The notes under the pieces were generated by a model. That model did not search any database. It was not told the DNA's origin and worked only from the letters and a program-made list of their open reading frames with translations. A program made the position numbers and the translations under genes. DNA of 64,000 bases, taken from positions 464,958 to 528,957 of IMG/VR virus record IMGVR_UViG_3300035182_002586; one strand, given 5' to 3'. Below are positions 1 to 64,000 of this stretch, one piece after another. Position 1 is the stretch's first letter, and the number at the start of each line of letters is the position of its first letter.

Positions 1-69
1 CCGACCGGAGCATCACTGCCCATGCGTCCATCGAGGGCGAGAAGCGGCTGTCGAGGATCTCGTAGACCA

Positions 70-546
70 TCAGAACACCGCCAGTGCCCCAGCCACGAAG
101 CCCTCGGAGTAGACGACGAGGGCTTCGCGCTTCTTTTTGGTGAACGAGTCCCACTCGTTCACGGCGATCCCGAGCTTCCCGGTGGGGCCACCGTGGACCT
201 TGATGTCCCAGATGTGATCGTCCCGGTCCAGAGACCAGAGGACTTCCTTGAGGTTCGCGGCCAGAGCTTCGAGAACCTTGACCTCGCTGCACGTCACCAG
301 GCGAACGTAGCGGCCGCTGTACTCCTCCTGCCAGACGGGGCACTCGGGCCGCCCGTCGATGCCGCCCCAGCAGTAGTCGCTGAACGGGTCTCCGAGTCCC
401 TTCCGAGAGCAGTCGATGTCCTCTGCGCTCGGCTTGTAGTCCCCACAGCCGGGGCAGACCTCGCCGCTCCCGACCCTAGGGGCACTCTCGCCTTCGCCTT
501 CCGCCTTGGTGGCGTCCTCCCCGGGGAGCACTTCGTCGTCTTCCAT
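70..546 (-). CDS. Hypothetical phage protein (MEDDEVLPGE...)
   Basis: ATG at 546 inside track ORF 70..633; GGTGTA motif (tacacc 557-562) just upstream. Confidence 0.5.
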   Translation of the reverse strand: MEDDEVLPGEDATKAEGEGESAPRVGSGEVCPGCGDYKPSAEDIDCSRKGLGDPFSDYCWGGIDGRPECPVWQEEYSGRYVRLVTCSEVKVLEALAANLKEVLWSLDRDDHIWDIKVHGGPTGKLGIAVNEWDSFTKKKREALVVYSEGFVAGALAVF

Positions 547-596
547 GCCCCCAAAGTACACCGGGAACCGGCACCCGAAAGAAAGTTGAGGGAGCC

Positions 597-625
597 GATG
601 GATCAGCACCCCCTCGCACGGTAGT
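597..625 (+). promoter_or_regulatory. Class I bipartite promoter-like motif GATGGATC(G)-N16/17-GTAG (first of about 20 plus-strand copies)
   Basis: Copies start at 597, 1680(var), 3299, 5181, 12837, 14832, 15175, 17416, 18669, 21014, 25283, 25765, 26812, 28233, 28925, 29454(var), 53660, 54498, 55741, 56344; GTAG (GTAC/GTAA/GTTA variants) begins 24-25 nt after the first G; usually followed by an RBS and ATG. Confidence 0.85.
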
Positions 626-631
626 AGGAGC

Positions 632-1279
632 ATGGCCCGCTACCTCCCCAAGAAGACCGGCGCACACACCTACGACAACAACGTCCTCGTCGCGAGCGAG
701 ATCGGCCTCACGGTCAAGGTCTACTCCGAGAGCGTCCAGGTCATGTCGGACATCTTCGAGTACCAGACCTTCGCGGTTTGCTACAACCAGGCGACGGACT
801 CGTTCGAGTCGCGGTACGTGAACTCGGACTACGGCTCCACGACGGCGTACGCCGAGGTCGACGCCGAGCCCGAGCTGATGGTCCGCTACGCGGCGTGGCA
901 GGTCGAGCAGGCGGCGGAGAACGCCGGCTTCCACCACTCGCGCGAGCTGGACGAAGCGCGGAACGAGCTGCGTCACGTCAAGTACGGCCGCAACGTCAAG
1001 GTTGTCCGTGGCCGCAAGGTCCCGGTGGGCACGACCGGTCGCGTGTTCTGGACCGGCGACAGCAAGTACGGCGCCCGCGTGGGCATCGAGCTGGCCTCCG
1101 GCGAACGCGTGTTCACGGCGACCCACAACGTCGAGGTCGAGGTCGACCCGGCCGAGGTCGCGAAGGTCGAGACGGTGTTCGCCAAGAGCGCCGTCCGCCA
1201 GGCGGCCAAGTTCGCCGCCGAGCGTGCCGCTGCGGTGGCGGCTGCCGAAGCGAAATACGCGGCCGCCCTGGCCGCGTGA
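632..1279 (+). CDS. Hypothetical phage protein with SH3/KOW-like C-terminal segment (VKVVRGRKVPVGTTGRVFW)
   Basis: 215-aa ORF, RBS GGAG, directly after a class I motif, strong C-ending codon bias. Confidence 0.75.
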   Translation: MARYLPKKTGAHTYDNNVLVASEIGLTVKVYSESVQVMSDIFEYQTFAVCYNQATDSFESRYVNSDYGSTTAYAEVDAEPELMVRYAAWQVEQAAENAGFHHSRELDEARNELRHVKYGRNVKVVRGRKVPVGTTGRVFWTGDSKYGARVGIELASGERVFTATHNVEVEVDPAEVAKVETVFAKSAVRQAAKFAAERAAAVAAAEAKYAAALAA

Positions 1280-1305
1280 CCCCAACGAGACGAAAAGAGG
1301 CACCC

Positions 1306-1662
1306 GTGGGAATCATCGCAGACATCTACCGAAGTGGCATGGGCGACTGCTCCAACGGGGGCCTCTCGTCGAAGCACCAGAAGGTCTTGATCGTGAACGC
1401 CGAAGGGCCATTCGATCCGACCCCGACGTGCCCGGCCGTCCTGCTCCGCAAGGGGCCGATCAACACCATCCACGCGGTCCCCGCCAAGCTCGACGTGTAC
1501 GGCAAGTGGGTCCCCGAAGACGAGACGTTCAGCTTCGGGGGCACCTACGTCGCGTGCTGCGACAGCCGCTTCGGCGCCGCGGTCCGCCGGGTCGGCGGGC
1601 AGGACATCTACGGCGCGATCGCGTTCCACGACCGTCCCTGGTCCGACCTTGGGCCGGGCTGA
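1306..1662 (+). CDS. Conserved-looking phage hypothetical protein (GDCSNGGLSS...FGGTY...DSRF...FHDR)
   Basis: GTG start at 1306 after GAGG; motif pattern recalled from phage/plasmid hypotheticals. Confidence 0.65.
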   Translation: MGIIADIYRSGMGDCSNGGLSSKHQKVLIVNAEGPFDPTPTCPAVLLRKGPINTIHAVPAKLDVYGKWVPEDETFSFGGTYVACCDSRFGAAVRRVGGQDIYGAIAFHDRPWSDLGPG

Positions 1663-1751
1663 GAGGCCGCCCGATTCCCGATGGGTCACCCCGGAGGGCG
1701 CGTTGTAGTCCCGAACGCGCTCCCAACCCCAACCCTCAGGAGTGTGCCCTC

Positions 1752-1958
1752 ATGGCTCGTTTCGACCTCAAAGAGATCCTGGACATCTGCGTCACCAAGC
1801 ACGGCTGCCGTATCGAGTACTATGGATCACACGTCCGCGTGCTGCCGCCCGACCCGAAGATGGGCATGGTCGGGATCTCGCAGCACCCGAGCGATCACCG
1901 GGCGATCCGGAACTTCATCGCGCAGCTCCGGCGCGCGGGCATCGACGTGAAGGTGTAA
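1752..1958 (+). CDS. Putative HicA-like small protein
   Basis: 68 aa: GSH-V-x-V-x-PP...HPSDHRAIRNFIAQLRRAG resembles the HicA dsRBD-like fold; RBS AGGAG. Confidence 0.45.
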   Translation: MARFDLKEILDICVTKHGCRIEYYGSHVRVLPPDPKMGMVGISQHPSDHRAIRNFIAQLRRAGIDVKV

Positions 1959-1967
1959 GAGGATCCC

Positions 1968-2378
1968 ATGACCTGCGAGCACCTGACCGGCTGCCACAAG
2001 AACTCGAAGGGCGATCGCGTCTGCAACGGCTGTGGTCTTGTGAATCCCCGCCGGCACTCGTGGCGGGGCCGCAAGCACGACGTGAAGTGCCGCCACTGCG
2101 GGATGGTCCGCAAGCACCTCGGGGGCGGCGTGTGGGCCTGCCAGACCAAGGACGGCAAAGCCCTCGTCGGAAGCGTGCACGAGTGCCCGCCAGAGCCCGA
2201 GGTGTGCGGGGACAAGGTGATCGTCGCCGACGGTGAGCAGGTCACGTGCTCCCTGGAGAAGGATCACCCGGTCGTGGGCATCGACAACGGCAAGACCCGC
2301 AAGTACCAGTTCCACCAAGGTGGCGAGTGGGTGTGGGACGAGAAGTGCGCCTGGAAGAAAGGCGAGGAACCACGATGA
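1968..2378 (+). CDS. Cys/His-rich hypothetical protein
   Basis: Multiple CxxC motifs; RBS AGGA. Confidence 0.6.
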   Translation: MTCEHLTGCHKNSKGDRVCNGCGLVNPRRHSWRGRKHDVKCRHCGMVRKHLGGGVWACQTKDGKALVGSVHECPPEPEVCGDKVIVADGEQVTCSLEKDHPVVGIDNGKTRKYQFHQGGEWVWDEKCAWKKGEEPR

Positions 2379-3115
2379 ACGCCGTGTTCCGCATCGTCCG
2401 TTGGGTGCTCGGCCAGTTGTGGGAGAAGATCAACCTCCCGGCCATCTACCGGGAGCTGCGCGCCCTCGGCAAGAAGCACGGCAAGCGGTTCTTCTGGGCG
2501 GCGCTCATCTGGGAGCTGATCGAAGATGTGCTCTTCCCGTACCTCTCGTGGCTCGCCGGGATGCCCGAGCTGATCCCCCTCTTCCTCGTGCTCCACTTCG
2601 AGCCCATCGTCTACCCCGTCTTCTTCTGGGCCTTCCGCACGTACGACCGCTACAAGGACCGCGAGCCATGGGAGCCGGACCGCAGCGCGCAGTCGAGCCA
2701 CTGGCGCTCGGCCGTGAAGGTCGGTGTATACAAGGTCGCCTCGCTCGGGTGGTTCACCGCCGTCTTCCTCGCGTGGCACGCGACGCCGAAGATGCTCGTC
2801 CTGTACGCCGTCCTGATGGCCCTCTTCGGGTTCATCCACGAGCGCATCTGGCACGACTCGAACTACGGGATCCTCCCGAACGATGTGGTTGAGGTCCGCC
2901 GAATCACCATGAAGGCCCTCACGTACCGCATCGTGTCGACGATGATCTTCTACCCCTTCCTTCGCGCCACCCTCGGGACGGTGCCCTGGAAGCTCCTCCT
3001 GCTCTGCCAGGGAGTCGGGCTCGTCCTCTACATCGTCCTCGAATCCGTGTGGGCGCGCTCCATGTGGGGCTGCTCCCCCGTCTCGCAACCCAAGACTGAG
3101 GAAGTGCCATGCTGA
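2375..3115 (+). CDS. Membrane protein with tandem DUF2061-like repeats
   Basis: RSAVKVGVYKVAS...FIHERIW and KALTYRIVST patterns, several hydrophobic helices; ATGA overlap with the upstream gene. Confidence 0.6.
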   Translation: MNAVFRIVRWVLGQLWEKINLPAIYRELRALGKKHGKRFFWAALIWELIEDVLFPYLSWLAGMPELIPLFLVLHFEPIVYPVFFWAFRTYDRYKDREPWEPDRSAQSSHWRSAVKVGVYKVASLGWFTAVFLAWHATPKMLVLYAVLMALFGFIHERIWHDSNYGILPNDVVEVRRITMKALTYRIVSTMIFYPFLRATLGTVPWKLLLLCQGVGLVLYIVLESVWARSMWGCSPVSQPKTEEVPC

Positions 3116-3333
3116 CCGACGCCATGAAGCGTGAAATCGTGGAGTACACCCTGGCCTTCTCGAAGGGCCTCATCGAAGACGACCAGTCGTGCCCCGAGGT
3201 CTGCAAGGCCGTCGACGACAAGGCCGTCACGTGGGGCGAGCTGGAAGAGTACGTGGAGAAGTGCAAGGAGGCCCTCCTCAAGAATCTCCCCTGACCCGGA
3301 TGGATCGTCGCCCCCTCGCACGGTAGTGGAGTC

Positions 3334-3570
3334 ATGGCCCTCGTCGTCCACGTCACCAAGTCGAAGTCGGTTGCCGTTGCCTCGTTCGCTGAGGCGGCCA
3401 AGCTCGTGGTCGCGCAGTGGGGCTCCAAGAGCTACCACGCGATGTACCGCGACCCCAAGGCGGGCATCATCGAGCAGGACGGCGTGCCCTACGCGCACGT
3501 CTCCTACAACGGCCGCGTGTGGGCGACCCCGAACCGCCTCGCGAACAACGCCCCCGAGATCGCGATCTGA
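3334..3570 (+). CDS. Hypothetical protein (SYNGRVW motif)
   Basis: Follows the class I motif at 3299; RBS GGAG. Confidence 0.7.
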   Translation: MALVVHVTKSKSVAVASFAEAAKLVVAQWGSKSYHAMYRDPKAGIIEQDGVPYAHVSYNGRVWATPNRLANNAPEIAI

Positions 3571-3592
3571 TGTCCCTAGTGTCGTAAGCACG

Positions 3593-4144
3593 TCACTTCC
3601 TGGAGTCGTGTGCGGCCACAACTTTGCGGCATAGAGCCACGAACTCCTCGTCAGACATGTCGTGCTTCGCAGTGTTGACCTCCAACAGAACCCATCGGAG
3701 GTTACCCCTTACGGAAAGGCCGCCTTTAGACCGCGGTACTATGTGATCCAGGCTAGCGTTGACCCCTGGAATAAGCGGCTCACCTGTCACCGCACACAGC
3801 CCACACTGTTCATCCCAGATAGACTGTAGAAGGGCCGTACCACCGTTCTTAGTTTGGAGCCCATATGGATTCCCGATGCCCTGGAACCAGTGGTACAGAC
3901 AGAGAATGTTCGTCACCGCCTTCTGCTTACAGCGAATGCACCACCCGTTCGCCAGTCGCGCCCCTTTCCAAGACTTGATGTACGTCCTGTACTGTTCTCG
4001 TTGTTCACTGGTCAGAGGTTTTCGAGTGGTGCGGCGGCACTCCTTACAGGGCATTCTCGGCCGCCCACTCGTCATCGAGTAGAAGTCTTTTCGAGGTTTG
4101 GGGAGCGAGCAGTCCCGGCACCGGATCAGTTCTACGTCTGACAT
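3593..4144 (-). CDS. HNH endonuclease (free-standing, homing-type)
   Basis: ASLDHIVPRSKGG...GNLRWV...VNTAKH HNH core, CAVTG zinc knuckle, N-terminal CxxC segment; antisense to neighbours, visibly lower GC. Confidence 0.85.
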   Translation of the reverse strand: MSDVELIRCRDCSLPKPRKDFYSMTSGRPRMPCKECRRTTRKPLTSEQREQYRTYIKSWKGARLANGWCIRCKQKAVTNILCLYHWFQGIGNPYGLQTKNGGTALLQSIWDEQCGLCAVTGEPLIPGVNASLDHIVPRSKGGLSVRGNLRWVLLEVNTAKHDMSDEEFVALCRKVVAAHDSRK

Positions 4145-4160
4145 TTGCTACCTAAGAGCT

Positions 4161-5171
4161 ATGACACACCTCGACAAGATCGGCTTCTACACCCTGCAAG
4201 ACGAACGCGCCCGCACGTGTAGCACCACGTCCCCCATGACACGGGCGTGCTTCATGATCACCGGGCGTTGTAACTTCCGTTGCGTTTATTGCAACGGCTC
4301 GGTGTGCGACCGGGACTTCACCGTCGAGCAGGTTGGCGCGCTGCTCACGGACCTAGCCAACCACCAGATCCAGGCGGTCCGCTTCACGGGCGGGGAGCCG
4401 ACCTTGCACCGTGACCTGCTCACGATGGTTCGGACCGCGCGCGACCTCGGGATCCCGAAGATCGCCGTCTCGACGAACGGGGCCGCACGCCCCGAGCTGT
4501 ACCGCGAGCTGGTCGAGGCCGGGGTCAACGACTTCTCGATCTCGGCCGACTGCCAAGACCTGGAGCTGGCCGCGAAGCTCTCGGGCCGCCCGGGGACGTG
4601 GGACCGGGTGAAAGAGAACATCCGGATGCTCTCGAAGCTCACCTACGTGATCATCGGGACCACCATCACGGAAGAGAACCTCGCGCAGATCCCGGAGACA
4701 CTGGCGTTTCTCGGAGCCCTTGGGGTGGCCGACATCAAGCTGGCGACGGCGACACAGCTCAGGAGGGATATCCCCCTCGACATTCTCGACAAGATCTCGC
4801 CCGAGCTGCTCGAACGGATGCCCGTCCTACGCTACCGGATCGAGCACTACAAGGCCGGGAGACCGGTTCGGGGGCTCGTCGAGGGTCGGGACAGCCACCA
4901 CTGCTGGTGGGTCCAGGACGACATCGTGCTGACCCCCGATGGCCACTACCCGTGCATCGTGTACCCCCGGGAGAAGGGGACGCCGATCGGACCCCTCGCG
5001 TCCGTGGCGGAGATGCGGGAAGCCCGCCTCGCGTGGGCGCGCAGCCGGGACACCCACGAGGATCCCATCTGCGTGCCCTACTGCATGGACATCTTCGCCG
5101 ACTGCAACAAGCGGATCGAGGACCTCCAGGGGCTCGTCCCGGCTTCCAGGCTGAGGCGAACCACGGCCTGA
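4161..5171 (+). CDS. Radical SAM protein (MoaA/SPASM-like)
   Basis: CNFRCVYC (CxxxCxxC), FTGGEPTLH, C-terminal Cys cluster (C..., PC, ICxxxC...C); ATG at 4161. Confidence 0.9.
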   Translation: MTHLDKIGFYTLQDERARTCSTTSPMTRACFMITGRCNFRCVYCNGSVCDRDFTVEQVGALLTDLANHQIQAVRFTGGEPTLHRDLLTMVRTARDLGIPKIAVSTNGAARPELYRELVEAGVNDFSISADCQDLELAAKLSGRPGTWDRVKENIRMLSKLTYVIIGTTITEENLAQIPETLAFLGALGVADIKLATATQLRRDIPLDILDKISPELLERMPVLRYRIEHYKAGRPVRGLVEGRDSHHCWWVQDDIVLTPDGHYPCIVYPREKGTPIGPLASVAEMREARLAWARSRDTHEDPICVPYCMDIFADCNKRIEDLQGLVPASRLRRTTA

Positions 5172-5215
5172 ACTTTCCCCGATGGATCGATCCCGGGTCG
5201 CGTTGTAGAGGGTAC

Positions 5216-5875
5216 ATGGCCCTCATTCACACCATCCAGGTCGTCGACGAGAAGCGCAACCACTCAACCGTCAGCTCGACCCGCAAGAGCGAGACGCGCC
5301 GCTACCTGGCGTGCATCGTCGCGACGACGACCGAGGCGAGCCTCAAGATCGACGCCGGCAAGAAGGCGGCCGTCGAGGCCGAGCTGGTGACCGCCAAGGC
5401 CCGGCTGGCCGAGCTGACGGCCAAGTTCGGGATGACCCCGGAAGAGGCCGAGGCCAAGCACGAGGTCGAGAGCGACCGTTGGTACAACCGTGAAGACGGG
5501 ATCTTCGAGACGGGCCAACGCATCCGTCTGGCGAAGAGTGGGAGCACGTACGGCCACGTCCACAACCTGGACAGCATCGTCAAGGCCGACCTCCTCGCGC
5601 GCGGCTTCGTTGACCCCTATGACAAGAGCGGGACGTACGGCATCTGCGACGTGTACTCCACCGTCCGGCGTTGCGAAGCCACCCTCAAGGGCTGGTTCAA
5701 GCTCACCCTTGGCTCGGAAGGCGTCATCTCGTGGCACGGGACGACGGACCTGGCGCAGAAGGCGATGGGCAGCCTCGACTACATCCGCGAGCGGGGCGAC
5801 ACGCTGGCCATCCGTACGGACATCACCATCACCGAGACCAAGAAGCGCGCCAAGAAGAACGAAGCGGCGGAGTGA
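5216..5875 (+). CDS. Hypothetical protein
   Basis: ATG after the class I motif at 5181; phage-type codon bias. Confidence 0.7.
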   Translation: MALIHTIQVVDEKRNHSTVSSTRKSETRRYLACIVATTTEASLKIDAGKKAAVEAELVTAKARLAELTAKFGMTPEEAEAKHEVESDRWYNREDGIFETGQRIRLAKSGSTYGHVHNLDSIVKADLLARGFVDPYDKSGTYGICDVYSTVRRCEATLKGWFKLTLGSEGVISWHGTTDLAQKAMGSLDYIRERGDTLAIRTDITITETKKRAKKNEAAE

Positions 5876-5980
5876 CCCTCGGGCACCACCAGCTCTCAGA
5901 TCTGATAGATCAGCGCCTCAAAGTGGCGACAATATACCAGATCTGAGAGTCCACGGGGTGTATGGACGGAGGACTGAACC

Positions 5981-6259
5981 ATGAGCTACGACCCCGACGA
6001 GGACTACGACGACGAGGACTACGACGACGAGGACTACGACGACGAGGATGCGGGCGACTTCGACCTCGACGACGAGGACGACCGCTCGATGTTCGCCGAC
6101 CCCGGTGGCAAGAGCGCCCTGCGCGCGGCGACCCCGGACAACCCCCGGGACCTCCCGTGCCCGACCTGCCACCAGCCGGACAAGCTCACGCCCGCCGACA
6201 AGGCGCTCGGCTACCAGTGCGACGACTGCGCCGACCGGGCCGAGGGCGGGGGCTATTGA
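5981..6259 (+). CDS. Acidic-repeat (YDDED x3) zinc-finger protein
   Basis: 15-nt tandem repeat gaggactacgacgac; C-terminal CPTC...CDDC; RBS GGAGG. Confidence 0.75.
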   Translation: MSYDPDEDYDDEDYDDEDYDDEDAGDFDLDDEDDRSMFADPGGKSALRAATPDNPRDLPCPTCHQPDKLTPADKALGYQCDDCADRAEGGGY

Positions 6260-8540
6260 TGCCCAAGCCGAAGAAGCCGAGCCGCAAGGACCTCCACAAG
6301 GCCGCGCAGAAGCTCCTCTTCGCGCTCGCGATCTACCCGAACTACCGCGTCGACAGCCGGGGCCCGAGGGGGTGCCTCCTCGACGCGCTCGATGTTCTCG
6401 ACCCCAAGGCAGCGGCTAAGCTCCGAGACGGACAAGACGCCCACGACCTGCTCGATGAGGAAGGCTGACCATGCACGTCTGCAAGGAAGAGACGAAGGAA
6501 GTCGTGCTCCCGGTCCTTGGCCGCTGCACCGTGGCCGAGGTCAAGAACGAACCCGGCCACTACCTGTGGCTGGACCTCATGGGTTGGCACGACTGCACGC
6601 GGGGCGAAGACGCCATCATCCGGAGCCAGAAGTCGTGAACCAGCGCGATGTCGTGTACCCCGGCCACCCGATCACCGTGGCCCTCATCATCACGCAGGTG
6701 TTCCCCAACTTCGAGGGGGCCAACTACAACGCGCTCGGTTCCAGCGCCATTCCCGGTGCGGGCGGCAACGTCCACCAGGCGCTCGACCTCCTCCGGGACG
6801 CGAAAGACGGCAAACCCCTCGACGAGGTGTTCGCGGAAGCCGACAAGGCTTGGGCCGAGTGTGATGCACAGGCGAAGGGAGGCTACGCCGGCAACGAGGA
6901 GCACCGCAACCACTTCGTCGAACGCTGGATGGAAGGTCAGGAGCAGGCGGACAAGGTGAAGGACGAGCTGCGCGCCCGCCTCACCCCCTGGCTACTCGCT
7001 GTCCCGGGCCGCTAGGCGGAGCGCCTCTTCACGCGCGCCACGCTTGGCAGCGCGCTTCATCCGCTTCTCGACCGCCCGATCCGCCTTGGTCTTCGGGTTG
7101 CTGGAAGTCCCGTGCGGCCGCCCATCGATGTAGGCTTGCACGGTCCCGGATCCGTAGACCTCACGTCCGAGACGCTTTTCCATCGTCGCCATGACTCACC
7201 TCAGAGAGGCCAGCTCTTCGAGCGTCGTGATCGGCCGCGCACTCAGGACGACCGCTCGACTCCAGCCCATGGAACGAAACTCGCTCTGCCCCGGCGTTCC
7301 CGCCACGGGGATCTCGAACATCCCCCACGAGGGGTCCCCGCCGTCCGCGTGCGCTACGAACGAGAGGTCCGCCGTCACCACGAAGTGCGTCGGCTGCCGG
7401 ATCCAAGGGCGGTCCGAGTCCACGTAGCGGCCGGCAGCGTACGCCGCAGCGTAGGCACCCGTCAGATGTGGGACGAGCAGCGCCGCCGACTGCGGCGTGT
7501 GCGTCACCAGGAAGACCTTTGCCTGCTTCCCCTTCGGCCAGCCGATGGGCACGTACGTGTACCCCGTGACTGCCGGAAACCCCGCCCACTCACCCTTGAT
7601 CAGCATCTTGGCCATACTGCCCGACTGTAACACAGGATCATCGGGGGTTGTCGAGGGTAGGACACGATGGGCTGCCCTGCGAACCGCCTCCTCCGACACC
7701 TCGTGCCCCTCGACCTGGAGCGACTGTCGAACGCTCCGTATCAGGGCGTCGCTGACCAGAACACCAGGCGGGGCCCGGCGCCGGGGACGCGCCAGAAGCT
7801 CGCTCAGCTTCGTGTCCGGGGTGACCTTCACAACGAGGTTGTGCCCGTCCACCCACAGCCGGGACACCCGATCCGCCGCTGCGGTGGGTAGGACGTGAGC
7901 ACGACGCCCCCGCTGATGTCGTACAACTCCGTCTTGCAGTGGTCGCAAGCGAAGCCACAGGGGCTTGCACCCCCTCCAACGATCACCGCATGGATCCGGT
8001 CCCGCATCTGCTCCGTAACCCCCTCGCGGAGCGGGATCTGCTGGCTCTGGATCGCGAGGACCCTATCTGCACGCTCCTGCGCCTTCCGGGCACGCGACTC
8101 TTCTCGCCACGCCTTCTCTTCGTTGAGCGTCCTCATGCGCTCCTAGTACACCACGGTCCGGTGTAAGCCCCTCACATGGGTGCGACCCGGACCGTTCGCG
8201 TTGACGCGCTTCTCGTCGAGTACATGCAGGCCACCGCCTCGGTCAGAAAACTCCGAGATCGCACGAAGGTTCTGCAACGCCAGATCCTCTTGAAGGCGGG
8301 CTGGAAGGTCCACGCTCCGGGTTCCACGGGATGGCTGAAAGGGATCGAGCGGCACGTCGCCTCGAACCCCAAGTCCAAGGTGACCGCCGGGTTCTACCAA
8401 CGCTACTACGCGAACAAGGAGGTCTGGGTCGATCCCGTCATGAAGGATCTCCTCTTCATGGTGTCCTACGCCTGGACCCGGCATTTCGGGCGAATCAGCC
8501 GCTCCTGCGATCTCATCGCCAACGGTGTAGAGGCACGAGC

Positions 8541-8885
8541 ATGAAGAAGTGGACACCGTGGACGCGTGACCTCGCGTTCGACTTCATCGCGAGAGCCATC
8601 CCCGTGATGAAAGACGCCGGGTACGCGTGCGCCCTCGCGGGAAGTCTCCTGATCAAGAACGAGAGTCAGAAGGATCTGGATCTGGATCTCGTTCTCTTCC
8701 CCTACGACAACACCAAGTCACGCGTGGACGATGCTCTCGAAGCCCTCCGGTCCCTCGGGATGGCCTGCGTGTTCGACGTGGCGTTCGTACACGAGAAGTG
8801 GGCGAACCAGGGGAGCACGGATCGAAAGCACGTCGAGGTGTGGGAGTACGACGGCCACCGCATCGATGTCTTCTGGCTGGAGTGA
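8541..8885 (+). CDS. Putative minimal nucleotidyltransferase (Pol-beta superfamily-like)
   Basis: ALAGSLL...KDLDLDL (GS...DxD) plus distal IDVF acidic residue. Confidence 0.55.
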   Translation: MKKWTPWTRDLAFDFIARAIPVMKDAGYACALAGSLLIKNESQKDLDLDLVLFPYDNTKSRVDDALEALRSLGMACVFDVAFVHEKWANQGSTDRKHVEVWEYDGHRIDVFWLE

Positions 8886-9213
8886 ACATGTCGAGTTACG
8901 GCGAACGAGTCCGCACTCTGCTCGAACACGGGACGGTCATCTGCGAGTGCCACACGTGCATGGGGTCGGACGGCACCGCTGTCCTCCGCATCCTGTGGGA
9001 CGATGGACACATCAGCGAGATGCCTTACTACAAGGTCGTCCCGTCGGACAAACCCGGACGCCCGCTCTTCAACGGGCAGCCCGCAACGGACGGCCGAACG
9101 CCGCGAGTACCGCAGCATCCCGTTCAAGCACCTGCACGGGAGGTATGACGCGACGTACCTCCCGGACCCCCTTCCTCGACACACGAGCCCTCTCACCCTT
9201 CCCTGAGGCCACG

Positions 9214-9732
9214 ATGATGCCCCGCAAGAACATGACGATCCGTGGGAACTACGCTCTCTTCTGGGGCCAGTGGCCGTCCAACTGGGAGGCGTCCCCCTTC
9301 ACCATCGACGGCAAGAGCTACACGTGCGTCGAGCAGTGGATGATGGCGGAGAAGGCTCGCCTCTTCGGCGACACCGTGGCGGAGGCCCGCATCATGGCGA
9401 CTGCGGACCCCGCGGATCAGAAGCGCTACGGCCGTGGCGTGAAGGGGTACGTCGAGGACCAGTGGGCGGCTGTCCGCTACCAGATCGTGCTTCGAGGCGT
9501 CGTCGAGAAGTACAGGCAGAACGAGCACTTGCGGGAGAAGCTCCTCGCGACGGGAGACCTCCAGTTCGTCGAGGCGTCCCCCGAAGACCGGGTGTGGGGC
9601 ATCGGCATGCGCGCGACGGATCCCGGTGCCGACAACCCCCGCCAGTGGCGGGGCCAGAACCTCCTCGGCAAGGCCACGACGGAAGCGCGGGAGACCATCC
9701 GCGCGGAGATGGCCCTCGCAGGCATCCCGTGA
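9214..9732 (+). CDS. NADAR (YbiA-like) family ADP-ribosyl/N-glycosidase
   Basis: FWGQWPSNW...EQWMMAEKARLFGD...K.YGR.V...KYRQN...LLATG...VEASPEDRVWGIG...GQNLLG hallmark motifs. Confidence 0.92.
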   Translation: MMPRKNMTIRGNYALFWGQWPSNWEASPFTIDGKSYTCVEQWMMAEKARLFGDTVAEARIMATADPADQKRYGRGVKGYVEDQWAAVRYQIVLRGVVEKYRQNEHLREKLLATGDLQFVEASPEDRVWGIGMRATDPGADNPRQWRGQNLLGKATTEARETIRAEMALAGIP

Positions 9733-11527
9733 GAACCCCGATGACCAAGGACACCCCCAAGCTCACCTACACCAAAGCGCGGGCGAAAGCCGCAGCGCTC
9801 GACGAGAAGCTCCTCGCGACGGACAAGCGACTCGACGGCAGCGTGATCGTCGTGCACCAGGACGGCTCGATCTTCTACTTCAACCGAGCCTTCGTGCTCC
9901 AGTACCAGGACTTCGCCATTATCCTGACGGAGCACCACGGTCCGCACGTCTACGCGACGTACGACCTCAAAGACATGCGCGCCTTGGGCCCGCGCATGTC
10001 CATCAAGAAGACCCGATGACCGAACCCAAGCCCACCGACCTGCACTATTGGGGTTACGCAGGGAAGCCTACGTTCGGGATCCCCTGCGGCGCGCCATCGA
10101 ACAACCACTCCAAGGTCACGGGCTACGCGAACGACGTCACGTGCCCGGGCTGCCGGGCTGCACTAGACGCCTCGTTCGCTTCCACCGTCACCCGACCCCG
10201 ATGAGCATCAAGAACAAGAGCGGCTTCCTGCCCCCTGAGGACGACCTTCCGCCTTACGCGAAGGACACGCCGTGCTGGGGCTGCGGCAACCTCTTCGACT
10301 TCACCGAGCTACTCGCCAAAGACGAAGGACTCTGCACCAAGTGTGCGAAAACCGTAAGGAAGACTGAGGGCTCGACATGACGACTCAGAGCTACAAGCGA
10401 TGCGGCAAATGTGGGGCTCAGTACATCTACACGGGGAGCGGACACGGCTGTCTGAAGCCCCTGAACAACTCGACCTGGTGCCCCGACTGCACGAGAGTCG
10501 TCAACGCGGCCCTCGCGAACATCCCGAGGAAGTTCGAGGGGCGTTGGACCCCCATCGCCGAAGTGCCACACCTCGCGGGCGTCACCCCGGAGCACATTCG
10601 GGCCTGGGAGGAAGCGGCGCACCGTGAAGCTGAAGAGAGGCAGGCCGCAGGGCAGATCGTGGCCCGTCGCGTCTTCTCGCCCCTCTTCAACCTCCAGACC
10701 GGCGACTCTCAGAACGTGCGAGAGGTCCGTGGCCGCGACGAGTTCCAAGGGCACACGTTCAAGGTCGCCTCTTGGCGTCAAGCGGGAGGAATCGAGATCG
10801 AGGTCAACATGGAGTACGACCTCCAGAACAACCGCTACACCGGACACGAATGGCCCCGCGCGGTCCCAAAGCGCGGATCGGTGTACCCCCGAGAGAGCTG
10901 ACATGAAACTCGACATCCCGATCGTCGTCATCCACCGACCGACCCCGGAGTATTCCAACATCCCGGGCCCCCGTCTCGACTGGACTGCTCGAAGCCTACT
11001 GCCCCTTCCGAGCTTCATGATGGGCGACCCCTTCTGGCAACCGGCAGCCGCAGGGGAGACTCGCGAAGAAGCCGTCAAGCACCTCAGGACCACGATCGAA
11101 CGATGGTCCAAGGAACACCGGGCCGAGCTGGCAACCTTCACGGTGGAGACATGATCGTCAACGTCTCCGCCGGCTCCGTCGAGGGTGAGGTCGTCCCCTT
11201 CCCGATGACGAAAGAACAACGGCATGTCGCCTGTGAGAAGCTGGCCGGAGGCCCTTCCCGTCAAACGGCGGAGTACGACGGAGTGCAGCTCTTCCGGGCT
11301 AACAAGCCTGTCCTGACCCTCGACGGACTGCCAGTCCTACCCGAACCCAAGACTCGCAAGTGTCACGCCTGTGGTTCAACCGTGCCGTCCAAACGAGCCC
11401 CGAAGGTGAAGGCCCGTCGCGCACGCAAGCAGAAGTGGTGGCTCTACTACGGACCCAACCGCCTCTCGGGCGGCTTCCCGACGAAGCAAGAGGCGATGAA
11501 CTGGTACCTCAAGGGCGGGAGGTAGCC

Positions 11528-11785
11528 GTGATCACCCAAGGAAATTACAGACATTTCAAAGGGTCGCTCTACAGAGTCGTCATCATCGGCAAGGACTCTG
11601 AGACCCAAGAACCGACGGTCGTGTACCACAAGTACCCTTACCCCGAGCGACGCGACGAGCGTGGGCTCGTGATGTCCTTCCTCAAGTCACCCGACTGGTG
11701 GATCCGGCCCGCCCGGATGTTCGAGGAAGAAGTCGTCTGGCCTGACGGGATCAAGCGGCCCCGCTTCGTTCGCGAGGGGGACTAG
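11528..11785 (+). CDS. DUF1653 family protein
   Basis: GNYRHFKGSLYRV...DSETQEPTVVY...WIRPARMF...PRF. Confidence 0.85.
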   Translation: MITQGNYRHFKGSLYRVVIIGKDSETQEPTVVYHKYPYPERRDERGLVMSFLKSPDWWIRPARMFEEEVVWPDGIKRPRFVREGD

Positions 11786-12173
11786 TGCGCCACATGTGGG
11801 GTGATACCGAGCTGTGGGGTCGCAAGGCGCTCGCCTGCGAAGCCTGTGGGCTCCACATCGTAGATGCGGACCTCGGAGTCGCCTGGAAGTCGGAGGGTAT
11901 GCTGCACCTTCTTGCTGAGGGCCCCATCCCCGAGGGTGTGCAGCTCGTCCGTTGGCAGGTGAGTAACGTCCTGAACTACGGCTTCAAGGACCGTACGCGC
12001 GAAGAGATCATCGCCTACGCCGAAGACGAGTTCAACCGCGAGTGCTCCGGGGACAAGTCCGCCAGGTGGGAGCCCTACGAGCGCATCGTGATCCCCGTGA
12101 CCGGGCCCACCCGACGCAAGAAGGCAGCGTTCAAGGGACGGGCTACGAAGCGCTGACGGTGTAGATCGTGGGC

Positions 12174-12860
12174 ATGGACCCGCGAGACATCCGAGCCTGG
12201 CTCCGAGACCCCGAGACCAACGGGGGCGACCTCTGGCTCAAAGCCAACGGAGAGGAAGCGATCCGTCTCCTGCTTGGGCGTCTCGACGCCTTCGAGGATC
12301 GAGACGAGACGATCGCGCGCGACTCGGCGGAGCGGAGGGCACGCATGGACGCCTTCATCGCGAAGCTCGAAGAGAACGCGCCGCCCCCTCCGACCCCGGA
12401 GGAGATGGAGAAGACTGCGGAGAGCTTCGCCGAAATGTTCAAGCCGTGCGAGCACTGCGGCAAGTCCGGCATGTCCTGCATCGAGGACGAAAGCTGCCAC
12501 TGCTGCTACGGCTGCATCCGCCTGCGGGACATCCTGCACGCCGTCCTGACCAACCCGAAGAGCGAGACCCTCGCGGCTGCGCGGGCAGCCTACGAGGAGA
12601 GTGACCCCCGCCAGTGGATCGGGTCCGAGATCGCCTACCGGCTCAAGGACCTTGGCGTGGAGGTGGTCCGGAGCCCGTTCCCCGACTTCATCCAGGGCAG
12701 CAAGGGGGACAAGACCTTCGCGGCGCGAGCGGACGGGATCAAGGTCTTCTACTGGATCAACCACGGGGAGGAGAAGCAGGCGGAGTACCTGGTCGACCTG
12801 ATCGACACTCTCGTGGCCGAATTCCAAACCCCTCTGGATGGATCGGCCCCGCCCCCCTGA
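12174..12860 (+). CDS. Hypothetical protein with central Cys cluster
   Basis: ATG 10 nt after GGTGTA (12158); CEHC...CxxxxxCxCCxxC. Confidence 0.6.
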   Translation: MDPRDIRAWLRDPETNGGDLWLKANGEEAIRLLLGRLDAFEDRDETIARDSAERRARMDAFIAKLEENAPPPPTPEEMEKTAESFAEMFKPCEHCGKSGMSCIEDESCHCCYGCIRLRDILHAVLTNPKSETLAAARAAYEESDPRQWIGSEIAYRLKDLGVEVVRSPFPDFIQGSKGDKTFAARADGIKVFYWINHGEEKQAEYLVDLIDTLVAEFQTPLDGSAPPP

Positions 12861-13656
12861 GGTAGTAGGGGCATGAGCAGCACGCCCCTCCCCGAAGTCG
12901 GCCAGAAGATCGCCTACTGCATCGGCAGCGATCGCTACGCGGTCACGATCAAGGACGTTCAGCGCGGGGGCCAGACGGTCATCGTCGAGCTGCGTCAGGG
13001 CCGCAACGTCCACGAGTACGAGTGCACCAAGGGCCGCGACGGCGTGTACCGGGAGAAGGGTCACCGTATCGGGATGCTCGACTTCACGCGCAGCGACGGC
13101 CACCTGTCGCGGGAGTTCTGAGATGGGGGCCAAGCGCGAGAAGCTGAAAGAAGACCTGCGGGAGGCCATCCGCCTCATCCGCATGTTCGTCGACGGGGAG
13201 TACTGCACCTTCCACTACGACCGCAAGGACGGCGAGACGTGCAAGGAAGCACAGTCGCGTAAGCAGGGTGTCCCCATGCCCGGGTGCGACCAATGCCAGG
13301 CCCGCGACTTCCTCAAGAAAATGAAGGACTTCCGATGAAGACGACGATCACCGAGTGGTACGCGCGGGGTGGTGGCATCGCGAAGTCTGGCCCCCACGCG
13401 TCGCAGGCGATGGCTGCGGCCGCGATCATGGGCGTCAACGGCTTCCCCGTGGAAGACGCCTTCATCTGGCCCGTCGAGGTCGAGCGCGAGGTGCTGAGCA
13501 CCTCCGACGAGTACGTCGTGTGGGCCGCCCTCTCCGCCATGGTCGACGACGTGCACTGCGCGCAGGACCAGCTCACCGAAGAGCAGTGGGCGCACGCCAG
13601 CAACCTCTTCCAGCGCCTCACCAAGAAGCTGAACGCCAAGTCGGAGTCGAAGTAGC

Positions 13657-14478
13657 ATGTTCCACACCCTCGCCGCCCACGACGACCTCGAAGCGAAGCG
13701 CGAAGCCCTCGCGGCGAAGCTGCTGCGTCCGGTCTACATCGTCAGCGCGACCTGCAAGAGCAACGGGACGCACTTCAAGCGCCCGCGCAGCATGAAGTAC
13801 GCTCCGATGGGCGCCCTGGAGCTATACCTCTCGACGCTCACCGACGACAACCGCTGCGTCAAGCGCGTGAAGGTCAACGACGACTCGGCCAACGACCACT
13901 ACTACTTTGACCTCCGCGAAGCGGACTTCCTCCACGTCGTCTACCCGATGACGGACCAAGAGAGCACGCTGCCGGGGATTCGCGACGCGTTCAAGTCCGT
14001 GGACCTGACGAGTGGCCTCAGCCCGTGCGAGAACGTCTACCCCTCGTCGGGCGAGCCGATCCCGCCGGAGCTGGAGAAGTATCTCCGCTCGAAGAAGGTC
14101 CGCAGCGGGGTGACGCGCATGGGAATTCTCTTCGCGCGCAGCGAGGCGATCGCCACCCCGAACAAGCTCCACGAGCGCTGGCACCGGGGTCTGAGGGTCG
14201 AGGGGAAGTACGCCCCGCCGTTCGTGACCCTCCAGGCGCCGGGCTGGTACCACGGCAAGCCGATCACCACGGTCGAGAACATCAACCGCTTCGGCCTCCT
14301 CGACACCGACCCGGGCCCCTGCACCGTCTGCCACGGAAAGAGCGGAGATCGCCGTCACATCGCCCCGGTGCAGTCGGCGGGCCCGGACGCCTACCTCGCG
14401 GGTCACCTGTGTCGCACCTGCGCGAAGGACGCCTTCGCGCAGTGGGCCAACCTACTCGACGACGCTACGCCGATCTAG
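13657..14478 (+). CDS. Hypothetical protein
   Basis: 273-aa ORF tightly packed after the upstream stop; C-terminal CxxC...CxxC. Confidence 0.65.
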   Translation: MFHTLAAHDDLEAKREALAAKLLRPVYIVSATCKSNGTHFKRPRSMKYAPMGALELYLSTLTDDNRCVKRVKVNDDSANDHYYFDLREADFLHVVYPMTDQESTLPGIRDAFKSVDLTSGLSPCENVYPSSGEPIPPELEKYLRSKKVRSGVTRMGILFARSEAIATPNKLHERWHRGLRVEGKYAPPFVTLQAPGWYHGKPITTVENINRFGLLDTDPGPCTVCHGKSGDRRHIAPVQSAGPDAYLAGHLCRTCAKDAFAQWANLLDDATPI

Positions 14479-14479
14479 G

Positions 14480-14833
14480 GTGTCGTTCGAGGATACCCTC
14501 ACGGACGACAACCCACTGGCCGACGAGACCATCAGCGAGGGTGAGCTGGAGGTCTACCTGTCCGTGTTCCTCGGCGATCTGTTGACCAAGCTGGACCCCC
14601 GCGAGCGAAACGTCGTCGACCGTAGGTTCACGGACAACCCCGAAACACTCGAAGAGATCGCCAACAGCTTCGGCCTGTCGCGGGAGCGCGTCCGTCAGAT
14701 CGAGGAGCGCTGCCTGAACAAGATCAGGGACGCCATGGCGAAAGGCGGCCACTTGGGCGTCCCGGGGACCTGGCGCATCGGCCTCGACGACTGGCCCGTG
14801 GTCATGGACAAGATGACACTGGTGGGGGAGTGA
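14480..14833 (+). CDS. Stand-alone sigma70 region 3.2/4 HTH protein
   Basis: LTKLDPRERNVVDRRF...TLEEIANSFGLSRERVRQIEERCLNKIR is a canonical sigma70 r4; regions 1-3 are absent. Confidence 0.85.
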   Translation: MSFEDTLTDDNPLADETISEGELEVYLSVFLGDLLTKLDPRERNVVDRRFTDNPETLEEIANSFGLSRERVRQIEERCLNKIRDAMAKGGHLGVPGTWRIGLDDWPVVMDKMTLVGE

Positions 14834-14866
14834 TGGATCGAGCCATCACCGCCTTGTAGTAGACTC

Positions 14867-15166
14867 ATGACGAAGAAATACGTTGGATACTTCGCGCACC
14901 TCTCCGACCTGCCGGTCAAGCGCGGTCAGACGGTGACGATCCCCAAGGGGACTGTGATCCACACGACCGGACCCACGAAGAAGCGGATCGCGAAGCGCAC
15001 CTACAAGATCAAGGTGCACAGCGTCGGCTGTGGCCAGAACCACCCCGAAGGTCACCCCGACCACATCGGTGGCTACTCCGTGCGCAACCCCGACGTCACG
15101 TGGGTCGGCGAGGGCGGCTACTGGTTCTCGGTGGACATCAACGACGTCCCCGAGGCGAACGCCTGA
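14867..15166 (+). CDS. Conserved-looking phage hypothetical protein (VTIPKGT...WVGEGGYW)
   Basis: Follows the class I motif at 14832. Confidence 0.7.
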   Translation: MTKKYVGYFAHLSDLPVKRGQTVTIPKGTVIHTTGPTKKRIAKRTYKIKVHSVGCGQNHPEGHPDHIGGYSVRNPDVTWVGEGGYWFSVDINDVPEANA

Positions 15167-15210
15167 CGATTCCGGATGGATCGGACTCTCCCTCGCGAGG
15201 TAGTAGGGTC

Positions 15211-15567
15211 ATGAGCCGCCAATACGTCCTCGAAATCCGCCGCACGGTGTGGGTCCTTTGGGGCTACGGTCCGAGCGGCGTCGTCGAGCATGTGGAGCCC
15301 GCCTGTACCCTCATCGACGTCGGCGTCGGCGAGCCCCTGGACTTCCCCTTCGAGCTTCCCGAGACCACCGGTACGCTCCCGGCCCCGGTCGAGTACGAGC
15401 GCCGTGAGGGCCTGGCCTGGCGGTTCACGAACCGCGCGGGCAACGACACCGGCTGGAAGCTCGTCGAGAGCGATGAAGCCGCCCTGACGGCCGCACAGGC
15501 GAAGATCGACCAGATGCCTGTCCACGCCCGCACCCACTTCCAGAACGCCCCCGTCGTTCACTCGTGA
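15211..15567 (+). CDS. Hypothetical protein
   Basis: ATG at 15211 after the class I motif at 15175. Confidence 0.65.
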   Translation: MSRQYVLEIRRTVWVLWGYGPSGVVEHVEPACTLIDVGVGEPLDFPFELPETTGTLPAPVEYERREGLAWRFTNRAGNDTGWKLVESDEAALTAAQAKIDQMPVHARTHFQNAPVVHS

Positions 15568-15574
15568 GGATCCC

Positions 15575-15985
15575 ATGGCACGGAAAGCCCCCGAACAGTC
15601 CTTCGCTGCTGCCGCCGCTCCGCCGGCCACGCCACCCGCCCCAACCCTGATGGACAAGCTCCGCGCCAAGGAAGCGGAGTTCAACGCTGCCCGGCAGCGC
15701 GCCGTCGAGGCTGCCAAGGTGGAAGAGGCTGCCAAGCGCGAGCTGGCGACCCTCCAGGCAGAGCAGAAGCGTCAGCGCAACATGGCGTTCGCGAAGATGC
15801 TGGAGAAGGACGACGACCTGATCGACGTTCTGGCTCCCGAGCACTCGCGTACCTCGTGTTCGGACACCGAGTTCGACAACTACTCGCGCGGCTGCACCCG
15901 GTGCGCCCTGCTGCACCTGCATACGCTTTCGGACTACGACGACTTCGAGTTCGAGTTCACCGCCAAGGTCCCGAGGGACTACTGA
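15575..15985 (+). CDS. Hypothetical coiled-coil protein with C-terminal Cys motif
   Basis: RBS GAGGA; Ala/Glu/Lys-rich helix; SCSD...CTRC. Confidence 0.65.
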   Translation: MARKAPEQSFAAAAAPPATPPAPTLMDKLRAKEAEFNAARQRAVEAAKVEEAAKRELATLQAEQKRQRNMAFAKMLEKDDDLIDVLAPEHSRTSCSDTEFDNYSRGCTRCALLHLHTLSDYDDFEFEFTAKVPRDY

Positions 15986-17812
15986 CCATGACCCTCCTCG
16001 AAGAACTTGAAGAGATCCGCAAGAGGCTCCGCGCCATCGAGCCCAAGGACTGCTGCAAGAAGCAGCCGATGGTGGCGGCGGGCAAGACCGAGATGCTCTG
16101 TGGGCCCGACTGCTCCTGGATGCAGCTCGAAACCGCGCTGATGTACGTCATCCTCGACGCTGAGCAGAGAGAGAAGCAGTCGCGCGGTGTATGAACGAGG
16201 GGTGCCGTACCCTCCCCGCAAGTGGATCGAGAAGTGGTCCTACGATCACCCGTGGCAGGCGGCCGTCCTGTTGGTCGTCTGGCTCGGGATCGTCGCCACC
16301 TTCCTCTGGATGCTGATCACCGGACCCTGAGGTCCCCCATGTTCGAGATGCGAAAAGTCCGCGAGCGGGTGATGGCGAAGGCTCGGGTTCTCCGGGAGCC
16401 TGGCGAGGACTTCCTGCACGAGCAGTACTCCACCGAGGTCTACCGAGAGCTGGAAGAGGTGCACAAGAAGGTGACCGTGGCGGGCGAAGCCCTGCGCTCG
16501 ACCCTTCGGTCCATCGTCACCGCCAACATCCCCGGGAAGGGGGTCACCGTCGTCGATGCGGAACGCGTCAACGAGGCCCTGCGCGGCGTCGAAGCCCTCC
16601 TGGCCGAGGTCCGGGGGCTCCGATGAGGGTCCGCCTCTACGTCCGGCTGTACAGCATGTGGTGGCACACGGCGCCATCGAACCCACGCGCCGACAACCTG
16701 TGCCTCTGCATGAACAACCGGTGGTCCCGGATGACCCCCGAGGAGCGAGCCCTCGCTCGGTCGCTGGAGACCCGATGAACAGCGGCAAACACCCCGACGA
16801 CTGTGGATGCTCGACCGGCATCCACGAGGGGATCACCTTCGGGCGGGGTCGCCTCGACTTCAACGGGTTCTGGGAGTTCCCCTGCCGCCCCTGCGCCGTC
16901 GCGTGGGACAAGGCCCACCCGGACGACTCCCACGGGCCAGCATGGCCCTACGACGACGGCCCCTACGAGCCGGTCGACGAAGCTCGATTCCCGTTCTCGC
17001 GCTGAGGAGCCTCATGACCCCGTACCCGAAGGCCGACATATCGTTCGACGAACTCCCCATCACGCGCACGCACCTGCGCATGAAGCTGACGTGGGGGCTA
17101 CCGGTCACGCCGACAACGACGTGCCAGGAGATCATCGCGCAGCACGCTGCCGCGTTCACGCACGCGGATACAATCGCGGACGGCTACGGCAACGCCATCA
17201 TCAGGTCGCAGAAGGAACGGTGCCCCGACGTGACCAGCTCGTTCCGCGAGGAGAGCGCGAGCGTCTCGATGCAGGCAACCAATGGAGAGCTTCTCTTCAC
17301 CGCGACCGTGATCCTCAAGTTCGAGGAGCGTGTGACGATGAAGGACCGTGTTCCCGCGCGGGACTACCTGAAAACGGTCGCCAGCCGCATTATCGAGAGC
17401 ATGTGAGGGTCGGGTGATGGATCGGGGCCGGGTCGCGTTGTACTAGGACCATGACCCCGACCCTCGTTCCGGTTCCCTCGTGCGGCATGTTCGTGACGCT
17501 CGCCGACGACGGCAAGACCATCCTCTGCGCCCCGGAGAACCTCGACGGCACCCCGGACATGGACTCGCTCTGCGAGATGGACATGATCTCGGCCGAAGAC
17601 AGCACGATCGCCGCCGCCAAGGCCGCCCTCGGTCTGGTGTGACCGTGGATCGCATGGACCGTCTCGGGTTCTGCCTCTTCTGCGGGGTCCTCGCGGGTGC
17701 ACTGGCCGTCGTGCTGCCCCAAATGGCCGCGTTCGCCGTGATCGCCCTGCTGGTCACCAAGCTCGTGTGGGAAGGGCTCAAAGCCCACGATCAGATCAAG
17801 CCGTGAGGGAAC

Positions 17813-18670
17813 ATGCCCGCCAAGAAGTCTGAACTCAAGCCGTGGCCCGCTGATGGGTCGTACGTCCCCGCCGAGCAACTCGTCGAGGGCGTCCTCAAGC
17901 TCCTCAGGGACACGTACAAGCTCCAGCGCAAGGGCCGGACGGTCCCTCCCTACGTAGGCTACGGCCTCGGGACGAAGGACCTCGCCGGTCAGCCAAACGT
18001 CGACGAGCAGTTCCAACCGGACATGCTCGCCTACCACCGGGCGCGCGGCCGCGACATCCTGGACATCGCCGCCTACATGCTGCTGAACCTCGGCATCGAG
18101 CAAGGGCGACGGCTTGCCGCCGAAGACAGCCGAAGTGACCTCCGAGATCAAGAGCTGATCGGCTACTGCCGTGGGCTTCTCCAGGGGCTCGACACCTCCG
18201 AGTCGAAGAAGGCCAAGCTCCGCGCGGAGACCGCCAGCACCCTCGACTTCTACAAGACGCGCCGGCCGTCCCTCATGGCCGAAGATCCGACGAAGCTCAA
18301 GCCCTTCCCCGCAGGCGATGTGGTCTTGAACGCCAAGGCTCGACAGAAGATCAAGGTCATCCGGAAGCTCTGGCAGGACCTCAGCGGCGCCAAGACGGCC
18401 GCTCTCCAGGCCGCCAAGGGTGACGACGGAGGCTCCTGCAACTTCGACGCGTGCGCTCTCAAGGGCGGTGCGGATGTCGGCCGCGCCCTCCGACTGGCGG
18501 GCCTCACGAGCCGCTCCGGCTCGGGCCGTCTGTGGCGTGGCTACTGGCTGATCGATCCCCCCCCCCCCGTCAACGGCCAAGCCGCCGTTCGCACGCGGCA
18601 GGCCGAAGCCATGGAGAAGCACCTCAAGGCGCTCAAGTACGAGGTCACCGTCTACTACCAGGCGGACTGA
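17813..18670 (+). CDS. Hypothetical protein (possibly two fused domains)
   Basis: 285-aa ORF with RBS GAGGGG; the stop TGA forms part of the next class I motif. Confidence 0.6.
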   Translation: MPAKKSELKPWPADGSYVPAEQLVEGVLKLLRDTYKLQRKGRTVPPYVGYGLGTKDLAGQPNVDEQFQPDMLAYHRARGRDILDIAAYMLLNLGIEQGRRLAAEDSRSDLRDQELIGYCRGLLQGLDTSESKKAKLRAETASTLDFYKTRRPSLMAEDPTKLKPFPAGDVVLNAKARQKIKVIRKLWQDLSGAKTAALQAAKGDDGGSCNFDACALKGGADVGRALRLAGLTSRSGSGRLWRGYWLIDPPPPVNGQAAVRTRQAEAMEKHLKALKYEVTVYYQAD

Positions 18671-19149
18671 TGGATCGCCGCCACCCTCACACTGTAGAGG
18701 GAGCATGACCACGACCGACGAGAACCCCGACTTCGTGTGCTTCGGTGACGTGTGCCGCAAGCGTATCGGCATCCAGTGCCAGTACAGCCGCCACTACCTC
18801 CGAGAGCCCGGGATCGGCGAAGGCATCCGCTGGCAGGGCCGGTTCGAGGATTACCACGGGCTCACGATCCACAAGGACGACGTGGAGCTGTTCGTCGAAC
18901 GCGCAATCGCGTGGCGCAGGAAGATGGGGATCATCGCATGAGCAAGCACTTCGACCACTGCAACGCCAACGGCCTGGTGGACGGGAGGATCCCGGTGGGC
19001 AAGCCCTGCCCCTTCCTCGCCAAGTGCCCGATGGCAAGCGAACGTTGCCCCGGCTTCGAGGGGCAGCTCAAGCCCGTCGCCTACTCGTGCGCCGCCGCGC
19101 GAGGCTTCTCCATCTGCATGGAACCCAAGGATCCGGTGTAAAAAGAACC

Positions 19150-19587
19150 ATGACCCTCCAGACCAGCATCGACCGCCTCACGGCGATGTTCACGGCCGCC
19201 CTCCTGAACGCCATCCGAGAGACCGTCTCCAACACCTCCCTCATCGGCCTCGCGGCCATGACCGAGCCGCGACGACCCGGCCGCCCGCCCCGGTGGAAGA
19301 CTGAGGCCCTGCGCACCTTCGAGAAGACCACGGCGGTCGCCGCCGCCCCCAAGATCAAGAGGGCTCCCAAGGCCAAGCCCGTGAAGACGGAGACGGTCGA
19401 GGCGTTCACCCCGCCACCGGCTCCCAAGGCCAAGCCCGTGCCCATCGTCGGGATCGTCAAGGGCAGCCTTGTCATCACCGAGAAGGACGGCCGATTCTCC
19501 ATGAAGCTGAACGGCAAGCAGTACGGCGCGTCCCGCCGTCGCGACCTCGTGCGCCAGGCGCGCCGGATCGGCGTCGCCCTGGTGTAG
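19150..19587 (+). CDS. Basic AT-hook-containing putative DNA-binding protein
   Basis: RRPGRPPR AT-hook, repeated APKAKPV; GGTGTA at 19135. Confidence 0.55.
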   Translation: MTLQTSIDRLTAMFTAALLNAIRETVSNTSLIGLAAMTEPRRPGRPPRWKTEALRTFEKTTAVAAAPKIKRAPKAKPVKTETVEAFTPPPAPKAKPVPIVGIVKGSLVITEKDGRFSMKLNGKQYGASRRRDLVRQARRIGVALV

Positions 19588-19818
19588 AAGACGGGGCATG
19601 AACCACTCGAAGTTCTCCCTCGCCCTGGAAGCATTCGCCATTCGGGGCGACAGGAAGCCCGTGCTCTCCCTCACCCCGAGCGAGATCCCCCCGAAGTTCT
19701 ACCCGACCGTCATCAGACTGCGCGCGTGGCCTCTCATCGAACCGAGTGTCCGGTTCACCGAGACCCGGCGCATCATGGAGCACCTCGCAACCGTAGGCGC
19801 GTGCCGCCAGGCCGCCTG

Positions 19819-20070
19819 ATGTCCCTGGAAGTTCTCCGCGAGGAGAACCCTGAGGCTCTCCTCGCGGACGGGTTTGAGGATGCGTTCCTCGGCATCTGCC
19901 GGCGTTATGGGCAGCCCGCTCTGGCTGCCTATGACCGCGCCAAGTGCATCAACATCCTCATGGTCCGCGACGGCATGACCGAAGATGCCGCTGAGGAGTT
20001 CTTCGAGTACAACGTCATCGGTGCGTGGGTGGGAGAAGGAACTCCCGTCTTCATCGAGGTCGCCCCATGA
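19819..20070 (+). CDS. Widespread-type phage hypothetical protein (ADGFEDA...YD..KC...GAWVGEGTPVF)
   Basis: Recognisable motif pattern; TGATG overlap. Confidence 0.7.
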   Translation: MSLEVLREENPEALLADGFEDAFLGICRRYGQPALAAYDRAKCINILMVRDGMTEDAAEEFFEYNVIGAWVGEGTPVFIEVAP

Positions 20071-21516
20071 GCCACTGGGATACGTGCGAACACTGCCGAG
20101 CGAACTTCCAAGAACCGCCCGGCGTCGTGCACATCTACGGGCAGCATAGCTGGCACGGGGAAGCGTATATCGTCGCGGACGAGAAGGGTCTCACCCTTGT
20201 CCGCGACGCCATCAACCGGGCCCTCGCCGAAGGCCAGGCCCACGTGGGGCTCTCCCCCGCCGATGGGGAGGGCTTCCTCCTCTACGTCGTCAAGCACGAC
20301 ACCGAGCGGATGGACAAGCTCACGCTGCCGTACCCCGAGCACCCGGGGTCGGAGAAGACCCACCGCCCCCCGTACAGCATCGTCAAGGAACCCACGGACG
20401 GGGTAGAGGACGAGATCCTCGGGGACGACGAGTGGTTCGAGTTCATGCGCAGAACGGGGATGATCGAATGAGCACCGAAGACACCAAGGCCCTGATCGCC
20501 CGCCTGCGGGAGCTGCGGGCGAAGACGCCACAGGGCACGTGGATGACGTACTCCGAGGAAGGCCCCTACCAGGGCACGACCCGACAGACGCACTCCGTCT
20601 GCATCTACGACCCGACCTTCAATCACGACGAAGACCACGTGTGCGTCACCACGGGCGTCGGAGACGACGAAGAGCAGGCACGCAACGTCGCGATCTTCAT
20701 CGCCGAAGCCCACACCGCGCTCCCCCGCCTCCTCGACGAGCTGGAAGCGGCACTGGCGGGCAAGTGACGAGGAACAGCTTCGACGTGCTATCCCGTCCCA
20801 TGGGCGGGCTCAAGGTGCTGTTCGCCAAGTGCAGTGATGGGGTCGTCCACGCCTTCGGCCTGAACGGGGACAAGGTGGAGGCCACGCCTGCGTGCAACGC
20901 CGAGGTCGGGAGCAAGCGCGTCCCCGCCACCGATGCTGACCCCGCCTGCGAGAGCTGCGGGGCTGCTGCCGAAGCGTGGGCTCAAGGCGCGCCCCTCCGG
21001 ATGATCCAAACCTGATGGATCGCCCCTAACCACACGAGGTAGAGGGATCATGCCGACTGCCACCGTGTGCGCGAATGACCGTGGGGAACGGTACGTCGAG
21101 GCCGAGTGCAGCGGCTACACCTTCCAGTACAGGTCCGACGAGCTTCCCTCCGAAGGCACGGAGGTCGAGGTCGAGACCTACATGGGCATCGGGGACGTGT
21201 ACTGCGCCGACATCACCTGGACCGACTTCGAGAGCCGCTACCACATCACCGCGACCGGCTGGTGAGCGGCTTCGCGCAGAACGCGCACGCCCCGTCCTTG
21301 ACGTAGCTCCCGTGCCCGTCCAGACGCCCGTTAGGCGTGATGCAGGATACGAGGTCCCACTCCCCACGGGCCACGAGGTTCGCAGCAGCGATCACCGCCG
21401 TCATGCTCCCCTCGGCCACCACCTGGAGTTCCCTCAAAGGCTGGTGTTTGGGCTCCGGCGCGCGGCACAGACTCGCTCGACCACCACCCAAGTCGATCAC
21501 CACGTACGGCTTCATC

Positions 21517-22470
21517 CTAGGACCCCTTCACCCGAAGACGGCGAATCTCCTCGATGAGCACGGGTAGATCGTCGAGAGCTTGATAGGCCGTCGCGATGTC
21601 CGCGTCGTTGTCCAGGGCGAAGCCAGGGACCCGGGCGCTGACTGCCCGCTCCGTGATGGCAGCCAGCGCTTCCTCCGAGAGCGGGACCTCCCTCGCCTTG
21701 AACCGCTCGACCTGGTAGCGACCACGAAGCTCCAGGAGGCACATCACGAGCATCTGGCAGCGAGACCCTGTGTAGTGCTCCAGCTCGTGGATGGCATCGT
21801 CCAGCGTCTCCCACCGCTTGGGGTCCGTGATGGCTTCCGCTAGCGGACGGGGCTCCCCCTCCATCGCTCTCACGATGCGCTGCGTGCGCTCCACGACGGC
21901 CGCTGCACTCGCAGGGTCGACGACCAAGGGGTGACGAATCACCACGGCGTCGAGGTTGGACGCACCCCCTTCGATGTCTTCGTCCCCGCACCCCGCCTCG
22001 CGCGCACGTGCGAGATCTTCCGAATCCGGCTCATAGTCGTCGGTGTCCGGATAGTCGGGGTAGTCGTAGTCGTCCCGGTCGTCCATGGGTCGAGAGTCCC
22101 CCTGACACTCTTCACATGCCGTCGCCTCCCACAGGTGCTTGGAGTAGACGCGACGCCCGGGCTTCCCGCACTGCTCGCACGTCTCGCCGCTCCGGTCGAT
22201 GGCCTCCTTGACGATGGCCTGGACCTCGGGCGTGCCGCCGAAAGGTTCATCGGAGATCCTCGTGGGAACCATGTTGAGGGTGGCGTACTTCTCCTTGATG
22301 TACGTGAACGACGCCCCGAGCTTCTCCGCCTTCGCCCCGAGGTCCATCAGGATGGCTTCCCACCCCTCGTCGTGGGCGAAGTGGCAGTTGCCGTAGACCG
22401 TCGGGTACGCCGCGCGCAACCGCGCCGTCATCGTTGCAAGCTGCTTCGCGGACTCTTCGTGCGTCTTCAT
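21517..22470 (-). CDS. Phage hypothetical protein (EGW...IKEKY...TCEQCGKPG) with C-terminal extension
   Basis: 317-aa ORF; GGTGTA (tacacc) upstream near 22483. Confidence 0.65.
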   Translation of the reverse strand: MKTHEESAKQLATMTARLRAAYPTVYGNCHFAHDEGWEAILMDLGAKAEKLGASFTYIKEKYATLNMVPTRISDEPFGGTPEVQAIVKEAIDRSGETCEQCGKPGRRVYSKHLWEATACEECQGDSRPMDDRDDYDYPDYPDTDDYEPDSEDLARAREAGCGDEDIEGGASNLDAVVIRHPLVVDPASAAAVVERTQRIVRAMEGEPRPLAEAITDPKRWETLDDAIHELEHYTGSRCQMLVMCLLELRGRYQVERFKAREVPLSEEALAAITERAVSARVPGFALDNDADIATAYQALDDLPVLIEEIRRLRVKGS

Positions 22471-24362
22471 CGCGTAGAGGGCTACACCGGATCAGCAGTG
22501 GAGCATTGAGGAAAGGAACACCCCGAGGACGATCCCCCACGAGAAGATGAGCAACGCCTGCTTCGTCGTGTACCCGGGAGGCTTCGGGGGGTCCGGCCAC
22601 TTCAAATCGTCGGGCGTCGGCGCGGGCGGCGGAAGCGTGTACATCGGCTTCCGTGAGGTCGGTCGAGGGTCGTATCGATCCTGGCAACGCGGACACGGGA
22701 TCACTCTCCCGCACGTGTTGCAACGGCCCTCGTCCCAGGCCATCAGCCGGGCCCACACGACTGGATGTACACGCTCACCGGGATCGCGCGACTCACCACC
22801 CACGAAGGCTCGAAGAAAAGGCTCCCCTTGGGGTCGAAGGTGTTAGGGTTCGGCCACCCCCACACGCGCGCAAGTCGTGTCGCCGCCTTCCCCATGAGCG
22901 TCCGCTCGATGTACTCGGCCAGGGTCTCCCCCGGCTGATAGCACCCGTAGAAGTCCAAGTGGCTCTCCACCACAGGCTTCAGATCGAGAGAGCGGGAAGC
23001 GTTTGACATCACAGAGGATCCTACACCGCAGGAGCCGGGAATGATGCGATCAGAGCACGCATAGCATCTTCCGCGACCTTGATCCCGTCCGCGTATACCC
23101 CACCCATGACGCGTCCGCGCACGGATTGTGTGTCGTACTTGCTGCTCCCGATGTTCCGGGTCACGTCCCAATAGGCCCACCGAACCCCGGAACCGTCGTT
23201 CAACCCCTCGCAGTTCTCGGACACCCCGATCGCCGTGAGGCTCCAACCCTGGAGGACAGTCCAGCACCCACAGAGGAACCGGCTCTCGTCCGCCATGGGG
23301 ATCCCGTAGCCTGCGGCCGCAGCACGTGCCTGTGTCTCCGCCTCTTCCCACGTCCCCGCGCTGCCTGTCAGACGGTCCCGGGGCGGGCCGTCAGGTGGGT
23401 TCACGACGTGCGGCTTCACGCTCCACTCGAAGGTCTGCCGGACGGGCACACGGCAAAGAAGCTCCTCCCACCCTCCAACCGGGAACTCCCCCATCTGCAC
23501 CCTATCGTCGTAGAGCTTCCGGAGCCAGGCGGTGTCCCGCATCGTGTGCTTGACCTCCACCTTCCCCGCCTCGTTGCGCCACGTCGTGGAGGCGTGCGTC
23601 TGCACACCCCCGGCGAGGAACGACCAAGGCTTGTCCCGACGAAGTTCCTCGGAGAGCCCGTGGATCAGCAGGCCGGCACGCGCGATGGGATGCGCGCCCC
23701 GCTCGATCCTGTCGAGATCCTGCGTCAGCTCAGTTCTATCGTGGAGACGCCAGTAGCTCACGATCCACTGGAGGAAGGATTCCCCCACCAGCATGGCCCC
23801 GTCCCGCACCGAGGTCCCACGGTAGATCGCATCTCGCACCTCGGGCGGAGCCCGGCGACGCAGCTCCAAGACCGCATCACGGTACGTCGCCGGGATGTTC
23901 TCCGTCCCGTCCGCTGTCCGGTCCATCAGCGGAGCGAGAGAGTCCTCTAGCAGCAAACGCTCGTACATCGCTTCTCCGGGTGTACCATGAGGCACATGAT
24001 GCCCCCTCCGCCCAACCCCGCACGCGTCCCCGTCTTCCTCGTTCTTGAGGGACTCGACGACAAGGGGGCCACGTACACCGTGGTGGAAGCATCCGGCTTC
24101 AAGCTCGATGGTGGCACCTGGAGCATCCGCAAGGGCTGCATGATCAACGTCGTGCAAGCCGAGAAGGTCTACCTGTCCAGGGGCGCCGCCGAAGCGCGCA
24201 TCGAGGAGCTGCGTAAGAGATGACCACCAGGGTCCAGGTCACCGTCTTCGGCGCGGCGCTCCTCGGAGCCCTGTGGTTCGGCTTCGCTGGACACCCGGTC
24301 CCCACTGCCGTCTGCATCGCCATCGCGTACTACACGAAGGAAGCACCCGTCGAGGATGAGGA

Positions 24363-24755
24363 GTGATGCGCCACTCATTCTCCTACCGCTTCACCCACCT
24401 CGTGACCGGGCCCTTCCCGTTCGAGTACTGGACCTGGACAGGCAAGTCCGGCGCTCACGCGTGGAGCCGACCCAACGCCCTGTCCGCCACGATGAAGATC
24501 GCCTTCCCGAGGCACACCATCACCGGAAGCCCCACCGACGTTCGCGCCCGCTACGATGACGCGATCGCACACCTCCCCCGAGGCGTACGGACAACGATCA
24601 CCGGGATCAGGGACAACGATAACGGCTCGATCGACCTCGGCACCATCGCCTGCGTGCAGGACGTTGATCTCACCGAGGACGAGTGCCCCTTCTGGTTCGA
24701 GCCACCGGAGCCTCAACCCCTGTGGGAGAAGCTCCTCGTGGACGACCCGTTCTAG
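24363..24755 (+). CDS. Hypothetical protein ending LWEKLLVDDPF
   Basis: RBS GAGGAG; shared C-terminal motif (see findings). Confidence 0.65.
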   Translation: MMRHSFSYRFTHLVTGPFPFEYWTWTGKSGAHAWSRPNALSATMKIAFPRHTITGSPTDVRARYDDAIAHLPRGVRTTITGIRDNDNGSIDLGTIACVQDVDLTEDECPFWFEPPEPQPLWEKLLVDDPF

Positions 24756-25261
24756 CCGACCGCGAACTGCCCCACGTGCTCGAACTCGGGCGGGGTCTCG
24801 ATCGCCACGTACTTGCCGTCGTGGAAGCGACCGTCCTCGTGGCGCTCGCCCTTGTCGTATCGGAACCAGTACTGGTCCCGATGGAAGCCGCCGTACGCGT
24901 AGCCCATCGCGAACGACTCGATCACGGCGAAGCCGTAGCTGTACTCCCACCAGAACTCGCCGCGATCACCACTGATCGCCTCGACGGCCTCGTCGAATGT
25001 CTCCAGGATCATCACGGTCCGCGTCCCACCGTAGCGCACGCTCGACGCGATCGTCGTCAGCGTGTACGCCCGCTTGCCCTTGAAGTCCGGGCTGAGCGGC
25101 TTCTCCGTGTGCCCCTCGGGCTTCAAGACCGAGTTCTCGAACGCCTTGTCGTACTCCTGCTCCGCCTCGGTCCGGACCCTCGGGTCCTGCGACAGAGCGG
25201 CCGCCACGCTCGCCAGTGCGTTGTTGCTCACAACCAGCGTCGGCTCTTCCTTCTCGCTCAT
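24752..25261 (-). CDS. Hypothetical protein
   Basis: 169-aa ORF; GGTGTA upstream (tacacc about 25272). Confidence 0.65.
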   Translation of the reverse strand: MSEKEEPTLVVSNNALASVAAALSQDPRVRTEAEQEYDKAFENSVLKPEGHTEKPLSPDFKGKRAYTLTTIASSVRYGGTRTVMILETFDEAVEAISGDRGEFWWEYSYGFAVIESFAMGYAYGGFHRDQYWFRYDKGERHEDGRFHDGKYVAIETPPEFEHVGQFAVG

Positions 25262-26047
25262 GGGGGTCCTTGTACACCGCTGGATGGATCACCCCACCCC
25301 CCGCGCTGTAGAGAGGACATGGGAAACGAAATCGTCTACATCAAGCTCCCCCCGCCCGAGAGCCCTCTCGGGGGGCTCACCGGCTTCACGTCCAAGGTCC
25401 TCGAACGCAAGAAGGGCCACGTCCTCGTGGACTACCCCCTCTCGTTCGGACACTGCACCCACCAGTGGGTCCCCGAAGCGTGGGTCGCCTGGACGCTCCC
25501 GAGCTGACATATGGAAACCCCGCAACGCCCCGCTCTCCTGGTCACCGTCGACGAAGCCTCCCACACGATGCGCCGCGTCGAGAAGTCGTCGTTCCTCCGG
25601 GATCAAGGGGTCACGGTCTACACCGTCCCCTCGGAGACCCCCATCTACGTGGACGAGCGCAAGGTCCCGGCCGTGGTGCTCATGGTCCGCGCAGAGACGG
25701 ACTACCTCGTCGGCGTGGGCGTCGGGTTCGTGACGCTCCTCGTTGAGGGCCTCCGCTGATTTCGGATGGATCGGTTCCCCCTCGCGCTGTAGAGGGGACA
25801 TGACCACGACGACCGCCCCCGCCATCGACGCGATGCTCGAAGTTCTCCTGACCGCGTGGGCGCTGTCGCAGGTCAAGGGCCCGGCCCCGAAGCTGAACGT
25901 GGCCTTCCCGCCCCGCCTCCAGTCGGCCCTCCGCAAGGCCCGCAAGCTCGAATACGTAACCGTCGACGATGCCGGCGTCTACCTCGACGAACTCGGCTGC
26001 CTCTACCTCGCCGAACACGGCAACCCCCAGATCTGAGGAAGTCACCA

Positions 26048-26343
26048 TGGAACGCACCACCGACCTCGACGTCATCCGCAAGCACCGCGCCCGCTTCACG
26101 TGGGGCAGCGTCCAGGAAATCCACGACATCGGCCCCTACACGATCGTCGAGTACATCTCCCGCAACCGAGACAAGGAAGACGAGACCTGCTTCCACGTCT
26201 ACGTCGACGGCAAGAACACCAGCTCGTCGACCTCGACGCTCGAAGGCGCCATGATCCTCGCCATCGCCCACAAGCACCTGGAGGTCAACGAGGCTCGCTA
26301 CATGGCGATGGCCGCCTGCAAGATCCTCGGCGTCAAGGAGTAG
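26048..26343 (+). CDS. Conserved-looking phage hypothetical protein (WG...IGPYTIVEY...FHVYVDGK)
   Basis: ATG after GAGGAAG. Confidence 0.65.
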
Positions 26344-26874
26344 GTGACCCCATGCCCGACAGGTCCCTGATCCGCGCGCTGCTCCTGGTCGCGTACCACC
26401 TCACCCGCTGCTTGCTGGTTGCGGTGGCCCTGCTGCCGCTCGTCGGCTTCATCTGGTTCCTCGGGCTGTTCTTCGAGTGGGCGCCACAGGAAGGGGCGTA
26501 GCGATGTCCACGAACACGTTCCCCAACTGGCTGGCCCTCATGGAGACCTGGTTGTGGGTCCACCACAAGGGTCAGCCCGCCGTCATCTTCTCCTACCCCA
26601 TCGCCGGTCCTGATCCTGGCTTCGCCGATCGAGTCAAGCGACTGCAAGAACGCTTCGGCGCGGACTTCCCGAGTCTCGTTGGCGCCGAGTTCGCTGTCCT
26701 CGTGTGCCCCACCTTCGAGGAAGCGGGCCGCATCCTGCGCGAGACCCCCGAGAACGACCCCTACACCCTCGTGTGGGACGGGAACAAGATCACGGGCCAC
26801 CACTGAAACCGGATGGATCGGCCCGTACCTCGCGGTGTAACTAAGGCAGGTCGCGCATCCACACGAGGTTACCC

Positions 26875-27540
26875 ATGAACGTGTCTGTTCTTCGCCCCGA
26901 GGTGTCGAAGGTCGCCGTGAAGGTCGCGCTGCAAGGCGTCGCAGCGGAGGGCTTCAAGTACGACGCCCATCTGGTCGATCTCGTGCGCCGGAACACGACC
27001 ATGCGCGGCCGGCAGGTGCAGTTCGGGCTCGACGCTCTCCGCCGTACGACCCGTTGGGCGCAAGTCGCCACGGGGATGAGCACGATCTTCGAGGAGGGGG
27101 TCAGCTCTCAGGACGCGCGTGACCGCTTCGAGGCCATCCGCGAACGCCCGAACTACTACTTCATGGTGACGAACTACCTCGGGCGCCAGGCGACCAAGAA
27201 GGGAACCACCGCCCCGAACGAGAAGCTCCTGACGGCCGAGCAGGCGTGCACGATCCTCGGCCTCAAGTGGGGCATGTGGAAGAAGCGCATGTGGCGGTTC
27301 CACAAGGGGGAGCCCAACACCTACAAGAAGGACGACCGCCGCCGCTTCACCGGTTGGATGCCCACGCCAGTGGAAGGGGCCTACCTCTCCAAGAAGGCGC
27401 TGTTCACGGCCGCCGACATCGCCAGGGTTCAGCGCCTCCATGGAGGTAAGGATCCGACTGTCGAGGTGAAGGTGACGCCGGAGAACGATGTCGAACCCGC
27501 CCCCAAGGCTTGGCCGCGCGCGGCGCGAGGAGGCCGGTGA
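26875..27540 (+). CDS. Hypothetical protein with C-terminal excisionase/MerR-like HTH
   Basis: LLTAEQACTILGLKWGMWKKRM pattern; class I motif at 26812. Confidence 0.5.
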   Translation: MNVSVLRPEVSKVAVKVALQGVAAEGFKYDAHLVDLVRRNTTMRGRQVQFGLDALRRTTRWAQVATGMSTIFEEGVSSQDARDRFEAIRERPNYYFMVTNYLGRQATKKGTTAPNEKLLTAEQACTILGLKWGMWKKRMWRFHKGEPNTYKKDDRRRFTGWMPTPVEGAYLSKKALFTAADIARVQRLHGGKDPTVEVKVTPENDVEPAPKAWPRAARGGR

Positions 27541-28229
27541 TGAAAAGCCCCCGTCCGCGTCTCCACCTGAAGGACGACGACTTCCGCGCCCTTCGCCACA
27601 TGGCCATCGACACGGACCGCACGGTCGGTGACCTGGTGGCCGAAGCGATCCAGCTTCTCTTCAAGCACCACAACTACGTGTGGGGGCAGACGAAACCTGA
27701 GAAAACGACCACACCCGCGAGCTGCGGCTCGACCCCGAAGAAGGGAGTTCGACCGATCGGCCGCCCGCGTCGGGCCCTCAACACCCCTCCGGAAGGGATC
27801 GAAGTCGAGCGCGTCCGACTCGGGTTGTCGAAACGCGAACACGCGAAGAAGATCGGGATCCCGATCGCAACGTACCTGGCCGCAGTGCAACGCGAAAGTG
27901 TAACGCCTGTGGTCACCGAGAAGCCCAACAAGGCTCCGGTCACCGAGAAGCCCAACAAGGCTCCGGTCACCGGAATCTCCCTGGAGACGTTCGCGAAGCG
28001 ACGTGGCGTGCCCGTGTCGCAGATCGTCAAAGAGGGCCCGGACGCGCCGCTCAAGATTCGGTCGAAGACGACGGGACGGTGCCTCACGACGAAGGGTGAG
28101 TGGGCAGACCTTCATCGCAGGACCATCGTGCTGACGACGGCGCAAGAAGCCGAGGAGTTCGTGAAGAGCGTCTTCGGGGAGTTGAGTGGTACGTCGGACG
28201 TGGAGATCGTTCCGGTCTACGCCAACTGA
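27540..28229 (+). CDS. Putative transcriptional regulator: N-terminal RHH plus Xre-like HTH
   Basis: LHLKDDDFRALRHMAIDTDRTVGDLVAEAI (RHH-like); IEVERVRLGLSKREHAKKIGIPIATY (HTH-like). Confidence 0.6.
   Translation: MKSPRPRLHLKDDDFRALRHMAIDTDRTVGDLVAEAIQLLFKHHNYVWGQTKPEKTTTPASCGSTPKKGVRPIGRPRRALNTPPEGIEVERVRLGLSKREHAKKIGIPIATYLAAVQRESVTPVVTEKPNKAPVTEKPNKAPVTGISLETFAKRRGVPVSQIVKEGPDAPLKIRSKTTGRCLTTKGEWADLHRRTIVLTTAQEAEEFVKSVFGELSGTSDVEIVPVYAN
27911..27972 (+). repeat. In-frame 27-nt tandem duplication (VTEKPNKAP x2)
   Basis: ggtcaccgagaagcccaacaaggctcc twice plus an 8-nt partial copy. Confidence 0.95.
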
Positions 28230-28605
28230 TCGGATGGATCGCCACCGACTCACGCTGTAGTAGGAACATGACCCCCGAAACCGCCCGCGCTGCCGTCGCC
28301 CTCTTCGTCAAGGCCGCCGAGACCCGCCTCTGCCACGAACCCGACGAGGAGACCCGCGAGATCGAAGGCAAGAGCATGATGCGCATCAGCGCAATGCTCG
28401 TCCCGTACAACAAGGCGAAGGTCGACCGTCTCTACGTGTGGCTGACCGACGAAACCATCACGGTCCAGGTCGCCGGCCAGACCCCTTCCCCCGAAGGCGC
28501 CGAGTACGGCTTCACCTCGGTCTCGGCCAAGGCCGAGACCAACGCCCAGTTCGACGCCGCCGGGCTCTGCCAGTTCTTCCTCGCCCTCGCCAAGGGGATG
28601 CGCTG

Positions 28606-28926
28606 ATGCCCGCCGAGATCCGCATCGTATACAAGCGCCCGGGTTGCCTCGCGGACGTGCAGTTCGTCGAGAACTCCCTCCAGGGGTTCCGCGCCCTGCT
28701 CGACGGCGGACACATCGAGTTCATCCGCCTCCGCGAGTACGGCCAGGGCATCCACGGGTACGCGGACGAGGAAGGACGCCTCAAGGACCTGCCCTACAAC
28801 CTCGACGTGGACGGCGAGCCCATCGTCGGCCCCATCTTCTTCTCGAAGGGTGACGGCGAAGGGGAAGACATCGGCTTCGAGGATGTCGAGGAAGCGTTCG
28901 CCCTCTGCCGCTTCCTCAACGCCTGA
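28606..28926 (+). CDS. DUF3846 family protein
   Basis: ENSLQGFRALLDGGHIE...ADEEGRLKDLPYN...IVGPIFF. Confidence 0.8.
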   Translation: MPAEIRIVYKRPGCLADVQFVENSLQGFRALLDGGHIEFIRLREYGQGIHGYADEEGRLKDLPYNLDVDGEPIVGPIFFSKGDGEGEDIGFEDVEEAFALCRFLNA

Positions 28927-29734
28927 TGGATCGCTCCGTCCCTCATGCTGTAGAGGAAGGGGATAAACCAGGAGGTGTGCTGTGGGAGGAAAAACCGTAG
29001 GAGACTGGGGCCAGGCACACAGCCGAGCACGCAACGCGCGAGAGTCCAACGACACCAAGGTCGAAGCCGCCCTTCGGGAGAAACGGGACGCCGAACGCTC
29101 CGTTGCTCTGATGCACATCAAGTGGATCCTCGAATCCCCCTACGTGACCGATCCGGCGTGGGTCATCAGGATTCGTACGAACCTCTTGGAGAACCCAACC
29201 CTGGTACCAGCCCGGAGGGAGCAAGTCGCCCTCGAACGCCTCTTGTTTTCGTTGCACCTCCGGGATTTGAACGGAGGCGAGAGCAAGCCGCGTTCCCCCG
29301 AAGAGGTCGAAGCTGCTAGGGCGAAACGCCGCGCTCTCGTCGCTGCCGTGCAAGAGAGGGGCAAGTTTCGAGAGAAGATCAATCAAGCCGCCTTCCGCCC
29401 ACAAGGGGAGCCACCGCCCAAACCACCCCGCAAAGTCTCTGTGGGTGACTACTGACGGATCGCACCACCCCCAGCAGTGTTACCTGTGAGGAGAACCCCC
29501 GATGCTGACCGTAGGGATGCGCGTGATCTATGAGCAGCCGGGCCACCGCCGGGAGACCGGCGTGCTGCTTCGCCTCATGGGAACAATGAGTTGCGAGATT
29601 CGCACGGACCGCTGCGCCTCTGACCCCAAGGGATGGCCGATCCCTTGGAGGACGCTCACCCTCAACGTCAACCGCGCCTTCGTGAGGCCGGAAGCGTCGA
29701 ACTACCCGAAGGCAGGGTAGGCGGAGATCGAACC

Positions 29735-30568
29735 ATGAAACCGACTTTGAACCTACCCTCGCTAGCGGCCGCTCTGCGCATTCACCCCACACACGCTGCT
29801 CACCTTGTGAGGGCGATGAGGGCGATGAGGGCGGGAACAAGTCAAGTGGCTGCCCTCGCCGACGAGATCGAGAGGGTGGCGCAACGCCGGAGTCCGCGGG
29901 AATCGATCAGCGTAACGCCTCCGCGACCAACAAGGGGACCCGAAGAACGGGAGTGGCGCCGACTGTACGCGCGTACGAGTGAGGCCCGAAGTAACAACCT
30001 TACCCGCAAGGCCGCCGCTGCCATGCGGTTTGACTACAACGACGGCGACTCGCAATACGAAGCGTTCTGCAAGCGTTTCGGCTACGGTTCAACCGAAGAG
30101 GTGTTCCGCGCCGCTATTCGCCCGTGGGAGATCGGTTGGCGCGGTGTGGAAGTCGGAAATGTCCGGTTCGGCAAGCTGGAAAAACCACTGAGCCCGACGA
30201 TGCCCCCGTCTCGTCGATCCAATACACCCGTCGACTTCTACCGGTTGCTGTACCTCACGAAGCCGGTAGGTGTCTCGTTCGACGACATGTACGGTCAGTC
30301 GATCTGTGGGTTCACGAGCCCGTGCCGTCGTTTCGCTATGGCCTTCTACTTCCACAAGTATGAGCTTGCAGCCTACCAATACGTCCGCAAAGACCTTGCT
30401 GTACGTACGCGTGAACTGCGCGGGCAGTTCATCATTCAGTCTGGTATCCCGGGCGTCGACAATGGTGTCAATACGAACGACGTCGACGCGAAACGATGGT
30501 TCCGAATGGTAGCTACCGCTATGCGCCGAAAGTGGAAGGTCTACCCGGGTAACAACTTCGACATATAA
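29735..30568 (+). CDS. Hypothetical protein of atypical (lower GC) composition
   Basis: ATG 29735 within track ORF 29633..30568; T/A-ending codons visibly more frequent. Confidence 0.55.
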   Translation: MKPTLNLPSLAAALRIHPTHAAHLVRAMRAMRAGTSQVAALADEIERVAQRRSPRESISVTPPRPTRGPEEREWRRLYARTSEARSNNLTRKAAAAMRFDYNDGDSQYEAFCKRFGYGSTEEVFRAAIRPWEIGWRGVEVGNVRFGKLEKPLSPTMPPSRRSNTPVDFYRLLYLTKPVGVSFDDMYGQSICGFTSPCRRFAMAFYFHKYELAAYQYVRKDLAVRTRELRGQFIIQSGIPGVDNGVNTNDVDAKRWFRMVATAMRRKWKVYPGNNFDI

Positions 30569-30667
30569 CCGCGAACTGATCGAGGCCCAAAGGAAGTGAC
30601 GATGTGAACAGGTGCACCGCTGCACCGCAATCACTTCAAGTGCCTGTCGCCGAACGAGAGCTGAAAC

Positions 30668-31000
30668 ATGAGCCTAGCCCGCCACTGGATCATCCCCGGA
30701 GAAGTCACGCAAGAGGAGTTCGACTTCCTCGCGCACAGGCTAGGCGTCGTCTTCCCCGACCTCGGCGGGAAGTTCGAGCGCAACGCCCTCCAGAAGATGG
30801 TATGGGAAGTCGACCTCGACGAAGAGGACGCTCGGCGTGGTCACAACCTGAGCCGGGAGGTGAAGGTCGACCTCACGGTCCGACTGCGCAACAGCGCGCT
30901 CGCGAACCTCGTCGCCTACCGGAACCGGACGCCCGGAGCCATCCCGAAGGCCGAGCACATCACCCTGTGGGATCGCATCCTCAAGGACGACGGACTCTAG
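30668..31000 (+). CDS. Hypothetical protein ending LWDRILKDDGL
   Basis: 110-aa ORF; shared C-terminal motif. Confidence 0.65.
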   Translation: MSLARHWIIPGEVTQEEFDFLAHRLGVVFPDLGGKFERNALQKMVWEVDLDEEDARRGHNLSREVKVDLTVRLRNSALANLVAYRNRTPGAIPKAEHITLWDRILKDDGL

Positions 31001-31642
31001 TAGGGGTTCTCCTCCATCAGGAGCGCCTCGTAGACGTCCGCCACGTCGCCGCGCGGACTCGGCCTCTCCATCGACGCCTCGCGCTCCATGGACATTTGGT
31101 TCAACCACCCGACCCTCATGGCACCGAGAATCTGAGGGCAGGTGAAGTCTCGATCCTTGCAGTAGACCCGGCCGGCATCGTCCACCCAGACGACCTCCCC
31201 GATGTCGATGTGGAACTTGACCTTCCCCGCCACCACATCGAAGGGACGCGCCGCGACGTAGCAATGCATGCGGCCGCCCCTACACCGCGAGGTCAGAGAA
31301 GGGGCCGGATCTTCTCCACCGTCTCCGCGTACGCCAGCGAGACCGGCTGCTCGTCCTCGTCATCACCCCACGTGCGGCCCACCTTCGAGTGAGCCTCGCA
31401 GGCGAAGTACATGTCCCCCGCGTAGTCCACGCAACGCTTGGTGGCCGTCTCCGAGCACTGGTAGCACAGGGGAAGCTGACCGAGGAGCGTCTTGACCAGA
31501 CCGCGAAGCTCGCCGTCGTCACACATGGGGTTCTTTCCTAGCACGGGAGACGAACCGAGTCTCACAAGATACCAAGCGGCGCGAAGCGCCGCGCCCGGGG
31601 GTAAAGTCGATTTTTCAACCCCGGCCCACGATACCCGGCAAA

Positions 31643-32341
31643 TCAGGCCAGTGCGTCCCACAGGGCCGAAAGACGCCGCATCTCGGCCCCTATCTCCCCG
31701 AGCGCCTTCTTCACGTACGGCGCCATGTGCTTCGCGATGATCGCCGAGTGACGCTCCAGGTGCTTGTCCCGGCCCGCCACGTCCTTCGGGCACTCCCCCA
31801 TCGCCCGGATCTCCTGACGCATCGCCTCCAACACGTCCTCCGGAGTCCCCGGAGCGAACGCCAGCTCCCGCGCCACCGGAGCGCTCAGACGCTCCCGGCC
31901 CATGCGGACCCCGTGCACGTCGTACGCGCACCAGCGGACGCCCTTCGGCAGCTTGTCCGCCTCCTTGTGACTCCCCACCACGATGACCGGCCACGCCTCG
32001 TACCCGTCGTAGACCGTGTACGGCACCGGCATCTGGAACGTGTGGCCCTTCACCACGTCGCGGCTGAACCGCCTCTTCGTCGACCCTACCCGGATCGCCA
32101 TCCACCGGAGCGCCGTGTACGTGTACTCGCGCTCCATCCCGTGCAGGTGCGAAGCGTAGTCGAACCCGATCAGACGTTTGCCCCGGTCGTAGGACAGGTC
32201 CTCCGACGGGTCGCCCGCCGACCGGAACCCGCCCGGCTTGCCCTTCACCTCGGGCCAGCCCCGGAAGTTCGCCTGCATGAAGGCGACCATCTTCCGCTGC
32301 GCCGCCTCGGACTTCGTACGGATCGCGATGCTGTAACCCAT
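31643..32341 (-). CDS. Hypothetical protein
   Basis: 232-aa ORF; GGTGTA upstream (tacacc about 32353). Confidence 0.65.
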   Translation of the reverse strand: MGYSIAIRTKSEAAQRKMVAFMQANFRGWPEVKGKPGGFRSAGDPSEDLSYDRGKRLIGFDYASHLHGMEREYTYTALRWMAIRVGSTKRRFSRDVVKGHTFQMPVPYTVYDGYEAWPVIVVGSHKEADKLPKGVRWCAYDVHGVRMGRERLSAPVARELAFAPGTPEDVLEAMRQEIRAMGECPKDVAGRDKHLERHSAIIAKHMAPYVKKALGEIGAEMRRLSALWDALA

Positions 32342-32655
32342 GGAATGGGTCGTACACCAAGCTCGACCCCTTGCCCAGATGTCCTATGATCCGAACATGG
32401 GCTACGACGTCTGGATCGAAGCCACCCTCCACGGACGAAAGGGACGGGCCACGCGCACCGGCAGACCCGCCACCCACTCGTGGGACGAATGGCTCTTCGT
32501 CCCGGACGAGCCCAAGGACGAGATCGATCACGACCACCCCAAGCAGGGGGACGCAGGGTTCGAGCTGCACGGCACGGTCGTCGGCCCGCCCCCCTGGTGG
32601 AAGTACCACGGGATCAAGCCCCTCCTGTAGCGCCCCGGTGTACCGTCACCACCCG

Positions 32656-33488
32656 ATGCTCGCCCACGCTACGCTCGACGCACGCCCCGGTTGGACCGAA
32701 GGGCTCAAGGACCTCCCGCCCGGCGCCCACGTCGCCGTTCTCGGAGCCCGCCCCTCCCACTGCATGGAGGGCCGACGCGCCGGCCTGGAGTTCCGGGACA
32801 CCATCCTCCTCGTCACGGCCAAGGGCCTCTCCGCCGCCGCCCTCTTCCGCCTCCCGTTCGACGGCACCGTCGCGACACAGATGACGAAGACGGCCACGGG
32901 CGGCCTCTGGGTCGACGGGTGCCGCGTCAGCACCACACCGAGCGACGATATCTTCGCAAAAAACCCCACACAAGGGGAGGGTTCGGACACGGGAACGCGC
33001 AAGTCTATGGGGACAGCGCAGGAGCCCCCAACTACAACCCGTCCTCCGGACGCTGGCCCTCGAACCTCGTCCTCGTGCACGAGCCCGGCTGCCGATGCGA
33101 GGGGACCAAGCGGGTGAAAGGGTCCAACGATCCCCGCCGCGCCGACGGTACGCTCAACTCTGGCGGCACCTTCGGAGCTGGCGTTACACCCAACGCCAGC
33201 GTTCGAGTCTTCCGAGACGAGGACGGCAAGGAGACCGTCCCCGCCTGGATCTGCGCCCCCGGCTGCCCTGTCGCTGCCCTGGATGGGCAGAGCGGCGATC
33301 GCAAGAGCGCAGGCAACTACCCCACGACATACAGCAACGGTGGAGGCTTCACACACGGAGACACCGGCAAAGGCTTCCAGGGACCTCTCTACGACGATGC
33401 CGGCGGAGCCTCCCGGTTCTACCCGCAGACCGAGGGCCCGGACCAGGCCAGGGCTTGGATCTCCCGCCTCATCGGCGGTCCCTCATAG
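32656..33488 (+). CDS. DNA-methylase-derived protein without catalytic motifs, split by a -1 frameshift at 32958-32964
   Basis: Frame 1 HVAVLGAR...GLEFRDTI...GGLWVDGCRV continues in the -1 frame as GRWPSNLVLVH...CAPGCPVAALD...GGASRFY; colinear with paralog 43927-44802. Confidence 0.75.
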
Positions 33489-33789
33489 CTCCACGCCCTG
33501 CTGGAGACGCACCCAGAGAGGGGAGAGCACCTCGATGCGCTCCCGGTAATACCGGATCCGGACGTCCAGGTAACCCGCCATGCGGCGCAGCTCCCGCTCG
33601 TGCAATCGCCTCTGGCGCCACACGACGTACCGCTTGTGCCACCCCTCGTGCGTCATCACACGGGGCCCGCCCCACGACATACGACGCGTAGGCGGACGCA
33701 CCGACGTGGCCCGAGACAACCGGACAAGGACAATGCGCTTACGGAAGTCCGCTCGCGCTAGCTTCTCCTGCCAGTAGACCAGGGATCGC

Positions 33790-34005
33790 ATGGGGTAGTA
33801 CCCGCCTATCCCCCGGCGGGCATGGGGGCAACGATAGACCGCCCCTGCTTCTCGTCGCGTTCGGACAATCTCAACTAGGGAACCAGCGCTTCACTCCTGG
33901 CACTTCACCGTGTTCGCCAGGCCGGGACCCACATACGCAGGACTTCCCGGAACGCGCCGGAACAGGGCGCTACGCCAGGGCCATTTACATTGGGCGGCCC
34001 TGACG
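33790..34005 (-). ncRNA. Candidate structured non-coding RNA or long leader
   Basis: GGTGTAGA motif at 34013-34020 (minus) followed by at least five hairpins and no convincing ORF. Confidence 0.3.
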
Positions 34006-34523
34006 AACGCACTCTACACCGACTACGGCGCCAGATCATTCGACGACATGCTCACGACAGAGACACGTCTTCACCTCGACCCGCCGCCGCAACGCGAGAT
34101 GGTACGGACACGGGACGTACCCGAAGTCTCCGTGCTTCTTCACTGCCTTCGCCACCAGAGCGCGGTACCACGTCCACGTCGATCCACGTAGCATCGTGTG
34201 CCACGGACCGATGAAGAACGCGATGCAGCACAAGGGCATTTCACTGTGAACCCCACAGCGGATGTCGCCGATCCGGTTCTCGATGAAGCCCAGCCAACGG
34301 TCCGCTCGACCGCCGAGCCGCGCCGTCACCGGCTCCCACGAGAGATCCAGAGAGAACCCCCGGGGCCCGCTCCGCGTTGCACGGTACAGTTTGCTTTCTG
34401 CGTCGACGCCAAAACCGTCGACGCAGACGACCGCGAACCCCTTCTGGCGAAGCATCGCCACCGCTTCCTCCAGAGTGTGCTTCTCCCGGAAGTGCGTGTG
34501 CAAGCCGATGTAGACAGGGTATC

Positions 34524-35000
34524 TCACGACTTCGGGACCTTCACGTCCAAGTCCTGAAGCGCGAACGCCAGGTCCGCCAGTCGACTGTCCTGACGGACAT
34601 CGATCCCCCCGAGCTTGCGCGACACGTCCGCCAAGCCCCTGTCGTCCACGTCGAAGTCCCCGACCTCCGACAGGTCCGAGACCCACGCCTCCGGATGACC
34701 GATCGCCTGGAGCACCCGGTCCATGTAGGGAGCGAGACCCGCCACGTCCCGCTGAGGAGCTGCCTCGATCCTCAGCTTCCCCTCGTACGCCGCACGCCGA
34801 AGACGATCGCCGTCGTTCTCGTGCTCCGGCGCATGCGTGAAGTGGTCCCGGAAGTATACCTCCGGCAACACGCTGTACTTCGAGCGGTCCGCCAACGGAT
34901 GCAGCAAGACCAACGGCTCTCCCGTCATCTCATGCTCCGCCGTCAACAACACGTAGTACAGCGCCCCGTCCGCGCGCTTGTAGACCCCAGGGCTCGTCAC
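34524..35000 (-). CDS. DUF1653-like N-terminal domain protein
   Basis: PGVYKRADGALYYVL...EHEMTGEPLVL...PEVYF. Confidence 0.55.
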   Translation of the reverse strand: MTSPGVYKRADGALYYVLLTAEHEMTGEPLVLLHPLADRSKYSVLPEVYFRDHFTHAPEHENDGDRLRRAAYEGKLRIEAAPQRDVAGLAPYMDRVLQAIGHPEAWVSDLSEVGDFDVDDRGLADVSRKLGGIDVRQDSRLADLAFALQDLDVKVPKS

Positions 35001-35849
35001 GGCGCGTGCAACCGACAGTCGCGACGACCGCACCAGCACCCGACCTGGACCTTACGGATCACCCGGACCCTCTTCCTTTTCATCGCGTGACCTCCTCTCC
35101 CACCGACGATCCGCCTCGACCGCCGACCGGTCCCTCACCTTCCGAATGCCCCCGCGAAGACGAAGACACCCCCAAGGGTCACAGAGCGGACAGTACGGCT
35201 CCAACGGCCCCTGCGCGCGCTGCATGCGACGAGTAGCCTTCGACCCAGAACTCTTCTTCTGCTGCATGGTTGTACCTCCGAACCTACGGAGGCACACCAC
35301 CTCGACCTACACTCACTTCTTCCCCCGGTTCGCCAGCATCTCGCCAAGCGTGGCCCCGAACGCCTTCGGCTTCGAGGGGGTGACACGAGCCACCGTCCGC
35401 AAGGCGCCACGTTGCACCGGAGTCCACACAGCCGGCTCCGGAGAAGCCATCCCCCGGACCGCACGCTGACGGAGAAGCTCCTCCTCCGCCTCGAAGATCG
35501 CACGGTCCATCGCCGCGTCCCGAGAGAGACCGCTCTTCTCCTCCAGCTCCAGGGCCCGAGCCGTCATCGCCTCGACGACCTTCGGAGACGACAAGACCCG
35601 GAACTCCTCGTCCGTCAGATCCCGCGTCGGCTTCGGAACCGGCTCCATCTCACCCAACCTCCGCCCGGATGTCCCGGATCCCCACCCGCTTGCGCACACG
35701 CCGCGTCGCCCGCTTGATCGCCTTGCGGGCCTTGCGACGACACCGAACCTTTGATGCGCCGTAAGGGCCCGGTTTGCCACTCGGACCGTCCGGCCAGTTC
35801 GTCCGAGCCAACGCGTCCTTCAACGCCTCGACCTTGCGCTCGAACTTCA

Positions 35850-36227
35850 TCACATGCCCTTGGCGTAGTCCTCGCAGCTCATGAACTCGCAACCGAGAAG
35901 CGTCCCGATCAGCTCCGCCAGAACCACCGCGTCCGCCATCGACGAGTTGAGCTTACGCTCCACGTAGTTCGGCGCCAGGTAGCCACCGTCGCTCGGCACC
36001 ACCATCGAAGGCGCACGGAACCCGTTCACCCACGACACGAGAACCCCCGTCCCCTCCCGACCAAGACCACAGGCCGTGCACGCCTCCGGTCCGAGCCGCC
36101 CCAACTCCGTCAGGACCAGGACGTACCGCGTCCCGTTCCCCGGTTGGTACTCCACGAAGCGCGCCCCCTCGGCCTCGCTCTGCTTCGTGATCCCCTCCGC
36201 CACCGTCGCTTTGGTTCGCAGCTCCAT
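35850..36227 (-). CDS. Hypothetical protein (EYQPGNGTRYVLV) immediately downstream of the CRISPR array
   Basis: 125 aa; own GGTGTA motif (tacacc 36237-36242). Confidence 0.7.
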   Translation of the reverse strand: MELRTKATVAEGITKQSEAEGARFVEYQPGNGTRYVLVLTELGRLGPEACTACGLGREGTGVLVSWVNGFRAPSMVVPSDGGYLAPNYVERKLNSSMADAVVLAELIGTLLGCEFMSCEDYAKGM

Positions 36228-36261
36228 ACCCTCATCTACACCGGGGTCGGGTCATAACTAT

Positions 36262-36881
36262 GTCTCGGCGTACCGAGCAATCTGCGTGCGTTCCTAGTTG
36301 GCCTCGCCCCGTGAGAGGCCGGTGACCACGACGCGTCTCGGCGTACCGAGCAATCTGCGTGCGTTCCTAGGGGTGAGCAGGAGGTTCGACATGCACGACG
36401 ACGACGTGTCTCGGCGTACCGAGCAATCTGCGTGCGTTCCTAGTCACCATCGTCGAGGGGACGGGGTTGGGCTTCACCGTGTCTCGGCGTACCGAGCAAT
36501 CTGCGTGCGTTCCTAGTACTCGCCGAGGTCTTGAGGGTCTGCGTCGAGGGCTTGTCTCGGCGTACCGAGCAATCTGCGTGCGTTCCTAGCCCTCGGCCGT
36601 CGCACGCTTCGCCGTTCGTGTGTACCGTCTCGGCGTACCGAGCAATCTGCGTGCGTTCCTAGTTGCGACGTTCGAGGCCGACCAAGGCTCCGGTATCGTC
36701 TCGGCGTACCGAGCAATCTGCGTGCGTTCCTAGGCGCCTCGAAGCAGATCACGTGATCCCATGGGTCACTCGTGTCTCGGCGTACCGAGCAATCTGCGTG
36801 CGTTCCTAGCGAGAGGGCTCTCCCGAACAGGAAGGACCTTCCTCAGTCTCGGCGTACCGAGCAATCTGCGTGCGTTCCTAG
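36262..36881 (-). CRISPR. CRISPR array: 9 identical 36-nt repeats, 8 spacers (35-40 nt)
   Basis: Plus-strand repeat GTCTCGGCGTACCGAGCAATCTGCGTGCGTTCCTAG at 36262, 36335, 36408, 36481, 36554, 36627, 36698, 36774, 36846. The minus-strand form CTAGGAACGCACGCAGATTG-CTCGG-TACG-CCGAG-AC has the ATTGC-stem-loop-GAC 3' end typical of CasPhi repeats. Confidence 0.99.
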
Positions 36882-36888
36882 GGACCGC

Positions 36889-39279
36889 CTAAATGCTGAG
36901 TGTGTCTGAGGGGTTGTACACCGGATTGCGAGAGGCGTCACCAGGAGACTTGTCCACCCCGTCGTCAGACGAGCCCTCCTGGACAGACGGCTCCGTTTTC
37001 TGCTTAGGTTTCAGAGGCTTGCGAGCCTTGCGAGCGGTCCCCGCCTTTTGAACGTCACCCGACCGCTCGCGAACCGGGGGCTTCGGCATGGCCTTACCGG
37101 TCAGAGCAACACGCTCAATGTTGTCCGTCGCGACCTCCAGGTCCGCGTGAAGCGTCGCCCCACACTGGAGGCAAACGAACTTCTCCCCATTGCGGTTACC
37201 CTTGTCACAGTGGCCGCACCGCGGGCACGTCATGCTCGTCCGCTGCGGAGTGACTTCGATGACGTACGACCCACGGTGAAGGCCGAGGTCTGAGAACGCC
37301 TTGTGGAGCGCTTGGATGACCCAGCGATTCTCTTTCTTCGCCGTGAAGAAAGCGTCCCAGCCCCGATCCCGCTTCCCCTTGCCGTGGAAGAAGCCGACGT
37401 TCAGGTCCTCGATGACGAACACCACACGCTCGCACTGCGTGTACCTCTTCGCCTCACGCTCGATGAAATTGACGCACCGACGAGCCAGCTCCAACTTCTG
37501 CTTCGCCAGCTTCGCGAAGGTCGGGTGGGCCCGCTTGAGGTCGAGCACGGCCTTGTTCAGAGCATCGCGCGTGTCCTTCGTAAGCCGGGGCCGCACACCC
37601 TCCATGCGAGAGATGCGCAGGTCGCGGAACTTGAGGGTCTCGCCCTCCTTGTTCTTGAAGTAGACGAGAGACTCGTCACCCCCCTTGCGGAGCACCGCGT
37701 CCACGATGAACGTGCTGTGCCCGGTCATCTCTCCCCACGGCACGTCCTGCGGACTGATCGAGTACTTTTCGCAGACGCGACGACGAGCGACTTCCACGCT
37801 CACGTCACACACACGGGTGATCTCCGCCTGCTGCTCGGGCGTCATCGTCTCGAACGCCTGCGCTCGAATGGCGTCCTCGAAGGCATCCATCCGCTTACGG
37901 TAGCTGGACAGCTCCCCAAGCAGCACGTCGGAGAGGAACATCCGGTGAACCGGCTCCGCAACCAGAGCGCCCTCCTGCGCCCGAACGCGGGAGACCTTCA
38001 TCGAGGCCGGGTTCGTCTGCCCAAGGTCCACCGATACGAGAGCGATCTCTTCCTTGGCCACAAGGCTCTCCAGAAGGGCCCGTGACCTAAACGTCGGGAC
38101 CGTCTTCCGTGAGTGCACGTCGACCTGACCGAGTTTGTACGTGAAGGTGATGAGCCCGCGCTGAACGTCAAAGACAGGGTACTCCGTGAAGAGGCCCAAG
38201 AGCGAATTCAAGCTCAGGCCCTCTTCTGGAGTGAAGCCGCGACGGCGGGCATCACGGAGAAGCCCCCGCACATCGATGATGGCCCAGTCCTCGCCGATCG
38301 AGATGGAGACGAGCAAAGCGTCCTTCGCGCTCGCCTTCTTGAGCGCCTCGGGGTCGTACTTCGAGGTACGGCCCGGCTTCGGCTTGTGACACGCGTTCGA
38401 GTACCACTTGCGCTGACGGCGAGACCCCTCACGCAGCGGGAACTTGTTCCTCTCCGGATCCCGCTGCCACTCGGGCACGTAACCACGCTCACCCTTCGGG
38501 ATGCTCAGCCTACCCTCCGGTAGACTCTCTACCAGAACCGCGTCAGGATCCCGCCGGTAGCCCGCGAAATCCACAGACATGCCAGAAAAGCCCTGAAGAT
38601 CCGTACACACACGCGGGGCCACCCCCTGGTAGCCGTAGATCGAAGGGTTCACCCCCGGAGGCTGGAGCAGACGACCCTCATCGTCCGTCGCGGACTCCAC
38701 CGTTACAGGAACTTCCGGGAGACCCTCCTCGACCCGACGCCGGTTCGCCCCCTCCTGACGCTTGAGGCTCTTCTTGTTCCGGTTCTCGACCTTCTTCAGA
38801 ACGCCCTTGAAACGGTTCACCGTGTTCTGAAAGATCGTATTCAGACCTTGAACCTGACGGTACCCGTAGTTCTCCACCCCCGTCTTCGCGAACCACTCCG
38901 CGTGACTCGGCTTGGATGTCCCCGGCGAGAACACGTCCAACTCCGCCACCGTGAGCCCGTAGACGTACTTCTGAATGGCCTCGGAGGCGCGAACGATCGG
39001 CCACTCCGAGAACGGGCGGCTCTGCGCCACGATCGTGCCCTTGGCCGGAGGTTTGAAGTTCGGAGGGTAGTCGCTCACCTTGTTGCGAAGGTATTCGACG
39101 CACGCCTCCTCACCCTCATGCTTGAGCTTCTTCCCCGCAGTCTTCTGATGGTCCTTCCGGAAACGGCCAGCCGGGAAGTGGGTCTTGATCACGTCGGAAA
39201 GCTTGAGGGTCGCGCTAGGAGCTGCCGCACCGCATTCACAATTCGTGGGCGCTACATCTGAGAGCGTGGGTCCAGGCAT
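36889..39279 (-). CDS. cas12j: CasPhi / Cas12j type V CRISPR effector nuclease
   Basis: 796 aa; RuvC-I VSVDLGQTNP, RuvC-II VIEDLNV, Zn ribbon CPRCGHC...CLQCG, RuvC-III HADLEVATDNI; CasPhi-like segments (HFPxxRF, PNFxPPAK, SRPFSEWPI, LLQPPGVNP, DVRGLLR, GWDxFFTAKKENRW); abuts the array. Confidence 0.97.
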   Translation of the reverse strand: MPGPTLSDVAPTNCECGAAAPSATLKLSDVIKTHFPAGRFRKDHQKTAGKKLKHEGEEACVEYLRNKVSDYPPNFKPPAKGTIVAQSRPFSEWPIVRASEAIQKYVYGLTVAELDVFSPGTSKPSHAEWFAKTGVENYGYRQVQGLNTIFQNTVNRFKGVLKKVENRNKKSLKRQEGANRRRVEEGLPEVPVTVESATDDEGRLLQPPGVNPSIYGYQGVAPRVCTDLQGFSGMSVDFAGYRRDPDAVLVESLPEGRLSIPKGERGYVPEWQRDPERNKFPLREGSRRQRKWYSNACHKPKPGRTSKYDPEALKKASAKDALLVSISIGEDWAIIDVRGLLRDARRRGFTPEEGLSLNSLLGLFTEYPVFDVQRGLITFTYKLGQVDVHSRKTVPTFRSRALLESLVAKEEIALVSVDLGQTNPASMKVSRVRAQEGALVAEPVHRMFLSDVLLGELSSYRKRMDAFEDAIRAQAFETMTPEQQAEITRVCDVSVEVARRRVCEKYSISPQDVPWGEMTGHSTFIVDAVLRKGGDESLVYFKNKEGETLKFRDLRISRMEGVRPRLTKDTRDALNKAVLDLKRAHPTFAKLAKQKLELARRCVNFIEREAKRYTQCERVVFVIEDLNVGFFHGKGKRDRGWDAFFTAKKENRWVIQALHKAFSDLGLHRGSYVIEVTPQRTSMTCPRCGHCDKGNRNGEKFVCLQCGATLHADLEVATDNIERVALTGKAMPKPPVRERSGDVQKAGTARKARKPLKPKQKTEPSVQEGSSDDGVDKSPGDASRNPVYNPSDTLSI

Positions 39280-39290
39280 GGCGGCGCCCG

Positions 39291-39296
39291 TACACC
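39291..39296 (-). promoter_or_regulatory. Class II motif GGTGTA upstream of cas12j (representative of many copies)
   Basis: 11 nt upstream of the cas ATG; the same hexamer lies about 8-15 nt before many starts (plus: 8160, 12158, 19135, about 23979, about 32637, about 52139, 60382, about 60708; minus as tacacc: 557, 8147, 34015, 36237, 41100, about 41946, about 44814, about 58085, 60367, about 62611). Confidence 0.65.
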
Positions 39297-39341
39297 AGAT
39301 CGCTCGCCATCAGATCGACTCTCGGTACGCACCCAACGCGC

Positions 39342-39920
39342 TCACAGCACGTGGTGGAAGCTGACCGTGATCTGAGCGATCTCTCGACGGTCGAGATGCG
39401 TCACGACCGGGGCGTTCATCCGAGCCCATTCCCGACTCTCGTATATCTTCGCGATCTGCGCCAACTGGTCCTGACGCTCCCGGCTCGGCACCACACGGCG
39501 GATGTCGTCCCACTCCCCCCGGAAGATACGAACCGGGTCCAGACGGTAAGGCACCTCCTTGTGCCGATGGTCCATTCCCACCAGCCCGGCGCCTTCCGGG
39601 ACCGGACGCAGGAGATGCCCTCCCCACTCGCTCCCGTCCGCCTTGTACACGTGGATCTCCATCGGATGGTAGATGTCCGGGGTCCGGCTGATCTCCTCCA
39701 CACCCTTCCAGAACCGCTCGACCAGATCGTCCAGCTCCGGACACGGACCGTGCTCCCGCGGGTTCAGATAGTTGCCCGTCTGCCGCTCCGTGAACTTCAC
39801 CGGCAAGACCAGGAACCCGAGCCCGTGCCGGACCCGCGCCCGCGGAACCTCCCGGGAAGTAGGGGCCGGAGCCGCAGGAAGAGCCGCCAGAGCCTTCAAG
39901 AACGATCGACGCTCAGTCAT
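39342..39920 (-). CDS. Hypothetical protein with twin-arginine-like N-terminus (MTERRSFLKALAAL)
   Basis: 192-aa ORF directly upstream of cas12j. Confidence 0.65.
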   Translation of the reverse strand: MTERRSFLKALAALPAAPAPTSREVPRARVRHGLGFLVLPVKFTERQTGNYLNPREHGPCPELDDLVERFWKGVEEISRTPDIYHPMEIHVYKADGSEWGGHLLRPVPEGAGLVGMDHRHKEVPYRLDPVRIFRGEWDDIRRVVPSRERQDQLAQIAKIYESREWARMNAPVVTHLDRREIAQITVSFHHVL

Positions 39921-40100
39921 GACCCTGTTCTACGCCAGAGCACTGGAGCGAGAAGCTAGGAACCGGGGCCATTTCCTGCGCTGCGGCCAAAATTAGGTAT
40001 CCAACCGAAATTCGGACCCGGGGGCTAGGGGCCGGACTCTTCGATCAGGGGGGTGGGGGGTCAACCAGGGGCCTGAACCGGACCGGGATCGTGGGCTCTG

Positions 40101-41087
40101 CTAGGGGCTGAACACCTCGTCTCCCTCCATAGGCAACCCATCGAACATCCTCAGGAAAGGGTCGACAACCTCTACCACGGGAACAGGTTTGAGCGCTTCT
40201 GCTTGGATGTAGTCCAGAAGCTCGGGATCAGGTCGGAACCACTCTCCGCGCAAACGCAGATGCTCGAACCTGAGATGCAGGTCTGCCTCGCTGTCCTTCG
40301 TGCCCAAGGTAGTCAGTAGGACCACCACCCGATCCGGAAGGGCGGTCTTCAAGGCTCGGAGACGGTAAAGAGGGCGCTGTGTAAAGCCGATCTTGACAGG
40401 TCGATCTGGAGACCCTGCCTGAACGAAGTACACACGCTGGATGTTGTCACCCCAGGACCAGAAGCGATCCTCGTCCCGTCGCAGTGCAAGGATCTCTCGC
40501 ACTTGTTCGACGTTGGGGCCCGTATAGAGGGGGTCGTAATCCTCGTCCACTTTGTGCTTCGCACGTCGGTGGTAGTCGAGGTCGTCCGGAAGCAAATCGC
40601 AGTCGGGGCAGCTACCTCGTTTGCGCACACCCTCACGAAGTAGCTGCTTGCGTGCACCAGCAGCCGCACGGCCTCCGCCCAAAGACGATGCTCGAAAGCG
40701 CTGAACTATCGCGTGTGGGAACTCAGCCAAGTACTCCGCTGCGGACAGTCCGTGCTTCTCTTGAAGATGCTTCTCTAACTGGTCTCTGCGGAGACACCCG
40801 CACTTTAGACACACGGCCACGTCCAGACCTACGACTAGGGCCTTGCCCGCTTTGAAGACCCGGTGCTCGGCCTGGAGGTGCGCTACGAGGCTGGAAACCG
40901 TCTCGAAGGTCTCGGCGCAGACCGGGCAAGTCGTCACTGCCTGCACAAGGGCCGGATGCTGCGGGTCTCGTTTTTCAGCACAATCTGAACAGATCGTACG
41001 AGCAGATCCGAAGAGGTCTTGGTCCCGATGGCGGTGGCACCCAGGGCAGAACCGGCCGCTTACGGCACCCTTGTGTAGAGGTCTCAC
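40101..41087 (-). CDS. Zinc-finger plus T5orf172/MUG113 (GIY-YIG-like) protein
   Basis: VYFVQA...VKIGFT...RL..L...E..LH.RF..LRLRGEWF; N-terminal C2H2-like (CPVC...HLQAEH) and MucR-like (C..C...HLQEKHGLS..EY) fingers. Confidence 0.85.
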   Translation of the reverse strand: MRPLHKGAVSGRFCPGCHRHRDQDLFGSARTICSDCAEKRDPQHPALVQAVTTCPVCAETFETVSSLVAHLQAEHRVFKAGKALVVGLDVAVCLKCGCLRRDQLEKHLQEKHGLSAAEYLAEFPHAIVQRFRASSLGGGRAAAGARKQLLREGVRKRGSCPDCDLLPDDLDYHRRAKHKVDEDYDPLYTGPNVEQVREILALRRDEDRFWSWGDNIQRVYFVQAGSPDRPVKIGFTQRPLYRLRALKTALPDRVVVLLTTLGTKDSEADLHLRFEHLRLRGEWFRPDPELLDYIQAEALKPVPVVEVVDPFLRMFDGLPMEGDEVFSP

Positions 41088-41301
41088 AGAGAGTGCCGAT
41101 ACACCCTACTTAGGCGTTTTCAGTCAGAATTTTTGAGCCAACCGGCCCCGGAAACCCACGGTCCCTCGCAGGGCAGAGTCGATTGACCCCATTACCGTGT
41201 TACTGGAACTTCGCCGATCGTCCGCCATATGTGGGTTCAATGTGCCCTTTTTGCAGATCGAGCAACCCAAAAGAGATAATGAGCGAGATCCGTGCCAACC
41301 C

Positions 41302-41931
41302 CTAGGGGACCCCCCCTCCCCCCTTGCCGGAGAGGGGCGTGCCAGACGCAGCGCGCCATACCGCGATCGGCATGTGGACCTCGGCGACGAGGATTCCGTA
41401 TTGACGGAACACGTCGATGACGAAGGCGAACCACGCAGGCACGTCCCGCTTGCGCGACGTGTAGGCAGCGACCTTCGAGTAGAGGGGCTTGGGGCCCGAC
41501 GCGTCGAGGACGAAGACCTCGACGGTCTTGGTGTTGGAGCGGATGGTGTAGGCAGTGCCCGCCTTGCTCTTCCCTTCCTCGACGATGACCGAGGGCGAGG
41601 GGGTGCGCTTGAGGGGGCCACCGGCCAGGCCGCCATCGGGGGGCTGGGGGGAGCCGAGCTTCTTGGCAGCCTGCGTGGTGAGGTACTTGGAGCGTCGGGC
41701 GGTGATGCCCCGGAGCTGGAGGGGTACGTACGCGAAGGTGCCGTGGTAGTCGCCTTCGGCTACGAGGGTTCCGCCTTGGGTGAAGACCCTAGCGGTCTCG
41801 ACCACCCCATCTGGCCAGGCGATCTCCAGGACATCCCCGCTGTGGAGGGGGGTTCCTTCCAAGTGCGGGACCCCCGCCTTGTCGGTGACGATCGGGGAGC
41901 GCTTCGGGGTCCGGGTCCGGGTGGCAGCCAT
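41302..41931 (-). CDS. Hypothetical protein
   Basis: 209 aa; divergent GGTGTA pair at about 41946-41961. Confidence 0.6.
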   Translation of the reverse strand: MAATRTRTPKRSPIVTDKAGVPHLEGTPLHSGDVLEIAWPDGVVETARVFTQGGTLVAEGDYHGTFAYVPLQLRGITARRSKYLTTQAAKKLGSPQPPDGGLAGGPLKRTPSPSVIVEEGKSKAGTAYTIRSNTKTVEVFVLDASGPKPLYSKVAAYTSRKRDVPAWFAFVIDVFRQYGILVAEVHMPIAVWRAASGTPLSGKGGGGVP

Positions 41932-42265
41932 TTGGGGGGCGCCGGTACACCGCGTGGTGTAGGGGAGGGAGCGGAGCCTTGCCGCGATGTCCCGGTCGCT
42001 GAAAAAACGCCGTCGGTGCCGAGTCCACAGCGAGACCTACTGGGCGTGCTGTCAGTGCGCACCGCTCTTCTTCTACGGGAACTCGGTCGAGGACGAGAAG
42101 TGCCGGAAGTGCGGCCATCCCCGATGTGCACCCTTCGTGCCCCGTCCCCCGCAGCCGGGTAGTGGCCCCAGATGCTCCCCGACAACACCCCCGAGGTCGT
42201 GCCGTCATGGGATCGGTAGGGACGCATCCCGCCTTCGAGGGGTCGCAGTCGAAGCAACCGCTTCC

Positions 42266-43174
42266 TTACCCATTTTGATGGTCCGTAGCTGCGGGTACGG
42301 GTCTATCCAGTTCACGCGAACGATCGGCAGCCTTGAAGGTCGGGGACAGGTACAGGGACTCGACCGTGTTCTCGCTCCGGCCGCTTAGGGTTGCCTGCGA
42401 CGACACCCCCGCGTGGACCTCAAGATGATGAAGACCGAGGTGCTTCGGCAGGGGCTCTCCGTAGGCTTTTTCGCCGCATCGTCCGTCGAACGAAACGATG
42501 TACGAAATGCCTCGGGCGTTGAGGGACGCGAGGGCTTCTACGAAGCGCCCCCGGTCAAGCTGGTCCCGATACCGTCGGTCCCGACCTTCGCTGGTCCCCT
42601 GGTAGGGCGGGTCCATGTAGACGAGATCGTGAGGTCCGGCCCGGAGCAACAACTGCTCGTAGTCACCCGCCATGACCTCCGTTCGACCGGCCAGAAGTGA
42701 GGCGGCTCCCATCACCTCTTGTCTGAGCTTCTCTGGCCGCATACCGAGGCGTCGGTTGTCGGGCGACTGGTTGAACTCGCCCCTCGGGTTGAACCTCACG
42801 GCGTTCTTCACGCAGCGGGCCAGCAAGTACAGCAGCTTGACGGGATCGCCATCTCGGTTGAAGTCCGCTCGGACCTCATCGTAGAACTCCCGCTGGCGGC
42901 CCTGCTGGTCGTTCCAGAGCGACTCGTAGCCATCGGCAACCTTCCCCGGACTGTTGAGAATGCTGGTCCAGAGGCTCGCCAGGGGCGCGAGAGAGTCACC
43001 CAGCAGGTAGCGACGGCCGAGTTGTTCCTGGGCGGCAGCCAGCGTCACGGCCGCCGACCCCGCGAACGGTTCGATGAGCGTCTCCACCCGCTTGGGGAAG
43101 AGGTCGAGGATCTTCCCCGCGAGGTTTCGCTTGCTTCCCTGGTACGGGATCGGATGGGGAACCTTGCTCATCAC
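42266..43174 (-). CDS. Dam-like (D12-class) N6-adenine DNA methyltransferase
   Basis: PYQGSKR, EPFAGSAA (motif I), DLVYMDPPY (motif IV), RFN..G.FN. Confidence 0.92.
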   Translation of the reverse strand: MMSKVPHPIPYQGSKRNLAGKILDLFPKRVETLIEPFAGSAAVTLAAAQEQLGRRYLLGDSLAPLASLWTSILNSPGKVADGYESLWNDQQGRQREFYDEVRADFNRDGDPVKLLYLLARCVKNAVRFNPRGEFNQSPDNRRLGMRPEKLRQEVMGAASLLAGRTEVMAGDYEQLLLRAGPHDLVYMDPPYQGTSEGRDRRYRDQLDRGRFVEALASLNARGISYIVSFDGRCGEKAYGEPLPKHLGLHHLEVHAGVSSQATLSGRSENTVESLYLSPTFKAADRSRELDRPVPAATDHQNG

Positions 43175-43488
43175 TGAAAAGCCCTAGCACATTTCGTGCT
43201 CGCAGCCAAGACCGAGGGGGCGGTAAGCGGAGCACCAACCCTGCTTCGACGCACCTGCAACTTACTGCCGCTTGACCTCGCCGCGCTCATCGAGCGCCTT
43301 CCCTGGATCCTCGAACGACTCGCCGCGCGCGACCGCGAGGCCGACGGCCGCGCGCGAGACGACCGATCGCGGCGTGCGTCTCCGCGTCGTAGATGACCCC
43401 AGGGACGTGGTTGCTGCGCCTAAACATCGGGTGTGCGTAGTCGCCAAGGTCGTGTTCACGAACGACGTCATCCGCGACCAAGAAGAAC

Positions 43489-43755
43489 TTGTTCGCGCCC
43501 TGCGACAGGCAGACCGTTCGGGACTCGAAGGGCAAGCGCCATCCTATCAAGGCGCTGATCGAAGCGACCGGGAAGCCACCCGAACACCGGCTCTACGCGC
43601 TGATGGCGCTTCGTGACAACGGCGAGAAGGTCTACCTCAAGCCGACCGAGGAAGACCTCGCCCTGTACCGTCGCTGCGGGGCGGAGCTGCGGAAGTCGCG
43701 GCTCCCTCTGCCGACGATGAAGGTGCGCCCCTCTACACCGGCGCGCTCTCTGTAG
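43489..43755 (+). pseudogene. Possible fragment of a Zn-ribbon/DUF1156-type adenine methylase
   Basis: GKPPEHRLYA...GEKVYLKPTEEDLALY...LPLP recalled from large adenine-specific MTases; no start context or catalytic motifs. Confidence 0.35.
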
Positions 43756-43926
43756 ATCAGAGCAGTCAATCAGGATGAAACGGGGCCACTACCCGGAGGG
43801 GTACTGGCCCGGTCACGTCGGGTTCGTCGCGCAGGGAGCCGATGGCGTGCCCCTGCGCGGTACGATCGTCGTGGACTTCCACTTCACGGACGCACGCGCC
43901 GACGTGATCGCCAAGGTGAGGGTCGA

Positions 43927-44802
43927 TCACGTCGGCGAGGAGCTGCCCGAAGCCGAAGACGGGGCGCTTCCGCCGTAGATCAGGCGTGCGATCCACGTGG
44001 CGAGCGTCGATCGATTCTCGAACTGCGGGTAGAACCGGGACGCACCGCCAGCGTCCGCTTTCACGGTGCGGGCGCTTCCTGACCCACCCTGAAAGCCCAT
44101 CGAGGCCATCTTCTTGGTGATCGTACCGGGGTTCGTCGTGAGGACGCCGCTCATCTCGTCGAGAGCGGCCACAGGGCAACCGGGGGCACAGCTCCAGGCT
44201 GGAACGGCCTCCTTGCCGTCTTCGCCCTTGTATCGTTGGATCTTCACCGGACGGGCTTCGACATCATCGTTCATCAGGCCGAGCGCGGTGTTCCCCGACC
44301 GACTATTCGGACCACCTCCGGTGTTGCGGATCTCTCGTGTCCCTTCGCACGTGCACCCGAGTTTGTGGACGAGGACGAGGTTGGTGGGCCACCGGCCCTT
44401 CGTGGTGTCGTACGCCGTGGAGCCCGACCAAGCGCCGTGGAACCCGGCATCGTGCGCCTTGAGCCGCCCGCTCCCGGGCGTGTTGCAGCGCTCCATCGCC
44501 TTCGCGTCCGCTGTGCTCGTCGTGATGCGGCAGCCGTCGATCCAGAGTCCGCCGGTCCCGGTCTTCATAACTTGCTCGGCCACGGTGCCGTCGAAGGGAA
44601 GCCGGAACAGGGCGGCCATGGCGAAGCCGTGCTCGGTCGCGACGGCGATGGTGTCGCGGAAGGCGAGGCCCGCCTGCCGACCTTCGAGGCAGTGGGGTGC
44701 CCGCGCGCCGAGTACGACGACATGTGCGCCAGGTGGGAGACGATCCCGAAGGCCATCCGTCCAACCTGCTCGCGCCTCGATGACCTCGCCGGGGATCGCC
44801 AT
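43927..44802 (-). CDS. DNA-methylase-derived protein lacking DPPY and FxGxG motifs
   Basis: GLAFRDTI...GTGGLWIDGCRI...GRWPTNLVLVH...CAPGCPVAALDEMSG...GGASRFY, the variable middle of phage N4/N6 MTases; GGTGTA upstream. Confidence 0.75.
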   Translation of the reverse strand: MAIPGEVIEARAGWTDGLRDRLPPGAHVVVLGARAPHCLEGRQAGLAFRDTIAVATEHGFAMAALFRLPFDGTVAEQVMKTGTGGLWIDGCRITTSTADAKAMERCNTPGSGRLKAHDAGFHGAWSGSTAYDTTKGRWPTNLVLVHKLGCTCEGTREIRNTGGGPNSRSGNTALGLMNDDVEARPVKIQRYKGEDGKEAVPAWSCAPGCPVAALDEMSGVLTTNPGTITKKMASMGFQGGSGSARTVKADAGGASRFYPQFENRSTLATWIARLIYGGSAPSSASGSSSPT

Positions 44803-46184
44803 GTCCGGCGCCCCTACACCGGGTTCCCCGCCAGATCGGGGGTTCTGGGACGGCCCGCGAGTATTTCTACGGACCGGGGTTAATCAGCACAGCCGCCGAG
44901 CACACCCGTACCCTACGGTGTGGGTCGCCTACTGGCCGAGCTTTGGTGGCGGGCAGCCTCGGTCGACGTTCCACCACACGTACGCATCGGCTGAGAACGA
45001 TCGCGGGGACGGGTGGTTGACCGAGCCCGCCGTGGTGCTCCCCTGCTACGGCCCAGAGCAAGGGCCGGAAGAACTCGCAGCCCGAGTACGGATCCGGGGA
45101 CAGACCGGGGCCTGGCCTCTCCACCCTCTTAGACCCGAGGAGCGCGAGGTGTCGCAGGCTCCCACCGAGGCCGCGGTGGATCCCGTTGCGGAGGAGATCG
45201 TATCCCAGGCGTTGACGTGGGACGGCACATCGATGGTTCCCGGGGGCGACCTGGAGTGGCAGCAGATCGTGCCCTTCCTTCGAGGCTGGGCGCTGATGGT
45301 TCCAGACGTGCGCGTAGAGAGCGCATCGCGGAGCCGGGTCGTAAACGAGCCGGAGAACCCGGGTGTGGTCTCGATCGTCTTGGTCTCCACCGTGGGGCCG
45401 GGCCGGGCCACCGTAACCGTAGGCCCAGAACCAGACATGGGGACCACGATCTCTTCCACGCCTCACATGAGTTTGTCCGAGATCACGGCACACGGGCACT
45501 TCATGCAGAGGGTGGGCGAGGCGGGCGAGCGCCTCCAGACCTTCCTCCGAGCACACCTCGTCGGTGTAGCGGAGGGCCTGAGATGAACATCGTGCTCCAC
45601 TACACGCCGAGCGACATCATCACCGGGGCGCTGCTTGTCTTCGTCGTGGTGGGGTTCATCATCCTCCGCTGGAGGGCCGGATGACGACGGGACCACGGTG
45701 GGACAGCCGACGTGAGAAGCTTCGGGAGCTACTCCAGGAGGGGCCGGAAGCGCGAAGGGTGCTGGCCGACTCCTGGCTCTCTAGCTCCGCGTGGGCGTCG
45801 GGGCCGGCATTCGAGTGGCAGCTCGAAGTGGGGCGTGCCCTGCTCGACTGGCCGGACGTGGATCGAGACGCAGTGCGGGCCCGACTCGACGAGTTGGTGG
45901 CGCAGCGCCGGACCTAACACTTCGAGGCGACGCCTTTCACATCCGGGTGCGAGACGCGGAGGGCGCTGAGCATCTGGTAGATGTCCGTGTGGTCGGGCAG
46001 GCGCTTGACGTTGCCGAGCGCCCAAGCCGTATCGACCAGGAACGTCTCCCCCCGTGAAGTCTTGACGGTGCTGGTCCCGGGCTGCGGGGCGGGCTCGACC
46101 GCGAAGGTCGTCTCGATCCCCGCGTACTCCGCGACGACGTTCAGCTCTTCCGCGAGGGCTTCGGGGCTCTTGGGCATGACCCCA

Positions 46185-46214
46185 CTACCTCGTGTGGGGG
46201 GCGGGCGATCCATT
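46185..46214 (-). promoter_or_regulatory. Class I motif on the minus strand (first of 8 minus copies)
   Basis: (c)gatccat on plus at 46206, 47593, 48323, 49316, 50038, 50425, 50964, 58951; ctac (GTAG) 25 nt away in most; each precedes a minus-strand ATG. Confidence 0.8.
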
Positions 46215-47006
46215 CGGTGTACAGCGGGAAGGATTCTGGCACGCCCCGCCGGTCCACGCTGAAACGCCGGGACCTTAGCTCGCACACTGCGGTGGTGCGG
46301 GCCTGACAAGCTCGCGGGGAAGGGGCGAAAGACTGCACGGTCAGGTGCGAAAGCGGCCGCCCCTCGTCCCTACCAGGCGGGCATCGGGCTTGGTAGGGAC
46401 GGCGCCGAGGCATTCGCCTCTGCCCACCAACGCGGACGCGGGGGGACTCGTCCGCGTTGGGATCTCGCGCCCTAGCGTTCCTAGGGGTCGCCCCGGAGCC
46501 ATTGCCAGAGGCGGGGCCAGAAGCCAGGCTTGGGCTCGACCTTCTCAACGACCGTGCGATACGTCAACGACTCGGGTGTCTCGGGCTTCGGGCCGTACTT
46601 GTCCCGGAGGCTCTGGATCCACTGCTGGTGCTCGTCGAAGGGGTCCGGAGGCGCGATGCGCTTGACCCGCCAGCCCCTCCCATCGAACACGAGGCCGGCG
46701 CCGACCTTCGGGGGCTCGGCGGAGACGTCCCAGGGCCAGGGCTCGGGTGGCCTCATCGAGGCGGGTCCTCGATCCCGTCCTTCCCGCGAAGGACCGACAT
46801 CAGGACGTCGTAGCCGACGCGCTTCGCTTCCTTGGTCAGGTCGAGCAGCATCGCTTGGTGTCCGGCCTGGTGCCCGCGCTTGTACGCCTCGACGACGATC
46901 GGGTTCTCGTGGTTGAGGAAGCGCTCGTCATCTGCCCGGGAGGACGCACCGATGATCCAGCCGCGCCGGTAGCAGGCGAACCGTTCTTGAGGGGAGAGTG
47001 GTTTCA

Positions 47007-47234
47007 TCATGGGTTATCCAGGGCCGCGAGAGCCCTTGCAGTGGCCTCGTCCATCCACTCCGCGTCGCACCGCGTGCAGGTTGGGATGCAGAGCGTCTCG
47101 GGGATCGCCATCCGGCCGCCCCCTTTGGCGCGCCGGGTCCGGCCGCCCCCTTTGGCGCGCCGGGTCCGGCCGGGCTTCGCCGTGGGCACGACCCGGGCGC
47201 CGCAGTCGGGGCACGTGTCGGGGGCGACGATCAC
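47007..47234 (-). CDS. Small Zn-finger protein (YgiT/MqsA-type zinc ribbon-like) with internal 9-aa duplication
   Basis: CPDCG...IPTCTRCDAEW; RTRRAKGGG x2. Confidence 0.55.
   Translation of the reverse strand: MIVAPDTCPDCGARVVPTAKPGRTRRAKGGGRTRRAKGGGRMAIPETLCIPTCTRCDAEWMDEATARALAALDNP
47111..47172. repeat. In-frame 27-nt tandem duplication
   Basis: tccggccgccccctttggcgcgccggg twice plus 8-nt partial tccggccg. Confidence 0.95.
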
Positions 47235-47729
47235 GAGAGCGTCCTACACCATCTTGTCGGCAGGCGGGCCGGATGTGACAGGGGCCGAGACAAAAAGCAG
47301 ACAGCCCGTGTCCCGACCAAGGGGCACAGGCCAAGGGGCACAGGCTGTCTGCCGCGCTTTGGAGGGCTACAGGAGCGGACCGTAGAGGACGTCACGCCGC
47401 ACGTCCGAGATGGTGCGGCAGGGGGCGCTCGTGTGGAAGTACGGGTTGCCGTCCACCCACGGGTTCTCGGGGACGACGACGGGGCTGACCTCGTAGCCCT
47501 TCTCCAAGAGGGCGGCAGCCATCTTGCGGAGCGTCTCGACGTCGGGGCTTCGGTACGTGGTCATGGGGGGCACTACAACGGGAGGGGCGGGCCGATCCAT
47601 CCGAAGATTGTGGGCTGAGGACTGGACTCTCGGGGACAGTTAGCCCACCGTTTCCCGTTTCAGGGCTGCCGTTGTAGGGAATCACGTGCTTCCGCTACGG
47701 AAGGTCCTGCCAGTCGGGTCGTATCGTGG

Positions 47730-48062
47730 TCAGTCGTTGTTGTGCGGGTCGGGGATGCAGCCGAGGTTCTGGAAGTTGTCGGCGAAGAACTGCTCGACCG
47801 CGCTGAGATTCGTCGTCGGGGCCACGTCCAGCTCGACCCGGAAGCGGGTCTCGCGCGGGGCCGAGATACTCCCCTCGGTGAGGTAGAACGTCGTGCTGGC
47901 GAACGTGCGGTCGGTGGACGGGAGAAGCAGCTCGAACTCCAGGAAGTAGAGCTTCTCGCCCTTCGCGTTCTTGAAGGTCTTCTGCCAGACCTCGCGGCCG
48001 CCGGCCGGATACGTCCTGTATCCGGCCTCGGTGAGGCTCTCTCGGGTGACGGTCTTGTTCAT
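47730..48062 (-). CDS. Phage hypothetical protein
   Basis: MNKTVTRESLTEAGY...NLGCIPDPHNND; ATG at 48062. Confidence 0.6.
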   Translation of the reverse strand: MNKTVTRESLTEAGYRTYPAGGREVWQKTFKNAKGEKLYFLEFELLLPSTDRTFASTTFYLTEGSISAPRETRFRVELDVAPTTNLSAVEQFFADNFQNLGCIPDPHNND

Positions 48063-51000
48063 GGGGTTCAACCCTGCTTGCCGAACGAGTGCGCGACCTC
48101 GTGGTAGTGGGCCGCGCTCATGAGGTGGTACATGATGGCCGAGACGCGGCGCTCGACCGGGAACTGGTCGCGGCCCTGCTCGCCGCTCAGCCAGCGACGC
48201 GCGCACTTGAGGCACGAGCGGGTCAGCTTGAGCGCGTGGGCGCGGGTCATCTCGATGGTGGTCTCGGTCTCGATGGCGGGGTGCAGGCTGTCCATGTCCC
48301 CACTACAGCGGGAGGGGCGGGACGATCCATCCAGAAAAGGTGACGCCGCTAGAGGAGAACCGTCATCCCTGCGAGGAACTGAAGACGTTCCTCCCGGGTG
48401 CGGAACCGGTACATGCCCCCACGGAACGAGAGGCTCAGGTCCTCTGGGAGCGCCTTGTCTTCGTCGTAGAGCCAGTCGAGCAGCTTGTTGAGGGCGCTGG
48501 GAGTGAACCCCTCAGCCTCGTAGACCGGGTGCGGCTCCTGCTGCACGAGGTTGATGTTCATGGTCAGCCTCCGAACTCCTTGATAACGAACTCCGTCTCC
48601 TCGACGAGCCCCATGAGGTTGCGGGCCCGAGCCTGCTCGCAGCGCGTCCGGAGCATCGGCAAGTCGGCGGGGCCGAGCGGGCGAAGAACCTCGCTGAGCG
48701 AGGCCGAGTAGCCCACGGCGGGCTCCTGCACGCCGTCGGAGGGCGCACGGAAGGCGAGGCCCGGACCGGGAGCCTTCCCGGGAGGCGGGGTGTACGGCCC
48801 CTGGTAGCGCAGGATTTTCCCACCCACGAGCATGTAGATCGTGCCGACGGTCAGCGGGCTGTCCATTGCTTCTCCTACACCGCCACCGGGCGGGGAATAC
48901 CAGCGCCAATCACGTAGTAGAGGACCCGCGCGCCAGCGACATCCCTCCAGTAGTATCGGCAAAGCCCTTGCCTGCCAAGGAAGCGGAGTCGCATCACTTG
49001 GGGGTTCTTGGTCATGGGGATCAGAGGGCGAAGAGCGTTTTCTCGACGGCGGTGGCGTTGCGCACGGCGAACCGGATCTCGTAGCCGTCCGTGCGGGCGT
49101 CGCAGTCGAAGTACAACTTCCAGGTCGCCTTGAGCGGGCGGACGAACGCGTCGGCCGGGATGGCGTCGAGGATCGCCTTGACCTTCTTCTCCAGGCGGCC
49201 ACCGGCGACCGAACCGGTCACGCGCAGCTCGCAGGAACCCGTGAGACTGTTGACGAAGAAGCGGCGGGGCTTGGGGGTCTTCGAGGTGGCCATGACTCCA
49301 CTACCTCGCGTGGGGCGATCCATCCGGCCTCGGACGAATTCCTCAGACCTCGATCACGACTTCCTTGTAGGGCTTGCCCACGCCAGGGACGACGAAGATG
49401 TCGACACGGCGCGCCGCCCCGTCCTCGTGAAGGTCCTCCTCCAGCTCGTCCTCGGCCGCGATGAGGACGTAGCCGCCCGTCGCCGCGTAGGAGATCGCCG
49501 GGTCTCGGAACGCCTTGAGGCTCTCCCAAATGCTGGCCGCCACCCTGTCGGGGTCGCCGCCGTAGGTGGGGTTGTTCTTCGCCAGGAAGGTGCACGCACC
49601 GTCGAAGTCCGACTGGCTGAACAGGATCTTCATGAGGTTCTCTCGTACACCGCGGGGGTCGGGGTGGTCACAGGTCGTCCTTCCGGGCGATGAACTCGCG
49701 GTTGTCGGGGTCTTGGTTCGCCCAAGCGACGCCCCAAGCGATGGCCTGGTCGCGCCCTTCACGCGTCTCCGTCACGAAGAGGACCTGGTGGGCATCGAGG
49801 CCCGAACTCGCCCGGACGGACCAACCCTTGAAGGTCTTCGTGAGGATGGCGCCGCGTCGGCCGCGTCGGTGCTGGTCAACCTGCACCTTGATCAGACCGG
49901 GAGAGTCGTACGTGTCGGCATAGCGCCCGGGGGTACAGAGACGACGCGTCTCCTCGTCCCACTTCGAGGGGTTGCCGGCGAGGAGCGTGAAGTGCGCGGT
50001 GTTGACCATGACCCTACTACAGCGGGACCCCCAAGGGGATCCATCCGCGAACTCTTCTACCTGAGCGTGACAATACACATACCTCCTGTAGGGCTGAGGG
50101 TTGACGGAGAGAGGGTCACACGAGGCCGAAGTTCGCCAGCACGCACTCCTGCTCGACGATCGCCTTGAGCAGGCCGTCCTTCTTCGCAGCGAGGAGCTTG
50201 TACCCCTGCGAGCCGACCGGGAAGTTCGAGTAGATCGGGTCGGCGTCGAGGTCACGGAGCTGCATGACGAGCGCGGTGCGCTCCTCGATGGCCGTGAAGA
50301 CCTTGCCGGCCTCTTCGCTGTCCAGCTCGATGAAGCGGGCTTCCAGCTCGGCTTCGACGAAGTTGTAGAGCGCGGGGTTCGAGGACTTGAGGGCGGCGGC
50401 CTTGGACATGCGCGTGGGTGGGGACGATCCATCCGGAATCGTCACCCGGTGATCCGGCTGAAGTCGAGCTTGTCGTGCGGATCCATCAGCCGACCGACCG
50501 TAGCGGGACGACCTCGGGCTTGGGGAGCATGACGGTATCACCCAAGGCGAGAACAGCATCCTCCCAAGGACCGCGCTTGAACGCCACGATGTTCGGGGGG
50601 AACTTGGCGCTTCCCCCGGCAACGGCGTTGAACCACCGCAGGCCGAAGACCTTGAGGCCGTTCTCCCCCCACAGGTCGATAAGGTACCAGTAAGGGGTGT
50701 GCGAACGGAGAATCATCTTCCCGCTGGAGTCGACGAAGCCGTCGCACGGCTTCTGCTTCGGCGCCACCGTGAACGGCGTCTCCAAGGACACGTGGAAAGG
50801 GCCGACATCGAACGTCCGGCGAGACGGGGCCGTTTCGTTCACGTGCCATGCGGCGGTGTCGGGGTGGTTGGCGAGGAGACGCAGCAGAGCGTCCCGAAGG
50901 GCCAGGGCGCGTTCGAGACGGGTCGGCTTCTTCATACCCACCACTACCGCGGAAGGGTCACCTCGATCCATCACCGAGGGGCCGACCGCGAAGGACCGAG

Positions 51001-51396
51001 AGGCAGACCTCTTCGTCGATCATCAAGTGCTCGCTCCTGCGGGCGCCACAAACGACACAGGGCGGGTCTTCTTCCGGCGGAGGCGGGGGGACTAGTTCGC
51101 GATAGGGGGCAGCGCCTAGATGCCGTCGCATCCGCAGTTCTCCAGAGCCGCCTTGCACATCTTGCAGCGCTTCGGGGCCTGAGGGGCCGCTCCCGTGCCA
51201 TGTGCCGTGACGGACACCCCGACACAGGCATAGGCCCGGGTCTACCACAGCTTCCGTCCGATCCAGGATCCGAAAACGAGAGTTCGCGGCGGTTAGCTGC
51301 AACTTGCATCTCTAGTTGCAACTTCAACTCGGCGCCGATCCCGAACGATCCCGGGCACTTACGCAGCGAGTCCCGGCTGGATGAGCCAGGCGCGAC

Positions 51397-51430
51397 GAAG
51401 CCCACGTCCCCGGTGAGGGACGTGGGCTTC
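51397..51430 (-). terminator. Perfect 14-bp hairpin, probable terminator
   Basis: gaagcccacgtccc-cggtga-gggacgtgggcttc just after the stop of the minus gene at 51454; no long U tract. Confidence 0.65.
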
Positions 51431-51453
51431 CTACCGCTTGAGGACCTACAGGC

Positions 51454-51801
51454 TCACTTCCCGAGCGATGTCAGGGACTTCTTCGCCGACTCCAGGCGCA
51501 TCTCGGCGCCCTTGATGGCCGACAGCTCGTTCGCGATCACAGTGTCGATGACCTTCTCCAGGTCCGAGCCGTGAGTCGTGCCCGGCAGCGTGTGGCGGTC
51601 GTCCATCTTGATCGAGACTTCCCACCCGTTGCGCTTCGAGTGCGCCGAGACGACCACGCCGTGGCCTTCGAGGACCCAGAGGTTCTGACCGTACTTCTCG
51701 CCGGGCGCCGGGGCTGCGTACGAACCCACGAGCTTGAGGGGCTTGCCCTTGTAGGTCGGGGTATCGGAGTCCGTGTTGGCTTGGTTGTAGCGGTACGACA
51801 T
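51454..51801 (-). CDS. Hypothetical protein starting MSYRYNQA
   Basis: ATG 51801 after GGGAGAG; shares its N-terminus with the neighbour. Confidence 0.7.
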   Translation of the reverse strand: MSYRYNQANTDSDTPTYKGKPLKLVGSYAAPAPGEKYGQNLWVLEGHGVVVSAHSKRNGWEVSIKMDDRHTLPGTTHGSDLEKVIDTVIANELSAIKGAEMRLESAKKSLTSLGK

Positions 51802-51812
51802 GGTGCTCTCCC

Positions 51813-52064
51813 TCAGACCGTCTTGCCGAAGACCTTCGCCACCATGGCGACCGCCTCGTGGGCCTTCTTCTCGATCCCCCGAAGCTCCACCTTGTCTTCG
51901 AGCGACGAGACCTCCTTGGACGCCTTGTTGGCCTCCGCGGCGATCTTCCTGAGGTCCTCCATCGCCTTGGTGGTCCACTCCCACGTCTTGTCGTGGATCT
52001 TGGCCTTGATGGAGTCCGCGCCTGCGGCCGTCTTGTCCGAAGCCTGGTTGTAGCGGTAGCTCAT
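51813..52064 (-). CDS. Hypothetical helical protein starting MSYRYNQA
   Basis: ATG 52064; same 8-aa N-terminus as 51454-51801. Confidence 0.7.
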   Translation of the reverse strand: MSYRYNQASDKTAAGADSIKAKIHDKTWEWTTKAMEDLRKIAAEANKASKEVSSLEDKVELRGIEKKAHEAVAMVAKVFGKTV

Positions 52065-52368
52065 GATACGAGCCCCCCGAATAGAAACTTTCGCGGGCCG
52101 TTCCCCCACGTCCGCCGTGGGATCCTGCGTCCTGGGCCGGTGTACGGGGCTCCCATGCCCGAACGCGCGGAGATCCACAGCCTCGTCGTGACGGGCAACG
52201 AGCCCAACGGCGGCATCACCATGGTCATCGATCGGGGCGAAGGCGTCGAGGGGCGCTTTCTGTGCGTCGAGATCCCGCAGGCCCTCCTCGCAGGCTTCAT
52301 CGAGGCCCCCCAGAAGGCCGCCGCCGATATGGCCCCGAAGACGACGCACTAGGTGTACGGAGCCGGGC

Positions 52369-52566
52369 ATGTCCGTCTCCACCCCCGAGAAGAAGTCGTT
52401 CGAGCCCGGCGCCGTTGTGTCCCTTCGTTCGGGCGGCCCCCTGATGACCGTGCACTCCACGAGCTGCGTCAGTGGGAGCGAGCAGATCGCGTGCATCTGG
52501 TTCACCAACGGTGGTGACCTCCGGACCGAGAGCTTCCTCGCATGCGTGCTCAAGGCCGGCGCCTAG
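52369..52566 (+). CDS. DUF2158 (YodC-like) protein
   Basis: FEPGAVVSLRSGGPLMTV...CIWF...ESF. Confidence 0.85.
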   Translation: MSVSTPEKKSFEPGAVVSLRSGGPLMTVHSTSCVSGSEQIACIWFTNGGDLRTESFLACVLKAGA

Positions 52567-52583
52567 GGTAGCCTCGGGCCCAC

Positions 52584-53564
52584 ATGCCGACCGGTGACCC
52601 TCTCTGCCCTTGCGGTTGCGGTGCGTACCTGAACCAGTGCCGGGGCGCGCCCCAGGACATGATCATCTCGGAAGAGCAGATCGTCCGACTGGGGGAGCAG
52701 ATCGTCCAGATGCAGGACAGGTCCGTCCTCGAACACCTGTGGGACGAACAGCCGGTCGTCTCTCGACCCCAAGAGGTTGTTGCCCTCATACAGCGCCTCA
52801 TCGAGCAGGGGATCCCCTTCGCGATCGGCGCCGACGGGCAGCTCGAAGCCATCCCCGCCGTCCCACGAATTGCCGGCATGGACCTCACCCCGACCGCGGG
52901 CACACGATCCGGCCCCATCTCGATGGGAACCCGCGTAGGCGCCGACCTGGGGGTCGATCAGGGGACGCACATCATCGGGTACGCGATGGCGCCGACCCCC
53001 AGCGACGGCCTTGTCTCCGTGAGCTTCCCCTCGACCGGACCGTGGGGCGAGCTGACCGAAGAGGAGCAGCGGCTCCTGGACGAGGCGGGCCTAGTCGAGG
53101 ATCTGCCACAGGCTCCCAGCCAGGACGAGCTGGATCGCCTCCGAAGTCTCACGGCACGTCTACGCATCGCCGCAGGGGAGCACGAGGAGCCTTCTGATCT
53201 ACCCCCCGAGATGTACACGACCCTCCGCGACATGTTCCCTGCGGCCGTACCAGCCGGCGCACCCCTCGTCTGGAACGGCACCTCCTGGTCGGGCGGCGCT
53301 GGCCCCATCCCCGAAACGGACGAGATGAGGCGCATCCAGCTCATCGGGGAGGTGGTCAACCGCATCCTCGCCCCCAACGCCCCCGACGCGCTCCGGGCCT
53401 CGGTCACATCGCTCTTCATCACGTCCGATCACCAAGTCGAGGAGTTCGAGGAGCACCTGCGCACCATCCGGCGCTACACACACCTCACCACGGCCGCCCC
53501 CGAGCCCGAACCGGCCCCGGAACCGGCACTTTCCCTGTGGGAACGCCTCGGAGAGGACGAATAG
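52584..53564 (+). CDS. Hypothetical acidic/Pro-rich protein ending LWERLGEDE
   Basis: 326 aa; N-terminal CPCGCG; shared C-terminal motif. Confidence 0.65.
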   Translation: MPTGDPLCPCGCGAYLNQCRGAPQDMIISEEQIVRLGEQIVQMQDRSVLEHLWDEQPVVSRPQEVVALIQRLIEQGIPFAIGADGQLEAIPAVPRIAGMDLTPTAGTRSGPISMGTRVGADLGVDQGTHIIGYAMAPTPSDGLVSVSFPSTGPWGELTEEEQRLLDEAGLVEDLPQAPSQDELDRLRSLTARLRIAAGEHEEPSDLPPEMYTTLRDMFPAAVPAGAPLVWNGTSWSGGAGPIPETDEMRRIQLIGEVVNRILAPNAPDALRASVTSLFITSDHQVEEFEEHLRTIRRYTHLTTAAPEPEPAPEPALSLWERLGEDE

Positions 53565-54533
53565 GGCTCAAATTCGCCCCTCTGGGCCTGTTTCCCATGC
53601 GGACCGGGCCGGATCGCGTCCGCGATGGCTTCCTGTGGGTCCGAAGGGCCGCAATTCCCGATGGATCGGCGCCCTCCCCACGCTGTAGTGAGGGGCATGA
53701 GCACGGATCCCAACTGCGAACGCTACCACCGAAGCCCGGGCGTGCTGTCCCGCCGCTTCCGCTGTGGCGGCTGCAAGCGTCTGGTGTGCTCCAAGTGCTG
53801 CACGCGCGGCGGGCGGGGACAGGGGCAAGGGTCCACGCGATGGGCCGAGTGCTTCGACTGCCAGGCGACGCGTGAAGCGAAGATGTCCAACCGGAAGCAC
53901 TGAGGCACCACCATGACTCGTAAGCCCACGCGCAGGCGTACCCCCAAGGCAGTCCCCGCTCCGGTCACCCTCCCGAAGGGCTCCCTCTCCGTGGACGGTT
54001 ACTCCTACACGAGCGTGAAGGGGCGCGTCTTCACCCTCGGCCCCATCGAGCATGAGGAGCGGTGGCCGGGCGACCCCCTGTGGTCGGATACCATCCAAGT
54101 CCTGCTCGACGGCGAGCCTGCCGGCAAGCTGTTCCAGAGCGAGTCCTACGGCAAGACCGCGAACGACGAGCCCCGCTGGAACGCCAGCCTGAACGGCCTG
54201 CGCATGAAGCTCCTCAAGTGGGGCGAGAGCACGCCGTACGGCATCGGATTCGATGTCGCCGCCTTCGACACCATGGAGGAATGCCTCCACGCTTGGAGCC
54301 GGAGCGCAGACGGCCTCCTCGACTGGCGTGAGGCGAATCCGCTGGTGTAGTCCCTCTTGTGGGAAGGGCGAAAGTGATGTCCTACTCGTACGACTTGAGG
54401 TAGGCCATCTGGACGGGGGAGAACTTCTCTGCGGCAAGGGCGAGAAGGTCATCGAGGGGCTGTTCGGGCTCAAGCGTCGCTAATTCGATCGCGACCGGAT
54501 GGATCGGCGCCACCCTCACGCTGTAGGGGGGAC

Positions 54534-55031
54534 ATGACCACCTCGACGACCTCCACCGAGTCCATGACCGTCCAGGCCGCGCGCGAGCTGTGCTACGAGC
54601 TGGTCCGCACGCTCCTCACCGACCGCGGCCGCCAGACCATCAAGGCGCGCGTCGAGACGACCGAAGAAGTCGCCGCTGTCTTCGAGAACGGCCGCTATGT
54701 CCAGCGCCGCGTCGAGTCGGGCCGCATCATCTTCGAGGGTGGCCTCACGGGCTCGCACGCACTGGAGCTGAGCGTCTCGTCCGAAGCCCGCGTGCGCACC
54801 CACTTCGAGGGCTACTGCGAGAACAACGGCTGCTTCAAGCCGAGCGTTGGCCAGAAGGTCGACTTCCCCTCCGGCTCGGCCCGCTCCGGCTGGCGCACCG
54901 GTCGCGTCGTCAAGGTCGGCACCAAGCGCGCCGTGGTGGCGTTCACCTACAAGCACGGCGGCGAGAGCACGGCGACCGTGAGCTTCGACAAGCTCCGCAT
55001 GTACGTTCGCAAGATGGGTCCGGTGTCGTGA
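54534..55031 (+). CDS. Hypothetical protein with C-terminal SH3/KOW-like domain
   Basis: After the class I motif at 54498; VGQKV...GRVVKVGTKRAVV. Confidence 0.7.
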   Translation: MTTSTTSTESMTVQAARELCYELVRTLLTDRGRQTIKARVETTEEVAAVFENGRYVQRRVESGRIIFEGGLTGSHALELSVSSEARVRTHFEGYCENNGCFKPSVGQKVDFPSGSARSGWRTGRVVKVGTKRAVVAFTYKHGGESTATVSFDKLRMYVRKMGPVS

Positions 55032-55776
55032 TGACCACCCTGCTCTACAGCGATGCCGTCCGCTACCTCAAGACGGCCGTACGCGTCCAGGACGCTGCCC
55101 TCACCAAGCTGGCCCTCGACTACTTCAAGGCCAACAACGTCACGAGCCGCGAAGCCTACCGCATCGCCCTCGCGGGCGACCCCTCCCTCACCTGGGATGA
55201 GTGGACCGATCTTCTCGCGCGCGCTGGAGTCCAGTTGCCGTGAGAGACGCCTGGTGAACCATGATGGTCTCCGCCATCATGGTTCACCAGGGCCTCCAGT
55301 CCGCCAGCCGCAGCACATGCGGGAAAGTTGATCAAAAGATGGAAATTCCCCTCCTCGTCGTCCGGCTCCACTCGACCACACTCCCGGCTGGCCCCGCGCG
55401 CGTCATCGCCCACGTGGCGAACGTCAAAGAGTTCCTCGCCATGCGGACCGACCGGTGGGGAGAGGGGTACGACCCCGCTCTTCGCCTGTGGCAGGGCAAC
55501 GTCCCGGTCGGCGAGATGGCCTGGCTCCCGTGACCCGACACGTTGCCTCTCACGAAGTCTTCGAGGGGGCACTCGTCTTCTGGATGCACGTCCCACGCGG
55601 CGGGTATGGGTTCACCCTCCCCGTGGAAGCCAAGGTCCTGACCCTCAACCCGGCCGGCACGAGGGCCAAGATCGAGGTCACGACGAAAACGGGCCGGAAA
55701 GTCCAGCGGATCGTGGACACCGAGAATCTTCGCTGGCGCTGATGGATCGGGCCCACCCCCACGCGGTAGTGGAGAC

Positions 55777-56259
55777 ATGACCACCACCGAGAGCTTCGTC
55801 GAAGTCGGCAAGAACAAGATCACCTCGTGGGAGACCACGGTGACGGTCGAGCGCACCCCGGCGACCATCGACGACCTCGACTGGAAGTCGCGCTGGTTCA
55901 TGGACGTCGGCAGCCAGATCGCCAAGGTCGAGCGCTGCAAGATCACCCGCACCTTCGAGAAGTCGAGCAACCCGTACGTCGAGACGGGCTTCGAGGTGAC
56001 CTTCCTCTGCGGCGCCAAGGGCTGGATCACGGTCTACCGCGACTACTCCGAGCTGAACGCCCTCGTGGTCGGCACCAAGGGCTACCTCCACGGCCTCGCC
56101 GTGTGGCGCAAGCACCGGAACATCGTCGGCCACTGCGTCCCCTGGTTCACGGCGCAGATGGGCGACCGCAAGCGCCTGAACGCCAACACCGCCCCCCGGT
56201 GCTGCGCCGCCGAGCTGTACGCCCGCGCCGCCGGCAAGCCGTGGGGCACCACGGTCTGA
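55777..56259 (+). CDS. Hypothetical protein
   Basis: After the class I motif at 55741; RBS GGAG. Confidence 0.7.
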   Translation: MTTTESFVEVGKNKITSWETTVTVERTPATIDDLDWKSRWFMDVGSQIAKVERCKITRTFEKSSNPYVETGFEVTFLCGAKGWITVYRDYSELNALVVGTKGYLHGLAVWRKHRNIVGHCVPWFTAQMGDRKRLNANTAPRCCAAELYARAAGKPWGTTV

Positions 56260-56379
56260 AAGGACCTCGGAACAATACGTCCGTGGGACCGAAGAAGACC
56301 TGCCCGGCGACGTGCAGATGCGCATGTACCGCGCCCCCCCACGGATGGATCGGCGCCCACCCCGCACGGTAGTATCCCC

Positions 56380-56709
56380 ATGCCGAACCTGATCGTCACC
56401 AACGACAAGGGCCGCAGCTTCACCGTCCGCATCGTCCGGAAGGGCGACCGCTACGGGCTCAACGACTGCCTCACCCACAACAAGGCCGAACCCCTCGTCG
56501 AGTTCTACGACCTCACCTACACGAAGAACTTCGGCCCCCTCGGGCAGTTCGTCTCCCGCTACTACCTCGATACCATCGCCGACATCCCCCTCGGCCAAGG
56601 CATCGACCTCATGGGCTACGAGCCCGTGTGGAAGATCGATGGCCCCACCATGCAGACCGTCATCGAGCACGCCCGGCGCACCCGCCGCGAGCTTGGGGCC
56701 GTCCGGTGA
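56380..56709 (+). CDS. Conserved-looking phage protein (GDRYG..CL...PLVEFYD...GQFVSRYY)
   Basis: After the class I motif at 56344. Confidence 0.7.
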   Translation: MPNLIVTNDKGRSFTVRIVRKGDRYGLNDCLTHNKAEPLVEFYDLTYTKNFGPLGQFVSRYYLDTIADIPLGQGIDLMGYEPVWKIDGPTMQTVIEHARRTRRELGAVR

Positions 56710-57180
56710 AGCGCAAGCCCACCTGGAAGCAGGACACGCCACGGATGCAGACCGTCGCCTGCGTCATGAGCGCCCAAGGCGACCTCCTGAACCTCCTCGC
56801 CGGCCACAGCCCCAACCCGAAGCTCGCCATGGAGCGAGCCCTCGGCTTCCTCACCGAAGCACAGGAGATCCTCCGGCACTTCGTCCCCGAAGGGGAGTGG
56901 CCGAAGGATGGCTAGCAGACGCAGGGAGGCTCCTTGTAGCGTCCAGGGTCGGACCGGACGAGTCCCTCCGCGTCCGCGGTGGAAACCAGCGCCACAGCGC
57001 CCGCCTAGCAGACCGTAGGCGGAGTCGGGCCGGGAGCGAAGAGGGGTCGTTGAAGCACCACCTGACCCACAACCTTGGCCTTCGCCCCCTCACGCTCCGG
57101 CACCTCGACCACATCGGTCACCTGCTCGACGCGACCATCCGTAAGCAGCCGAACATCTGTACGCCCACCCGGTACACCGT

Positions 57181-58074
57181 TCAGCACTTCAGGTGCTCCT
57201 CCGCCTCCGCCATCCGGTACGGCCGCCCGCACCGCCGGCAGTGCCAGAACCACTCGCCCGGCTGGAGCCTCCGCCGGTGCGCCCGCTCCAGTTGCCCCTC
57301 CCGGAAGCCCTTCATGTAGTCCGGCGACGTCCCGCCCGGCGTCAGCCCGGCCAGACCGTCCCGCTCCCCCTGGAGGAACCGCAGCCCGGCCACGGCCTCC
57401 GCCTGGTGCGGGTCCCGGTACATCCCGAGACGCTCCGCCGTCAGCTCGTCCACGACCCTCGCCAGACCGGATAAAGTGGTGTTTTGACCCCCGGGCGAAG
57501 CCCCCTGGTCCCCATCGGGATCGCGGGGATCCTCGGGGTTTCCGGGATCCGCAGCCGGAAGGGCCGCAGCGGTCGGCTCGGCCCAATCCGAGTTCCTCCA
57601 GCAGTGAACCTCACGGGTGGCACCACACCCACACGAGCATCCGGGGGGCGGCTCCCCGAAGGGCCCGACCCGAGAAGCTCGCGCCCGCTCGAAGGCCAGG
57701 TCCCGTGCCCGCTCTTCGTCCGAAGGGAGGATACCCGCCTCGCGCATCTCGGCCTCGACGGCCGCCTCGGTCTCCGGGTCCGCCTCGAAGTCCGCGAGGA
57801 GCCGCTCCCGGGCCATCTGCTGTTCGGGGGTGACCCACCCCTCGGGCGATGGGATCCCTTCCCCTAGCGCCGCTCCGAGGGCGAGACGGGCCAGCTTGAG
57901 GGCACCCTCCGCCCGCCGATGGTAGATGGTGTGCTGCTGGTCGCTCCCCTCCCGCGTCACGCCGTAGGTCGCGACCCCGCGCTCGTCCTCGGTCACGTGG
58001 ACCACGCGCACGGTCTCGACGACACGAGGCGCCTCCCCGCTCGCGGGTAGCACCTCGATCCGGATCCTCAGCAT
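57181..58074 (-). CDS. Hypothetical protein
   Basis: 297 aa; GGTGTA upstream (about 58085). Confidence 0.55.
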   Translation of the reverse strand: MLRIRIEVLPASGEAPRVVETVRVVHVTEDERGVATYGVTREGSDQQHTIYHRRAEGALKLARLALGAALGEGIPSPEGWVTPEQQMARERLLADFEADPETEAAVEAEMREAGILPSDEERARDLAFERARASRVGPFGEPPPGCSCGCGATREVHCWRNSDWAEPTAAALPAADPGNPEDPRDPDGDQGASPGGQNTTLSGLARVVDELTAERLGMYRDPHQAEAVAGLRFLQGERDGLAGLTPGGTSPDYMKGFREGQLERAHRRRLQPGEWFWHCRRCGRPYRMAEAEEHLKC

Positions 58075-58550
58075 GGGGACGGTCTACACCGGGTCGGGCC
58101 AGACCGTGCGGGGCTCCCCGGGCCGGACCACCTCGCACCGGGCCGGGGCAGGAGGAAGGTCCGGAACTCCCGGGTCATGTCCACCCGCTCGATGCCCACA
58201 TCCAGGCCGAGCGAATCCGCCTGCGCGTGCGCCCGCTCCCGAGCCGCTCGGTACTTCCGGGTCCCCTCCGGCGTCGTGGTCCAGTCCATGGCCGTTCTAC
58301 CTTCCATCCGCCAGCTCCCCCGGCGGTGGCTTCTATGTCCAGGTCGGGGCGAAATCCCTCGCCCGAAATTCTCAGAACCCGAGGAGCCGGCTGAGCGCCA
58401 GGCACCAGTGCCAGAGCGACACGGGCGAGTCCAGCCCCCGGACCACCCTGCGGGTCACCCGCAGGGTCACCCGCAGGGTCACCACGGCCGCAGTCCGGGG
58501 CTCGATGCCCCGGTCGTACGGCACGTCCACCGTCCAGCCCCCGGCGTCCA

Positions 58551-58922
58551 TCAGCCGAAGATCCCACCGTCGTAGAAGGTGCCGTCCTCGTCCGCCTTCT
58601 TCTCGGCGGCGATCTCTTCGGCTGCGCCATCGGCGTACGCCTCCGAGCCGTACATCGGCCACGTCGGCGTCCAGTGGGCCGACCCTTCCGGACGCTCCCC
58701 ACGGGCCAGGCGACGACGCACGGCCGGAACGCAACGGGCCGCCGCCTCCGCCGAACCGAAGCTGCGCTGCGACAGCCAACGCTCCCCGTTCGGGGCCTCG
58801 ACCATCACGAAGTACACCTCGACCTCGCGACGCTCCCCATCCTCCGGATGACGCGGACCCCACGCCAGTCGGGAAGTCGGGCCCACGTGCCACTCACCAG
58901 CCGAAGTCGTCAGGGTCGCCAT
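58551..58922 (-). CDS. Hypothetical protein (MATLTTSAGEW...)
   Basis: ATG at 58922 after the minus class I motif at 58951. Confidence 0.65.
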   Translation of the reverse strand: MATLTTSAGEWHVGPTSRLAWGPRHPEDGERREVEVYFVMVEAPNGERWLSQRSFGSAEAAARCVPAVRRRLARGERPEGSAHWTPTWPMYGSEAYADGAAEEIAAEKKADEDGTFYDGGIFG

Positions 58923-59215
58923 GTCCCTCCTACAGCGCGGGCCGGGTCGAGATCCATCCACGACCGGACGCTTCCGGGGCCGGCGTACGGGCGGGTGCGA
59001 TAACGCAATGCGTCGGGGATCGTGTCCGTCGGGACCGGATCCCCGACCGGAAAATCGACAGGGGCGGACCGGCTGGATTTCCGGGCTGGCATGGTCATTG
59101 ACCGTGCCATTACCGTTCGTGGCCGGATCCGCCAACGGTCGTGATCGGGTTTGGCACTTGGTGATCCATACCCCATATAAGCGACGCGTGCGTCATCGGG
59201 AACCCCCTAGCCCCG

Positions 59216-59370
59216 GATCAGGTCCGATCAGGTCCGATCAGGTCAGGTCCGATCAGGTCAGGTCAGGTCCGATCAGGTCCGATCAGGTCAGGTCCGATCA
59301 GGTCCGATCAGGTCAGGTCCGATCAGGTCCGGTCAGGTCCGGTCAGGTCCGGTCAGGTCCGGTCAGGTCG
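59216..59370. repeat. Array of 31 in-register pentamers (GATCA/GGTCC/GGTCA) with 9 GATC sites
   Basis: Read directly; non-coding, lies between the 58551-58922 gene/promoter and the stop of 59465-60352. Confidence 0.97.
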
Positions 59371-59397
59371 GGGGCTTCGCCAGGACCGGACTGTGTG

Positions 59398-59435
59398 TTG
59401 AGCACCCACCCTTGAGCACCCACCCTTGAGCACCC
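59398..59435. repeat. 14-bp direct repeats TTGAGCACCCACCC x2 plus partial (iteron-like)
   Basis: 59398-59411, 59412-59425, partial 59426-59435. Confidence 0.9.
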
Positions 59436-59464
59436 GGTCTGGCTGAGGCCATGGCGGGACAACT

Positions 59465-60352
59465 TCACCCTTCGGTGAGTGTCTTGGCCGTCTCCAGTCC
59501 TTTCGGGGTGGGCTGCCAGAAGCGCTTACCGCCAAGGGAGCGTTTGGAGACGAGGCCCGCCTTGGTGAGGTCATAGAGGGCGTTGAAGGCGACCGTGTAG
59601 TCGACGCCTAGAGAGCGAGCGACCCAAGCGCACCGGACGGGTGCTTGAGCGGCCACGAGGACTTTGAGGACGGTCTCTGAGCGTCGGAGGGGGACGTCTT
59701 TGGGGAGGTAGTTGCGCGGCTGTTCTAAACCCACGACGAAGTGTCCGAGGGCGATGGGCCAGCCGGGCCAGTGGTTTCCGTAGAAGCGGCGGGGGTTGCC
59801 GGGTGCCCGTGAGTCGAGGAGTCCGGTGTCGTACCTTTCGAACCAGTCATCTTGGTCACGGATGCCGATGTCTCGGGCGTACTGTGTGCACTGGTTGAGG
59901 GTGAACTTCCCGATGGGTTCGATGGGTTCGGGAGCTTCTTCGGGGGGTGGTTTCACGAAGCCAGCTCGGGCATCTGCGATCCACTGCAACAGGTCGGGCC
60001 CCATGGTGAACCACTCGCCTCCGACCCTGAGGTGTTTGAACCGGGCGTGGATGGCGTGTTCTTGGTCAGACTGTGGGAGTACGAGGAGAAGGAAGACGGG
60101 GTAGGGGGTGTTGGTTCGGACCGTGCTCATCCGTGACCGAACGTCTTTAGCGACGCCGATCTTGATGCGATCGAGACAGAGGATGGCGTAGACACCTGGA
60201 GTGACGGGCGGGAGGAGCGGTGGGAGGTCGAATCCCTTCTCGATGAGGATGTCTCGTCCGTCCCGCACCCCGGAGATGGACGGGGGGTGTGGGAGGGGGG
60301 CGAGTGTCTGAACGTAGGGGCGTTTCCGTCGAGCGAGGGCGCGGGCCTGCAT
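59465..60352 (-). CDS. T5orf172/GIY-YIG-like + integrase-repeat-like unit + winged-HTH protein
   Basis: GVYAI...IKIGVAKDVRSRM...EHAIHARF..LRVGGEWF; ARDIGIRDQDDW...PGNP..FY...WPGW..ALG; C-terminal VARSLGV...LY.L.KAGLV. Confidence 0.8.
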   Translation of the reverse strand: MQARALARRKRPYVQTLAPLPHPPSISGVRDGRDILIEKGFDLPPLLPPVTPGVYAILCLDRIKIGVAKDVRSRMSTVRTNTPYPVFLLLVLPQSDQEHAIHARFKHLRVGGEWFTMGPDLLQWIADARAGFVKPPPEEAPEPIEPIGKFTLNQCTQYARDIGIRDQDDWFERYDTGLLDSRAPGNPRRFYGNHWPGWPIALGHFVVGLEQPRNYLPKDVPLRRSETVLKVLVAAQAPVRCAWVARSLGVDYTVAFNALYDLTKAGLVSKRSLGGKRFWQPTPKGLETAKTLTEG

Positions 60353-60725
60353 CGTGGGCGGGCCGGTACACCGAGGGTTTCGGTGTAGTCCCTACGACAT
60401 GACGGACCTTTCCGAACCCGCACTCACGAAGCCTCTGGTCGACGCTCTCTGCCTGGCCTACACGGGATCGATCCACGAGGGGCTGAACCACGTGTCCGGT
60501 ATCAAACCCAATCTCGCAATCGAAGCGAGCACGATCGACGCCCTGTGGCAGCTTGGCTACATCGAGCCTGCTGAGCGGCGGGGGTACTACGAAGAGGACT
60601 GGGGTAGGCCCTGGGCCCTGACGGACTCCGGGGCTGACTACCTCCAGACCTTCCATCCGGAGGTAGTCAAGCAGAGCTTGAGGGAGAACCCGATCGACTA
60701 GTTCCCCGGTGTACGGGGGGGTCCT

Positions 60726-61256
60726 ATGAAGCGTCCCTACACCTTCCTGCTGAATTTCGGGTACGCGGAGAGCGGGGGCCTTTCGTTCCTACCCTGGACA
60801 TCGCGGGTAACGTTCTCGACGGCTCGGGAGGCCCTGGTGGATCTGGCGACGTACCTTCGGGACGTGTACGTCTCGAAGTCGGTGCGTGAGCCTCGTGCTT
60901 GCTGTGTGGGGAGTCGGGAGAAGGATCCGGGGGCGCAGTTCTGCCACAAGTGTGGGCGTGTGCTTGCCGAGGTGGAGTTCGACCCCGAGGCGTTCATGCA
61001 GTGGGTGTCGGAGATCGGCGTGTGCGACACCGATACGTTCCACGGGGACTACATCGAGTGGGACGATGAGGCGCGGTGGGAGGCTGGTGTGCTGGAGGGT
61101 GCTCTCGTGAAGGGGGGCGGTGGGGCGCGCATCGTGTACACGGCGGAGAAGGTGCTGGCGGCGGCGATTGGGCACAGTCCGGACGAACGTGTGACGATCG
61201 AGAGCATTTTCGAGGCGCGCACGAAGTCGGGGTCGAGCCACTTCTCGTTCTGGTGA
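60726..61256 (+). CDS. Hypothetical protein with zinc ribbon (CC...FCHKCG)
   Basis: 176 aa; GGTGTA upstream. Confidence 0.65.
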   Translation: MKRPYTFLLNFGYAESGGLSFLPWTSRVTFSTAREALVDLATYLRDVYVSKSVREPRACCVGSREKDPGAQFCHKCGRVLAEVEFDPEAFMQWVSEIGVCDTDTFHGDYIEWDDEARWEAGVLEGALVKGGGGARIVYTAEKVLAAAIGHSPDERVTIESIFEARTKSGSSHFSFW

Positions 61257-61269
61257 GATTGGGGGGTCG

Positions 61270-61294
61270 GGCCCCCTCAATGGCTGAGGGGGCC
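61270..61294. terminator. 10-bp perfect hairpin between convergent genes
   Basis: ggccccctca-atggc-tgagggggcc. Confidence 0.6.
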
Positions 61295-61902
61295 GATCGA
61301 GGTGTTCTTCGTGTTGCCCCGACTCTGCGGTGTTCCCGCTCTGCCTCACGGTTGTGGGATCGCGGGGAGGGCGATCTGTGGTGGGGCCGGAGTGGCGGCC
61401 CATGAGGGGGGGTGTACGCAGCTTACTCGCGGTCGAGGTCCTCTTTCAGAGCCCACGCTTCGGCCGTGGACCACTTGATGTAGGCTTCGGTACGCTTGAA
61501 GTCGTCGGGGGGTCCGAGGTCTTGGACCTTGTAGGCTTCGGGGCAGGTGTCGCAGGCGACGCCATCCACGGTGCCGGTCATGGCGTTGCAGCAGTTGTTG
61601 CCGCAGCGTGGACACCTGACGAAGGGGCCGCAGTTCACGCAGATCTCCCATTGGAAGTCTTGGGGTGCGGTCATCGGAGTGCCCTTGCTTCCCACGCTTC
61701 GGCGAGTCGGATGAGGAAGGGGCAGAGACGTTCGGGGGCCTTCTTTGCTTCCTCGACGGCGTAGGCGCGCTCTTGCGAGCCGGTGGGGCTTGGGACGTAC
61801 TGGAAGGGGCCGGGGGGGCCGACCAGCGAGTGTGCGAGGTGCTGGCGGCCTTCGTCGGTCGTCAGGAGGGCGGCGACGGCTTCGTCTTTGGTCATGGTCG
61901 GC

Positions 61903-62241
61903 CTAGAGGTCGGGGTCGTCTGAGATCCGGTCCCAGACGGACGGCGGCTGCGGGGAGTAGGCGGCATGGTCGAGGTAGCGCAGGGCATCCATCCCCTTGC
62001 TTGGCCCCTCGAACTTCTTGCGGAAGAGCTGTGCGGTCTCCGAGGGTTCGTAGAGGGCGGAGGTCAGGAGGGACCAGGAGGCGTCGCAGGTTCCGCAGTG
62101 GACGACGTAGGCCGACTTGGGACCTTCGCACCCCGGGGTGAAGGAATCGGAGTCGAAGTGCAGCCGGAGGCCCGTGTGCCGTTGGTCCCGTTGGTGGGAG
62201 GTGACGGCGCGGAACCAGGGCTCGACGCGTTCGTGTTTCAT
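61903..62241 (-). CDS. Hypothetical protein ending VWDRISDDPDL
   Basis: ATG 62241; CxxC; shared C-terminal motif. Confidence 0.65.
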   Translation of the reverse strand: MKHERVEPWFRAVTSHQRDQRHTGLRLHFDSDSFTPGCEGPKSAYVVHCGTCDASWSLLTSALYEPSETAQLFRKKFEGPSKGMDALRYLDHAAYSPQPPSVWDRISDDPDL

Positions 62242-62844
62242 GCGGGCATCAAGCGCCAGCGGCGGACGTGGGTGACTTTGACGGGGCCCGAGGTCGTCTT
62301 GCGCGTGTTCTTGGCGCACCGGCGGGCGACTTCGCGATCTTCGGCGCGGAGAGTGGTAGCCTCCCCGTTCTTGAGCGTGTAGAGGATCTCGTACCAGTCG
62401 GCGACGAGGGTACGGACGGGGCCGTTCTTCGACCACTGGACGATGCGGTAAAGGTCGTGGCTGGACTTCGTGCAGGCGAGGAACTTCTCGCAGTCGGCCT
62501 TGGTGACGGGTCCGGTATCGCCGCAGTCTTCGACCCATCCGGGGGTCGGTTCTTCGGCGTCTCCGAGCCACCAGAGGCCCCACGTCCTGCTACGGTCCAT
62601 TCCTCCAGAGTACACCGTGGTCACATGCGCCCCGAGACGGTGAGGATCTGGACGAGGATGGAGAATCGGATCTGTCGAAGGAAGGCGAGTCTCTCCACGT
62701 AGAACTCCATCATCTTGCCGTCTCCCTCGGACAACAACGAGAGCCGCCCAACTCCCCCAGAAACCTACGGGATGCCCACGGAGACGATCGAGTCCCTCCA
62801 CCAAGAACGACAACGCGTCGAAGAGGAGCTGAGAAAAGCAGTCG

Positions 62845-63570
62845 CTACTTCTTGACGAGGGCGTTACCGACGACGCCGAACCCGAGGGTACGGATACCCT
62901 CGTAGAGCGGGCTGATGTCTCGTCCGAGACCCTCTCTGAACTTCGCGATTTCGAGCCACTTGTTGGCGGCGAACCGGTGTGCGAACGGGACATCGAGGGC
63001 CCGGAGGTGCTGCGCGATGCTCGGGATCTCCTCGGGCTTGAGGATGGTGAAGCTCACGGCGGCGTTGAGGGCGAGGACGCTGTGTTGGACGTCGTGGTTG
63101 TCGAGGATCTCGGCGGTCAGGTTCTCGACGCAGAGGTGTTCAAGGCGTTCAGCGAGCCGAGCGTCCACGGGGGTTTGCGGGTCTTGCCCGTAGAAGGCGT
63201 GTTGCACGCACTGGAGGGCGCAGATCCGCGTGTGGATCCGGTTTTCGTCTCCCATGAAGCGGACGAGGAGGGCGATGTCCTTCTCTGGAGCGAGGGAAGC
63301 GAAGCGTCGGAGGGCGGACCAGACCAGGGGCTCGTGCGTGCTCGGTCGTTCTCGGAGGCTGAGGGCGGCTTGGTAGAGCGCGGGGGCGAGCCGCGCTCTG
63401 TGTCCAAGGTCCTCGAAGTCCAGATCCTCGACGTTGCCGAGGATCTGGAGGAGGGTGGCGTGGTCAGCGTGGCTGTCGAGACGCTCGACGGCTTGGACGA
63501 GTTCTTCGGTCATAGGGTCGTCCACGTGTTGAGGGCGAGCTGGATCTGACAGGCGAGGCAGCGTTCGCAC
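62845..63570 (-). CDS. Hypothetical helical-repeat-like protein (start uncertain)
   Basis: 241-aa ORF; likely start at MTEELVQAVE. Confidence 0.5.
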   Translation of the reverse strand: MRTLPRLSDPARPQHVDDPMTEELVQAVERLDSHADHATLLQILGNVEDLDFEDLGHRARLAPALYQAALSLRERPSTHEPLVWSALRRFASLAPEKDIALLVRFMGDENRIHTRICALQCVQHAFYGQDPQTPVDARLAERLEHLCVENLTAEILDNHDVQHSVLALNAAVSFTILKPEEIPSIAQHLRALDVPFAHRFAANKWLEIAKFREGLGRDISPLYEGIRTLGFGVVGNALVKK

Positions 63571-64000
63571 TCGTCGTCGTGTCCTTCGGAGTCGTGTCCG
63601 CAGTCGCAGCTACAACCGTTGAGGGCGAGCAGGGCGCCGATGGCGGCGACGAACTCCGTGTGCTTGGCGCGTTCGGCTTCGAGGATGGCTCGTAGTCCCT
63701 CGCGGTCGCGGCGGGCTCGGTCTCTCTCGTCACAGACGGCGTGGATCTCGGCCCGCGCCTCGTCACGTTCTCGACGGGCTTGCGCGATTTCCTCGAAGAG
63801 GTTCTCGGTCAGGTCTGACACGGGGGCGTCTCCCCTCGCAGTTCGGCGAGGATCTTGGCGGGCAGCGTCTCGGCGTAGTCATCGGCGATCTTGAGGGCTT
63901 CTTGGACGCGTGTAGGGAGGCGTCCGGGGGCGGTCCGAGCGAAGTCGGCCAAGGTGACCAGGGCCTCGACGTTCGTTGTGGGGTCTCGCGGGTAGCTCAT

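What the first reader, a model, noticed from the sequence alone, without database searches (positions are those of the whole stretch)
59140..59440. Candidate replication origin: GATC-rich pentamer array plus iterons at a strand-skew switch
Seen: 31 consecutive in-register pentamers GATCA/GGTCC/GGTCA (155 bp, 10-bp helical periodicity, 9 GATC), then 14-bp direct repeats. By eye the plus strand is C-rich to the left, even over minus-strand genes (57-58 kb), and G-rich to the right, even over the plus-strand gene at 60.7-61.3 kb. That C-to-G direction is the one expected at an origin. The pentamer order looks like a graded mosaic (GATCA replaced by GGTCA toward the right end). Inference: an origin or initiator-loading array; a packaging or nucleoid-protein binding site is the alternative.
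Basis: partly seen in the sequence, partly recalled or inferred. Interest (0 to 1): 0.7.

Follow-up and report, generated by a model that had tools for sequence, protein, structure and literature searches.

The report
Repeat array at a phage genome-end boundary
The 155-base array of five-letter repeats is real and unique in a roughly 620-kb giant phage genome. It does not behave like a replication origin. It sits where sequencing depth halves, which fits the inner edge of a doubled (terminally repeated) genome end and a role in DNA packaging.

Summary
There are 31 in-register pentamers at 59216-59370, carrying 9 GATC sites, followed by three 14-bp repeats. A second, independent assembly reproduces the array letter for letter. 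The sharpest GC-skew step of the whole 529-kb record falls on it.

The origin reading does not hold:
- On 96% of the parent 620-kb contig the skew inflection is only local. About 5 kb is positive, and then skew is near zero on the far side.
- There is no AT-rich unwinding region and no DnaA gene, and no recognisable initiator gene nearby. The helicase gene lies 200 kb away.
- Depth shows a step, not a peak. In the source run the 13 kb measured left of the array is at 30-37x. The array and the 5 kb to its right are at about 16x. A 39-kb unitig from elsewhere in the phage is at 17.8x. Two further samples show the same 2:1 step.

My best reading (confidence 0.4) is that the array marks the inner edge of a 15-19 kb terminally redundant, DTR-like block. 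It would act as a protein-binding signal for genome-end formation or packaging, possibly gated by Dam methylation as in P1 pac.

The rivals are a strain or mosaic junction, a regulatory or partition array, and an origin. Raw-read termini would decide between them.

The parts
59216..59370 (.). Tandem array of 31 pentamers of the form G[A/G]TC[A/C]. Sub-array 59216-59325 carries the 9 GATC sites. Sub-array 59326-59370 is a GGTCC/GGTCA alternation.
   Evidence: Identical in a second assembly. k-mer depth inside the array is about 1x.
59398..59439 (.). Three 14-bp direct repeats of TTGAGCACCCACCC, two perfect and one at 79% identity.
   Evidence: The 10-mer TTGAGCACCC is found only here in the record.
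58923..59464 (.). A 542-bp non-coding spacer between two minus-strand genes. It has 15 GATC sites, the record's maximum density, and no AT-rich stretch (GC 0.63-0.66).
   Evidence: JGI gene calls.
58923..58965 (-). Phage promoter-like motif (GATGGATC, 16-17 nt, TGTAG, then ATG 5-7 nt on) that drives gene 58551-58922. It is the last of 57 such sites, and none lies to the right of the array.
59012..59047 (.). Inverted repeat with 16-nt arms and a 4-nt loop, carrying GATC. A GGATCC-centred palindrome lies at 59118-59137. Inverted copies of the array unit (GACCGGA) lie at 58962, 59033, 59045 and 59384.
59465..60352 (-). Gene for a T5orf172/MUG113 (GIY-YIG-like) domain protein with a C-terminal MarR-type winged helix. 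The array lies about 95 bp downstream of its stop codon. JGI calls a 267-aa form that starts at 60268.
   Evidence: Z 11-13 over 72-78 residues. No homologue among 5.8 billion proteins.
58551..58922 (-). A 123-aa gene with no known relatives, the first gene left of the spacer.
44592..59217 (.). Minimum extent of the double-depth block. Depth was measured at 46300-59247. The left edge lies somewhere between about 40000 and 46300. A contig from the second sample spans 44592-59519.
40101..40946 (-). The only other MUG113/T5orf172 gene in the record. It lies in a lower-GC island just outside the likely left edge of the block.
42266..43174 (-). D12-class (Dam-like) adenine methyltransferase, one of two in the record.

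Best explanation
The array is a protein-binding repeat that marks the inner edge of the terminally redundant end of a roughly 620-kb phage genome.

Shown:
- It is a unique and stable array in a non-coding spacer.
- At or just left of its left edge, depth falls from 2x to 1x with no alternative junction in the unitig that reaches it.
- GC content (0.70 to 0.64), GC skew and the phage's own promoter motif all change there.

Inferred:
- The 15-19 kb double-depth block is a direct terminal repeat, or a single-headful redundancy, of the packaged DNA.
- The array is part of the signal where the packaging machinery recognises or finishes the genome end. It lies on the unique side, next to further GATC-bearing palindromes.

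Speculative:
- The nine GATC sites could let the phage's Dam-like methylases gate cutting, as at P1 pac.
- The array could alternatively act as a T5-like boundary or stop signal next to an early-gene-rich repeat.
For: Depth (Logan unitigs of the source run):
- Window 46.3-59.25 kb is at 30-36.6x, and 59.34-64.36 kb is at 15.7x.
- A 39,406-nt unitig at 17.8x is the phage's own G000 406-446 kb.
- The same roughly 2:1 step appears in two other samples, about 7.3 against 3.7 and about 4.7 against 2.7.
- Mini-unitigs inside the array (25.4, 48.4 and 17.3x) fit 1x once k-mer multiplicity is counted.
- The 7-kb unitig runs unbranched into the array.
- Window 30-39.9 kb looks like 1x by share of words.

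Other evidence:
- PhageTerm states that DTR regions show twice the average coverage (PMC5557969).
- P1 pac is 161 bp with seven TGATCA/G hexamers and is regulated by Dam (PMC10028697; PMC12707154).
- The record encodes two Dam-like methylases, and GATC is 2.2-fold over-represented.
- The array is identical in a second assembly.
- In T5, a repeat-rich untranslated region resembling oriC lies within the left terminal repeat and is not an origin (10.1101/866236).
Against: - Only contigs were available, not raw reads, so no read-end pile-up could be seen.
- The 1x level of the main genome rests on one unitig in one run, plus a coverage proxy in the other two.
- The left edge of the block is not located.
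- No terminase gene is nearby. The TerL-like gene lies about 147 kb away if the contig is circular.
- The array is contiguous, not bipartite like P1 pac.
- Similar decamer arrays occur in ordinary intergenic regions of unrelated bacteria, so this sequence type can exist without any packaging role.
- Bulk metagenome DNA need not be virion DNA.
Confidence: 0.4

Rival explanations
1. Mosaic or strain junction with a passive simple-sequence repeat. On this reading the block is shared by two co-occurring near-identical phages, or is duplicated. The right-hand 5 kb is an acquired cassette led by a homing-endonuclease-like T5orf172 gene. The array is slippage-born DNA at the recombination joint with no dedicated function.
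For: - GC content, skew and gene novelty all change at the array.
- Unitigs must break inside the array in any case, so a branch could hide there.
- The block shows more unitig breaks than the 39-kb 1x unitig, and it holds a polymorphic 27-bp repeat in X1.
- Decamer arrays of the same type occur in unrelated bacteria, between housekeeping genes.
Against: - The ratio stays near 2:1 in three samples whose absolute depth differs six-fold.
- Apart from the 27-bp repeat at 47.1 kb, no other allele-type bubble was seen in the 8.7 kb of the block that was laid.
- No second copy of the block or the array exists in 96% of the contig.
- The array is identical between samples, so it is not hypervariable.
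Confidence: 0.2
2. Binding array for a regulator or a partition-type protein. A candidate is the adjacent T5orf172 protein with its MarR-like winged helix. The array would act as an operator, a silencer or insulator, or a centromere-like site, unrelated to genome ends.
For: - A confident C-terminal winged helix resembles MarR and PadR. TubR, which binds arrays of direct repeats, is also among the fold matches.
- The array lies about 250 bp upstream of a phage promoter.
- Inverted copies of the array unit flank the array.
Against: - No ParA, TubZ or similar gene was recognised nearby.
- This reading does not explain the depth step.
- The neighbouring protein has no relatives, so co-variation cannot be tested.
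Confidence: 0.15
3. Replication origin. Initiator molecules load on the pentamers and iterons, GATC methylation times firing, and forks leave in both directions.
For: - The sharpest C-to-G skew step in the record lies exactly here, across genes on both strands.
- Repeats and a GATC cluster recall oriC and P1 oriR (own knowledge).
- The raw cumulative skew at the array (-1520) is almost as low as the global minimum of -1577.
Against: - Positive skew lasts only about 5 kb, and contig 23-90 kb is near zero.
- After correction for gene strand, the global minimum lies near G000 95 kb. After detrending, the array is at -530 against a minimum of -1315.
- The coding strand is C-rich genome-wide, so strongly biased genes that converge on the array can mimic this sign.
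- There is no AT-rich stretch and no DnaA gene. DnaB lies 200 kb away.
- Depth is a flat 2x plateau that has returned to 1x by 80-118 kb, not a peak or a gradient.
Confidence: 0.1
4. Replication fork barrier or local over-replication. A protein-coated array stops forks, so the block to its left is over-represented.
For: There is a sharp one-sided depth step at a repeat array.
Against: A ratio of almost exactly two in three different samples, together with a flat plateau, is not expected from stalled replication.
Confidence: 0.05

Closest known systems
Phage P1 pac site
   Same: Both are about 160 bp and hold multiple short GATC-containing repeats (P1 has TGATCA/G, this array has CGATCAGG). The phage encodes its own Dam-type methylase. 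Coverage steps at the site.
   Different: P1 has 4 + 3 hexamers around a central cut site and an IHF site, and its pac lies inside pacA. Here the array is one contiguous run of 31 pentamers in a non-coding spacer, no terminase gene is adjacent, and the 2x ratio is larger than the slight rise expected for processive headful packaging.
Long direct terminal repeats of T5, SPO1 and relatives, and the T5 untranslated repeat region (iss)
   Same: Both have a multi-kb terminal repeat rich in small early-type genes and promoters. In both, a complex non-coding repeat region goes with the terminal repeat. In T5 this region also resembles an origin but is not one.
   Different: T5 iss lies inside the repeat and is built from DnaA boxes, inverted repeats and palindromes. 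Here the array appears to lie just outside the repeat, is a pentamer array, and two-step injection is unknown for this phage.
T7 concatemer junction (arrays of short repeats flanking the 160-bp terminal repeat)
   Same: Arrays of short imperfect direct repeats lie next to the terminal repeat on the unique side (own knowledge, Dunn and Studier 1983; not checked here).
   Different: T7 has heptamer units, a 160-bp repeat and a 40-kb genome, and GATC is not involved.
oriC and P1 oriR GATC clusters
   Same: Both have a dense GATC cluster beside other repeats and a skew change.
   Different: This locus has no AT-rich unwinding element, no DnaA boxes, no recognisable initiator gene nearby and no copy-number peak.
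Centromere-like repeat arrays (R1 parC, TP228 parH, pSM19035 heptads, tubC)
   Same: Both are contiguous arrays of very short direct repeats bound cooperatively by small DNA-binding proteins. TubR is among the fold matches of the neighbouring protein.
   Different: No partition NTPase was recognised, and a lytic-type giant phage has no obvious need for one.

Membership tests
Bacterial or phage replication origin (oriC or iteron type) | Genome-scale GC-skew polarity switch | tested here: not met
   There is only a local step. The positive stretch is about 5 kb, and the global minima lie elsewhere after strand correction or detrending.
Bacterial or phage replication origin (oriC or iteron type) | AT-rich unwinding element next to the repeats | tested here: not met
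   Spacer GC is 0.63-0.66 and the lowest 51-bp patch is 0.55. The record's AT-rich windows lie elsewhere.
Bacterial or phage replication origin (oriC or iteron type) | Initiator or replication genes adjacent, or DnaA boxes | tested here: not met
   There is no DnaA gene. DnaB lies at G000 322 kb. The neighbours have no known relatives, or carry a T5orf172 domain.
Bacterial or phage replication origin (oriC or iteron type) | Copy-number maximum centred on the site | tested here: not met
   Depth is a one-sided 2:1 step with a plateau.
Direct terminal repeat or terminal redundancy boundary | Block at twice the depth of the rest of the genome | tested here: met
   30-36.6x against 15.7x and 17.8x in X1, with the same step in X2 and X3.
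Direct terminal repeat or terminal redundancy boundary | Two sharp edges, with read starts and ends piled up at them | not testable with these tools
   Only assembled unitigs were served. The left edge is bracketed to window 40-46.3 kb by a coverage proxy.
Direct terminal repeat or terminal redundancy boundary | No alternative sequence joined at the edge | tested here: inconclusive
   The unitig is unbranched up to 59247, but it must break there because of repeated 31-mers.
P1-type pac site | Cluster of short GATC-bearing repeats of about 160 bp, and a phage Dam methylase | tested here: met
P1-type pac site | Bipartite repeats around a cut site, located in or next to the terminase gene | tested here: not met
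   The array is contiguous. The TerL-like gene lies at G000 51-52 kb.
P1-type pac site | Methylation-dependent cleavage by the terminase | not testable with these tools
   This needs methylation-aware reads or biochemistry.
Centromere-like partition site | Adjacent partition NTPase and adaptor genes | tested here: not met
   None was recognised in Pfam or PHROGs scans of the neighbours.

The most novel reading that the evidence does not exclude
The pentamer array is the cis-acting, Dam-methylation-gated end-formation (packaging) signal of a roughly 620-kb phage that packages DNA with a 15-19 kb direct terminal repeat. If so, it may be the first such site pinpointed for a phage of this size; I did not check the literature for earlier examples. 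The only two T5orf172-family proteins in the genome bracket the repeat and may take part in defining its ends.
Probability: 0.25. Interest if true: 0.65.

Novelty: new variant of a known kind. Interest (0 to 1): 0.45.

Why it matters
How the very largest phages define and package their genome ends is largely unknown to me; I did not review the literature on this. Most of these phages are known only from metagenome assemblies, where ends are invisible.

This locus offers a discrete sequence element that coincides with a two-fold depth boundary. That gives a concrete, testable candidate for a packaging or terminus signal, and a way to find such boundaries in other assemblies.

The case also carries a caution. 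A repeat array with a GATC cluster and the sharpest skew step in a genome can look like an origin without being one.

Tried and rejected
- BLAST of the spacer against the phage and plasmid collections found no match.
- Relatives of the two flanking proteins: IMG/VR held no useful locus. Among 5.8 billion proteins there was only the protein itself, plus one 68% relative on a 1.2-kb contig.
- Rfam and tRNA scans of the window found nothing.
- The consensus promoter and terminator scan found nothing.
- The RNA fold of the array has z = -0.15, so it is not a structured RNA.
- Two related giant-phage fragments, found through DnaB at 62-63% identity, have no pentamer array.
- The 25-bp higher-order unit has no hit in metagenome contigs.
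- The plain decamer 24-mer hits unrelated bacterial intergenic regions only.
- Atlas look-alikes for the neighbouring proteins were uninformative.
- Prophage-host junction was rejected. The right-hand 5 kb has no host-like genes and has the same depth as the phage's main body. The part cut off as 'host' is phage-like.
- A second copy of the block beyond the contig end was rejected. The last 453 bp and the block have no second copy in the 96% of the contig that was seen.

Full report
WHAT THE WINDOW IS. The window is the last 64 kb of a 528,957-bp IMG/VR record labelled 'provirus'. That record was cut from a 620,031-bp JGI contig, Ga0373636_0000001. The contig ends 453 bp after the window does. 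The roughly 90 kb removed as 'host' was walked back to contig position 23,428. It carries Endonuclease VII, HNH and NUDIX genes, a tRNA synthetase, an EF-Ts domain and many genes with no known relatives. It therefore looks like phage, not host. A major head protein (phrog_2522, E = 4e-53) and a TerL-like gene confirm that this is a tailed phage. The object is a giant phage of at least 620 kb and 64% GC.

THE OBSERVATION. Window 59216-59370 holds 31 in-register pentamers: 12 GGTCC, 9 GATCA, 9 GGTCA and 1 GGTCG. They carry 9 GATC sites, all within the first 22 units. The last 9 units are a GGTCC/GGTCA alternation ending in GGTCG. Three 14-bp repeats follow at 59398-59439. The array is unique in 96% of the contig. 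It lies in a 542-bp non-coding spacer between two minus-strand genes. About 95 bp separate it from the stop codon of a T5orf172/MUG113 gene. About 250 bp separate it from a promoter-like motif that drives a 123-aa gene. The spacer has the record's highest GATC density, 15 sites against a mean of 4.0. An independent assembly from a second sample crosses the array with the same unit order and the same flanks, so it is neither an artefact nor hypervariable. It does not fold as RNA (z = -0.15).

SKEW. The 2-kb right-minus-left skew jump of 0.287 at window 59243 is the largest in the record. It holds over genes on both strands. It is still only local.
- Genome-wide, the coding strand is C-rich at third codon positions (mean -0.07), so skew mostly follows gene orientation.
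- Strongly biased plus-strand genes lie at 52.6-56.7 kb and minus-strand genes at 59.5-64 kb. They converge on the array and give the same sign as an origin. Three genes are exceptions to this explanation.
- After regressing out strand, the cumulative curve has its minimum near G000 95 kb and a plateau maximum at 326-430 kb. The array is a small dip on a long descending arm.
- On the extended sequence (contig 23,428-620,031) the raw minimum is at contig 179.5 kb (-1577). The array reaches -1520, but only 5 kb of rise follows it, and contig 23-90 kb has skew within +/-0.05.

DEPTH. Three runs hold the locus: X1 (the source sample, a sediment) and X2 and X3 (microbial mats). Only assembled unitigs were available.
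- In X1, unitigs over window 46.3-59.25 kb have depths of 36.2, 36.6, 33.3, 30.0 and 34.4. The unitig over 59.34-64.36 kb has 15.7.
- A 39,406-nt unitig with depth 17.8 touched the laid stretch only through a short promoter-like match. Its length, and the gene it carries, identify it as the phage's own G000 406-446 kb, and the coordinates fit exactly. The main genome is therefore at about 16-18x, and the 13 kb measured left of the array is doubled.
- X2 (about 7.3 against 3.7) and X3 (about 4.7 against 2.7) show the same step.
- Three mini-unitigs inside the array have depths of 25.4, 48.4 and 17.3. Once I counted how often each 31-mer recurs within the array, these values fit 1x and not 2x. 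The step therefore lies at or just left of the array's left edge.
- The 7-kb unitig reaches 59247 without a branch. It would have to break there in any case, because the 31-mers beyond that point are repeated.
- Window 30-39.9 kb gives word shares of 0.80 in X2 and 0.37 in X3. These resemble the 1x stretch (about 0.73 and 0.3), not the 2x stretch (about 0.98 and 0.7-0.86). The left edge therefore lies between about 40 and 46.3 kb, and the block is roughly 15-19 kb long.

INTERPRETATION. A flat two-fold plateau with a sharp edge and no visible alternative junction is what collapsed direct terminal repeats look like (PMC5557969). A replication origin would give a peak or a gradient. Here, depth is back to baseline 80-118 kb away. 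The phage's own promoter motif is dense on the left: 42 of its 57 sites lie in G000 417-524 kb, and the last one is next to the array. The motif is absent on the right. This recalls the early-gene-rich terminal repeats of T5 and SPO1. In T5, a repeat-rich, oriC-like untranslated region lies within the left terminal repeat, and it is an injection-stop signal, not an origin (10.1101/866236). P1 pac is a 161-bp cluster of seven GATC-bearing hexamers whose cleavage depends on Dam methylation. This phage encodes two Dam-like methylases and is 2.2-fold enriched in GATC. I therefore read the array as part of the end-formation or packaging signal at the inner edge of a terminal redundancy, with confidence 0.4.

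NEIGHBOURING PROTEINS. The adjacent protein combines a T5orf172 (GIY-YIG-like) domain with a MarR-like winged helix. The N-terminal part of the model has low confidence, while the C-terminal 189-267 matches at Z 11-13. It and one distant paralogue at 40.1-40.9 kb are the only two such genes in the record, and they bracket the block. This is suggestive but untested.

CAVEATS AND RIVALS.
- The 1x baseline for the main genome rests on one unitig in one run.
- A branch could hide inside the array.
- The block shows more unitig breaks than the 1x unitig, and it has a polymorphic 27-bp repeat in X1.
- A block shared between two equally abundant strains, or a mosaic junction with a passive repeat, stays possible (0.2). 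The constant 2:1 ratio across a six-fold range of abundance argues against it.
- Decamer arrays of the same type lie between housekeeping genes in unrelated high-GC bacteria, and they are multi-copy in one metagenome-assembled genome. This kind of sequence therefore does not by itself imply a packaging role.
- A regulatory or partition-type binding array (0.15), an origin (0.1) and a fork barrier (0.05) remain possible.

VERDICT. The feature is real, and its position is unusual. The origin reading is not supported. A genome-end or packaging boundary is the best-supported reading, and raw reads can test it directly.

Noticed in passing
window 36262-36881 and 36889-39279 (-): A CRISPR array of 9 identical 36-nt repeats with 35-40 nt spacers lies right next to a 767-796 aa Cas12-like protein (TNB domain, E = 1.6e-10). 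This is a compact phage-encoded type V system.
   Followed up: partly
57 sites in G000, e.g. window 597, 3299, 53660, 58958: A phage-specific promoter-like motif reads GATGGATC, 16-17 nt, [T/G]GTAG, then ATG 5-7 nt later. This suggests near-leaderless transcripts. 42 of the 57 sites cluster in G000 417-524 kb, and the -35-like box holds a GATC site.
   Followed up: partly
G000 294,984-295,087 (outside the window): One of the most AT-rich 100-bp windows of the record (44% GC) carries three exact 21-bp direct repeats. A 14-bp x 3.4 repeat lies 4 kb away, at a gene-strand switch. This is a more classical iteron-type origin candidate than the pentamer array.
   Followed up: no
parent contig, positions 1-90,621 (L026, L040-L042, L049-L051): The 'provirus' label looks wrong. 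The part cut off as host carries phage-like genes plus a tRNA synthetase, an EF-Ts domain, adenylosuccinate synthetase and a peptidyl-tRNA hydrolase. A tyrosine integrase gene lies near contig position 23.1-23.4 kb.
   Followed up: partly
L005-L007 (one MAG labelled Bifidobacteriaceae), L043, L047, L048 and others: (GATCNGGTCN)n arrays of 5-28 pentamers recur in the intergenic regions of unrelated high-GC bacteria. In the MAG they are multi-copy and flanked by conserved hairpins. In L047 one lies about 250 bp from a Dam-like methylase gene.
   Followed up: partly
window 47111-47172: A 27-bp tandem repeat (2.3 copies) appears polymorphic in the source sample. The allele-specific unitig is at 20x against flanks at 36x. 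It is not polymorphic in X2.
   Followed up: no
window 40101-41300: A lower-GC island holds the second MUG113 gene, which has Cys-rich motifs. It is followed by a 355-bp AT-richer non-coding stretch. The window's other C-to-G skew flip falls here, close to the likely left edge of the double-depth block.
   Followed up: partly
window 56773-58947, run X4: A hot-spring metagenome holds a relative at about 88% identity. It has a 181-bp deletion and small insertions in and just upstream of the 297-aa gene, and its coverage is too low to see its version of the array.
   Followed up: no
G000 34229-34313 and 157354-157810: Other conspicuous tandem repeats are a perfect 12-bp x 7.1 array and a 173-bp x 2.7 array.
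   Followed up: no
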